Below, in pieces: positions 1-64,000 of a stretch of DNA of 64,000 nucleotides (position 1 is the stretch's first letter; the number at the start of each line of letters is the position of its first letter). Below the pieces are notes generated by a model. It ran no database searches, was not told the DNA's origin, and saw nothing but the letters and a program-made list of their open reading frames with translations. This DNA comes from Monocercomonoides exilis PA203 (lineage: Eukaryota > Protista > Preaxostyla): contig LSRY02000003.1 in NCBI GenBank assembly GCA_001643675.2, positions 1 to 64,000 of the forward strand. Reading direction: 5' to 3'. The translations under genes and the position numbers were made by a program.

Positions 1-3000
1 CCTCCCTAACCCTAACCCTAACCCTAACTCCTAACCCTAACCCTAACCCTAACCCTAACCTAACCCTAACCCCTAACTCCTAACCCTAACCCTAACCCTA
101 ACCCTAACCCTAACCCTAACCTAACCCTAACCCTAACCCTAACCCTAACCCTAACCCTAACCCTAACCCTAACCTCCTAACCCTAACCCTAACCCTAACC
201 CTAACCCTAACCTAACCCTAACCCTAACCCTAACCCTAACCCTAACCCTAACCCTAACCCCTAACCCTAACCCTAACCCTAACTCTAACCCCAACCCTAA
301 CCCTAACCCTAACCCTAACCCTAACCCTAACCCCTAACCCTAACCCTAACCCTAACCCTAACCCTAACCCTAACCCTAACCCTAACCCTAACCCTAACCC
401 TAACCCTAACCCCTAACCCTAACCCTAACCCTAACCCTAACCCTAACCCTAACCCTAACCCTAACCCTAACCCTAACCCCTAACCCTAACCCTAACCCTA
501 ACCCTAACCCTAACCCTAACCCTAACCCTAACCCCTAACCCTAACCCTAACCCTAACCCTAACCCTAACCCTAACCCTAACCCCTAACCCTAACCCTAAC
601 CCTAACCCTAACCCTAACCCTAACCCTAACCCTAACCCCTAACCCTAACCCTAACCCTAACCCTAACCCTAACCCTAACCCTAACCCTAACCCTAACCCT
701 AACCCTAACCCTAACCCTAACCCTAACCCTAACCCTAACCCTAACCCTAACCCTAACCCTAACCCTAACCCTAACCCTAACCCTAACCCTAACCCTAACC
801 CTAACCCTAACCCTAACCCTAACCCTAACCCTAACCCTAACCCTAACCCTAACCCTAACCCTAACCCTAACCCTAACCCTAACCCTAACCCTAACCCTAA
901 CCCTAACCCTAACCCTAACCCTAACCCTAACCCTAACCCTAACCCTAACCCTAACCCTAACCCTAACCCTAACCCTAACCCTAACCCTAACCCTAACCCT
1001 AACCCTAACCCTAACCCTAACCCTAACCTAACCCTAACCCTAACCCTAACCCTAACCCTAACCCTAACCCTAACCCTAACCCTAACCCTAACCCTAACCC
1101 TAACCCTAACCCTAACCCTAACCCTAACCCTAACCCTAACCCTAACCCTAACCCTAACCCTAACCCTAACCCTAACCCTAACCCTAACCCTAACCCTAAC
1201 CCTAACCCTAACCCTAACCCTAACCCTAACCCTAACCCTAACCCTAACCCTAACCCTAACCCTAACCCTAACCCTAACCTAGTTTGAACCCTAACCCTAA
1301 CCTAACCCTAACCCTAACCCTAACCTAACCTAACCCTAACCCTAACCCTAACCCTAACCCTAACCTAACCCTAACCCTAACCTAACCCTAACCCTAACCC
1401 TAACCCTAACCCTAACCCTAACCCTAACCCTAACCTAGTTTGAACCCTAACCCTAACCCTAACCCTAACCCTAACCCTAACCTAGCTTGAACCTAGTTTG
1501 AACCCTAACCCTAACCCTAACCCTAACCCTAACCCGAACCCTAACCCTAACCTAACCCTAACCCTAACCCTAACCCTAACCCCAACCCTAACCCTAACCC
1601 TAACCCTAACCCTAACCCTAACCCTAACCCTAACCTAGTTTGAACCTAGTTTGAACCCTAACCCTAACCCTAACCCTAACCCTAACCCTAACCCTAACCC
1701 TAACCCTAACCCTAACCCTAACCCTAACCCTAACCCTAACCCTAACCTAACTAACCCTAACCCTAACCCTAACCCTAACCCTAACCCTAACCCTAACCCT
1801 AACCCTAACCCTAACCCTAACCCTAACCCTAACCCTAACCCTAACCCTAACCCTAACCCTAACCCTAACCCTAACCTAACCCTAACCCTAACCCTAACCC
1901 TAACCCTAACCCTAACCCTAACCCTAACCCTAACCCTAACCCTAACCCTAACCCTAACCCTAACCCTAACCCTAACCTAACCCTAACCCTAACCCTAACC
2001 CTAACCCTAACCCTAACCTAACCCTAACCCTAACCCTAACCCTAACCCTAACCCTAACCCTAACCCTAACCCTAACCCTAACCCTAACCCTAACCCTAAC
2101 CCTAACCCTAACCCTAACCCTAACCCTAACCCTAACCCTAACCCTAACCCTAACCCTAACCCTAACCCTAACCCTAACCCTAACCCTAACCCTAACCCTA
2201 ACCCTAACCCTAACCCTAACCCTAACCTAACCCTAACCCTAACCCTAACCCTAACCCTAACCCTAACCCTAACCCTAACCCTAACCCTAACCCTAACCCT
2301 AACCTAACCCTAACCCTAACCCTAACCCTAACCCTAACCCTAACCCTAACCCTAACCCTAACCCTAACCCTAACCCTAACCCTAACCCTAACCCTAACCC
2401 TAACCTAACCCTAACCCTAACCCTAACCCTAACCCTAACCCTAACCCTAACCCTAACCCTAACCCTAACCTAACCCTAACCCTAACCCTAACCCTAACCC
2501 TAACCCAAACCCTAACCTAACCCTAACCCTAACCCTAACCCTAACCCTAACCCTAACCCTAACCCTAACCCTAACCCTAACCTAGTTTGAACCCTAACCC
2601 TAACCTAACCCTAACCTAACCCTAACCTAACCCTAACCCTAACCCTAACCCTAACCCTAACCTAACCCTAACCCTAACCCTAACCCTAACCCTAACCCTA
2701 ACCCTAACCCTAACCCTAACCTAACCCTAACCCCTAACCCTAACCCTAACCCTAACCCTAACCCTAACCCTAACCCTAACCCTAACCCTAACCCTAACCC
2801 TAACCCTAACCCTAACCTAACCCTAACCCTAACCCTAACCTAACCCTAACCCTAACCCTAACCCTAACCCTAACCCTAACCCTAACCCTAACCCTAACCC
2901 TAACCCTAACCCTAACCCTAACCCTAACCCTAACCCTAACCTAACCCTAACCCTAACCCTAACCCTAACCCTAACCCTAACCCTAACCTAACCCTAACCT

Positions 3001-3109
3001 AACCTAACCCTAACCCTAACCCTAACCTAACCCTAACCCTAACCCTAACCCTAACCCTAACCTAACCCTAACCCTAACCCTAACCTAACCCTAACCCTAA
3101 CCCTAACCC
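1..3109. repeat. Telomeric array (CCCTAA)n, i.e. TTAGGG on the minus strand, with CCTAA/CCCCTAA variants and seven 11-nt CCTAGTTTGAA-type inserts
   Basis: Direct tandem hexamer array at the start of the window, in C-rich orientation as expected at a left chromosome end; it stops at ...CCCTAACCC|AGTACTT. Confidence 0.99.
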
Positions 3110-6100
3110 AGTACTTCCCACGAACATACAGCGAATATTTCCTTTGTACAAAATTGAAATTTTCTTCTTTCCAATTTTTGTTATCAGTTGTTAGTTATTT
3201 CAATTCATCATTTATTGAATATTCATCCATTTTTGTTTATCAACATTATTTGCAATAATGATTCATGTTCATTATCCCTTATCCAGTATAATAAATGTAA
3301 TTATTCTTTCCAATTAGTATTGATTGTTTTCTGAGGATATTAGTGTGAAAGTTTTCTTTCATTTTAGAGTATTCATTTGTTTTCCAGTTCTGTAATTCAC
3401 TATAATTTCTGTGCATAAAATTTGTACCATTCGCAATTATGAGTCAAGATATTCATTCAGCTGCAAAGAAAAATTATTAATAATACAAATAAATTGGCGA
3501 AACTTTCAAAAGAAACATACAAAACATGTAATTTCCACTTTCTGTTCATGATTCAAATAGTTCATTTCACGCATTATCGTTCTGCAATATTCTTGTCGAA
3601 TTTGAAATTCCAAAAAATATGAATGTTTCAAAATGGACCACTCTACGATAAAATGCATTCCATCCTTCAGAATGAATCCTTCTTTCCAGTTTTTGTTTCA
3701 ATAATGGAAATTAAAAATTTTTCATTTGAAAATATTGTTTTCTCATAACTTCATTTGTATTTCTTTATTAATCAAAACCACTCATTTTCGGAATATGATC
3801 TAGCAAGAAATATAATTCAAAAATGAGCTCAAACAAAGAAGACACTGTTTGCAATGATGATGCAACAATCCCAACGTCCAAAGAGTTGCTTCAATTCATT
3901 GATAATTTTTATGATAGTTATCGCAGGAATAAAAGTTTGCCTTGTTGTTTTTTTCACTGAAAATAATTGACTTTCATCTTTTTTATTTCTCAGTTGTTGA
4001 ACCGCATGAAATAATCGAAGACGAATCTGAAGAAGATAATGAATTGATGCCGAAAGCACAGGAAAGGAAAAGTTCCAAGTTGGTTCGAACTGCATGGCTT
4101 GGAGAAGAAGATGAAACAATTGGAGGAAGCGATGAATCAGACGTAGAAAATGTAATTTCAGCATTAAAATTAACGAACAGAATTTCGCGAAAAAGCAGTT
4201 CAAGGAAAAGCAGTTCTCAAAAACACACTTCCGTAGAAAACAATTCATCCAACGCTTGTGCAGATAATTCAAGTGTATCTTCTGAAGAATTTCATCGAAT
4301 CAAAATTGGTAAAAGCTTCAACATCGTTGAAGAAGAATCCAATGATGGAAGCGAAAATGAGCATGCTTCAGAAGAAGATTTGACAAGTGATGAACACGTA
4401 AGTCAGGAATCAGAATTTGCTGTAAATGAAACATTTCAGCCGAATTATGAAACAAGTCAGTCGATAACAACAAACAAAAGAAGGAAGGTAGATGAGTCTG
4501 ATTCAGAAAAAGACAATCAAGAGATGCCTTATCATTCAAGTTTCGAAAAGGATACGAATGATTACGTTGAGCCAAATGAAGTAAACTTGCTGTCGTGTGT
4601 TCAAATTGTTGATGGAGCAGATCAACCAGCTGATTCGGAGGAGCGTGATTTTCGAAAACTGATAATGGAGGAGCGTCTTTTCATGAAAAAGAAAATGGAG
4701 GAGCATTATAAAAGATTGAAGTTCTTCAAAAGCAAAATGTTGGAGGAGATGCATTTCATTGAAGAAATGAGTGATAACTATTCCAAAACGCAACATGAGT
4801 TTGATAGCTCAACAGAAGAGATGACAAAGGAAAAGGATTGTTGTACAAAATTCGTTGAAAACAAAACGAAATCATCTGAGAGAAATTCCAAAGAAACATC
4901 AAACAGTTGCGTACCACAAGGAAACGATCAGAAAAAGAAACAGGTGTTAAATGCAGCGCAGTTGAGAAAAGAAGCTTTAACTCCTAGAGATTTATCAACC
5001 AATTTCTCTCAATTGGATAGCGTTGAAACTGGACACAAAGACGAAAGAACGGAAAGTGAAAGCGCGGATTCTGAAGAGAAACTTGTTATCGGAAGCGAGC
5101 GTTACGAAGACATGAATCAAACGTATGAGCAGCTGGATTTGCGACTTGAAAGGGATCGAAACCAACCAACTTTCATGGATGCTGCGCTGGAATCGGCAGA
5201 TAGAAAAAAACTGAAGGAGTACTGCTTATTACCACGACAATACTCCCAGTCAACATTAAGAAAGCACAACTGGGTGCTTCGATTGTACGATTATTTTGCA
5301 AAAGATTTAGATTTTAAACCATTTCCCATTGAAATTGAATGTATTCGTGGTTTTTTACGTTTTTTGTGTAAAGACTGTCATTATAGTGTTGGTTCTGTAC
5401 AATCTGTTGTTGTTCCATCTTTAAAAAGAATTCAAACAAAAATGTTTAATGAACAAATAGATCAAAAACTTAATGATGGAATAAATTCTGTTGTGAGTGA
5501 ACTAAGAAGGAATAAAAGCCTTAAACAAAAAGGCGATGGAAAAGAACCATTAGTCACATTTGACGTAAAATATTTGATTAACAGTATTCCAGATTATTCA
5601 GAATTCAAAGCAGAAGATGCATCGTTATTTCTTTTTGCTTTGCATACTGGTTCACGAGCTGTAACTTGTGGTGGAATTAGATTGTGCGATATACGAAATG
5701 TCATAATCGAAGAAGATGGAACAATATTCGTGAAAATAAGACAAATGAGAACAAAAGGAAAAGATAATTGGAATCATGTTGTGACATTGGAAAACCAGAA
5801 TGAAGAAGATGTTGATTTAGATGCTGTATATTGGATGAGAAAACATATTTTAAACAAATTCAAAATGGATTTGTTTGAGAAAGACAAATGGCCGGTTGAA
5901 GATGAAAGGAGTGATTTAATTTGGACAAGAAATACTGAGGTGATGAGGACGAGATTAAAGAAAAGATTGGATCAATCTGGATTTCCTTCGGAATCATTTG
6001 GATTTCATTCATTGAGAAGTGGATTTTTGTGTTCAGCTTTAATGAATGCAGGTTCAAACAAAGAAGAGAGGAATTCAATTTTGGAAACTTGTGCGATGGT

Positions 6101-7250
6101 TGCTGGTTGGATTCCATTTTCTTATTCACAAATGGCATATATCAAAAAAACTGCATCTCAAACAGTTATTGCTTCTCGTGTAATTATTGTCAACAAAAAC
6201 AAACCGAGAAAAGCATTAATTGATGACAGATTGCTGAAGATAGAATCTTTCCACGGATTCAAATTGAAATCACAATCTTGGAATAGAGAAATCATCTTCT
6301 CAAAGTTCAATCGTGAAATTGTGAATAGAATGAAATTATTAAGAGAAGGGAAGAAAAATGATCAAAGGACAAATGAATATTTATTCAGAAAGGGATTAGG
6401 AAAGTTTGCTGAGGAAAATGAGGAGTTGGAAGAAAAAGCGAAAGAAAAATACCTTCCAAAGTTGGAAAAAGCATCACCTTCGAGCTATTGTTCAATCAAA
6501 GAGCACATCAGAGCTGAAATAGCAAGAAAAGATATCATCAACATTTTGTTATTGGATCCAACTTGCGTGAATCAACATGTCGAGATATTCTTAGATTTTA
6601 TGAAAAAGGAAAATCTCATCGAAAGAGATATCAAAAAATACAATTGTAAGAAGATAAAAGAAAATCGAAATCGTATGATAATGGAAAAGAGAGAAAAGGA
6701 TTATCTAGGAAAAAGAATTAGAAAAAGGTGGTCAAAGGATGAGGATGAAATATTGAAAGAACACAAGGCAAAAGAAGAAAGTTGGGTGAAAATTGCCTCA
6801 TTTCTTGAAAACAGAACAGCTGGAGATTGCAGTGATCGATGGAGAAACATAAAGAAAAAACAAGAAAGAAAGAAATTGAATATTTAATAACTTTTATTTC
6901 TTTATTTCATTATTTTTATCAGCTTTTATTCTCTTAAAGTTTGTTATTTTTATCAAATTTTTTCATTTGAAATATTTTCAAAATAAGAAATTTCAAAAAA
7001 CATTTTTTGAAAAATAAAAAATTGAAAGTATTTTTTTTCTTCTTCATTCTCATTAATTGTTTTTATATTGCACAGTAATAGAAAAGAGTTTATGACTTTA
7101 TTAAATTGTTTTAATTCACTATTATCAGAAAAAAGCCTCAAAGGTTTTTGTCCAAAACCTTCATGGTTATTTAGCAAGGTTATTTTCTCAATAACCTTGA
7201 GGAATATGTCAAAAAACGAATGCCAAAAAGGTATTAATGCAAGTCTAGGC
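3110..7250 (+). mobile_element. Putative telomere-inserted tyrosine recombinase-Myb element (copy 1, intact)
   Basis: Left flank ...CCCTAACCC (3109) and right flank TAACCCTAACC (7251-7261) join in telomeric register. The unit holds one intact YR-Myb gene and two subterminal palindromes (7141-7161, 7175-7199). Confidence 0.65.
3823..6887 (+). CDS. Tyrosine recombinase with acidic N-terminus and C-terminal Myb/SANT (telobox-like) domain, ~1001 aa; predicted intron 3935-3993
   Basis: Catalytic motifs HTGSRAVT (R), RTKGK (K), FHSLRSG (HxxR), AGW and SQMAY (Y). Core-binding-like region YSQSTLRKH...FPIEIECIRGFLRFL. C-terminal RKRWSKDEDEIL...WVKIA...NRTAGDCSDRWRNIKK. ATG 3823 plus a 59-nt GT..AG intron joins in frame to the 3942-6887 ORF. 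Confidence 0.9.
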
Positions 7251-7261
7251 TAACCCTAACC
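7250..7261. repeat. Interstitial telomeric remnant CTAACCCTAACC between YR copies 1 and 2
   Basis: Two telomeric units in the same orientation as the terminal array, at the point where copy-2 homology begins. Confidence 0.7.
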
Positions 7262-7264
7262 TTA

Positions 7265-9040
7265 AGAACATGGAAACAAAGGCTATGAGAACATGTCGGA
7301 TGAATATGGCAAGCAAAATTTGAGACTTGATAAAGAAAGAAACAGACAAACACTGATGGATGTTGGATTGGCAAACGAAAAAAAACAAAATATAGCTGAG
7401 CATTTCCTTCATCAGAGGAAATATGAACAGTCAACATTGCATAAGCACGCATGGGTGTTGCAGTTGTATGACTATTTTGCTGAAGACATGGATTTCAAAC
7501 CGTTTCCAATGATGCTTGAGTGTGTGAGAGGATTCATTCGCTTTTTGGCTTATGACTGTAGATACTGCGTTGGTTCAATTTATGCTGTTGTCCTTCCCTC
7601 ACTGAAACGAATACAAGTGAAAATGTTTAACAAGCCTATTGATGTACAGCTGAACACAGAATTAAACCTCATAGTGAACGAAATGAGATGGGATAAATCT
7701 TTTAAACAAAAGTGTGATGTGAAAGAGCCGTTAATGACATTTGATGTCAAATTCTTAGTTCATAGCATACCAAATTATTTCATGTCAAAAGATGAGGAGT
7801 GCTCTCTTTTTCTTTTCGCACTTCACACCGGAGCCAGAGCCATCACATGCGGAAATGTGAGGCTCTGTGATATAAGACAAGTTAAAAAAGAAGATGATTC
7901 TGTTAATTTAAAAATTCGACTAATGAGAAATAAGGGAAATGACAAGTGGAATCACATATTTCTGCTTGAAAACCAAACAGAAGAAAACAGATCACTGGAT
8001 GCTGTGTATTGGATGAGACAGCACATTCTTCTTAAGTTTGGTGAGGACTTATTTCTTAAAGAAGAGTGGCCTTTGAAAGAAAAATCTGAAGAATTAATTT
8101 GGAGCTGGAGTTCAGAAACAATGAGAACCAGATTGATGAAGAGACTGGAGCTTGCTGGTTTTCCTCCAGAAAATTTCGGTTTTCATTCTTTTCGCAGTGG
8201 ATTCTAATGCTCTGCTTTGATGAATGCTGGTTCTAACAAAGAGAAAAGAAATTCAATTCTTGAAACGTGTGCATTTATTGCTGGTTGGATTCCATATTCA
8301 AGGTCACAAATGGTGTATGTGAAAAAATCTGTATCACAAAATTTAATTGCTTCTCGAGTAATAATGAAAAGTTCTGACAAGAGGAAAAAATCATTTGTTG
8401 AAAAGAAGTTGTTGAGAACAGAATCATTTCATGGGTTCAAGCTGCAATCAAACAAATGGAATGACGACATTATTTTCGTAAATTTCTATCATCAAATTTT
8501 GAACAAGCTGAAAAAGGAAAGAGATAGAAAGCGCAATTCAACGGATACGTGCATACACTTGTTTCACGAGTTCTTTCTCAATACTCAGAAGAGGAGCCAG
8601 TTTTGGAGGAGAAAGCGAAATTAAAACATCTTCCACTATTGGAGAAGAGTAAATCAAGTTCACACTTTCAAAAAAAACCTAATATGCGGAGTGAAATTGC
8701 GAGGAAAGATTTGTTGTTTATTCTGAAATTGGATCAGTCAAAATTGAATGAAATGGTTGAGATGTTTTGGAGTTTTATGAAAGAGAAAAACTTTGTCGAG
8801 AAAGAAGTGAAAACGAGAAATATTCAACGAAAAAATGAAAGCGAGACGATAATGAAATTAGAGAAAAGAGAAAAAGATAAAACCGGAAAAAGAAAAAGAA
8901 GAACATGTACAAAAGAAGAAGATGATATTTTGAAAGAACACAAAAATAAGGGAGAAAAGTGGATTGAAATTGGCAATTTCTTGAAAATAGAATTGCAGGA
9001 GATTGTTATGACAGATGGAGAAACATTAAGAAAAAAGAAA
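7265..9040 (+). pseudogene. YR-Myb copy 2: 5'-truncated, with a nonsense codon and frameshifts
   Basis: ORFs 7293-8207, 8217-8624 and 8549-9205 are colinear with copy 1 (HTGARAITC, FHSFRSGF*CSAL, AGWIPYS, Myb remnant). The acidic N-terminal ~420 aa are absent. Confidence 0.9.
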
Positions 9041-9357
9041 AAAAAGAAAATTTGTCTTCATATTTCATTTTTTTTTCTTATTTTTTTTTTGTTTTTCAAT
9101 TATTTTTTCCTTTCTTTTCATTATCTTTACATTTTGTTTTTTATTTTGATTTCAAACTTTTATCATTCAAATGAAATAAACATAAAATTCAAAGAATATT
9201 ATTAACAAATATTGATGAATTTTCTCTTTTCGTTTTCTGAGTATTAGAAATAATAAGTTTATTGACTTGTATTTCTAAATCAAGTATTAAATATTCATTT
9301 TATTATAATATAATAAAAGTTATATTGTTTATTCTTTATTCATTCAAAACACTGTTA

Positions 9358-9359
<2 letters not shown>

Positions 9360-9402
<43 letters not shown>
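9360..9402. repeat. Poly(T) tract
   Basis: About 43 consecutive T. Confidence 0.9.
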
Positions 9403-9403
<1 letters not shown>

Positions 9404-9983
9404 AAAAGTCGCAAGTTTATCAATCTGTTGGATTTATTAATCAAATCTTTTTTTTATCATTTTTGTTAATACATATATCACATTACTCCACGATGCAAAT
9501 ATTATGATGTGAAATTTGTTTTTCATAAAAATTCACATTTCGATAAAATATCTTGGACATATATCAAAAAATGATTCTAATTGTGTTTTGTTTTTGTTTT
9601 CCATTTTTATCATATTTTATTATTCAAAAATAATTTCACATAGATGTATAAGAATGATGAGCTTTTTTTTGATTAATAAAAATGAAATATTCTATTAATT
9701 TCAGCAATGTTTTGGAATAATTCGTTTTTGTCTTTGTGTTTATTAAAAAACGAACAATCAAATTTAAAAGTCAAACAGATAATAAATGATTTATCAACCC
9801 ATTTATAAATGTTTCGAACAAATTTTGATAAAATTGCAGCTTTCCATGAGCCAAACATGATATTTTTCAAAATTATCTTTTATTAATCATTTGAATTATT
9901 AGAAAAAACAGGTTACGGATTTATCAAAACCGACATTTTTTTAAATAAATCTCGTTAATGACAACCGCTCTGTACTAACCTAA

Positions 9984-10985
9984 TCAACATTAAATGTTGT
10001 GTGGTGGCTGGAGAAATTTTTGGTTCAGGAGTATGGTCTATCTCTTACAAATTTTGACAATTGGAATCTTGGAATATCGGGAAAACAGTTTTTTTGGGGG
10101 ATTAGAATCGGTGTAATGAGAGTCAGACTTCAAAAAAGAGCCAAACAAGCAGTGTACTCGGAAACCATGTTCGGATTTCATTCTCTTTGTTCTGGATTTA
10201 TCTGTTCTGCTTTGTTGAAAATCCAAAATAATCCTGAATTAAAAGAATCAGTTTGAGAAGTGACTGCATTTGTTGCAAAGTGGCAACAGGGAGGAGAAGT
10301 TCAAAGCAGATATGTCAAACTGTCTGAGAAAGCAACAATAATTGCAAATCGTCTAATGTTTCCAAATGATGTGATTGAATCTGATCAACTGTTTGATATG
10401 GACTCATCTGAGCCAACTGTTTATCACAGTGTTCAATCAAAAGCAAGTGAATGGAACATTCGGATGATCATAGAATCATTTAACACATATGTTTTGGAGG
10501 TGATATAATATTCTTGTAGTTTATTGTATTACCCATATTTGTTTGCAATAAAACTGAATAGGATGGCAGCAGAAAAATACATCAAAAGTGAAAATATAAA
10601 AAAGGAAAAAGGAGAGTCTGCATTATCAGCGACTCGGAAATATATTTGTCAACTATTAAATGATGAAAAGTTGGTTATTATTTTCGTCGCAGTGAAATAA
10701 TTGGAGCATATCAAGGAATATTTGAATGGAGACGTTTTATTGGATATCAAATCTGCAAAGGTGAGAACAAAACTGAGTGAAGAAAGAGAAATCAATCAAA
10801 TTACGAAAAAGAAAACCAGAATCAGATGGTCAAAAAAAGAAGATGAGGTCTTGATCGATGGGATCGAACAAAAGAAAACATTCAAAGAAATTTGTGCAGA
10901 CTTGCCTTTGCGTACATGGAACTCATGCAGAGACAGTGTGAGAACAATCATAAAAATGCAACAAAAAAAAACAATCAATGTATAA
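9984..10985 (+). pseudogene. YR-Myb copy 3: divergent and heavily 5'-truncated
   Basis: VVWWLEKF, FGFHSLCSGFICSAL, VAKWQQGG...QSRY, and Myb RIRWSKKEDEVL...RTWNSCRDSVR; interrupted by stops. Confidence 0.85.
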
Positions 10986-13900
10986 TGACATATTAGATAT
11001 GTTAAATGAGAGAGTGGATGATAAAAAAGATGCTATGATGGTAACTTACCACTTCATTTGTGATGATGATGACAGGAATCCAGTTAGCTTATGTGACTTG
11101 GATGTTCTAGGTGAATTGTGACACATACAAAAGAATGAGACAAAAAAACAACCAAAAAATATTTTGATAAAGTCAAATGATAAGTTAAACTTGCATTCTC
11201 CTCTATTGTGTGCTTGCAATGATTTATTCAGGAAAGAACAATTTGAATTTTTTCCAGCAACATCTATTGCAAATGAATTCTTATTTTGAGAGGTTTTTAT
11301 TGAAAGTTTATATTGATGTGTGTTCATGTAATTCCCATTTTGAATCATGAAAATTTGACTATTTCGTATCATCACAATTTTCAAATACTGTGATTTATGG
11401 TTTTTCTTTTTTGTGATTCGAGTTAAGTGTTTGTCTTTTTTGCAATTCATGAATAACATTTTGGTTTTTATTGTTATTCAGGTTCACTGCATTTATTCTT
11501 TTGAGTGAAATAACATTTATTGATAAATTTGAAAGATGACTTAACTAATTCATGTATTGTTTTTCAAAATCTTAATATCAAAGCAAAGAAAAAAGACTTC
11601 TTTTTGTAAAAACCTGAAAACAAAAAATTTTGATTTTTTATTTTTTGGGTCTGAAAATTTTTTCTATGTCTGCCGAAATACATAAATGTTGATAATTGGT
11701 GAGCTATCATTATTTCCATATATTCAGACTTAAATTATGAAATGAAAAAATTTTATATAAAACTGTTTGGTATTCGTTGAGAATATGAAAGATTATCAAT
11801 GATGGAATAAAGTAATTCGAATGTGAGAATTTATTTATTAAGATATCAATTAAAAACAGTTTGAAATATTTTTGTAACATGATTTCAACTCAGTTGAAAA
11901 TAAATAATTGATATGCATAAAGTATTTTAATAACAAGTTTGGATTTGTAGAATATGAAAATTCACATTTGAAGGGGGTCATCGATAACTGAATTATGATG
12001 ATTACGAATTTATAACTTTTAGTAATAAGATAAATTGTTTGTAAATATATAATTAGAATTCAAAATGAATTTTTTTTTGATAAATGTATATATTCATTTC
12101 ATGGAACCTCAATCGTAATTTAAAAAAATAATGCAACATGAACAGAATGACTTTTTTATTCATTCATGTTTATTTATTATTATTTGTTAAAACAAATTTT
12201 ATATGTTAATTTTCATCAAAAATCTCATCAAAATTTACTGATTTTATTTGGAAAAATTTCTTGATCTCCCCTTAATATGCACCAAAAGCAAATGAGATAC
12301 GTTGAGCTATCTCCTTCCGCTTTGCATATTCGTGAAGCTTTCTGGTATTTGATAGTGCTTGCATATGTGCACTGTTGTGGGTTTGTTTCATTTTTTATTT
12401 TTATGCATTTTTATTCAATTAATTCTTCTTTACAAAATTCAGGATTTTTTTATGAAGTCATATACGCTGGGCGTTGTTAAACAGTATGAAGATAAAGAAA
12501 AGTTAGCAGCAAAACGAATACTCCGTTTTTATGATAGAAAATTGCTGTATTTAGTGAAATAAGGGAGAGTTGAGAGAGGGAAAAATATTCCAAATGTTAC
12601 AAAATCGGAAGCACTCTGGCAAAATTTCAATTTTTTTGTACTTCATATAAATAACAATTTGGCACGAAGATCTGAACGTGTGATTTTTTGGTTATAATTT
12701 TTTTTGAATCATTTTTGTCATTAAAGTTTTCTTCTATACTGGAATAAAATTTTAGTTGACATCGAAATAAAACAATTAATAGACAAATGATCTATCAATT
12801 TATATATGCTTTTTTTGAATCATTTTTAACTTGATTAGAAAATCGTGAATATTATAAAAAATAAATTTGAATTTATTAAGTATAACATTCAATTCAAACG
12901 GGTCGAGGATTTAATTTAACTTCCTTTAAATGCCAATTCCATATAGAGAGGATCCAAGGAGGCTGGGACCGGATTGTGTTTGAAAAAGAAAACAGATATG
13001 AATGAAAATGAAGAAGTTTGTTCGATTGATGCTTTCAGAGAAATGTACTCCTGGTTGATGAAAACATAAATGAAAAGATGAAATGAAATCCTTAAAGTGA
13101 TAAGTGTTAAAAAAAAGTTGGTTATTCAACAAAAGTCAAATAAAAAAACAAGATGTATATTCTCACGTGAATAACGATATGAGGTATATTCCAAGATTTG
13201 AATTTCATGCTCATTTTCAACAAATGTTAGGAATAAACACTCATTCCATTGCGTTTAAAGGAATTGAGTGGAAGAAAGTTAAATGAATCGTTGACAATTC
13301 AAAATGTTGGATGAGAGGATTATTAAATGACTGATGCATATACATTGAGAATTTGGATATAGAGTATTCACAATGGTTCATGCTGTTTGAAAATATAGAA
13401 TAAAAAAAAATTAAAATAAAATAAAATATGGGTGATTATTAATGAAATCATAACTATTTTTGAGGTGTTTATTGAAATGAATATGAAAAAAATTAAAATT
13501 AAATATTCTTTGAAATGTGAATTTCATATATATTGAGTCAAAAAAACAATACCTGATGTTAAAGAAAAACAGAGACAATTATTATTAAAGTTATCACATT
13601 TTTGTGCTCATTAACAAATTCTCTTTATAAACATTCACACTTTTATTTTTGTTGGGATAAATATGATTTCAAAAATAATCATCCATATGAACAATATAAT
13701 CCAACAGATTTATCAGAGGAGGAACTGAAGTTGTCCAAGAAGCGTTTTTATTCATATTTCGAAGATGCTATCATCAATGACAAATGTATTTTTGATTAAT
13801 TATCATTTCACAACATTCATCTTTTTTCTTCAGTTGTTTTTTATAAGTTTTTGACACTTACGGAGAAAGAATTGACAATTCTCAAAATTGTTTTATTGCT

Positions 13901-14689
13901 GACATCAACATTGAGCAAAGAGAGCTATGCCGATTGAAAGAACAAACATTATTTCGTTCTGGATAAGAAAACTTTACGTTGAAAGTGTATTATTCTTAAT
14001 GTTATTGTTCCTTCTTGAATCAGGTGCGAATTACAATTCATTAGAAGAAAGAAATACTGTGCTGAAAGATAGATATAAATCAAAGAGCAGAACGGAATTT
14101 ATTAAAGAGGAGAAACAATAAAATGTTTATTGAAAAGGAAGGATTGACGAATAAAAAAAAGGAAAATAAAATAAAACTTTTTCAGAAAAAACGTAACAGT
14201 TTGCTATAATGAAAAAAAGAGATACAATTCCTTTGAAAATGAAAATGGTGAAGCGCGTGAAATTGAAAGGATGAATAAGACATGTAAGATTGCGGAGATG
14301 AAAAAATTCCGATATGTGTTTTGGATTAATCTGTTTTCACGGATTGGTGAAAATAAAACGGCAGTTCTTTTCTATTCCTTGAAGTCACTTTAAACTTATG
14401 CAACTATATTAGCATGTTTGAATATCTTTCGGGTAATAACAATTTGTTTACAATCATTCAATCTCTTTTTCACAATTAATTCTTTTGAACGTTGAATTTT
14501 CAAAAAAAAAGTTTTCACACTTTAATTATTTATATTCAATATTGAGAAGGCGATAAATAAATGTTTCACATTTTTCATTTTCTATTGCCATTATTTATGA
14601 AACATCAAAATAAATGGTGAAAAATAAAATCAATATCAAAAAAAATGTGGAAAAATGAACAAAAATGTATAAAATGTATTTTAAAAGAG

Positions 14690-17600
14690 AAAAAAATCAA
14701 TTGTATTTTTTTTTTCTTTTCTTTCTTTTTTTTTCAGAAGGTTTCTCCATCTGTCAGAACAGTCTCCTGGCGTTCTGTTTTCAAGATGTTCACAAATTCT
14801 AATCCATCCAACTTTTTTATTTCTATTTTCTTTCAAAATATCGTATTCTTCTTTCATCCTTGTTTTTTTTCTTCTTTTTCGGTTTTTATCTTTTTTTTTT
14901 TTCAAGTTTTTGTTAAGTCAAACATTGTTTCTCAATATTAGCTTGATTTTATCTCACAACCATTTTTACATATTCTTTTCTTTCAAAAAAAGTCCAAAAA
15001 ATATCCACTGAATCATCATGACAAACAGGAATCAATTTCCAAATGAATATCAGATTTTTCCTCGCAATTTCACTCCGTGCATTTGATTTCATTTGAAAAT
15101 GTGATCTTGATTCACTCTTCACCAATAATGAAAGATGTTTCAATTTCGATTTCTTATCCAAAACTGGATCTTCTTCTGAATATTAAGAAAGAGCTCTGTG
15201 AAACAAGTGTATGCACGTATCTGTTGAATTGCGCTTTCCGTCCATCTTCTTCTTCAATTTGTTCATAATTTGTTGAATAAAAATTAAAAAAGTGTCACAT
15301 CATAATTCTTCTTCTGTGTCCGAAGTTAGATTCTGTGAAAATTTTATAATTGTTAACATTTTCTTATCAACAACTGACTTATTCTCCTTCTTATTTTTAA
15401 TGAAATTTCTTGTTGCAATTATTGTTCTTGTCGCAACTCGTTTCACAATTGTCATTTCAAATTTTTGAGAAACGGATCCACTCTGTTATCATTGCACATA
15501 TTTTGAATATAGCCGCTCTTTCCTCTCTGTGTGTACCTGCTTTTATTATTGCTGAGCACAGAAAACCACTCCGATAAGAATGAAATAAAAGTTCATCTGG
15601 AGAAAAACCTGCAAATTCTCATCTTTTTTTCAACCTCGTTCTCATTACTTCGGTTCCATCCATCCATTACAGTTTATCTCCATTTTCCTTCTCTGGCCAC
15701 AACTACTCATTATCAAAATCCAAATGAAATTTGTTCAGAATAAACTTTCTCAACCAATAAACAGCATCAAGAGATTTGTCTTCCTCAGATAGTTTTTCTA
15801 ATGTCACTGGATGATTCCAATTTGATGATCCTTTGCACCTCATTAATCGAACATTTACAAACACACTTCCATCATCCTCTTTCACAACTTTTCTAATGTC
15901 ACACAACCTTTCATTTCTGCACGTAATTGCTCTTGCTCCAACATGAAGAGTAAATAAAAATAACGATGCTTCCTCCGCCTTCCCCTCAAAGCAATCTGAA
16001 ATGCTTTCAATCAAAAACTTCACATCTTACGTTACAAGAGGTTGTTTCCCTTCTCCTCTATGTTTCAATGATTTGTCCCTTCTCAATTCCATTATTGTTT
16101 TATTCATTTCATTGTCGAAAGTTCTGTCAATTGGTTTGTTGAGCATTAAACATTGAATTCTTTTCAACGAAGGGATAACCACAGATTGGATAGACCACAC
16201 ACAGCATCTGCATTTATTTGCATAAAAATCTTTGAAATCCATTAAAAAATTCATTTTCCATTGGAAAATGTCTGAAATCAAGGGAATCTACAAATAAATG
16301 AAACAATCGCAAAATTCATGTGTGTTTTTTCAATGTTGATACTGCATAAACTCTTGATTTATTAATGTGCTTATTCATTTTGTTTTTATCAAGATTCTGT
16401 AATAACCCAATATTGTTGGACGATCATTTGAATTATCAGAAACAAAATGCTGCTTTTTGGAGATTTCTGACATATCTTCTTATCTTTGAGAACCGTTCTT
16501 TCTTTCTTCCATATTTTCATCTTCCCTCTCACCTGCATAAATATTTCCATCCTTATCGTCCAATATTTGTCTTTCATTTTTCTTAATGATGTTTCTCAAT
16601 CATTAGCTGTCAATTTCACTTTTTTGTGTCTGTCATATCAATTTTTGTTGATTAAAAATATTTTCCTTTCTTTGCGTTTTGTCCCGTATATACCTCTTCA
16701 GTAATGCTTTCATTCAACTCATCCTCTTTTGTCTTGAACATCCCACTTTCTTCCAGCACGATCCTTTGTAAATGTTGTTATTCTTGTGATTTCTTTTCAG
16801 CTAATTCTGCATCCAGCATTTTGAGAGTTAATAAATTATCCACCATTTGTTTATTCCTCCACTCTTGCTCCTCAGTTTCATCAATGCTGCATTTATTTCG
16901 ATATTTTTCTGTTTTCTTTGTTTGCGAAAAATTTATTATGTTGTTCATTCTGTTGAAAAAACGCTTTTCATTATTGTCTGTTTTTCAAAGAAAATGCTAT
17001 TCCTCGATTTGCCCATCAAAGGCATCCTCCTCCACATGTTGAACCTTATTTAGTATTATCCTCTTATTCTTCGTTTCTTTCTTCCAAAATGAACAGGAAG
17101 CATAGAATTGCTTCATTTTCAGTTTTCTTCAAACTGGACACTTGACACCCATTTGTGGGATACTCTTAAAAAGAAATAATTTCTTTTTGTTTCAGTGGAA
17201 AATGCAAAGAATTGATATTTGTTTTCAAGGTGCCAAATATCAAAATCAATTCTTTCTTTGATTGCTCATTGCAACAGAAATCAGTTCTTTCTGTTTTTGA
17301 TTCATCGATTTTCATCTTTTTTCAAATGGAAAATATGTCCTGTTATTGCGAGATCTTAATACATGGATAGTCATATTTTCATGAGTCTTTTTCTTCGTCA
17401 CTGTCTACTTCTCACTCGCTTTGTTCAGTCGTGAAGCATTAGAAGTTTTTTTCCGCTCATTTTCAGTGGCGTATCTGATGTTTGATTGGAAATAATTATG
17501 AATTTGTGAAGTGGTTTGGATCTTCTGTGTGTCTGTCACTATTAGCGCTTTCGTTAACAATTGAGCTTAAAAAAGAATTTCTTCTGGATTTTTAGAATGA

Positions 17601-17976
17601 TTAGCTGTTTTTTCTAATATTAATAACAAGATTTTCAATGACATTGTTGTCTTCAAAGAAATCTTCATTTTATTTTATATCTTCTTCAACTTAAAAGCAT
17701 TGTCAAGCTTCGCGAAAGATTTTTAAGCTCTTCTCTTTTTTTGACTTTAGGAAAAAGCTCATTTTTTTAATCATTTTGTTCTAATATGATTTCATGTGGT
17801 ACTTGTTCCAAAAAAAGATAAAAAGTCAATGAAATAAAAAAGAAGAAGTTCATAAGAAATCAAGAAAGCTTTCTTTGTGAAATTAACATAAAAATCTTCA
17901 ATGAAACTTCGTAATTCTTCTTTTGTGGAATCAATTCAGCTTCATTTTCATTTTGCATTTTCTTGTTTTCACTCAT
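14690..17976 (-). pseudogene. YR-Myb copy 4: full-length but decayed, inverted
   Basis: Fragments SIQSVVIPSLKRIQ...GEGKQPLVT (16027-16281), EEASLFLFTLHVGARAITC...SLDAVYWL (15703-16023), Myb ENRTPGDCSDRWRNL (14681-14905), and exon-1-like sequence near 17870-17976. Confidence 0.85.
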
Positions 17977-18999
17977 TTTTTGAACAATACAATTATTGAC
18001 CTGAGATATTTTCCGTTGAAGTTTAATTATTTCAAAATTAAATTGAAAAAAATAACTTTTCACATGACAATTGAACTATTTTGACAATATTATTCATTTT
18101 GGAAATAATAGAAAACGAAGCGAAACAACAAATTTGATGTATTTCTTTATTTTGATAGTATATTGCATGGAGCGTTCTTAAAAAAATATAAAAATAAAAA
18201 TAAAATTATTTAAATAGTTTGATATGATCAACTTTTCTAAATAAAAAATAAAAATCACTTTTATTCAACTGAGACAAAGTTTGGTTTTGGGAAAAAGTTG
18301 GACCAAAACAAAAGATTTCTTGTGAATGAAGATTTTCAATGATTTGAGTTTCACATTAAAAAAAGAACATAGTTTTATCTTTCATTTGATATATATTTTT
18401 TGCAATCTCAATAATAATAAATTCAAATTAATTTTTGATTTTCATTTGCAGAATAAAAAATTAGAAATATTTTCTGATTCCAATTTTAAAGAATTGAATT
18501 GTTTCAATCACAGATTTCAATTGATTTATCAAAATAAAAATGATAAGAATCATTGTTACATATAATTATCATTTTAGTGATTTTTTAGATATTATTAAAA
18601 AGTTCAACAAATAGATAAAACCATTTGAAATAATTGAAGTTAATGAAAATGTGAATAAAGTTAATTCAAGGAAATGAAGAAATAATGCATTGATAAAGAT
18701 AAATGAAATATTGAGATATTTTGTTGAAGAGTTATTCTTAAGCGAAAAAAATATTTATTTATATGGAATTGTTATCAATAATTTCTCGAAAAAATATTGC
18801 AACTCATAATAAAATTGAAAGATATCAAATTCTAATTTTTGATAATCTCAATCAAAACATTAGCTTTTTAATATCCGAACCAAAAAGTTAGACAACTTTA
18901 AACAGCTTGAAAGCAATCATTGTCAAGGTTTTTTTTAATTTTTTGTTCGCATATTTATCTTGTTGATTTCATTTTTATTAATTACAATTTTTTTGCGAT

Positions 19000-19750
19000 A
19001 TTTGAAAAGATAAAGAAGCTGAAGAATTGGATAAACCGTATTTCGAAATTCCATCAAACTGGGATGAGTTTTTTACTGAATGCGGGATAGCAACAAAAAG
19101 GAAGACAAAATTACAAAAAACCTTAAAAAAAGCAAACCGTTAACATTACATCGATACACTCAACAATTTTCAATTCTTTCTCCTTCTCTCCATCGCAAAT
19201 ATAAATGGGAGGAAAAACTATACGTGTCATACGCCAAATTACTTAAAAGCCAACCTTTTCCAATAGAATCTTCGACAATTTCTTCATTCATTCAATTTCT
19301 CTTCATTGAATGTTTATATTCAATAAAAAGTGTTGAAAATGTCATCATTTCCTTTTTGAAATCGCAACATCTTCAACTGACAAAAAATTTGACTTTTGTT
19401 GTAATTTGAAACAAACAATTCGATCTTTTTTTTCTGTAAGGAAAAGCAGATGTTTCAAAAAAGAAGGCAAAGAAAAAATTGCAGCATTATTGGATGATGT
19501 AGCTTATGTAATAATAATTAACCATCCAAGCAAATTTTTTTTTTGATTCGGATTGTTCACTTTTTCTATTTGCAGTGGGTTGTGGAACATTGTTAATAAC
19601 ATGCGTCAAGGTTTTTCAGAAGTGCAAATAAAAGTTACAGTTTAGGATTCACATGTGGATTGCTTCCTGGTTGAAATTACAAAAAGAAGGCTAAAGTTCC
19701 ATCAAAATTCGAACCATTCAGTCACAATTGAAGGAAATATTGTTCATTTA
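19000..19750 (+). pseudogene. YR fragment (copy 5)
   Basis: KYKWEEKLYVSYAKLLKSQPFPIESSTISSFIQFLFIECLYS, followed by degenerate CSLFLFAVGCG and NHSVTIEG matching the copy-1 core. Confidence 0.7.
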
Positions 19751-20273
19751 AGTTTGCAGGTTTGGATTAAATCAGACAAAAACTTGTGAAATATTAAATA
19801 GAACAGTTTATGAGCCTTCTAATAGTTTGAAAGTTACAGAAAAAACGATATTTTATGTTATTTTTTATAATGCGGACAAAAATCAACAAAATTCTTTGTT
19901 TAATGCTTGTAATTTTTATTTAAAATAATACTATAACCAAAACAAAACACCAACAAAGTGTTATTTGAATTTTTCTGATTCAGCTTTGTTTATTCTTTAT
20001 CATTGAACAAGATAATTACTCTTCACAAACTGTTTTATCATCTCCAACACAAAATTTTTCTTTTAATTTTTCTCTTTCTTTTACCTCTCCGAAACATCCA
20101 CAAAGCAGAGCATTTGATTGTCCATCTGAGTTTTTTTTATTAATATTTATTTTAAAATATATAAATAATGTTGTGATATTTGTATTTTATTTTCAAAAAA
20201 TCTAAACACAAAAGTTTACACTGGAAAATTTTGATTATCAGAAAGAAATAAAAATAGATGCACTCGTCCCAGA

Positions 20274-23070
20274 TGAAGCATATACCGCAAGAGAGGAAGT
20301 GTGCAAAAAGATGATGAAACTGATGCAACACTTCCTCTCTCCCACAAAACAAAAAACTCCACAAACACATCACTCTTCTCTCCCCTTCTCCACTCCTCTT
20401 CGAAATAATTCTTATTTTTCTGAAATCTCAACACCTCACAAAACAACCAAAACACTCCTTCCAACACAAGAAATTAACTCTGCATCTGTAGAAAAAGAAA
20501 AAGTGAAATGTGAAAATGAAAAGGATGAAAAAAGAGAAGATAATTTAAATGAAAATAGTGACTCGGACAATGAAAGTTCTGATTGTAATTTGGGTTTTTT
20601 GGATTCTTCCGGTGAATCGGAAGAAAATGAATTTTGAGGAAGATGACATAGAAGAAAAAGCTCATTCAAGTATTGAAGAAAAGCAAGATGAAAAAGAAAT
20701 GGAATTGAAAATGAAATTATTGGACACGGATGTTTTTCATGACAGTGCAAAGAAAAGAAATAAGCACTTGATAGAAAGAGCTGATGTGTTATCAGCAATG
20801 ATAACTTCAGACAATACACATCAAAACAATTCCTCTGATTCATCTCCCTCTTCTACTACAACATTTTCATCCGCTTCTTCCTCCTCCTCATCCTCCTCCA
20901 CATCCTCCTCCTCTGCTACAACAACATCCACCTCTCAATCTCAACAATTGTATATTTCCCATGAGTTTCCCACGAAGATGTGCGCTGTGTTAATGAGAGT
21001 GGGGAAAGATGGTGCGAAGTTATACATGAAGATAAAAACACTATTGTCAAAAGCAACACAAAAAAAGCACTGTTGGGTGGAGAGGTTGCTTATTAAATAT
21101 GCAGAAGTTGTTGAGGAAAAACCATGGCCACTTTCACCAAATCTCGCATTCGCATTTGTCCTTTTCTGTGAAAAGGAATGCATGCATCCTTTATCATATA
21201 TTGGAAACATCATTGTACCTTTTTTGAAAAGTATAAATATTGAAAAAAGAGGAAAAAGATTAAATAGAAAACCAAACATCGCAATGAGAGAAGTCGTGCG
21301 TTGTCTTCGTTTCGCTAGAAATGTGGAAAAGAATGTAATGGAAAAGAACCAGCATTAATCAAGGATGTTTCAAGAATAGTTGAATTCAAACCTTCATCAC
21401 TGGAGTCCAAGAAGATGGAGGCTTCCCTGTACTTGGTGGCCATCCACACTGGGGCGCGGGCTATCACTTTGGCAAACGTGCATCTATCAGACATAACAAG
21501 AGTAATTAAATCAGAAAAAACAAAGAAATTTCTATGCATACTTCGACATAATCGAACAAAGGGCTCATCCAACTGGAGGCACGAAGTGACAATTGAAGGA
21601 TTGGAGGAGGAAGAAAGCGGAGATGATCCTGTTTATTGGCTGTCTGCTTATCAAAGGAAAAGATGTGTAACAACGTTATCAGAATGGATGGAAAAAAAGA
21701 GTGGAGCAAACCTTGAAGAACTGCTTTGACCTATCATCACCGACTCCATGCGCGAACGCTTCAAAACTCGAGCGGTTAATGCGGGCTATCCGAGGAGCCT
21801 CTTCTGCTTTCATTCTTTCCGCAGCGGCTTTATTTGTTCGGCTCTGAATAAATGTGGTGCAAAAGAAGAAAAGCAAAAAGAAATATTAGAAAAAACAGTA
21901 TTTATTGCAGGTTGGAAACCTTTCAAAATTCCTAATGCGGGTTACATCAAAAGCGTTGTCAAGCAAGCCATGATTGCTTCCAGGCTGGTTGTAATGATGG
22001 AAAGTGGGAGAACAAGCCAATTATTGATGAAACGCTTTCAGAATTACGAACATTTCACGGGATTGATTTTTCGTTCAAAAAAAAAATATCATAATGCATA
22101 TAAACACCTTGAAAAAGATTAAAATGAAAAATAAAAGCAATCTTTTGAATTGATCTTATTCTTCCAACGAAAAAGGAAAAGTTCAAAAAAAGTTGTTAAA
22201 AATTATGTTTGAATAAAAGAATAACGATGAGTGGTTTTCAAAAAAAAAATTAAGAAAATTCAAATTCAAAATGAGAAAAATCATAAATACATTGACAGAT
22301 TGAGAGTGCATGCCTGAGTTGCTAATGTTTTCATTACACATAATCTCATTGATGAGGAGGTTGTTGTTTCAGAATTAGCTTATGAGCTTTGTTCAAAGAT
22401 GAAAAAATGACAATTGAACAGGTCAATTGAAAAAGAACTCTCCATCGACTGTTGAACCAACAATTCAAATGAAAAAATTAAGGATAAAGGAGAAAAATGA
22501 AGATACATGTTTTGAATGAAATACAATGAACGAATAAAACAATTTGAAGATGTTGAGATTGATTGAAAATGAAAATGGAAAACTGAAGTTGTTCAAAAAT
22601 AATTAAAGATAAATAAAATTGGTGACAAACATTTTTTTCATATGTTTGAAAAAAGCAGTTTCGATGACAAGCAAGAATTGTCAATAAAATGAAAGGTGAA
22701 TTTCAAGAAGTCGCCTTTCTTAAATGACTAGCTTTTTCCAGACAAAGAAATGAAAAATGAATTTGAAGAAAACAAAGTATATTTCGAAAAAGTTAGAAAG
22801 AGAAGACAAAGAAGAAAAACACACCTTTAATTCGAATGGGAATAAAAGGAAAGAAAATGAACGAAGAGGAAAATGGATGAAGAGGACCACTTTGATGACA
22901 ATTTTGTTTCTGAAATGTTTTTAAAGTGGTAGCTCTTCAAGTCACGAAACATAAGACAAAAGCGAAGTAAAGACGAAGTTGAGTGTGCTCGAGTTGAAGA
23001 TGAAAAGAAAAAGGTGTGTTTGTGCAATGAACTGTCTTGCATATTATTGCCTTTGGCCATTCACAAATAT
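20274..23070 (+). pseudogene. YR copy 6: frameshifted, C-terminus decayed
   Basis: ATQKKHCWVERLL...PWPL, EASLYLVAIHTGARAITL, RTKGSSNWRHEVTIE, FCFHSFRSGFICSAL and IAGWKPF. The 3' end is approximate. Confidence 0.85.
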
Positions 23071-23219
23071 TAAATAAAATTTTTATTCCTTATTATTTTG
23101 AAACCTCTCATCATTATATTCTTATCTTCTTTGTTCATATTATAATTTGAATAATTTTTTGCTAAACTCCGCCAAAACCTCATGAAACGTTCCCAATGTG
23201 ATGCTGAGACTGTTGAAGG

Positions 23220-25617
23220 GGCATAGGTCTAAATTGTACCAGTAGTGAATATGATATAATTTGATGAATATTTGAAATATTATTGATTGTCATAATTAAT
23301 TAACACTGTACTATCAAAAAAATTTCATAAATTTTTAATTCAAAAAGCAAACAAAAATTTTTGATCAAACCCATAAAAATACTTTCATTTTTTCATTTTT
23401 TTATTTTATGAATGTATTTGAGCTATGTTTTGATTATTAACTGCATTTATTGTTTTGTTGTTTTTTTCATTTCATCTTCTTTTTAAAGAAAAGAACAAAT
23501 CAGAATATTGTTTTATATTTTCTTTGAATATTCAAATTGCAAGGTTTGAAAAGAATGCATTGAATAACATGTGAAATATCAAGACAATTTGAAAAAGTCT
23601 TCATTTATATTTAGAAATATTTTCTTACAAGAATTCAATATCACTCCGTCTTTCGAAAATGATATCCAATGCGAACTTGGCTTGTTGAAGAAGTCAACTC
23701 AGCTTTTATTCCCACTCCATTCCCATTCGCACACTCACATCCTTCAATTGTTGTATTCCACACCATAAATGTCTCTCCTCTCTTTATCCTCTTTGCCATC
23801 ACCACTTCATCTCCTGTTGTCCGATTCACATTTCGTATTGTCAAATTTCCAGAAGACTTTCTCCTGATATTGATTCTGTTGATGATAGTTCAGTGAACAG
23901 AGGTCGATTCGCTTTCATATTTTTTATCTCGACATCAACCATCTTTAGCCATGAGAAGAATGTCATAAACACAGATGAACATGTCACACATTCTCCACAA
24001 ACACTCTACGAGATCAAAACATCCTCCGGAGAAAGAGCCTCGCTCTCCACAGGCACCACAAATACGCTCGGTGAAGAATCTCTTGTCGCGTAGTGATCAA
24101 TTCCCACATGCCCTACCGCTTGCTGCCCGCTTGCCACACTGAACAGCGTTTTTGAAGATGAAGAAAGTGAATTCGTCCCAATCACACTTACTTCCTTCCC
24201 TTTCCCCAAAACAGAAATCTTCATAAATCCAAAATTAATTGTTGCTGTCTCTTCATTGCAATGATTCCCTTCCAACAGAGAAACCACTTAACTTGTCTGT
24301 GTTCTACTCCAATTGACTGCAATGTCAATGGCATGGAATGCAGTAATCTCATCCGTTTCGCACAACTGGTCTGTGCTGCTATCCGCTCACTGCGACAAAT
24401 CGGTTGAGAATCCCTCTCTTCAGCTAATCCTTCTTTTCCGTGTGCTGAACAGACCAGTTGCTTCCCGTATAATTGTATGCACAGCACGCCCTCTGTTCAT
24501 CTGTGTTTGTGGTGGAGCATTATTTGAACGGATTTCCTGTGCTCAAAAAAACATTGTAATAATCTGCAAATTCTAAATCATGCCCATATGGAATATTAGC
24601 AGAGCATTTGCATTCATGAAAGAAAAGGAAATAACAATAGCACCTATCAACTAGCCCTGTTGCTTGATTTGGATCCAGTCTCATTCCCCCACCTTGTGAC
24701 GAAGCTGTACAGGAGATAAACTGAACGCTCCTCATTTTGAATTGATAAGGAACAGTAGCCCAATACAGGCCTCCTCCATTTGATCCAGAAAGTGAGCATG
24801 AAGTGAAAATGCAGTCGAATACACATGCACTCTCTCCTCCTTCATTTTCTGCTTCAATGCATCCTATTCCTGAAACGTTAAAATTATTAAGATTAAGAAC
24901 ACCTCCATAGCTATTTGCTTTTCAATTCTGGAATTCACATCCTCTGATCTGAGCACACGTAGAAATTCAATTCACATATAACCCTCCTCCATATTGATTT
25001 TGTGCTGTACAGGCGTTGAACACATTATTTTCGATATCCACAAAATCAATTGATAGGCACATAATTCCACCTCCACAACTGAATGAAAAACAGTTATTAA
25101 ACAGACAATGTGAAACAGATAGTTCTCCATTTCCCTTGCTGTACATGAAAATAGCCCCTCCACTCGATTTTCCATCAGTGCACGAGTCGCTTTCTCCTGT
25201 TGTCTTCGATCCACCCCATTCTCACCTAATTAATTATTTTTCTTCATTTATAATTTAGTTCTCTGTTAAAAACTTCTAATTATCAAGCATGCATCATTGT
25301 TCTAATATAATTTGATCACAACCAACGAAAAGCAAATTTATGAAATAAAATCATTGAAACACGAAGAAATTTATTTTATGTGAACATTAATTCGGTTATT
25401 AACAATTTAACTGTCACAATACGTTTGTAAAAATAAAAAATGAAAAAAATAAAAGTGTTTTTATGGGTTTGATCATATATTTTTGTTTTATTTTTTAATA
25501 AAAGATTTTTGAAATTTTTTTGATAGTACAGTGTTAATTAATTATGACAATCAATAATATTTCAAATATTCATCAAATTATATCATATTCACTACTGGTA
25601 CAATTTAGACCTATGCC
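23220..25617. mobile_element. Non-autonomous TIR element with Merlin-like ends (GG...CC, 8-bp TSD) carrying host-gene cargo
   Basis: ~107-bp essentially perfect TIR GGCATAGGTCTAAATTGTACCAGTAGTG..., extending imperfectly to ~200 bp; TSD GTTGAAGG at 23212-23219 and 25618-25625. Confidence 0.92.
23640..25230 (-). pseudogene. Cargo: disrupted fragment of a Cys/Gly-rich beta-helix (pectin-lyase-like) repeat protein gene
   Basis: Minus-strand repeats such as SSGGAIFMYS, CLFNNCFSFSCGGGI, FNACTAQNQYGGGLY, FTSCSLSGSNGGGLY and FISCTASSQGGGMRL; multiple stops and frameshifts. Confidence 0.65.
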
Positions 25618-25848
25618 GTTGAAGGGATGTAAAACCACATGCACGCTACACCAAACTTGGTGTGAATAAACAATTTTCTTTTCTTCGAAAATAATGACTT
25701 TTTTCGATAATTTCTGTCATTCCTTTTCATAAATGTTTTAGAATCCAATCAAAATGCAATGCATTATGAATCATCAAATAATGTATGCATGTACCAATTT
25801 TGAACGTGATCGGTTTGTCCTATTTAGAAATAATGTTAAATTGAATTA

Positions 25849-27707
25849 CAGTCAAAACCGGACACAATCACATCGAATATAATCACATTCGTTTATTGTC
25901 ACATTTTTCGATGCACTGACATTTTTGGACAATTTTTCATTCATTTTTCATCGCATATAATCACAGTGATGAAAATATATAATCACATTTAATATTATTA
26001 TGTGTGATTTTTTCAATGAAAAATCGGTTTTTTTGATCAAAAATTTGATTTTTTTGATTTTTCAAAAATATGCTCAAATAAGTCTGAATTATGTGTATTT
26101 ATGATCAAAATAGTTCAGATAATTGAAAAAAGCGTATTTGTGTAGAATTAACAAAAATCAAAAATAGACCCAAAATTAATTATTTGGCAAATTAAAAGAA
26201 TATCGGAACTTTCAAATTATGATTATTCTTGTTTCCATTGATTTCTTTTGTATTTATAAAGTGTTGAAATGTGAAAAAAGTTGTCGGAAAACGATTAAAA
26301 AAAACTTTCAATAATTTTTTATTCTAGCTGATCAAATGAAAATTTCTGCTTATTCATCAGAATAATTAGAAGCATCCTCTCCGTCATCAACGCTATTTGA
26401 ATCTTCTTCTTTTTCATCATCACGCGGCCCATGCAGTATGTCGTCAGCATCAGGAATTTCTTCATTTTCTGAAAAATCAATTTCTTCATCAGCACGAATT
26501 GGTTTTTCTTCTGGAATAAAATGAATCATTTTTTGCAAAATATCAGCAAAACTTGGTTTTAGATTCCTTTGAACAAGCCACATGGATAAACAATCGGCAA
26601 TGAATGTTTTCCTTACTCCATGCTTTGGAAAAAACGCTCTTAAATGACTCCACAACCCTTCAACGGTATTGGTACATGCGCCTGTTTCTGGATCTTTGAA
26701 GTTCCTTTTATGACAGACCGTAATATGTTCATAACCAATATCTTTCAGACAATTATAGCTTTTCCATTTATCACTAATAATTGTTGTGCATGCTAATATC
26801 CTTTCTTGAATAATAGGGATCAATGTTTCTTTTTTCCTGTCTGGCACGATGATAACAAAATTTGTTCCAGCTCCTCCTCCTTCCTTCCTCTCAACTCCTC
26901 CGAAAATCCACAGCAAATCCTTCTTTCTTCCTCTTCCATATTTCCTTCTCCTCCAAACAGCCTCATCTATTTCGACGTATTTTCCCGGTTCTCCTAATTT
27001 CTGCATCGTTTCGTTCCAAATTTGTGTGCACACAACTCTCACAACGCTTGTCCAATAACCAATAGTAGGATATGAAACACCCGTCAGCAAATGAATTTGT
27101 TTTTATTCAATTCCGATCCAATAGTACAATAGAATTTGCAAAACAATATTTATTGGAAGTTTCATTTTGGAAAATACGGAATTTTTAAATATTGAGGTTT
27201 TTTTTCGGCAAGTTTGACACCAAAGATATTTGTAACCTTCTGTTTCCTCCCTGATTCTCCCTTTGCTTCTGCATTTAGGGCAATCCTTGGTAGTGAACTC
27301 TTGAAAACGTTTAAAAAACCAATTCCACGTTTCTTCTTTATCATGGAAGATCGTATTCAATCGAAATACTGTTTGACTATTTTTTTCCTCTTCAGATCTT
27401 GCCATAAAACTTTTTTTAATCATAAACCATAGATTAGAATTTTTTTGACTTTTCCATGTTTTTTTAAAACTTTTTGAAAAGACTTTCCGATAGCTGAAAA
27501 TTTGCATATTGCATCAATATATAATATAAATGACTTTCACTATTTTTTTGTGCAAAATTGAGAGTTCCGATATACTTTCATTTTGCCAATTATTTTTAAA
27601 TTAAATTTCATTTTTTTCTGTGTTAAGTCACATCGCTTATAATCACAATCGGATATAGTCACAAAAAGTCGTGCAAAAACCGATGTGATTATATCGGGTT
27701 TTGACTG
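25849..27707 (-). mobile_element. TIR element with TA flanks and CAGTCAAAACC ends encoding a Merlin/IS1595-type transposase
   Basis: TA|CAGTCAAAACCGGACACAATCACATCG ... CGATGTGATTATATCGGGTTTTGACTG|TA (27 bp, 3 mismatches); several subterminal ATATAATCACA-like repeats. Confidence 0.8.
26350..27405 (-). pseudogene. Merlin/IS1595 (ISXO2-like) DDE transposase with N-terminal Zn ribbon; one in-frame TAA at 27103-27105
   Basis: CPKC...CQTC; VEIDE, WIFGGVER, IISDKWKSY, VCHKRNFKDPETGACTNTVEGLW. ORFs 27103-27507 and 26350-27090 are in the same frame. Confidence 0.9.
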
Positions 27708-28619
27708 TATTTCCTTTACCAATTTTTGAAATGTTTTGAATATGCAATAAGTGTAAGGATGATGTGTGACATGCGCATTATGCAGTGTTCGTCTGTGGCC
27801 GCAAGCTTTGAAATGACAGTGAAGTGGAAGCAATGTGATTGATGTTACGTAAAAATTTTTTTGCTTGAATTATATTCTTTTTTTGATCATGAATTAAAAT
27901 TCTTCCTATTAAAAAAATAATAATTATATTTTAGAATTAATCTTTTATTTTCGAAAATAATGAAACAAATTCGAAAACAAAAAAATCAATTTTGAAATAA
28001 AAGAACATATGGATTGCATCATGAACAACTAGTGTTCAGTTATATGTGTTTGCATTTTAATTTGTTATCAATAAAAAAAAAAATTTTTTTTTAAATTGTG
28101 ATTGATAGTTTTTCTTTAAAAAAACGAGGAAATTAAAAATTTTCATTTCTTTTATTTTTTGATTTTTTTAAAATGATATTAATCAATTATTCTGTCAAAA
28201 TATTATGTTTATCAAGTTTTAATTTATAAATATTTTTTCATAGCAATTAATCAATTAAAATCCTTTTTATTTCAACAAAAGAAATCGAACAACTATCTGT
28301 TCCTTACAGATGATTTCGAAATTAGAAATTATTCCCATTTTATGAACATCAAATTTATTTGATTTTTTCTGAGGATAAACTTTGAAATGTTTAAGTTTGA
28401 TAATAATTTTTTTTAATAAAATAATTTTTATTTGTAAACAAAAATTGAAAACAATCAAAATTCCATTATGGTTGAAGTGCCTTTGTATCAATTGATAATT
28501 TGAAATGACACAACTTTCATTTGATATTTGTTATCATGATTATATTGATCAAAAATAGGAATCAAAAATTACTATTTGAAGTTGAATAAAAAAAAAATAA
28601 GTGAATAAATTTTTATTTA

Positions 28620-31600
28620 TTCGTTTTTCCCATGTATTTTTGTTTTTCTGTTTTCTTGTAGTTTTTTCATTTTTCGTAACGATCGAAAATTATAATTTTC
28701 TGGAAAGTTGAAGATTCCAACCTATTTCTCAGCTTTATTTCTATGTTCTTACCAAATCTCATTTTTTTCTTTCATCTTTTTTTTTTCTTTTTTTTCGGTT
28801 TTCGTCTTTTTTTTTTCAAGTTTTTGTTTTGTCAAACTTTGTTTCTCCATATTAACAAGATTTTCTGTCATAACCCTTTTCACGAATTTTTTTCTTTCAT
28901 AATATTCCAATAAATCTCCACAAAATCATCAAGACAAGATGGATTCATCTTCAAAGCAAATAACAAGTGTTCACTCCAAACTTTTGCTCTTAAATTCCAT
29001 TTCGATCAAAGAAAAGAAACGATAAGTTATTATCTCATTAAGCGATTCCTTTTATATTGTTGAATTTTCAAAAATTGAATTTTTTTATATGTTTGAAATA
29101 AGCCAGTTTAAATGAGAATCGACAAGTTCGGTTTGAATTGCAGTTTTTTTCTTATTCCATCTTCAATTTGTTCAAAATTTGATCAAAAACAAAATTAACA
29201 ATAATTATGTTATCATTCCATTTTCAAGTTCCAAGTTTGATTCCATGAAGATTTTGACAATTGGAAAAATTCTCTTTTCTATAACTGATTTGTTACTTTT
29301 GTATAAAATTTTATTTGTTGTTGCGGTAATCGTTCTTTTTGGAACTCGTTTCATATTCATTATTTCGTATTTTGCAAAAGAATTCCATCCTGCTATATGA
29401 GGACTCGTTTTCATTAAAGCATCTTTTTTAATTTCTGTTTATTCCTTCTTTTAAAGTTGCAAACCAATGGAAACATCTCCTTTATGAGCGTAATTCAAAT
29501 ATTGATTGTCGTGAGATTTCCATTTCTTGTCTTTGCTTCAATCTAGTTCTATTTTTTTTCGAATGCCAATTTAACAAAATCTATCATTCTTCAATTTAAA
29601 TGCATATATATAAGTTTACACGAATCCATTAAGAAATATGATAAAATGTGTTGATTTTCCAATAGAAATTTTTCCATTTGAAAGTTGCCTCATTTCTTTT
29701 TGCCAGAGTGAAAATTTGATTGATCATATTTGTAATCATTTTTCTTTCAAAAATAAATTCAAAGATATCACTTTTATATCGATAAAAGAACGATTAAAAA
29801 TGAAAAGTTAATTTTAAAAACTTCTTCATTTTTATTTGAGTGAAAATATTTGTTTTTAAAATAGTTATGCAGGATTTAACATTGGAATGCTTAATCACTT
29901 TTCAAAGACAAACCACCTTAAGAAAATCAACATTCCGAAAAAAGTTTTGATTTCTATAAATTTTCACACACATATATCGAGATCTTGTTTTTCTTTTGTT
30001 TCTCATTTAAATGATTTTTATAAATGTTGAATCAAAATTTTGAATAAAGACATTCCTGATATCACATAATCCAACACCTCCACATGTCATTGCTCATGCT
30101 CCTCTGTGAAGAGCATATAAAAACAAAGATGCCTCTGAAGCTTTGTCAATGAAATAATCAGAAATGCAATTATTTAGAAAATCCTTTTTATTTTTGAAAG
30201 ATTACAGTTTTATTTTATTTTATTTTTTTTTTTTTCATTTCAATAAATAGATGATTTGTTAATTTTAAGTACTCAAACGATTCCATTCAATTTATTTTGC
30301 GAATCTTTTTCTTTAAATTTTTTGAACTATTTTTTTGTGAGTTTTTCAAAGATTGTTCATTAAAACAAAAAATAAAAAATATTTCGTCTTTCCAATCATG
30401 ATCTTAAGTTTGCAAAAACCATCAAATAGATTTCTTATTCATAAGAAATGGGAAAAAGCCAAAACAATGAGCAAACGAGTTATATTAACGAAAAACCCAA
30501 GTGTATTTTTTTTAATGTTGAACTTGATAAAGGAAGTTGTTCTACAAAATATTTTCAAATTCTTTGTTTGCTGAACACATAAAGAGCGTTTTCAAGAAAT
30601 GCGTGTTTTGTTCTTTTCCTATCAAATGGAACATTTTGTTTCTCAAGTGCTGCAGACTGGTCCTTGAACTTTTCCCATTCACGACCTTCTGCAGCACTTG
30701 AAGAATAAAACATTTCCTTCTCCTTTTGTCCATCCTTATCCTTTTCCTCTCCTTCCACCACTGTTAACTCTTCCATTCCTTCTGCTTCATCATTGACTTC
30801 TTCCATCATCATCGTCGTCATCGTCATCATCATCTCCTCGTTCCAATCTTCTTCATCCTTGTTCCTCTTCTTTTCCTCATTCTTCTTGCTTCCTTCACTC
30901 CTCTCTTCCTTCCTTTTTTCGTCGCTATTCATTTCCTCATCCATATCCTTCATTCTTCTATTTTGCTCCTTCAATTTCATTCTTCCAACATTGTGATGTT
31001 CAGAATCTTCTCCTGTTCTTCAATCCTCCTCCATCTCTATAAAGCTACATTTTGTCCCCTCCATTTTGCCCCTGATTTTTTTATGCTCCTCCACTTCTTT
31101 TCCAATGGAACATTGCACCTCCACGTCTTTTCCTTCAATATGAAGCTCCTCCATTTTTCTTCCTCCTTGATTTTGCTCCTCCATATGTGCACAAGCAGTG
31201 CATTCCTCCTCCAAGTCTCCACAAACTGAGTCATGCTCCACCAACCCTCCTTTTCCTATATGATGCTCCTCCACTGTTCTTCCTCGATTAAAGTGCTCCT
31301 CAGATTCTCCTCCAACTACACATTCCTCCTCCAACACTCCTCCTCCAATATGATGCTCCTTTATATCTGCACCATCTGCGCAATGCTCCTCCATATCTCC
31401 TTCACAGCTGCAGCGTTCTTCTTCCTTCTTATCAAGCTTCTTCCTTTCTGCATTCAAGATAGACAGCTTCAATTGTTGAAACAATTGCTTAAACTTCACA
31501 TCCATCATCAAATAAATATCTTCTTCCGTCATAACGCTTAAAGAAAAAGAAGAGTTTGGATGTTCAGCTTGCGTTGAAATATTTTGAAATGGTCTCTTTC

Positions 31601-32080
31601 TTTTATCTTCTTTTGCGCTAACTTTTTTTGGCTTTGGATAAGGAACGGATGATTTTTTTTGGTGCAGCTGCTGAGCAAGATGCTGAAGAACTGTTTGTTT
31701 CACGCTCAAGCTCTGCTTCATAATGCTTTGGCTTTTTTGTCTTTCTGCTCCTTTTGCGGAAAACGGATTCATCCATCTTTGAATCTCCTTTTTCGCTGTC
31801 TTTATCATCTGTTTCACCAAACCATGCTTCTCGTATCAGTTTGGAACTTCTTCTGTTTTCGCCTCGAGCAACAAGTTCTTCATCTTCCTCTTCTGGCATA
31901 TTGGTGATAACAGACGGCTCAGGCTCTGGATAACAATAAAAAGAATAACGTGAATTATAACATGACAATAGAATGAATCAAACATTTGTTAACTGTTATT
32001 TTGGTGAAGATTTCATCAACAATGCTCTATTTTTCTTAAGAAATCGGTATTTCAACTTCTTCATTAACTTTTGCTTTTTC
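28620..32080 (-). pseudogene. YR-Myb family copy 7: strongly decayed, inverted
   Basis: N-terminal EEEDEELVARGENRRSSKLIREAWFGETDD matches copy 1 ESEEDNELMPKAQERKSSKLVRTAWLGEEDE. EASLFLYALHRGA*AMTCGGVGLCDIRNV at ~30050-30140 and IAGWNSF at ~29390. Intron at the equivalent position (~31928-31983). Confidence 0.75.
31030..31400 (-). repeat. Degenerate 30-bp (10-aa) tandem repeat, EEHxxxGGxx, inside YR copy 7
   Basis: EEHCADGADI KEHHIGGGVL EEECVVGGES EEHFNRGRTV EEHHIGKGGL VEHDSVCGDL..., about 12 units. Confidence 0.85.
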
Positions 32081-33871
32081 CTCTGTTTCAGTTATTTATC
32101 AACAATTGTCTTTTTTTTTTTTCTTTTTTTGATTCATAAGATTTCCTTGCTATTGAATTGTGGTTGTTTTTTGAATAAATTTTTGAAAAGTTCATTCTTT
32201 CCAAGTGAATGTGAAAAATCGAAGTTCAAATTTGATCAGTTATTGGAAAACCCATGATTTTCCCTCCAAGAGAAATTACACTCCCATCTTAAACTTGATT
32301 TTGGTGTATCAAGTTGTAATTTTCATTTTTGAGGAGAATATGAAATTAATATTTTTTCGATTTTTTCACAATGAGTTAATCTGATGATTACACCCAAGAT
32401 TTATTGCTAATTTTTTTTCATTGATGTTTGTAAAAATTTTCTTTTAATAGTTTCAAAATTGCTTGAATATATCAATTTAGTTGAAAACATGAAAATTTCG
32501 ATTTTTCAACTTTTTTTGTAAAGTTGGTTTTTTCATTGAAAAACATGATATTTTTTCATATTGTCTTATAAATTAACTCCAATGTCTCAATAACAAGACA
32601 TGACAAAATGTGGTGAATATATCAAAATAAAAAAGATTAAAAACTCAGGAAAGTTTGAATAGAAAAAAAATGTATGACTTATCACTATCAAACCTGAAAA
32701 ATACAGTTATCAAAATGAAAAATTAAAAATAAAAAAGAAACAAGAGTGTATTAATTTATGATTTGATACATTACAAATCATAATCTTCAATATCCATATC
32801 ATCGAATTCATCGATCTTTCTTCGTTAAAAAGTGGGCTTGAATGAATTTCTCAATTCATCATCATCAATGTTTTCATCATCTTCATTTTCATCATCATTA
32901 TTTTTTGAGTAATTATCATCTTTCAAAATTTCAAATACTCATCTTTTTCCTTATTTTCTTGAATTTCAAACTGTTTTCTTTTTTATGTGGCAAAGAAGAT
33001 TTTTGAATTATCAACTCTATTATCATCTTCGCTGATTTTTCTCACATCAAGAATTGATGACAGATTTGATTTATAACTCAAATCAATTGAATTATGTGGA
33101 AGTTGTTTTGAAGAAAAAATTGATGTTTATTTTTGACGATTTATTATTTTCTGTCGAAGATGATGAGTTTTTTATTTGTTCTTTGTCGATTATTAAATCT
33201 GCGAATTTTTTTGGATATCGAACCTGAAAAATTTTTTTCTCAATGTTCTTTACCCTCTGACAGATCAATAATTTTTCTATCATTTTCATTTTCTCAAATT
33301 TTTATCTTCAATTTTAGAAACAAATAAGCTTGATGATTTATTTTTTTCAACAGACAAATTTTTATTATTTTTTAAAAGTGTCATTGTGATGTGTAAAATA
33401 ATTATGAATTGAAGAAGATTTATCTGTCAATTGTTGGTTGGATATTGCTGAATTTTCGGATGTTATTTGATCATATGTTGAACTTGAATTTGATTCATTC
33501 CTAACCATCATGCATGTGAAAGAGGGTTAGTTGTTGTCAAAATGATCAGACGCGTATGGATGATTAACTATTCGATTTAAGGAACACATTTTATCGAACT
33601 GGATCTGATGTTAAATTTATTGAAACACCAAAAAAATGTGATCCCTTTACACAATTAAGAAAAAAAGTTGGTAAAGGGAAATTTGTTTTTTCGATAAAAT
33701 TAAAATAAATTCAATATTTAAAAAATCGATGCTTTAAATAATAAATATGAACAAATTATTTCTAAAAAATTAAAAAGAAAAAAATTTAAATATGCGGAAA
33801 ACATTACGAGCTTTTATTCGGGAACCAAAGTCATGGAGCAAACGTCATTGAACGTTTGTTACGTGACTGAT

Positions 33872-34055
33872 AATCGCAGAATATAAGCGAGTGGTGTGGA
33901 GGAAGGAATGTTGGTGGAGTTAAATATAGAATGAAAAAACCAGGATCGCTCCAGAAAGCCCAGAGTTTTTCTTTTTCTATTTTCATTTTTCTGTGAAAAA
34001 CCCCACTTTTTCGACTTTTTTTTCAATAAACTCAAAACTCCGAATTTTTCTTTTT
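33872..34055. repeat. 184-bp imperfect direct repeat, copy A
   Basis: AATCGCAGAATATAAGCGAGTGG...CAATAAACTCAAAACTCCGAATTTTTCTTTTT; similar to 35214-35397. Confidence 0.8.
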
Positions 34056-35213
34056 GTCATGTTATTTTTCTCCAGTTCGCTTTATTTGTTGCAATTTTCC
34101 AGATTTTGTGATATTTGATATATCATTTGCCTTGCTTTCCTTTTTGAATTTCATATTGATCTTCTCGGTTTCAGGTGAATTTATTTTTTTTTCTTTTCGA
34201 ATTTTCATTATTAAGATCTACAACACCACTTTTTTTCGATTTTAATTGGTATTTTTTTTATTTTTTCTCGAGTTCCAATTCTTCATCGAAAGATTTGGAG
34301 CTTATATCACACGACTCAGATTCATCTGATAATTTTGAGAATGCGTCAGCATTATCATCCTTTTCCTATTCGTCATCAACAACAAAAATTTTTCTTTTCT
34401 CAATTTCGTTATCCTCCAAGCAAGTTGAAACATTCTGTTGATCCTTTTCAAATTTCGAAATCATTTGAATTAATGAACTTCTATATCGAGACCTCGTTTC
34501 AATAACAATTGTTTCCAATTTTTTTTCGCTGTTCATGGGACTATTTCTCTTCGGAAGCAAGTTTTGAATCATTTGGGAACTGCTCATTGGATGTGGAACA
34601 ATTTTTGTCAGAAATTTTAACATTCGGTAGATGTTAAAAATTCAAAACACCAAAAAATAATAGCATTCCTTAGTACAAATATAAAAAAAAAAATTGTATG
34701 TTTATTTTTTGATTTTAAAAAACAAGAAAAATCAAAAATAATTTCTGACATCAAAATTTTATCGAGAGCAATGATAAATACTATGTAAATAATACAAAAA
34801 AATAAAAAAAAAATAAAAAAAAAAAAGGCATTCTTTTTCACATCATTTTTCACAACTTTCTTTTGCTTTAAAGCTATTTAGACCCTCAATCTATCCCACC
34901 ACGTCTGATATATCACAAACACCACCTTCACAAGTAATGCTTTGTTTTTTAATTTTCTCCTCTCTCTGGCACATTCAAAATTCCTCTTTTTTTTGAATCT
35001 GAGTTTTTGTCTCAGGCCAAAAGCGAGCGAATAAGTTGGAATTGACTAAATGACATAAATAAAAATTTAGTCTGGAAAAATATTTTTCCAAAATATTTAT
35101 CGATTATTATGTTATTGTGATTCATTTAAAGATCTGATTTTTAAAAAATGAACATTATTTTTCCATTTGCACTTTCATGTTATGTCCCCACTATCCCTCC
35201 AGCCCCGCACATC

Positions 35214-35397
35214 AATCGAAGAATAAAAGCGAGTGGCAGGGTGGAAGGTGTGTGGGTGTTTCTCATTATAGTTTAAAAGAAACAAAATCGCACCAACGAA
35301 CCCAGAGATTTTCTTTTTTTATTTCCTTTTATCTATAAATAACACCACTTTTTTAACTTTTTTACCAATAAACTCGAAACTTTGAATTTTTCTTTTT
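35214..35397. repeat. 184-bp imperfect direct repeat, copy B
   Basis: AATCGAAGAATAAAAGCGAGTGG...CAATAAACTCGAAACTTTGAATTTTTCTTTTT. Confidence 0.8.
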
Positions 35398-35791
35398 CGT
35401 TTTTTTTTCAAAAAAATTTAGTGTATGTGTGGCGGTGTTTATTACATCCCTACTATTAAATTTCATTATTTTTTCTTTATTCGCTCAAAAAAATAAATTG
35501 TAATATAAACAAAATCACATTCCAATCAATAAAAACTTTCTCTTAAGCTTGTAACATAAGTTCGTTCAAATGAAAATGAATTGCGATGTTGAAAAACACA
35601 AGTCTCAAAGATTCAAAAGTGAATAAATGTGTTCAAGAAATTTGAAAACCAAAAATGAAAGATTTTGTGCTATTTCACCCAAAAATATAATAGGGTGATT
35701 TATAAACCCGAATATTTTTTTGAAAACCCGAATAAAAAATAAACAAATTTATTTTTGTGTATTGTGTATTGATTTCGTTTTTTAAAAAATA

Positions 35792-37387
35792 CTAATAATA
35801 AATATAATCAACTAGCTCTCGTTTGACAATTTTTCGAGTATTTCTTTCTTTTTTTTCATCATCAGAAAAATCATCATTTAAAATTTTCAATGGGTTGAAT
35901 TTTCTTTTTTTCGGTTTTTCATCTTCAAACAAGGCCTTTTCAATTTCTTCATTATCTTTTTCTTCATTTTTTGACTCTTTTCTTTCATCCTTTTCTTTTT
36001 TCCATTCTATTAAGAATTCTTCATCGGTAATTAATTTTCCAAAATAATCAAACCTTTTTGTTTTTTTTTTCAGAGTGACAGAAGGTTCTTTTGGCAGCTT
36101 CGCTAACACTTCGTGCCACTGATGTGACAGTACTCCGCTCTTCGCAAAAGATGATTTGATTGTAGAAGGCAACAAAGAAGTTTGTAAGGCTTGTGGAAGC
36201 ACATCAGCTAGCGCTTCTCGTCGCAAAACAACAGAAGAAGAAGAAGGCGCTTCATAATTAGCATTTATTGTCTTTTTAAAAACAGCAAACACTCCACGAT
36301 CCAACGGCTGTGCGATGTGAGTGGTGTGGGGTACGAAGGTGACCACATCTATTGAAGAATCTGCGAACTTCTTCCACAAGTCAGGCTGCGCTCTCGAAGA
36401 ATGAGAATCAAGAAGGAGAAGGCAACGTTCATCATTCTTTTTCAAAGTTTCTCTTCTTTGTGTGATCCCTGGAAGCAACACTTCTTCAGCATATTTGAGG
36501 AATAGCGCTTCAGTCATCCAGCCTTCATTTTCACCCCAAACATCTAACTGCGAACTCAGAACAAGGCGCAGTTCATCTGGCAGTTTCCGACAAGGCCACA
36601 GAACGATGCTTTTTAGGGAGTAGCCATCAGCTGCAGCTGCAACGACGAGAGTTGCATTCGGCATGTTCATTGGAGTTTTGGAGAAACCGGCAGGCATGTC
36701 GGAAGGATGGAAAACAAGAGAAGAGAAAGAATCAGAGAGTCGGAGAGAAGATTCATCAATATTAAAGATGAGAGAGTTAGAATAATGATGTTGATCATGA
36801 AGGTTTTGAAGAAGAGTGAAAAATGGAAGAAGAGTTTGTTGATTTGATGCGGAGAGCCTTTGGATGTCGACATTTCGAGGATGAGAAGCTTTGAGATCGG
36901 GGTTCCTTTTTGTGTATTGATAAGGATATGCTTTGGAAATGTTCACTTCTTCATCTTCTTCATCAAAATCATCTTTTTTCCTATCATTTATAACAGTGTT
37001 CATCTGAACATATAAAAAATAAATAAAAACAACAAATTAAAAATTGTGACAAACTAATTTCCTCATTTGTGCAGCATTGTAACTTGTCCCACTTTCACAT
37101 TCGATTTTTAGCACACCAAATATAGTTTCCTTTTCTTCCTTATTGAATAATTCTGGTCTTCCATTCTGTCCTGCTTTTCTTCCTTTTTCCACAGCTACAA
37201 CTGCTCTATCAATTGACGAGCGAGTAAATTCCTTCATGTTCACAGCATCAGCAACCCGAGCTTCTCCATTAGAAATAATCGTTGCAACACGTTCTAATCT
37301 ACTTTCAATATGTCGATATTGGAAGGATCTCATTAAACTTCTAATTTTCTTTAATCCTTGTTGTCTTTTGTTTTCTACAACACTCAT
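35792..37387 (-). CDS. pogo/CENP-B-like DDE_1 transposase, ~514 aa; intron 37004-37054
   Basis: IFNIDESS, GWMTEALF, LLLLDSHSSR and PHTTHIAQPLDRGVFAVFK. A 51-nt GT..AG intron joins exon 37055-37387 in frame to ORF 35792-37003. Confidence 0.9.
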
Positions 37388-37501
37388 TTTAAAATATATT
37401 TTGGTTATGATCATTTTTAATTTTTAAAAAAAATTTTTTTTGAAATGAAAAAAAATCAAAAAAAAATTTTCAATCAAATTCTAACTTAGTCAGCCCCGTT
37501 G

Positions 37502-37589
37502 CTATTACCTAATCTCCTCAGGGGAGGCACTAATCAGAGATGGAGGAGCTAACCCCCCCATCTCCCCCCCCATCAGAGATTAGGTATAG
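37502..37589. other. GC-rich nested hairpin (possible mini-MITE or structured regulatory element) upstream of the pogo transposase
   Basis: TA|CCTAATCTC...GAGATTAGG|TA outer stem; inner GAGATGGAGG/CCCCCATCTC stem. Confidence 0.55.
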
Positions 37590-38399
37590 TAATTTGATCT
37601 TAATTTCTGACTTCTGACTTTTCCTTATATACTAAAAACAATTAATAAAATATGAAAAGTGGGTTGATTAAACTTATTAATAAAAAAAATGTTCGGGTTA
37701 AAAAAAATATTCGGGTTAATAAATCACCCTAATGAAATTTTTTATGAAAGTGAAACATATTCATTTTATATTTGCTATTTATCGAAAAATCTGAGCGTCA
37801 CAATTCTTCATTCAGTATCTCAACATCAAAAAAATTATCACTAATATACATTTTGTTATATTTTCTTTCCAACTGATACTTTTCATCTTATTCAGCTTTC
37901 GGAAAAAAAAAGTTGTTTCGTTATTTTTCTAAATTTTCTTTATCTTTCCAGATAACCAATTCATGTTATGTTTTTCTTTGAATAAAGAAATAAATGAAAA
38001 GAAACAAATGTTGAATTATAACCACTGATTTTAGTAATAATTATTTTTTTTATTATGATTCATTTCAAAAAAACAAACCCAAAATATAGTGAAATTGTGT
38101 TTAATTGAGTTATCTGATTCAAAAATCATTCTTCATTTTATAACAATGTGTTTTTTTCTTTTCAATAAATATCTTCAACAAACATCCATTTTATCGAAAT
38201 AATTGAGCCCATAACCACTTTGAAAAAGTTTAAATTTTGATCAAGAAAAACCAAAATCATTTATGAACAATTAATTTTTTTTTATAACTATTATCTGTTC
38301 TGATTTTTTTTATAAAAAAAGTGGAAAATTGATGAATGAGCTTTCAACGATAAAGAAAATGAATTACAAAGATTGTTGACGTAAAAAGAAATTAAAAAT

Positions 38400-39069
38400 A
38401 GAAGATGAAGAAGAAGAATAGAAAAAGAAGAAAATTTCGGAGAAATAGAAGAAGGTGAAGTTGAAGTTGAAGAAGAAGAAGAAGAGGAAGAGGAAGAGGA
38501 AGAGGAAGAGGAAAAGGAAAAGGAGGAAGAGAAGAAGAAGGAGAAGAAGAAGGAGAAGAAGGAGAAGAAGGAGAAGAAGGAGAAGAAGGAGAAGAAGGAG
38601 AAGAAGGAGAAGAAGGAGAAGAAGAAGAAGAAGAAGAAGAAGAAGAAGAAGAAGGAGAAGGAGAAGAAGAAGAAGAAGGAGAAGAAGAAGAAGAAGGAGA
38701 AGAAGAAGAAGAAGGAGAAGGAGAAGAAGAAGGAGAAGGAGAAGAAGAAGATCTTTCGTTGGATGAGGCAGAGAACGAGCTGGTGGAAGAATTAGAGAGA
38801 GAAATGAAAGGAGAAGTGAAGACAACATACAAAAGGAGGAAAATAGATGAGATGGAGAAAGAAGAAGAGGAAGAAGAGGAAGAGGAAGAAGAAGAAGAAG
38901 AAGAAGAAAGAAGAAAGAAGAAGAGGAGGAGGAGGATATGAAGGAGGAGGAGGAGGAGGAGGAAGAAGAAGAAGAAGAAGAAGAAGAAGAAAGAGAAGGA
39001 GCAGAAGAAGAAGAAGAAGAAAGAGAAGCAGCAGAAGAAGAAGAAGAAGAAGCAGAAGAAGAAGAAGAA

Positions 39070-39102
<33 letters not shown>

Positions 39103-39190
39103 AAAGAATGAATTGGCATAGCCCGTACAGAAGAAAAATACTCTTTTAGGTTTATTGTCAATTTCCTCCTCTCTTCTTCTTCTTCTTCTG
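38400..39190. repeat. Purine-rich microsatellite (GAA/GGA/GAT)n, low complexity
   Basis: Long GAA, GGAGAAGAA and GAT runs. Confidence 0.95.
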
Positions 39191-39259
39191 TTTCCTTTCT
39201 TTTTCTGGCTGAACAAATACAATTTCCGAAAAGTCAGAAATAGAAAAAGCACTTATGAT

Positions 39260-40600
39260 TCAAACGAATACAAAATAATCTGAAATATCCAACGATGCTC
39301 CACGATAATATTTTCTGTGAAGAAAATCAAGTACTTCATGAAGGCTTGTAATGGTATCTTCATATCCTTCTTCTTCCATCTTTTCAAACGCTTTCCTTTT
39401 CAATGCTTTTCGTTCCTCTTCTTCCATTTTGCCTTCAATCAGCCCATTCAATCGATCTGAAATATTCAAAAAGAAAAGAAAAGAACAATTCATCAAATTG
39501 AGATTATATGCTGGAAGCTGAATCTCCACCAAAACAGCATCAATAGCCTTTCCTTTCAACAAATCATCAATTTCCACGTTTCTATTCCCTACTGCTTCTC
39601 TGAATGAATAAATGCAACAAGCGTGAATTTCTGCTTATTAGCTCAGCAAATTCTTCATTCCTCAATCGGTAGAAGCGAAAGAAAAACTCCGATTTTCGTA
39701 ACCATCTCATTATTGTAAGCACAACTTTAACTTCATCTTGGCTCATTTCCTCTCTTTCTTTTCCCTTCCAATTCACACACTTTGTCAACTCTTCCAATTC
39801 TCTTGCCGCGTCTCTTCCAAAATGCAGTTCAATTAACAACCTCTCCCTCCAAGCTTTTATCATTGAGCAATCGGTTAATCATAAATTGCCAAGCAGATTG
39901 ATAGGCAAGGCGAGTGAGATTATGATGTTCCTGATGATGTAGGATAATCACTTTTATCTCATTCAAATTCAGTTCTTGCCCCATATCCTTTAAAAGAAAG
40001 TGAGAGATTCAAAAACGTCAAAAATGAAAAAGAAGTGCTCATACATAATATAGAACATTGCTCAAAGCTAGCAATGTCATTTCCACTTCTTTTTGTGTTT
40101 CCTCGTTTCTCTCTTTCTTCAATGCAACTTTCAGAAGACAGGGAACACAAATTGAAAACAGTTTCGAATCGAACTGATAATTTAGCAAAAGATAGCATTC
40201 ACACAGATCAATCAAAAGCTTTTTGATCTTTTCATCTTTTTACTGATCTTCATCAATAATCATCTCTTCAAAGCTTTTCTGCAACGAATATTCTCCAACT
40301 CCACAAATATGCATATCTTTCAATGCTTTGAAGTATCCAATGCTCTTTAAAAGCAAGATTGATTTTCCCATTGAAAGTTTCTTTCCTTCAATCATTTTAC
40401 GAATTTTGTTGAACAATTATGGAGTGAAAATGGATTCGAATTCATCTTTGTTCATTCCATCAATCAGTTCATTAATTTCTTCGATTTTCCGTTTTTGTTC
40501 AGAATCAGAGCAATGTTCCATCTCGGAAAACAATTCTTTGATGAAAAAGAATAAAGAAAAAAATAACGATCATCAAGAATTCAAAAGCAATAACGATTCC
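39260..40600 (-). pseudogene. Decayed member of an expanded lineage-specific helical-repeat gene family (Monocercomonoides-like)
   Basis: Minus-strand ELFSEMEHCSDSEQKRKIEEINELIDGMNKDEF..., LLIDLCECYL, ELHFGRDAARELEELTKCVNWK and FEKMEEEGYEDTITSL; broken by stops. The family assignment is from recall, not a search. Confidence 0.65.
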
Positions 40601-42549
40601 ATGCCTATGAAATTTTTTGTGTTGTTCGTCTGAGTTTTTGAAAATTCATTGCAGTGAGAAATTCATGTTGTTTTTATCATTCAAATTGAATGTTTATATC
40701 ATTGATTGGAGAAATTGGTGCAAGTTTACACTTAAAGCAACCATGAAAATATCTGCGTTTATACTATTTTTTCTTTTGTTGACATACCGGCAAAGGATTA
40801 TGAAGAGAAACAATTCTTTATCCTTTTGTCTTTATTTGTAATGGTTTTAATGATCGAATAATAATCTTTGAACGGGATTATCCTTTGGAATTACGAGAGA
40901 TCAGCGAACGAATATTTTCTGCAGGATAGGTGTTATTATTTCGCATGCTAACGTCAATCACTGGAAAAACATTGCGAGCGATGAAATTCATCCTGTTTAT
41001 TTTTAGTAATCGGAAGACAAACGAAATGCGAAAATTTAAATTTTGAATGAAAATATCATCATGTGTGTATTTTGTATTTATCTATATATTGTGAAGATGT
41101 TTCTATCCGTATTTTCTCCAAAGTGCAGGAATATGAGTTATTGTTGAAATGGCCAATCTCCGCTTTGTAGAGCAATGCGATGAGAATGGAGCAGATTATT
41201 ATGTAGCCATTGGGATATAAAGGAATATATGCAAGTACTGTGCTTTTTATAATTTTTGTTGGAACAAGAGGTGAAAACAAATTCAACTGATGTTTTATTG
41301 AATGAAGGCAAAAGAAAATGGAGTTCTGCGGAAAAGGAAGAACAGACAAGTTGTAATGGTATTTTGGTAAATGATGAGGAAAACAAATTTTGGTGTTTTG
41401 GGGGGAAGAAAGCGGATGACAATGCGAAAGCGAGATATTTTTCGAAAAAAAGCCAAGGGAACAATGAATAGCAATGGAACTAGAGAATAGCATTTTTTGA
41501 TGAACATTTAGGTTTTTTATTGAAAGGCTCACCTGAGCTTTGCAGAGTTTTAATCAGTTGAGCATCGTTGAACATTCTCATGAAATTGAGACGGGTGAAA
41601 TGAAAATGAGAAGCATCTGTTACAGCCCATGTTTTTGAAGAATATCAAAACTTGAGAGGATTGTGTCAATCGTCTTCCATCTGGCGCATATGGGATTTGA
41701 TAAATAAGCAGACAGAAGTCTTGGAACTTTAATTTCACAGCTCGCTTTTGATGATTTGGAATGGAAATATTCTTTTGAACTTTCATCGTCATCTTCTTCC
41801 TCTTCCTCCTCTTCCTCTTCCAACCACAATATTATCATATCATGCAACAACTTCATTATCAACAACAAAATCATATGATAGAGGTTTTCTTCATTTTGTA
41901 TCCATATCAGAGAATATAAAAGAAATGAAGAAAATGCAAGCAATGCCGAGAAGAAGGAAAAAATGAAAAGGAATAAAATGAAAAAATAAAAATTATTAAG
42001 TTTTGAGAGGAGAATCGGAGAGGAAATGGAATTGAGAAGATTGAAAAAGTTATTGGATGATTGGAAATAAATGCAAAAAACAAAAAAGAAAAGAAAAGAA
42101 AAGAAAAGAAATGAGAGAAAGAAAGATCTGAAAGATAATAAGAAGAAGAACAAAGAAGAAAGTCAACAGTGTTTGAACAAATTGTTGGACTTGAGAAGAG
42201 ATTGAAGGAAACAACAGAGAAAAGTCGAAAGAAAGATAAAGAAAACAACCAACAAAAAGATGATAATACTTCCATTTTTTTTTTTCATTTCTCTCAAATC
42301 ATCCTTGTCATCGCAATGTTACTAAGTTAAAATATGAAAATATTCGTTATTTTGAAAATATTTCTTCAGGTTAAAGATTATGTCCATATGTTTCTTTTTC
42401 TCAATGAAGTTGCACTCTTATTTCAATTTTGAAGCATGAAAAAGTAATTGATTAAAAATGAAAAGAATTAAGTTCGTTGAAAAAGAACAACTTGAGCTAT
42501 TGCTATTTTTTAGCAAAAATGAAATTTTAAAAAGGTCTGTGAAATTCTT

Positions 42550-43800
42550 GGATTTATTCAACATTGCCAAATCCATTTTGTGATTGTTCATGTGAATGTC
42601 AAATATTCCTTTTTGTTTTGCAGGGTTTTGAAGTGAGTTCTTTCTGCTCGTTTATGCTTTTATTTTCTTTCTTTCGCATTTTTCCTCATAAAAGTCATCT
42701 TCAACAAAGCTAATCATTTCTTAAAGATTCAACTTACTCATTATTTTTCTGCAAATAAAACTTCTTGCTCCTCATTAAATAAACTCATTCAATAGATCTT
42801 TGTAAAGTAATCTTTTCCATCTTAATAGATGCATGTTGAATTGCAATCAAAATGGACTGATACAACTTGAAAAACACAATAATACCCTCGATGAAAGCAC
42901 CATTTAATATCATCCAACCTTTGAATCATAATTATAAAGTCAAGTGAAATTTGCTGTTCCTGATAAAAAAATTCGACAGCATCCTCAAGCGTCACTCACT
43001 GAAAATCAAATTTGAAGAATTGGAGAAAATCAAAAATCTTATCAATTTCATAAGTGGAGAGAAAAGAAGATGCATGAGCAACAATTCAAAATGAAGTTGA
43101 TAGCGACTGCAAAGATTTTCTCCATTCCCAGCTGTTGGTTGGAATGTCGAGGTTGAGGAATTGAATACGATAAAAAAAGAATAATGTTTGATAGTTAATG
43201 AATAAGAACAAGCGCAAATGTTGTGCTGAACTAAGAAATTAATGACAATTTCTAATTCTTCCTGAGAAGTAATTTCTTTCAATCGAATGCAAACAACAGC
43301 TCAGATCAAGTCCAACATAGAAATCAACTTCGCTTTTTAGAAGAAATTCAGACTCCTCGACAAATATTAAAAAATGTCAACTAACACTTTTTTTAAAAAA
43401 AATTCAGCAACAATTCAACGAAATATCTCTTGCCATCTTTTGAAAAGCGTTGAAAACTCTTAAATGCATTTCGTCTCCTTGACTTCACTAACTCGCAATC
43501 TTGCCAGTTCTGAAATGCACCCCTATTATTTTCTTTGAAGCTTTTCGAGTGAAATGATTATTACTCTTTAAACGCTGTCGAATAACTGCAATTCGCATCT
43601 TTTCTTTCGCATCACTCTCTCCCTCTTTTTCTTTTTCTTCTCACTCTCCATCCTCAGTCTCTTCTCACTTATCCAGCACAAACAGCAGAATCTCTGCTTC
43701 AATTCTGAGAACAACTTCAAACATGACCTGCTCAAATCCATCAAAACTCTTCTCAATGACCTCTCCTTAACTTAGCACTTGGCAATTATTCACCTCATCG
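42550..43800 (-). pseudogene. Probable decayed hypothetical-protein gene
   Basis: Coding-like fragments (RRVLMDLSRSCLKLFSELKQRF; KEITSQEELEIVINFL) with many stops. Confidence 0.35.
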
Positions 43801-44804
43801 TTCATTTGTCTCACTTATCCATTTACCAATCGAACGCAATTACAGAGACATCATCCTATCTCTCTCCAAAGGAAGCTGCAACAGGCTTTATAGATTGTTC
43901 TTGAAGTGGAAAAGATAATTGAGCTTTTTCAGATGATGAGTTGAAAAAGATGAAGGAGAGCATGAAGTTGATAAAATAAATGAATTGATAGTTAATATTG
44001 CAGTTCTTTCTTTCAGTTTTTCTTGGTAATTGCAACGCGCTGCCATCCAGAATTGTGTTGCAGATTGGATTTCGTTTTGACGCTTTTTCTTCTCTCAACA
44101 ATTTCTTGAAGCACTGTCCTGCACATGCCTGACCACCACACATTTGAATATTCACAAAGAAGAAAGAAGTTTGCTCTTCTTTCAGATGCGCATATAGAAC
44201 GTGAGTTATAAGAGTTTTATCGGCGTTGCTCGATGCTGAAAAGAAGGGGGCAATTAAAGGGAAACTGATGAAACATATTTTGAAGAAAAGAAAAATAACA
44301 AATAATTTTTGAAATTCAACATTTTTGCAATCAAAACCAAATGATAAAGAAAACTTTCTGATATTTCTTATTTTTTTCAGGTGCATTGAACATCAAAAAA
44401 AGGATTCTAAAATTGTACTTTTTAAATTTTTTCAAATTGTAATTTCTTCGTGTTTGACTATGAAATAATATGACATTCACAAGCACTCAGTAGCAAAAAG
44501 CACATATGAAAGCAAAAAGGAAAAATGCGCATTTCTTTAATCTAATGTTACATAAAACATGAAATGGGAAGTATGTTCAAGACTTGGAATAAATAATTGT
44601 AAAAACATATATTACTGGCATACATAAAATATCGCAATGAGAAGAAATTTAAATGTATCAAATTAAGAAAATATCAACAGTGAATATTTTTGATTTCGAA
44701 ACAAAAATATTCGATTCACATGATTTTCAAAGAAAAAAAAGGAAGAAATCTTTGAAAAAAAGATTTGCAATAAATATGAAATTAAATGAATATACATAAA
44801 AATT

Positions 44805-47800
44805 CTATTCGCTAAGACTTTGGATAAGACCATTAAATGCGGAACTTGGATTCGCCAATAGGTTCGCAGGAGAGTCAAGCTCAGAAACATGCCCTTGGTC
44901 CATCACCATTATTCTATCACAATTCATAATGGTGTTCAGACGGTGAGCAATGATAATCATCGTTTGGCTACTAAAGACTCTGCGGATGGTCTTCTGTATT
45001 TTTGCATCAGTCTCCACATCCACATTTGCTGTTGCCTCGTCCATCACAACAATCTTGCAATGATTCAGCATCGCCCTTCCAAAGCAAATAAGTTGGCGCT
45101 GTCCGCAGCTGAAGTTGTTTCCTCCCTCAGACATTTGCGTGTCTAACCCAAACTCCATTCCCAAAACAACTTCTTTCATCTCAATCAGATCCAACACTTC
45201 CCAGATCTCATCGTCGCTGCACTTGCTCCCAATGTCCAGGTTGTATCTGAGCGTCCCTGTGAACAGCGTGGGGTCCTGCGGTATAATTGCAATTGATCTC
45301 CGCACTCTGCTGAGATCGACCTTAGAGATGTCGATGCCATCGATTAAAACCCTTCCTTTGTTAGGCTCTTCATCGGGCACATCCACAGGCTTTCCTGTCT
45401 CCATATCTATCATTATGGGCTGGAGCTTTGGATCCAACTCTACAAGTCTAAACAGCGCAAACAGCAGAGATGTCTTCCCGGCACCTGTCCTCCCGCACAC
45501 CCCAATCTTTTCTCCGCCAGTAAACGAGAAGTTCACATCCTGCAGAACATACGGAAGGCCAGGACGGTATCTGAATGTTACATGCTCAAAATCAACATTC
45601 CCTTTCTGTGGCCAGTCAGCAGGAGGTTCAATAGCAACCTTCTTGTTGATCTTTGAATACTCCAATTCCTGAGGCAGATGTGCAGAATAGAAATCCAATC
45701 TCTGATATGACGTCATTCTAGATTCAAGATCTACAGATTCCATCACCATAAATGAGCCCAAGAACGAAAATGTCATCGAAGCGGTGATAGCCACGCTCAG
45801 ATTGGAAGGCTCCATGAAGAACCATCCCAGAATAATCACACCAGTTGTGAATATGATTGTTACAAATTGCGTGTACATATCAGCCCATGATTTTCCTTCT
45901 AAGTACAGCACAAACCGAACTGCCCAATCATCATTTGCCTTGTAGAATTTCTGTCTCCAACTTTCTTCCAAATGGAATGCTCGAATTGTCGACAAACCTG
46001 CGCCTGAAACTGTCTCGCTGAAGATTGAAAGCACAGGCGAGCGAGAAATAGCTTCCAGTCTTTGAAGGTTACGAGCTGCACGTGCGTAAAGAACATAAAT
46101 CACGCAGTAAATTAAAAGCGCTGGTAGCCCGATTGCCAGGAAAACTGGAGTATCAATTGCGATAATCACAACCTGCCCAATGATTCCTATTATTAGGTTG
46201 ACAACTTGAATGAGTAGGCCAAAGAGAGTTGTATCCACCTGGGACATATCTCCTGTGAATCTATTCAGGATTCTTCCCATTGGCGTTGTGTCAAAGAATG
46301 AAGGCGGACAGTGCACAACATTCTTCAAAAGAGTGTCATGGATGATGCGAACAGAACGAACAACTGCAAACCCAGAAACAATTGCTCTCAGAGATTGGAA
46401 TATGAACCCAAATACAAACATCAATCCGTAAATGCCAATCTTCCATCCATATGGAATCACATCTAACTTGTAAGGATTCCCACAAATACCCAGCCAGTAT
46501 GACTGGAATATCTGTGTTCCTTCAGCGATAAGAGATAAGAGAATGTAGATAATTAAACCCCACCACGGAAACAACGAGTTCACATAGGAGATGTAGTTGG
46601 AAATTGGCACTGCTTCGGTTTCGAACTCTTCTTCTGTAATAATCTGCTTTCCTGCTTCTGCTCCTTTTCCTTCCAAATCTTTTGCTGTGGCACCAGTCGA
46701 TTGGTCGCTCTTTGCATGATGCTTGTGATGACCAGAATGTTTATGTGACTTTCCTTTTTTCTTCTCCATCTTCTCGCCTTCTTTGCCTTCTTCTCTTTCT
46801 TGCTTCTCATTTCCTCCCTCTTCTTCCTCTTCCTCTTCCCCATCGCTTTCGCTATCTTCCTCTTCTTCTCCTTCTTTGTGCTTCTTATCCTTCTTGTTCT
46901 TCTTTTTGATGATGAATTGGCTAAAATCAATCCCTTGTGCAAGCAAATCTTCATATTTCCCCTGTGCTGCGATAAGCCCATGCTTCAAAAGAATAATGTT
47001 ATCAGCACGATCCAAAAATTGCAGCTTGTTCGTCATCAGCAGTCTCGTCTTGTCCTTCAGTTGGCCGCAAATGCACTCCTCCAGCAGATACCTCCCCACA
47101 TGTGCATCGACTGCTGAAAGAGGATCATCCAAAATGTAGATGTCTCTGTCTGAATACACAGCACGCGCCAGTTGAATACGAGCTTTTTGCCCTCCGCTCA
47201 GATTCACTCCTTTCTCTCCAATGGCTGTTTGGTCACCAGCAGACAAAGTCCTGAAATCAGGCTCCAACGCACATACACGCACCACATTCAGATACTTCTC
47301 TTCCTCATAAAACGATCCAAAAGTAATATTGCCTCTGACTGTGTTGTTGTTGATCCACGCCACCTGCGGGCAATACGCAATAGAGCCACGATATCTCACT
47401 TCTCCTTCCAATCTGTCCATATCTCCAATGATCGCTGCTCCGATAGAAGACTTGCCAGACCCCACTCCACCCACAACCATCGTCAAAGAGCCCTTGGGAA
47501 GGGTGATGTTCACAGACTGCAGAGCAATCTTGTTGCGACTCGATGGTGTGGCTGAAGGAGAAGGTGAAGGAGATGGAGAACTTGAGGGTGCTGTTGAAGG
47601 GGATAGCGTCGAAGACTGAGCAGAAATTACAGGTGTTGTGTTTTCTTGAGCGCTTCCTTTCTCATCTTTTGGTTGATCTGAGAGAGTGAATACAGAAGGC
47701 TGCGCATCTGAAGCTGTTGTTGCGATAGGCGCAGAAATTGTTGTTGATTGAATCACAGTATTTGGTTCATTGCCTTCTTCTGGAACTAATTCAGAAATCT

Positions 47801-49772
47801 TAGCTAAACCAGATGCTGTTTCTGTATTTGTTTCCTCTTTCTTTTCCTCTTTCTTTTCCTTTTTTGTTTCTTCTACCTTCTCAGCTGTTGAAGAGGAAGA
47901 AGAAGTTGATGATGATGCTTTGTCCTCGTCAAAGATAGTTGGAATTGGTGTCTGTTCCGATTTAACGTTATCCTTCTGTTTTTCTTGATTTTTGCAGTTT
48001 GTCATTGCACTGTCTTTTTTCTCCGCAATTTGCTTCGCGCTCTCCATTTTCCTGTGTTTAGCTTCTTCCTTCAATTTCATCTTCTCTTCCATTGACAAAG
48101 GAATTTCTGGTGGATCGCCCCATTTGAACGTTCCGTTTGTGATTGTCAATGCAATCTCAGTGTCATCTGGTTCATTGACTATTTCTTTCTTCAACTCTGG
48201 CAAAAGGAGAAAATCTCTAATTCGCTTTTGGCTAATGTGAATCATTGCTGTGGCTTGCAGATACATTGGAATCATGTTCGTTTCTCTGGTCATCATGGTC
48301 AAAAACCCGATGTTTGGCATCACTTTTACAGGAAAGTCGAACTGATCAATATTGTAAATTGCAATGTATGTGCCAAACGTAGCAATGTTCACCAAAGGTG
48401 GCATAGCTCTTATCATCCCTCCCATAAATTGTTGCCAGAATGTAAAGACCAAAACATCTCTCTCTTGCTTTCTTCTTGGAATATCAATTTTGCTGATAAA
48501 CACATGCTCCAATCCTGTAAACTTCACCACGCGCATCCCTTGCAATGTTTCGTTGGTGACTTTGTTTCTATCATCGTTGTGGCTCAGATACTTCTTCATA
48601 TTACCTGCCAAAAGTGCCGATATGCACACTTGAACGGGGAAGAATAAAAAGAGTGTGATAAGAGACATAATTCCGACCCATCCAAAATCAATACACACAA
48701 AAACGAATGGCATGATGATTTCAATGGGAATAAAAGCAAACATAAACGGCATCCAAATCATGTCACAAATATTTCTTGTATCTGCAGCAAGCAATGACAA
48801 AAGTCTCCCCGTATCAACATTGCTTTGCGAGGTGATGTTCAGCAAAAGGGTTTTGTTGTAAATCATTCCACTCAATGCTGACTTAACATTCGCAGAATAA
48901 TGAAAGAAAATTCTTAATTCCCACGAACTCACTATGAACATGAAAGGGCTAAGTATTAGAATAATAGCAGGAGCATAAGGAAATGTTTCGTTAGGATTAA
49001 AAATCTTCCGAGCAACAACTTCAAGAATAAGTTTCATCATATATGGTTGAATGAAATAACTCACATAGCTTTTGAATTCAAAAAAAATTGTTTAATTTTT
49101 AAAATTTGAGTGAATGCAAACCAAAGTGCTAAGAATATCATTGCCGCAACCAATTTATATGTTCCAACTCCAAAGAGCAGTGCTGAAGCAAGTGACGGCT
49201 TTGAAGGTTCTTTCATCTTTGTGCTATAAAGAATAAATACTAAGATTGAAAAATATCGCAATTAAATTCATATCATCATACTTAGGATTCCTAGATTTTT
49301 CTTTATCGTACTCCTCTAACTTTTTAACATAATCAGTATATCGTTTCATCCAGTATTCTTCTCCATTTTTAGTTGTCAATGATGTGAGATCTGATTTTTG
49401 TGTTTCGTAAATGTCCTCATCCTGGATAGGCTTGCAACGGAACACAAATTGAAAATAGAAACAGAAAAACACGTTGCAGCAACCCCAATGTGCTTCCTCC
49501 GTGTTCCTCCTGCGTTTGATCTCAGTCTTTGAAGCTTGTGATTTCTTTTTTTCTTCAATGAATACATGTTCAGGAGGTGCGGACATCGATGGCTCTTGAT
49601 TTGTCATTGAAGAAGGAGAAGAAGGGGGTGTCATTTTCGATCGTTCCTGGGACTTTTGTGGGGCATATTGAACAATTGATATTTCAGAAGTCGATGATTC
49701 TGAATCGCGTTCTTGTACATCTGGAAATGTGGAGGATATTTTAAACACTTCGGAGGAAGATGTTTCGGACAT
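44805..49772 (-). CDS. ABC transporter, subfamily C (MRP-like), TMD-NBD-TMD-NBD; predicted introns 49224-49281 and 49069-49121
   Basis: Walker A GGVGSGKS and GRTGAGKT; signatures LSGGQKARI and FSCGQRQL; ILDDPLSAVD, VMDEATANVD and FFDTTPMGRILNRF. Two short GT..AG introns join three ORFs in frame. Confidence 0.95.
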
Positions 49773-50149
49773 TATCAAACAATTTTAAAGATTGAATTAA
49801 TAATTCTTAAAACTGATAATTAAACAATGGTTTATACCATAAGCATTGATGCTTTCTTTGCTGAAAAAAAATTTTTTTATTCACTCAAAATGTGTAACCC
49901 ATTGGCAGATATAGTTGTTTTTCGATTTTAATATAAAATTTTTTCGGTATCTTTTCTGTTTTTTGGAAAACATTTTCAGATTTTTTTATTGATGCAAAAA
50001 ATTGACTATTCTAAGTTTAATTCTTTGTAAACGTGGATTTGAGTGTGATTAATATTGACATCATAAAAAAAAGGAAAATAAGGTCGCTTTAATATTCCTA
50101 TGTAATTAACAGTTGATTTTTAAAAAGGACTTTGTTTTTAGTATAGTTA

Positions 50150-50543
50150 GTGTTAATAATGGTGGACACTTTCAATAACTGTGGACAGTGGCTTTTTCTC
50201 AACAACTATTGATAGTTGCATTTCATCAATTTACACATTTATTCCTTCAATGAATGCAAACTTATAAGTCATTCAAAAATGAAACAACTTGCTCCCAAGA
50301 ATAAAGAAAAAGACATTTTCTATTTTCGGAGAAACTCGGAGAAATTAGATTCTCCGAGTTTCTCCGAAAAGATAAAATAATTATTATTGAATTTCACCGT
50401 ATTGGATAAATTATTAAAACAATTCACATTGGTTTGTATTCAATGAGGGAATAAATTGGTTAATTGTCAAAAAGCAACTATCAATAGTTGTTGAAATAAT
50501 GCGACTGTCCACCATTATTGAAAGTGTCCACCATTATTAACAC
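50150..50543. mobile_element. Foldback MITE (~394 bp), TA-flanked
   Basis: TIR GTGTTAATAATGGTGGACACTTTCAATAA, imperfect symmetry throughout, and a perfect 21-bp central stem at 50323-50370. Confidence 0.85.
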
Positions 50544-51314
50544 TAACAATAACTGATTTTCATCAAATCTTTTTGATGAAAAAAATGAGCTTAATTTGGG
50601 TCTGAAATTTATCGGTACCCAATAAATAAATCGGGACATAAAAATTTCTGTAACACAGGAGCACTTCCATTAAAAATGAAATAACGAGAAATTTCAAAAA
50701 TTCTTTTATATGTTATTCCAGAGAATATTTTTATCATTTTATAATTTAAATAAATAGATCTGGTTTTTTTTTTTTTTTAGTTTTTTTGACCAAAGATTTG
50801 CTCATATTTACATAAGCTTTTTGTTTTAAGTGTTTTTAGTTATATTATTGTTTATAAATTGATCTTTTTTATGTTTTTGGCTATTTTTTGATACTAAACA
50901 CTTCATAATAATTTTTTTATTTTAACAGTATTATTTAAAATTTTTGATTTAATTAGAAAAATATTACGTTGTTTCATTTTTTGATTTCAAAATCAAAAAC
51001 TATCAATATAAAAAAACTTTGTTGAATATGTGGGGGAAAATACAGTCTTTCAAGCTTTTTTTGCACAAAGCATTGAATAATTGCTTCACTCATAACTATA
51101 TTAATCATTCTCAAATTTCAAGACAGATTGAATTTTCTTTTCTGCAAATTGTTGTCATAGATGTTATTACAAAAATTTGATGTGACATTCCTTGTATATC
51201 AAAAAATGAACCCATTTTTATTATGTTTTTTGATCTCAAAAAGTCAATGAATAGTGCATAATTTTGCAATTAATATGTCTGAAGTCTAATATTTTGTCCC
51301 ATGTATTATAGTTA

Positions 51315-51709
51315 ATATTTATTAATGTGGACACTTTCAATAACAATGGACAGTAGCATTATCTCAACAACCGTTGATAGTTGCATTTTGATAATAAGCC
51401 CGACTATATTATCATTGAATGTGAACTTGTCAGTCAGACAAAAATAAAACAACAAGCTCCCAAGAATAAAATACTCAGCATCTTCAATATCCAGAGAAAC
51501 TCTGAGTAATAAGATTCTCTGAGTTTCTCCGAAAAATGAAAAATATTTTTGAATTACTTCTTTGTGTTGGATGTGTGATAAAAACAATTCAAATAAGTTC
51601 ATATTCAATGAGGGAATAATTGGACTCATTGTCAAAAAAACAACTGTTAACTGTTATTCAGATAATGCAACTGTCCACAGATATTGATAGTGTCCATCAT
51701 GATTGTCAC
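51315..51709. mobile_element. Second, degenerate copy of the same foldback MITE
   Basis: GTGGACACTTTCAATAAC..., GCTCCCAAGAATAAA, GAGAAACTCTGAG...CTCTGAGTTTCTC and ATTCAATGAGGGAATAA, colinear with 50150-50543. Confidence 0.8.
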
Positions 51710-52322
51710 TGATAACATCAAAAAATTTTTGAAAATATCGTGAAATGAAAAAAATAGTGAAAAACCGAAGAAATTGATAATAAAAAATTGCCAAAAGTGT
51801 AAAAAATTGAGTTTATAAAAAATGACATAACTCAAAACACTCAAAACAAAATGACCTGAAAACATGAGCAAGTCTTTGATCTTGAAAAATAGACAAAAAA
51901 ATTTAAGAACTATTAGTCAACATTGAAAAATCAAAAATTATTTATAGGAATCGTCAAAAAAGATATTTTGAATATTTTTGTTATTTATTTCATTTCATAA
52001 ATGCTCCTGGGAGTCAGAAAAAAAATATGTTTCAAATTAAAATGGGGGAACAACAAATTACTCACTATTCTCATTAAATAATCAAAAGCTAAATTTTCCT
52101 ATAAAGAGCTTCATATTGTTTCAGTTTGCAGTATCACCATCAAACATCTTCTTTCACAGATTATTGTTTTTTATGGGGCAAAAAAATATCAAAAGGATTT
52201 TCCATTCTGTGCTGTTTACGATTTTCTTTAAAAAGAAACCAAAACAGTTTAGTATATTTATTTATTTCTGTTGTTCCAAATTTTAACAACAAAATTTTTG
52301 TTGTTTTTTTAAGGAACAAGCA

Positions 52323-55300
52323 ATGAGTTCAAAAGACACACAATCTGTTTCAAGCTCCATTGTAGCAGAAAGAAATACTGTCCCTTGCGCACGATTTAAT
52401 GCTTTCGATCATTTGTTTGGACTATCATTTATTTTTTGTTATATGAACATTTTAATGGAATTTCTCATCTTTTAGGTTGTTTTCTTTTTTTCATCCTTAT
52501 AAATTGGTTTGCAATGCTTTCTATTTTTGAGTTTTTTCATTAATATTTTTTAACCAGCATTCAAGGCAAATATCGGATTCGGTGATTATTGGAATTTCAA
52601 TTTTGCTTGCTTTCCAATATGTTTTCGTTCCCCTTCGAAGAACTGATATACCTTTTCTGCACTTTACGGATGTATACCGAAAAATTGGGTATTAAATTTA
52701 TTTATTGTTTTATTTCAAACATTTGCTCCATTAGATTATATTTCGATCCTTCGTTTTATTCACCAACTTTTTTATCATTTGTAATTTTCTTTGCACTAAT
52801 GGGAACAGCTTTGATTCTTACTGTTGCACTTGGAGTTATTGTTTGTCTACTCGCAAAAAGAGAAGGAGGAGCACCCACTGCCCTCCATTACGTTAGCGAT
52901 AAACTTGGAATGCTCGTGTCAGTCGCATTTGTTGCACCTTTCTGCATTGTTTTTTCAAAGCCTTGGGCATGCCTCATTCAGGAGACTGTATCTCCAATAA
53001 GTGAGAACAACAATTTTACGTATTGCAACCCAACTGCTCGCATTCCTCTTCTTGTTTTTTCAGCTATTTTCCACATATCTCTATTCGTATTTTCTGGATT
53101 ATATCGTTGCTTGATCTTCGATGCAAACTTGCGCTCGGCAAATCTCAACAGCACACGATGGGGCGCAACCACGTGCTTTGCCCAATCTTTGGCTTATCTC
53201 AGTTCCTTTCTTGTTACAATTCTCATCGAGTTCCATCCAACAGTATCTGCTGTTATCCACACAGCAGTCTTTGCTATCCTTATGTGCTTCGAGGTCATTG
53301 TCCTTCCGCAGACAACGCCTCACTCCAACTCTTTGTTTTCGGCAATTTATGGAGCAGCCTTTGGATCGGGGATTGTGTCGCTGCTGATGCCTGTCTGGAA
53401 CTCTCTCGCAGCAAACAGCGCATCTGATGGCAATAAGCCTCTGACTGTTTTGAGTGTCATATTCTTCTACGTGTCGTTGGTTGTTATTTGCGCAGTTTTT
53501 GCTACAGGCGCTGGAGTGTTAGCATTCATACGGCACAGAAAACTTGCTCTTATCAAACCTGTCTATTCACTTTCTGGGAAACATTCCAAGACTCTTCCTC
53601 ATGAAGCTAATGCTACATATGATTCTTCGTCCCAGCGCGATCAGCTGACACCTTTCAAGCACAATAAAAAGATCGTGAAGAACAAGAAGAAAAAAAGTGG
53701 CTTCAAAAAAAAGCCAATTGGCCTTCAAATTGTTATTGACGGTGCAGTTGTAACACATTTATTCAGCTCAGATACACTGCCACTGTCTCACTCGCAATTG
53801 CACTTGCAATCGTTGACCTCTTGCCAATCTCCAAGCACCTCTTCCCTTTCGCAGGTCGCTTCTTCGCCTTCTCAAAGCATGCTTTTCTCTGCCTCTTCTC
53901 AAATATACACGCCGCAACGGTTTTCACCATCTTCTTCGCCTTTGTCGATGTCATCATCATCGTTATCGCTGCCTTCATCCACAATTTCGCCAGCTCCATC
54001 GGTCTTGTCTTCTTTGTGCCCTTTGCCTGCTCGTAATATTGTTCCCTCATCGAGCAACCCTTCCTTCGACTCAGTCTCTCCTTTCATTGCAAACCAAGTC
54101 GGTATCATCAAAGCCATCCTGCGTTCGGTTCGCAGTCCGTCTGCAATTTGGACTAAGATCAGCTTTTTGTCTGATCCAACATTCCGAAATAGACAGGATG
54201 TGGTTGAGTTTGTGGACAATCTATTCATCGCAGCGCTGAAAAAGGAGAAGTTCAGTGCGCGTTCTGATCTGATAGTGTCGTACTCTCTTTTCCTCTCCTC
54301 CTTCATGAGCATCCTCCGCCGCCCGAACGCCCTCGCCACGCAGCTGCAGCGCGCCTGTGAACAGTTTCCCAGCTGGGTTGATCGCTGGCTGATATACGTG
54401 AAGTCGAAGGAGATGGAAGCGCTCATCCGGAGAAGAGAGACATTCGCCGGTGCAGAAGGCACCTTTGGCAAAGGAAGAGGCTACTCAGAGCTCGGCAGCA
54501 GCACATCGTCTGTGTCAAACACCTTCAACATTCACATCCAGCTGCAGCAGGCGACGAAGAATGACGAGTTTAGCAAGGCGCACATGTTCCGCGTGTGGTC
54601 GCTTTTGTCACGTCGTTCAGTTGACGTGCCTAAAGTGATGAACCACATCGTCAAAGCGCTGAAGTATGCACGCGATTCAGAGAACATTTATGTGCGTCTG
54701 TTGGAGCAGTCACCAGACAATCCGAATGTGATGCGGCGGCTGGCATTGGTGCTGAGAGACGTCTACTCCGACGATGAGACAGCAAACAAGCTGCTGCACG
54801 AGGCAGATGAGCTGGAGGAGACGAATGACATGGAAGAGCTGCTGTCAGTGGGAAACAACGAGGACAATGAACCCTTGCCAACAGCTGAAGGAGAAGGATG
54901 GGGAAGCACTTGGGGAAATGTGGCAGGTGGATGTGCAAATGGTAAAGGAAATGACAGCGATGGTGAAGGCGGAAGAAATGAGGAGCAAGGAAAGAATTCA
55001 GCTCATGGAATTTCAGTGAGCTTTGGAAGTGGAGCTTTGAAAAGCAAAAGCCGTTCCTCACTTAATGGCAGATTGTCGAATTCTCCGTCTTTAGCAGAAA
55101 CATTAACAGACAGAGTGCATCAGAATGGGCATGACAGAAACTTGAGGAAGGCCAAAAATGGAGAGCTGAAGAGAAAAGAGAGGGGAAACACCAGACGATC
55201 CAAAAAGAACAGATTTGACATGCTCACAAAGGACGAAAAGGAGAAGTCGAAAACTTTGTTGAATGCGCTGCTGCCGATTGTGTTGACTGGCATTGGGCTT

Positions 55301-58051
55301 ATGGCAGTGACACTTTTGGTGTCCTACATCCAAATCGATTCCCAATTCAAAGAGTCCACAAACTGCATGGACACTTCTCGCAAATCCATCAGGCTAAGCA
55401 TCTTTCAGAGCCATGTGCTGTACATGATGGCACAGTCGCTGAGCTCCTTAACAAACACAATGATCGCGCCTGCTGGCAAAAACATGGGCTCAAGCGGGAT
55501 GGCAAACCAGGCATTTGACCAGGACAGCTTCGGCGAGCAGCAGAAAGAGGACAAAGCGACAGTCGTGAGCCAGTCGCAGATGCTGAAGGAGTTGTTTGCA
55601 GATACAGCTGACAGCTCTGTGTGGAAAAAGGACTTGGCATCGTTTGTAATCTGCTACATGGACTATACACAAGTCAATCTGATAAGAGAATTTCTGATTG
55701 AAGGTTTGAATTTGCTTGCTCTGATCAACTGGTCACAGGACATTGCGCTGGATCTGGCAGACAACAGCATCAAGTTCCCAGACTATCATTCTCTCCTCTC
55801 GTTCTTCTACAAAGGCGCTGCTTGCTACATGCTGAATACTCCTCTTTCAATTTCTTCAGAATTGGAAGTGCTTGCAATGGACGAGTACTTCAGAGTGAAT
55901 GACATATCAAAGCACAACCTGATAATGCTGATCATCCTGCTCGTGTTCTGCGTAGCTGTTCTGATGTGTGCCACCATTCTGCCAATGATCGTGTTCATCC
56001 GCATCGTCATCAGAGAGCGAAAGAAGGCGATGCGGCTGCTCTGCACAATCTCTGCTGAATATGCCTCGAAAATGGTGGAGCGTCTCGAAAGCTCTTCTCA
56101 CGGTCATTCACACAGCCATCGAGGCACGATAAGTCAGACAGCAACAGAAGCATCGCTGACAGATCGTATTGTGGATGACGCAACAAAGAACAGCACATCT
56201 TCTCTGCCAGTTGCTCACCCCATTGACGAGAGCTGCAACACACCGCAGGCGATTCGCTTGGCGCTGCCAACTGTCACTCAGCAGGCTGAGATTGCTTCTT
56301 CACCAAATGAAGCATGCCTAGATGTATTGAATGACTATCTTGCAAAACATCAGCCAAACTCTTTTGCATCTCAGCAACTATTTTCCGACCAGATGCAACC
56401 TCAAATGCTGCCAAATTCAGATAATCAGAAAATGAGGAAGAAAGCAAAGCAACTTACACCTAAACAGTTCAAGTACGACTTGGGAGTGCCTGGAAAGGGG
56501 AAAGCGAAAGAAGATCGAGAATATGAGGAAGAGGAGAAAGATGAGAAAGAGCGTATTGCACAACAGCGCATTGAGGATATGGATGAAAAACTGCATGTGC
56601 TAGGAGGAGTTGTTCCGACTTCTGTGAAATGGCAGTTGGGCCTTGGGGCAGTGCTGTTGATTTGTCTGGCGTGCTCATTTTATGCTGTTTCAATTGTTGC
56701 TATCACAGGCACCATCGACCATTCTGGGAAGATCATCTTCAGCGGATACAGACGAGTGGCATTGAAGCAGCTTTCGGCGCTTGCCTCGATGGTCGCAGGG
56801 AAGATCATGTTTCCTGTGGCCGATGAAAGTGTATTCTTCAAAGACCCAATTTCGTCATCGCCTGCCTTTAGAAACTCGACTTTTATGACAAGCTTGGAGA
56901 ATGTGAAGAGCACGCTGAGTGTTCAGATGCAGTACATCCAGCTGATTTCGAAGCGCTTTTTGGTTGGCTCGTCGGAGGATACTGTGACGTCAGACGAGCG
57001 TCTGGACTCTATTGTTATCACAAGGACACAAGGAACAGATGCACTCATTGACGAGATTATGGTGGAGCCAACGAAATGCCTGCTGATCAACCGCACTTTG
57101 TGTGACACAACAACACCTGGCGAGCGCATGCCTGGCGTGACTTCTGAATTCAACGGGCTTTCAGAGCTGATTGAGCGTACAGCAACTGCTGTGTCAGAAC
57201 TTGTGAAGATTCCGGACGATGAGCTGAATCTGAACGACATTCATTATCTGTTCATAAGGGGAATGTCGTTATACGATGCAGAAGACTCACTCATTCGGAT
57301 TGGAGACGAGCTGCAAAGCAAAGCGAATGAGTTTACGACGAGATATTCGACAGTTCTGCTGGTTGTGTTTGTTGTGGTGGCTGTGATGGCAACTGCAGTT
57401 GTGGTTGTGTTTATTCTGCCAATTCCAGTGTATATCCAAACGATTATGGAGCAGACAGAGGCGATTGCAGAAGTAGCTGGCAGAAGGGAAGTCGAAAGTG
57501 TGAAGTGGAGTGAAGATCTTGTGACGTCTGTCACACGAATAGACGATGCACATTATGTTCTGGTGGAAGGGATGAGGCAGCTGGTTGCGCTGGTCAACAA
57601 CAACGAGCCACACGAGAAGGTTCAAATGCTTCTTGACCAGCTGCTCGTAGCGACGTTCATCCACTTCTCAGACGAGGAGAAGATGATGCTGTCGTACAAA
57701 TACCCAACGAAGCTGAGAAACGAGCATCTGATGGCACACATCCAGCTGCTCCGCAAGCTGGTCACCTTCCTTGACCGAATGAACACGCACCATGTGCCGC
57801 TGACAGAAGTTGTGCTCTTCAGCTCAACGTGGATTGTCAATCACATTCAGTCACTTGATGCTGAATTGTCTTTGTTCTTGCTACAAAAGGGAGACCAGAA
57901 TGATCTTAATGGAGCAATTGACTTGAGCCATTTCGAGATGCCTGGCTCAATTGAAGTGTGGCTCGATAGCGATCAAGCCCCAATGAAAGAAAAAGTGCTT
58001 TTTGAAACGGCTATTGATAATGCAAAGAAAAGATGTAGGTTTTTGATTTAA
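52323..58051 (+). CDS. Large multi-pass membrane protein (TmcB/TmcC-like) with C-terminal hemerythrin domain; 5' exons uncertain
   Basis: 1820-aa ORF 52589-58051 with an N-terminal TM bundle, TPR-like ENIYVRLLEQSPDNPNVMRRLALVLRDV, two TM pairs flanking loops, then W...IDDAH...HFSDEE...EHLMAH...WIVNHIQSLD. Likely ATG at 52323 with short introns. Confidence 0.85.
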
Positions 58052-58584
58052 GTTTCATATTTTATAATTGTTACAAGCAATGAAAAAAGAGATTTCTTTT
58101 TCTTTTAATTTCAATTATGTTGTTACAATTATCTTCTCTATAGCAACCTTATTTATTAGCTTTTTATTGTCATTAGATCTCAAACTAATTTTTGGTTTTC
58201 GAACATTTGTTCTTTTTTTCTTTAAATGAAAGTCAAACGTATTTTTTTGGAATTATGTTCATTGCTAGTTTGTTGAAAATTCAACTTTTGTTGTATGATT
58301 TTTGTGTCTCGGAATTTGTACTTCCAATCAAATTTACAATATTACAAAGCTTTATTTTTGATTTTATATTTTGTTTTCAATTTTATTTACTTTACTTTAC
58401 TTTATTTTATTTTTTTAAATTATTTTTCTTTTCAAAGATTTTTTTCAGTTACATAAAAAATGAAAAGAAAGAAAAAAGAAATTTATTTTTTTTTTCACTT
58501 TTTTCCCATTCTTGAATAATGCAAAGGAAAAATTTTTTAAATTTAATCACACAACCAGAAAAAAACTTTAGTACTTTCCCAATA

Positions 58585-58900
58585 GGTGGACATAACCCTT
58601 AATAAACATATTTTTCTGTGTAAATCATAAAAATTATAAATAAAAAATTGGTTCACAAACTGCTTAACAAAGTGATTATGAGAGCTATTTACAATATGTT
58701 AAGTATTTTTTGATGCTTTTCAATTCAGTGATCTTTAAAATGAAAATATCTTAGGGTTTGAGTTGATAAAAGTGCAACTGAAGAACAATATTATTTGTTC
58801 ATGTTTGCATTAAGCTGTTTCATTAGGTTTATTTAGGTTTTTAGGGTTTTTATTAAGAAAATTATAATCTTAAAAATAACTATTTAGGGTTTTGTCCACC
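58585..58900. mobile_element. MITE (316 bp), TA-flanked, TIR GGTGGACAWAACCCT
   Basis: TA|GGTGGACATAACCCTTAATA ... TATTTAGGGTTTTGTCCACC|TA; shares its right TA with the adjacent Tc1-like element. Confidence 0.75.
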
Positions 58901-58902
58901 TA

Positions 58903-61060
58903 CAGTCTGTCCCAAAAAAATGTTGATCTGTCCGTTTTTAATGTCGATCATGCCTCAAGTTGAAATATTTATTGGATACCATTATTGATTTGTGTATTAT
59001 TTGTAATTTTTTTGTTTTCGCTTCTTTTTTCATATATATGCCTTTTTATTTTACAAACAACAAAAATGAGTAAGAGCTTATGGATTGAATACGCTTTTTA
59101 TCTGATTATTCATTTTGTTATTGTTCTTGTCACTGTCTAAGGATTTTTACACAATATTTTTTCTTCTTGTTCAGCGTTTTGCAAATTGCAAGGACAAAAG
59201 CGAGGAGTTACGCAGTATTTCATTTTTACGAACTTTCGAACCTTTGATAATCAAATAAGTGCCCATTTACAGTTAAAATATCAAAAGAAATCATGTTTGA
59301 TGAGGTTTGTTGGTTTAAAATGTCAATAACACGCAATTAACGAATACTCCTTTATGTTTTATCAGTTAGAGAATAATGAATGACTGTTATTGGGATATTT
59401 TGAACTTTTCATTTTTTTCATTTTTTTAAATACCATCAGATCTTATTTTTGTTTTTCATTGGTTTTTATCATTTTAATGCTTATCACCAACAAATCTGGA
59501 ACATTTTATATATTTTCTTCATCAATCATATAAACATTCAAAACATTTTCATTAATCATTCATCCTTCTGATTATATTTAATTCAGAAAAATTCGAAAAA
59601 AGAAAAACATGTTGAAATGGATAAGATTTCTATTGTTTATTTTCGAAAAAAAGTCAATGACAATTAAACGATATGAAAAAAACATTCACAAGTTTTTTCT
59701 TTCCAAAACTTGAGGCCAGATAACATTTTCGACATGAGAAATTGTTCTTCTGAACTCTCTTGGAGAAATCTCTTTGAAAGTTTGAAGAAGAGTGAAAATA
59801 AAGTGGTTTTCACCTTCCCAACAAAGAGATTGTTCCTCCACTCTCTTTTTCCAAAAACCGAAAACATTCTCAATCGGATTCAGAATTGGGGAATAGGCTG
59901 CATTAAATAAAATTTGATGGCCAGCCTCCTTCACAATTTCATCTGTATGAATGTGATGAATTGTTGCGTTATCTAATACAATAACAGACGAATCATTTTC
60001 TTTGATTGATAGAAGAAATTTTTTAATGCAGGCCTCAAATAACTCATGGTTCACTACTCCTCTCACAATTTCTGTGAAGCCCATTCCTTTTGTTGATATT
60101 GACGTGATAGCTGTCAAACATTGATGAATAGGAGGTGGCGGAATCAACACATTTTCACCCCTTTGTGACCATCCATATTTCCGAATGCATTCAATATTCC
60201 AGGACGTTTCGTCAATGAAGAATATCATAGCTCCATCTCTTTGATATTCGAAAAGCTTTTCCAAAAAAGCAATTCGAATTGATTTATTTTCCTCTGTATT
60301 TCCAGATGTGGGTCTAACCGTTATTCTTTTGAATGAAAATAGTGGATATTTGTGAGTATTTTCGTTTTTTTCTGTAAGCATGCGATGAATTGTTGTTCTT
60401 CCTATTGTTCTTCCTGCAATTGACATCTCTTTTGACAATTTCCTTAAAGTCGTTAGAGGATCTTTTCGAAGTTTTTCTCTGATCATCTCATTGAATTGTT
60501 GATTGAATGCTTTTTGCTTTCTTCCTTTTTGATTTAACGGTTAGGAAATGTCAATTCCGCTTCTTAACCTAGCAAGATATCGTGATGTAGTTATTGTGGT
60601 CAATGTACATTCGCTAGCGTACCATGATTCTGATTTTTCTTGACCAAATTTCCTGTAAAGAGAAGCAAGTTTCATTCTTTTGTCAAGAGTTGCAGGTGTG
60701 TAAGAATTTTTCTTTTTTTGTTTTCCACTGGATTCAACATTTCACAGCTCCTCTATTTTTCTCTCTCTCTCTTCTTTTTCCTTTATTTGGGCTTTCATCC
60801 GTATTATTTGGTGAAGTTGTTCTTCCAAAGGATGAATCACAGGGCAAATGATTGGTTTTGCTCTATATTCGGACAGAGGAGGCACATCTCTTGATATTTG
60901 TTCTTTTTTTTCTTTTGTTCGCGCATCCAGGATGAAAACATTGTCTTCGTTCATTATTCTTTGATCTGTATTTTAAAGAATCGGATTTTTCAGACAATTT
61001 CACTTAACGGGATGATCGACATTAAAAACGGACAGATCAACATTTTTTTGGGACAGACTG
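58903..61060 (-). mobile_element. Tc1/mariner-IS630-like transposon
   Basis: Perfect 49-bp TIR CAGTCTGTCCCAAAAAAATGTTGATCTGTCCGTTTTTAATGTCGATCAT, TA on both sides. Confidence 0.95.
59686..60954 (-). pseudogene. Tc1/IS630 DDE_3 transposase with two in-frame stops in the N-terminal part (~60742, ~60541)
   Basis: FFIDETSW, IVLDNATIH and AYSPILNPIENVFG. ORF 60742-60954 is in frame with ORF 59686-60486. Confidence 0.88.
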
Positions 61061-62076
61061 TATTGGGATTGAACCAAAACTTTTCCATTGAAAAAAATTA
61101 ATAATGGACAAATTTTTCCAGAAAAAAGTATCACAAAAATTAAAATTAGATTCATGACATGCGATCAGCGTTTAAACTTGTTGGACTTGCTCTAATCTTA
61201 TCATGGTGGGTACATCTTTGTTTTTTTATTGCTTTATTTGAATTAAACCTTAAGTGGGCCTGCTTTTTCAATTGCCGGTTGTGCAATTAATCACAGTTGG
61301 TGGAGTTTATTTGCTTTAATGTTTATTGCTTGAGCAGCGATTTGCTTTTTTTTATTTAATCGTTTGACCAATGAAGGAGATTTGACGTTTGGATATTTTT
61401 CTTCTATATTTTATAAAATTTGCAAAATTATTAAATTTCCAGTTCTCACAATTTATTCATTCTTCTTTTATCCGTCTTTTTGGGGATATCATCGATTTTC
61501 TTTGTTCTCGTTTTGTTTCACAGGAAAGTGGTTTGCTTTTTTTCAAAAAATATTATGTGAAACGTTCATAACTTTTTTAAAATTGCCATTTTCAAAAGGT
61601 GTATAAAGTCATACCTTTGATTTTTGACATTTTTAGTTGCATAATTATTATTTTTTGCGGAATAATTGCTTTTTGTATTAAATCAAAAAAAGCAGTCAGC
61701 TTCGGATGATATACCACCATTTGTCTATAAATATATCTCCAGACAAATTGAAATCATTTTTAGCTGATAGCTGTTACAATTAATTTCTTTAAAATAGCTT
61801 TTTGTTCGCAGATTTTTAATTTTGTTAATAGAATGGAATAGAAAAATTTCTATTTTTTGCTTCATGTTAATTTCTAACATCATTGCTTTTATTATTTTTA
61901 TTGTTATTAGATATGTTTAGCATTTTATTATTTATGTTTTTTTGTATATGTTTCATCGATTACACACTTTTTTATTCAATTTATTTTTGTTATAAGTCTA
62001 TGATCAAAGACAAATCCAGCAATTCATTTATGTTTTCCTTTTTTATTGTTGCCTTATAAACGTTGATTTCTCTCTG

Positions 62077-63968
62077 ATGGGGCACGTTTCATCATCTTCT
62101 TTGAAAAAGACTCAAAGTTCATTTCTTGACGAAGGAACAGTAACAGGTTTTTTTTTGCTTTTTGATTTTCCTGATTTTTCGAATTTTTCGGTTGGTTTGC
62201 ACTTTAATAAAAAAATAGAAATCATAGCTCTTTTGACTCAAGAAACTGTTCAAAGAAGAAATTTTCTTCGATTTGTTTCCAAAAAAATGAGAGAAAAACT
62301 TCTTTCAGGAAAAGAACTTCCTGTAACCGTTAGTATATTTGAAAGATTGGGAATTATTCTAAAGAAGGAAAAAACTGCTATTCAAAATTTAGCATTGAAC
62401 ATTATATACATGTATGCCCGAAGAGGAGTTCAGCATTCTTGGATTGCTTCTGGAAATGCTTTTTTTGAGATGGCTCTTTTCACAAACATTCTTTCTGATC
62501 TTGAGGCAATTATCATTGATGTCACAAAAAGTTACAACGTACGTATTCTATCTGTGCACTGCTACGTCCTTTTTATGCAAGGAAAGGTGATAAATCTAGA
62601 TCTTTTGAACGGAATTCTTGATTTTATAATCGAAGATCTACAACCTATTCCTTCATTATCAAGCAGAATCCCTAAATTAACTGCATCGTTGTATCTTCTT
62701 TCAATTCTTGCGAATCGCGGAGGTTTGCAACACAAAATATTTGAAAAAATTTTCATTTTTCCTTCAAAATATATATAAATTACTTCTTCCAGAACATCAT
62801 GTTCTTATGACAATCAGAGGGGTATTTTCGCTCGTTAGGCTATATTTGCATCATCCGTGTGTTCCTGTGTCGCTTTCTGCTGTGTGTGCCGCGTCAGAGC
62901 TGTGTTATGGATCACCCGAAAAAGTGACAGATCTTGTGGAACATGAGCATATTCTTCATCTGATGTATTATTTGCTTCCAATTCTGAATCCAGCGAGCGG
63001 AAGGTTGGTAGCACCAGCTGATGCAACTTTTGCGTTTTGTGGAGAAGAAGAGAGCGATTCAGAGGAGAAAGACGATGGAGGAGTAAGAGAAGACAAAAGA
63101 GAAAGAGAAAGAAGAAGAAGAATAGAAAATGCCAGATTGATAGCAGCATGCAATTCAAACACTTTCGAAGCAATAGAAGAAGAAGAAGATGGAAAGAGCG
63201 GAGATGCTGCTGATACACACAGCAGCTCTGAAATCAGAAAGAAAAAGAGGAAAAGACGAAAGAAAATGAAATACGACGATGCAAAAGAGGAAGCAGTCAA
63301 TGGGACACACAAAGACAGCACAAGAGACTTGAGCATCCAAAGTGGTATGTCCACAAAGCTCTATCAGTTTTCGCAGTTGGCAAAGAAAATGTTCGTCCCT
63401 TCGAAAGCGCCTGACATTCGCAACAAAAAACATCCCCATCACAAATTCCCCGGCCCTCTCACACTCTCCTTTGTGCTCTCCTTTCCGACTCGACTGCAGC
63501 CTTTTCTGCCTCGTCCACTTTCAGTCAATATTCCTGATGAAATTCTGCCTCAAAACAAACAAACACCCTCAGATGGAACTGCACTTGTTTCTTCCTCTTC
63601 TTCATCTTCATCACCATCATCATCATCATCATCTTCTTCTTCTTCTTCAATCTCTCCTTTCGTATATCCATCTTCATCTGACGTTCCTCTTCTCCACAGT
63701 CTTCTCCCAGCCTCTTCTGTGCTCAACACTTCCCTCTCTGCCCACACCACCTCTTCTCTGCTTTCTCTCTCTGACTCCAGCACTCAGCAAAACGACCCCT
63801 CTCAAGCAGATCAAGCTGCCCTTCCTCTTCTTCCCCCTCTTCCTTCTGAAAGTGTCTGCCCTCCAACAACAGCTGCTGTCACTTCTCTTTCGTATCTGCC
63901 GACACTCCATTCAGACGATTCCCTCTCAGACGCCCTCACCCCTCCTTCCACCCCTTCACCCCCAATGA
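62077..63968 (+). CDS. Hypothetical multi-exon protein with low-complexity C-terminal part; structure uncertain
   Basis: 233-aa ORF 62077-62778, then a GC-richer coding-like region after a probable short intron near 62720-62792; no recognisable domain. Confidence 0.4.
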
Positions 63969-64000
63969 CACACAACAACCTGGCAATACAGACAAACAAG

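Follow-up and report, generated by a model that had tools for sequence, protein, structure and literature searches.

Directly beneath the telomere array that caps the left end of one chromosome of Monocercomonoides exilis, an oxymonad, we identified a discrete unit of 4,141 bp (element E), which is predicted to encode a tyrosine recombinase of the Cre type carrying a Myb repeat at its C terminus. The reading that we prefer, and hold with moderate confidence, is that E is intact, was copied very recently and belongs to a family of Crypton-like DNA elements, not described before, which lives only at chromosome ends. Direct support comes from the discreteness of the units, their end-specific distribution, the short telomeric tracts at their inner ends, junctions of the erosion-plus-healing type, purifying selection and the recurrence of this layout in other genera. 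A recombinase fold, taken from a structural model, and motifs read from the sequence also support it.

The analyzed stretch (the window) comprises the first 64,000 nucleotides (C25:1-64000) of contig C25, a complete 2.55-Mb chromosome. It opens with a (CCCTAA)n array, read from the sequence at positions 1-3109 of the plus strand; telomere arrays of M. exilis measure 2-3 kb. Variant units occur sporadically in this array (TAGTTTGAA at 1280, 1436, 1494, 1636, 1647 and 2583; TAGCTTGAA at 1483). Element E follows at 3110-7250 (+), or from 3107 if the CCC is counted as part of it. Its outer (distal) end begins AGTACTTCCC and its inner (proximal) end closes with GCAAGTCTAGGC; with a slash marking the boundary, the left junction reads CTAACCC/AGTACTT and the right junction GTCTAGGC/TAACCCTAACC. 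The preliminary description of this DNA had pointed out a 4141-bp non-telomeric segment beside the telomere, and the segment is real: a second copy and breaks in unitigs mark both of its ends. In all 82 Mb of the genome this second copy is the only other close one; it is found at the right end of the contig (C25:2539124-2543265, minus strand). The two are 99.95% identical over window positions 3107-7265, differing by one 1-nt indel, and are unrelated beyond on both sides. The outer end of the right-end copy abuts satellite-like sequence via only 'CCC', not a telomere array. Kinship between the outer end of E and the neighboring satellite, both AGTAYTTYCCC-like, was considered and rejected because the alignment gave no support. 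Short-read unitigs from four DNA runs break at both boundaries of E. When E alone, without telomeric letters, was compared with the assembled contigs of these runs from one sample, its depth was roughly double the depth of long contigs, which fits a chromosomal copy number of two, and neither a circular nor a tandem E junction was seen in these contigs. Neither terminal inverted repeats nor long direct repeats were found at the ends of E.

Sequence reading predicts a first coding exon with its ATG at 3823 (3823-3934, +), a 59-nt GT(3935)...AG(3993) intron (3935-3993, +) that joins this exon in frame to a long ORF, and a main coding exon (3994-6887, +) within the ORF at 3942-6887 (981 codons). 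The predicted intron is present in both E copies. In the product of the main exon, an N-terminal region that is acidic and rich in Ser precedes the recombinase, which a helical linker connects to the Myb repeat; the protein searches used this exon-2 ORF rather than the spliced protein of both exons. The recombinase, with core-binding and catalytic domains (5247-6200, +), was recognized from an AF2 model (pLDDT 83.6), Foldseek and motifs. Foldseek against the PDB placed Cre at the top (E 5e-7, TM to target 0.65-0.72, about 340 columns covering both domains), followed by IntI, XerA/XerH and lambda Int. The catalytic-type residues are R572 (5655), K605 (5754), H689 (6006), R692 (6015), W723 (6108) and Y733 (6138), with roles assigned from motif order and not from residue-level superposition, and the R-K-HxxR-W-Y set is kept across 23 relatives at 30-60% identity. 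The Pfam profile PF00589 (Phage_integrase) scored below threshold (21.4-22.8 bits versus a cut-off of 27.1) and was matched at E<=0.01 in 5 of the 23 relatives, while the recombinase domain had no match when searched by sequence against the PDB and an NCBIfam search gave nothing meaningful. Judged from sequence, the recombinase is a divergent lineage within the tyrosine recombinase superfamily. Pfam detected no reverse transcriptase (RT) in the E gene, whose domains were recombinase and Myb only. Of eight pairs of paralogous copies for which dN/dS could be measured, seven gave 0.17-0.29 and one, near-identical, gave 0.78. An intact tyrosine recombinase with R-K-HxxR-W-Y and with neither RT nor terminal inverted repeats, as first described, was thus confirmed by the Cre fold (AF2/Foldseek), conserved motifs, Pfam and the repeat search.

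A single Myb/SANT repeat occupies residues 927-970 of 981 (6720-6851, +), with Pfam scores above the cut-off for both PF00249 (31.6 bits) and PF13921 (27.1 bits). In sequence, its helix 3 (DCSDRWRN, with VDCKDRWRNL as the family consensus) is similar to the telobox and also to the Reb1-type motif. In a phmmer search of the PDB, c-Myb R1, Trichomonas MYB21, CDC5/CEF1, SNAPC4 and Reb1 scored 22-27 bits and TRF1, TRF2 and Terfa 18-20 bits (E 0.009-0.03), with TRF1/2 at 18-19; a family profile ranked them alike. The domain had been described as a TRF/telobox-like Myb. The single C-terminal repeat holds, but a specific TRF/telobox type was not supported, since TRF1/2 scored below c-Myb, MYB21, CDC5, SNAPC4 and Reb1.

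Recombinase-Myb units were found at most chromosome ends of M. exilis and in hundreds of metagenome sequence clusters. Mapping of the copies genome-wide, suggested earlier as a check on end enrichment, gave at least 74 in M. exilis, and 39 of 74 lay within the first 50 kb of contigs compared with 6.1% expected (P ~1e-27); as a control, only 5 of 150 reverse transcriptases of this genome lay there. The units are 3-6 kb in size and carry a single gene, the orientation of which varies by family. One terminus of each unit is specific to its family and always borders a tract of telomere repeats, which in many families lies on the 5' side of the gene; the outer ends of different families have no common motif. 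Families have diverged to 30% identity within this one genome, and multiple stops make pseudogenes of many copies. Blattamonas nauphoetae shows a terminal array, then an element, then a 54-nt tract. Tracts were also present in five of seven groups of contigs with metagenome relatives, two groups having TTTAGGG-type units.

On its centromere side, E is followed by a short interstitial telomeric tract, TAACCCTAACC, of 11 nt (7251-7261, +; 12 nt with C7250), which is the only such tract in window positions 3200-64000, where shuffled sequences lead one to expect none. The tract of the right-end E copy is 16-17 nt long. Beyond the tract, DNA and protein comparison delimited an older unit, of family B, at 7262 to ~9981-9990 (+), of which the outer ~3.2 kb (5') is missing. 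It shows 58% protein identity to E and 89-92% DNA identity to full-length copies on C92, C34 and C76, carries one in-frame stop and closes with a 9-nt tract of degenerate sequence, CTAACCTAA. Farther in, tblastn located decayed recombinase-Myb copies on both strands (9990-10982 +, 14738-16408 -, 19179-19613 +, 20969-22080 +, 28886-30180 -, 31711-31947 -), which reach ~32 kb into the window. The claim that E is inserted in the telomere therefore stands only in part: telomeric repeats bound it, but on the right these are an 11-12 nt tract followed by a truncated relative and not an array.

This arrangement recurs. Over ~22 junctions, roughly 15 of them independent, the tract lies always on the centromere side with either gene orientation and measures 9-18 nt apart from outliers at 36 and 82 nt. 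Its length varies among copies with the same terminus (12 versus 17 nt for E, 11 versus 12 in another case, and 16 versus 17 versus 9 for family B). The inner neighbor is often an older truncated unit; inner units have lost sequence from their outer side whatever the gene direction, and a short tract and the next unit come after the cut (the family B unit of the window, C92, C37, L025 and the metagenome locus L044). C92 and C34 share 13.5 kb, a satellite array plus a family B unit, ending exactly at a tract; between loci L013 and L015, and likewise between L020 and L021, identity exceeds 99.7% all the way from the tract to where the 4.5-kb loci end; and in five pairs of copies besides that of E homology ends exactly at the tract, with 84-100% identity on the element side versus a background of ~55-63%. 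Because the tracts are 9-18 nt long although telomeres are 2-3 kb, the units were either joined at very short chromosome-tip tracts or survive only there. Insertion anywhere in a 2-3 kb array predicts long inner tracts, and none of the ~22 exceeds 82 nt, so this route requires an extra assumption of target bias or loss.

The inner terminus is conserved between E and family B, with the pattern TTWATG...GTCTnnG (7226-7250, +) directly before CTAACCC. Three telomere-like pentamers, the only ones in the whole of E, lie 55-85 nt from this end (GGTTA at 7165, GGTTA at 7178 and TAACC at 7192; 7165-7196, +), and family B has GGTTAC-N9-ATAACC at the equivalent place. On sequence grounds these pentamers are candidate protein-binding sites of the E/B clade only; such half-sites are absent from the outward-reading families and are therefore not a family-wide feature. 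As the junction sequences imply, and as the preliminary description had noted, deletion of 3110-7250 restores the CCCTAA phase, with a chance expectation of one in six and a boundary ambiguous by 1-3 nt. In-phase joining was compatible with the junctions of E and B, and with those of the Blattamonas unit and locus L023 under one boundary choice each, but locus L048 was off by one. Given this 1-3 nt uncertainty in the boundaries and the irregular arrays, we draw no conclusion from phase.

From these features we infer a circular intermediate, catalysis by the recombinase and a DNA target for the Myb repeat. The recombinase would excise or copy the unit as a circle, the junction of which would hold a few telomere repeats, and this junction would recombine with telomere repeats at a chromosome tip, so that the unit would come to sit between the growing telomere and the underlying sequence. 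Repeated terminal erosion, healing by telomerase and new additions could then build head-to-tail stacks with the youngest unit outside. The bias toward short tracts might arise if the elements prefer short, newly seeded or unprotected telomeres as targets, or if units with long inner arrays are quickly lost via recombination between the flanking arrays.

The same stacks could have been formed in other ways. The units might be subtelomeric blocks resembling yeast Y' elements that spread by break-induced replication, in which an eroded end invades a short interstitial tract elsewhere and copies everything outward; the recombinase-Myb gene would be cargo or act indirectly, for example by telomere trimming. 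We regard this as rather unlikely. Short tracts are expected of it, as homology is limited to the short tract of the donor. Truncated inner units with a healing-type junction (CAAACTAGG, then ~3 repeats) before the next unit also fit, as do the C92/C34 sharing that stops exactly at the tract and the near identity of L013/L015 and L020/L021 from the tract to the locus end. All duplicated units could have been terminal at that time, and indeed every duplication seen, possibly including that of E, also fits outward copying of a tip from an interstitial tract. A Crypton-type test gave copies with exact common inner termini and unrelated flanks, all at chromosome ends, and tip copying explains these too. 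It does not explain, however, why an intact recombinase is under purifying selection in dozens of diverged lineages, or why the association of recombinase-Myb genes with tracts recurs in other genera and in metagenomes. Moreover, homology of 9-18 nt makes invasion inefficient, and the right-end E copy of C25 meets its outer neighbor through 'CCC' only.

It is quite unlikely that the copies are instead a host gene family, a domesticated recombinase-Myb for telomere or subtelomere maintenance amplified like other subtelomeric families. Purifying selection and strictly subtelomeric location would suit such a family, and domesticated Crypton recombinases with added DNA-binding domains do exist, and WOC localizes to telomeres (PMC3212892). 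However, the many pseudogene copies with multiple stops, the divergence to 30% identity in one genome and the conserved terminus and tract that each copy has of its own, with homology stopping exactly there, do not suit it, and the catalytic residues are retained, unlike in the yeast Crypton-derived Cbf2 and Gcr1, which have lost the catalytic site (PMC3212892). Addition in trans through RNA, as by Athena/Coprina Penelope-like elements or HeT-A, would have a C-rich transcript end pair with the G overhang and be reverse-transcribed by the RT of another element or by telomerase. The outward-facing 5' end of E and B, the short C-strand tract that adjoins their 3' end, the 5' truncation of the family B unit, the abundance of RTs in the genome and a long A run in one metagenome relative agree with this mechanism, which is nevertheless very improbable: many families are reversed and have the tract on the 5' side of the gene, truncation is always on the outer side whatever the gene direction, the predicted intron is kept in both E copies, no RT lies in or beside the units, and RTs are not end-enriched. 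Finally, nanopore assemblies are error-prone at ends and all read data come from a single sample, but an artefact from chimeric long reads or mis-joined repeats is hardly credible when unitigs of four DNA runs carry E without differences and break at its boundaries, and dozens of ends, a second genus and unrelated metagenomes all show the same architecture.

To our knowledge, the mobile elements that specialize on natural chromosome ends are retroelements. A chromosome-end specialist family of DNA elements with its own Cre-like recombinase would be new. If the recombinase acts on telomere repeats, these elements would represent a new route by which genomes build subtelomeres, their stacked junctions would record telomere erosion, telomerase healing and recombination in a natural system, and the enzyme would be a candidate sequence-specific recombinase for TTAGGG-type repeats. 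A bolder proposal, which we consider unlikely at present, is that an overlooked and widespread clade of eukaryotic DNA elements builds and repairs chromosome ends without reverse transcription, its units being captured specifically by newly seeded or critically short telomeres and acting as a DNA-based counterpart of HeT-A/TART of Drosophila, both selfish and a back-up cap where ends have eroded. Capture might proceed by site-specific recombination, or by 'one-ended homing', with telomeres trimmed by the recombinase and the unit then copied by repair, outward from its short tract. The units also account for some of the 'unclassified' repeats that make up 35% of the assembly in the M. exilis genome paper, in which recombinase-Myb genes are not mentioned (PMC8767320).

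Among known systems, Cryptons (Goodwin 2003; Kojima & Jurka 2011, PMC3212892) resemble E in that the recombinase is the sole enzyme, without RT, terminal inverted repeats or LTRs, and often has an extra C-terminal DNA-binding domain. They are thought to integrate via a 5-6-bp sequence common to circle and target (PMC3212892), their short terminal direct repeats being regarded as this crossover sequence; around our units a direct repeat is present by default, because the flanks are telomere repeats. The E family differs in that its DNA-binding domain is a Myb repeat, in its restriction to chromosome tips beside telomere repeats, and in its stacking with a one-sided short tract. GCR1_C (PF12550) and DUF3504 (PF12012) had no Pfam match in E or 22 relatives, and on these Pfam signatures E falls in none of the Crypton groups F, S, A, I and V. 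CryptonV of cnidarians, as cited in PMC8869645, is likewise a tyrosine-recombinase DNA element targeting a simple repeat; in that citation its targets are microsatellites and not telomeres at true chromosome ends, with no mention of a fusion to Myb. Endogenous nimaviruses of crustaceans (Kawato et al. 2023, PMC10871703) combine a tyrosine recombinase with insertion between telomere-type repeats, residing in (TAACC)n, and their concatemer or episome junctions span the repeat tract. They are, however, viral genomes of 200-360 kb and not single-gene units of 3-6 kb, their recombinases have zinc-finger and SAM-like domains instead of Myb, and their (TAACC)n tracts are not shown as chromosome tips.

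The integron system (IntI, attI x attC) also uses a tyrosine recombinase for the sequential addition of circular units at one end of an array. The likeness is functional only, as integrons are bacterial, have one integrase for the whole array where here each unit has its own recombinase, and recombine at folded single-strand attC sites. Yeast Y' elements share tandem subtelomeric units with short telomeric tracts between them, one long ORF and end-to-end spread by recombination or circles, but they encode a helicase and not a recombinase, their tracts are 50-130 bp, and they form two size classes in place of dozens of diverged families. The telomeric retroelements HeT-A/TART/TAHRE, SART/TRAS and Athena/Coprina form head-to-tail end stacks with short telomeric stretches between units, truncated inner units and the youngest outside, as here. 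Unlike them, the E family has no RT, occurs in both gene orientations, keeps its predicted intron and is truncated according to position, not to the 5' end of a transcript.

The first 3109 nt of the window form a terminal (CCCTAA)n array at the left end of contig C25, which is 2,548,433 bp long in an assembly of 101 contigs and 82.3 Mb. The nanopore assembly of M. exilis contains ten telomere-to-telomere chromosomes of 0.86-2.54 Mb (PMC8767320). Non-telomeric DNA at 3110-7250, here called element E, follows the array directly; the left junction passes from ...CTAACCC into AGTACTT and the right junction from ...GTCTAGGC into TAACCCTAACC. E has no terminal inverted repeats and carries a single gene, whose main ORF (3942-6887) is joined in frame to a predicted exon (3823-3934) across a predicted GT-AG intron of 59 nt (3935-3993). 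One other close copy was found in a whole-genome DNA search, at the opposite end of C25 (next best match, 79% identical). The two copies are alike over window 3107-7265 and unrelated outside it; a 1-nt indel at 4405 sets them apart, and the only further mismatch is T/C at 7262, the first base past the tract. Four DNA runs of the source sample yielded unitigs that reproduced E and broke at both boundaries, and the unitig depth of E was about twice that of long contigs of the same run. The second copy with unrelated flanks and the unitig breaks bear out 3110-7250 as a discrete unit, as the preliminary description had proposed. No back-joined E (circle or tandem) was present among the unitigs of the four runs, contigs being unable to reveal rare forms.

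The right flank of E had been taken for telomere, and this reading did not hold. Only a tract of 11-12 nt lies there, unique within window 3200-64000 (shuffled sequence predicts 0), and beyond it stands a truncated relative, copy 2, whose protein is 58% identical to that of E and lacks the first ~380 codons. Decayed recombinase-Myb copies on both strands continue inward of copy 2 to ~32 kb. In the right-end copy of E (C25:2539124-2543265), the outer, telomere-side terminus is joined via 'CCC' only to non-coding 347-bp units and their tail and then to long telomere; the inner tract of 16-17 nt is followed by unrelated GC-rich DNA. This copy has an extra G relative to window 4405, and its N-terminal region would be frameshifted (longest ORF, 828 vs 984 codons). 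A homopolymer error in the nanopore assembly would explain the extra G just as well.

Several other features were recorded in the window. An inverted repeat of 188 nt (93%) encloses ~2 kb at 23220-23407 and 25430-25617, and further repeats, both direct and inverted and 85-227 nt long, lie at ~50-51.6 kb (50139-50552 and 51304-51638); both sets are possibly small non-autonomous elements. A long run of 9-nt period at 38353-39100, inside overlapping minus-strand ORFs (38364-39252) and with related stretches at 46774-46876 and 63589-63691, is probably a repetitive coding region of low complexity. Among the ORFs scanned (at least 200 aa), the first host-type family matches inward of the subtelomere are an intron-less ABC transporter of 1,418 aa with ABC_membrane and ABC_tran domains (44805-49064, minus strand) and a protein of 1,820 aa that combines TmcB-type TPR with a hemerythrin domain at the C-terminus (52589-58051, plus strand).

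A tyrosine recombinase as the only gene of E, with neither reverse transcriptase nor inverted repeats, was confirmed. In Pfam, the E protein gave a Myb repeat above cut-off at aa 927-970, a sub-threshold Phage_integrase match and no further domains. An AlphaFold model built from 23 relatives (pLDDT 83.6) suggests a Cre-like fold, in which both the core-binding and the catalytic domain match Cre recombinase (E-value 5e-7, TM to target 0.65-0.72); integron integrase, XerA/XerH and lambda integrase rank after it. The motifs TGxR, KG..W.H, HSLRSG, AGW and RY, which in E correspond to R572, K605, H689/R692, W723 and Y733, are kept across relatives of 30-60% identity. The dN/dS values among paralogous copies were 0.17-0.29, with the exception of 0.78 in one near-identical pair (dS 0.01). 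The proposed kinship of the Myb repeat with TRF and telobox proteins fared less well: c-Myb R1, Trichomonas MYB21, CEF1/CDC5, SNAPC4 and Reb1 scored 22-27 bits against the repeat of E and TRF1, TRF2 and Terfa 18-20 bits, and the family profile gave the same order. Helix 3 (DCSDRWRN in E, VDCKDRWRNL in the family consensus) resembles the telobox and also the Reb1-type motif. Given the generic score ranking and this second resemblance, the repeat is, as judged from sequence, a generic Myb repeat and was not filed as telobox.

A six-frame search of the M. exilis genome revealed at least 74 copies (184 candidates), which range from uninterrupted ORFs of 900-1,300 codons to pseudogenes broken by numerous stops. 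Enrichment at chromosome ends was found: 39 of the 74 copies are located within 50 kb of a contig's start vs 6.1% expected (P ~1e-27); for reverse-transcriptase matches, used as a control, the count was 5 of 150. Matches at right ends lie ~7-55 kb from the contig end (C25, C76, C34, C48 and C1), and those on C56, C51 and C45 appear to fit the same pattern.

The gene is oriented inward in E and in its closer relatives (at least 55% identity), with a short C-strand tract of telomere repeats at its 3' side. Many families of 30-36% identity have the gene reading outward, with a short G-strand tract ahead of its 5' side; in two loci (L014 and L029) a long terminal array follows the outward-reading gene. 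Inward-reading genes occur in other families as well (L022, L023 and L027; L026, 91% identical to L027, has no tract within its locus). The short tract thus lies on the centromere side in either gene orientation. Tract lengths were 9, 11 (five times), 12 (four), 13, 14, 15 (three), 16 (two), 17 (two), 18, 36 and 82 nt; terminal arrays in M. exilis are 2.9-3.9 kb, and telomeres have been measured at ~2.1 kb on average (PMC6759080). Copies of one family share the tract boundary on the element side and vary at the other boundary (12 vs 17, 16 vs 17 vs 9, 11 vs 12 nt), and in five copy pairs the element side is 84-100% identical while the opposite side is at background (54-63%). E and family B, the relatives to which copy 2 belongs, share a conserved inner terminus of ~25 nt. 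Telomere-like pentamers occur in E and B only 55-85 nt from the inner end, and are lacking near the terminus in outward-reading families.

Inner units are cut at their outer side. Copy 2 lacks ~3.2 kb compared with full-length B on C92, C34 and C76; on C92 an outward-reading gene beneath B is cut at its 3' end, and on C34 a remnant of 115 nt lies between two tracts. On C37 a unit, which continues in a 91%-identical relative on C45, stops at CAAACTAGG, followed by three repeats and the next unit; locus L025 has the same stop with a 13-nt tract, and in a metagenome gene a 17-nt tract truncates the 3' end. Copy 2 (from 7262) and a copy at C48:25138 (MONOS_13223), two independent truncated copies, have their cuts no more than ~15 nt apart, a short way upstream of the conserved recombinase core, and copy 2 has an in-frame ATG past the cut at 7293. 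The near-coincidence could be due to chance, to a site favoured by telomerase (CCCAAA in full-length B) or to the survival of short forms that still function. The variant TTCAAACTAGG (TAGTTTGAA on the C strand; TTCAAACTA, then GG, on the G strand) is sporadic in terminal arrays and is met again at sites where truncated non-telomeric DNA passes into telomere repeats, including where telomere caps a truncated satellite unit. It was recorded at window 1280, 1436, 1483, 1494, 1636, 1647 and 2583, at L019:3385-3396 and at the C34 left end (~2958). About 7 of 22 tract/flank junctions start with CTAACC followed by TAGT. From its sequence context, TTCAAACTAGG looks like a trace left by telomerase adding repeats de novo or reading through its template. 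The satellite, which is GC-rich and has a 347-bp unit, a tail containing a palindrome and an AT-rich part whose length varies, adjoins many telomeres, distal to the recombinase units and capped at differing internal points, as though its addition followed the same course as that of these units. At the right end of C25 (L036/L037, reverse-complement 3884-5165) it amounts to 2.3 units, and on C92 (3311-10714) and C34 (2957-11878) to more than 20.

The association extends to other organisms. A homologue in Blattamonas nauphoetae lies directly inside the terminal (CCCTAA)n array (1-1199), and a C-strand tract of 54 nt (6006-6059) marks the end of its unit. In metagenome contigs, relatives of 30-40% identity have tracts of 11-23 nt beside the gene in 5 of 7 groups, with stacked units in L044 and L048 and TTTAGGG-unit tracts in L045 and L052. 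Searching 1.84 billion representatives with a profile yielded 278 clusters at E-values up to 1e-30 and 782 up to 1e-10; many cover recombinase through Myb, and the named ones are only 'uncharacterized' M. exilis proteins. One relative occurs in three samples (L045-L047; ERZ28654170, ERZ27256838 and ERZ28655154) with a sample-dependent upstream tract, 22 nt with TTTAGGG units vs 11 nt of TTAGGG, and an A run of ~28 nt or more ~1.4 kb downstream of the gene. Another, P0136 (ENA ERZ1426852, a 7,498-bp contig), is a 2,064-aa protein with a ubiquitin hydrolase (UCH) domain and the recombinase. Peptidase genes occur in some Cryptons (Kojima & Jurka, PMC3212892).

These observations establish a tip-specific family of recombinase-Myb units, added to chromosomes in layers. 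Addition through an RNA intermediate is unlikely, because the genes occur in both orientations, the cuts follow position, the predicted intron is kept and no reverse transcriptase is associated with the units. By analogy with Cryptons and nimaviruses, the recombinase might integrate a circle via a telomere-repeat core; integration via a circle and a short core has been proposed for Cryptons (PMC3212892) and likewise for nimaviruses that dwell in telomere repeats (PMC10871703). If integration into kilobase arrays were random, ~22 inner tracts of at most 82 nt could not have resulted, and therefore the target would be short or newly seeded telomeres, or units between two long arrays would soon be lost.

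Alternatively, a short uncapped end may copy a chromosome tip from an interstitial tract, as yeast Y' elements do. This explanation remains in contention: it accounts for the short tracts with no added assumptions and is consistent with the 13.5-kb block common to C92 and C34. We nevertheless favour integration by the recombinase, or a hybrid in which the recombinase would make the template circle, because selection maintains a recombinase with its full catalytic set in dozens of diverged lineages and because its link with telomere tracts recurs in distant hosts. The earlier proposal of site-specific telomere integration is partly supported; the end-specific recombinase-Myb unit stands, and random insertion into a long array does not.

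Literature searches on Cryptons, tyrosine recombinases, Myb and telomeres, and on the two oxymonads, turned up no account of such elements, and recombinases, Cryptons and telomere-associated elements are unmentioned in PMC8767320 and the earlier M. exilis genome paper. The Pfam marks of described Crypton lineages, GCR1_C and DUF3504, are absent from every family member scanned. The family is best classed with the Crypton-like recombinase elements, and its nearest reported counterparts are CryptonV, which is microsatellite-specific according to the work cited in PMC8869645, and the nimaviruses that dwell in telomere repeats (PMC10871703).
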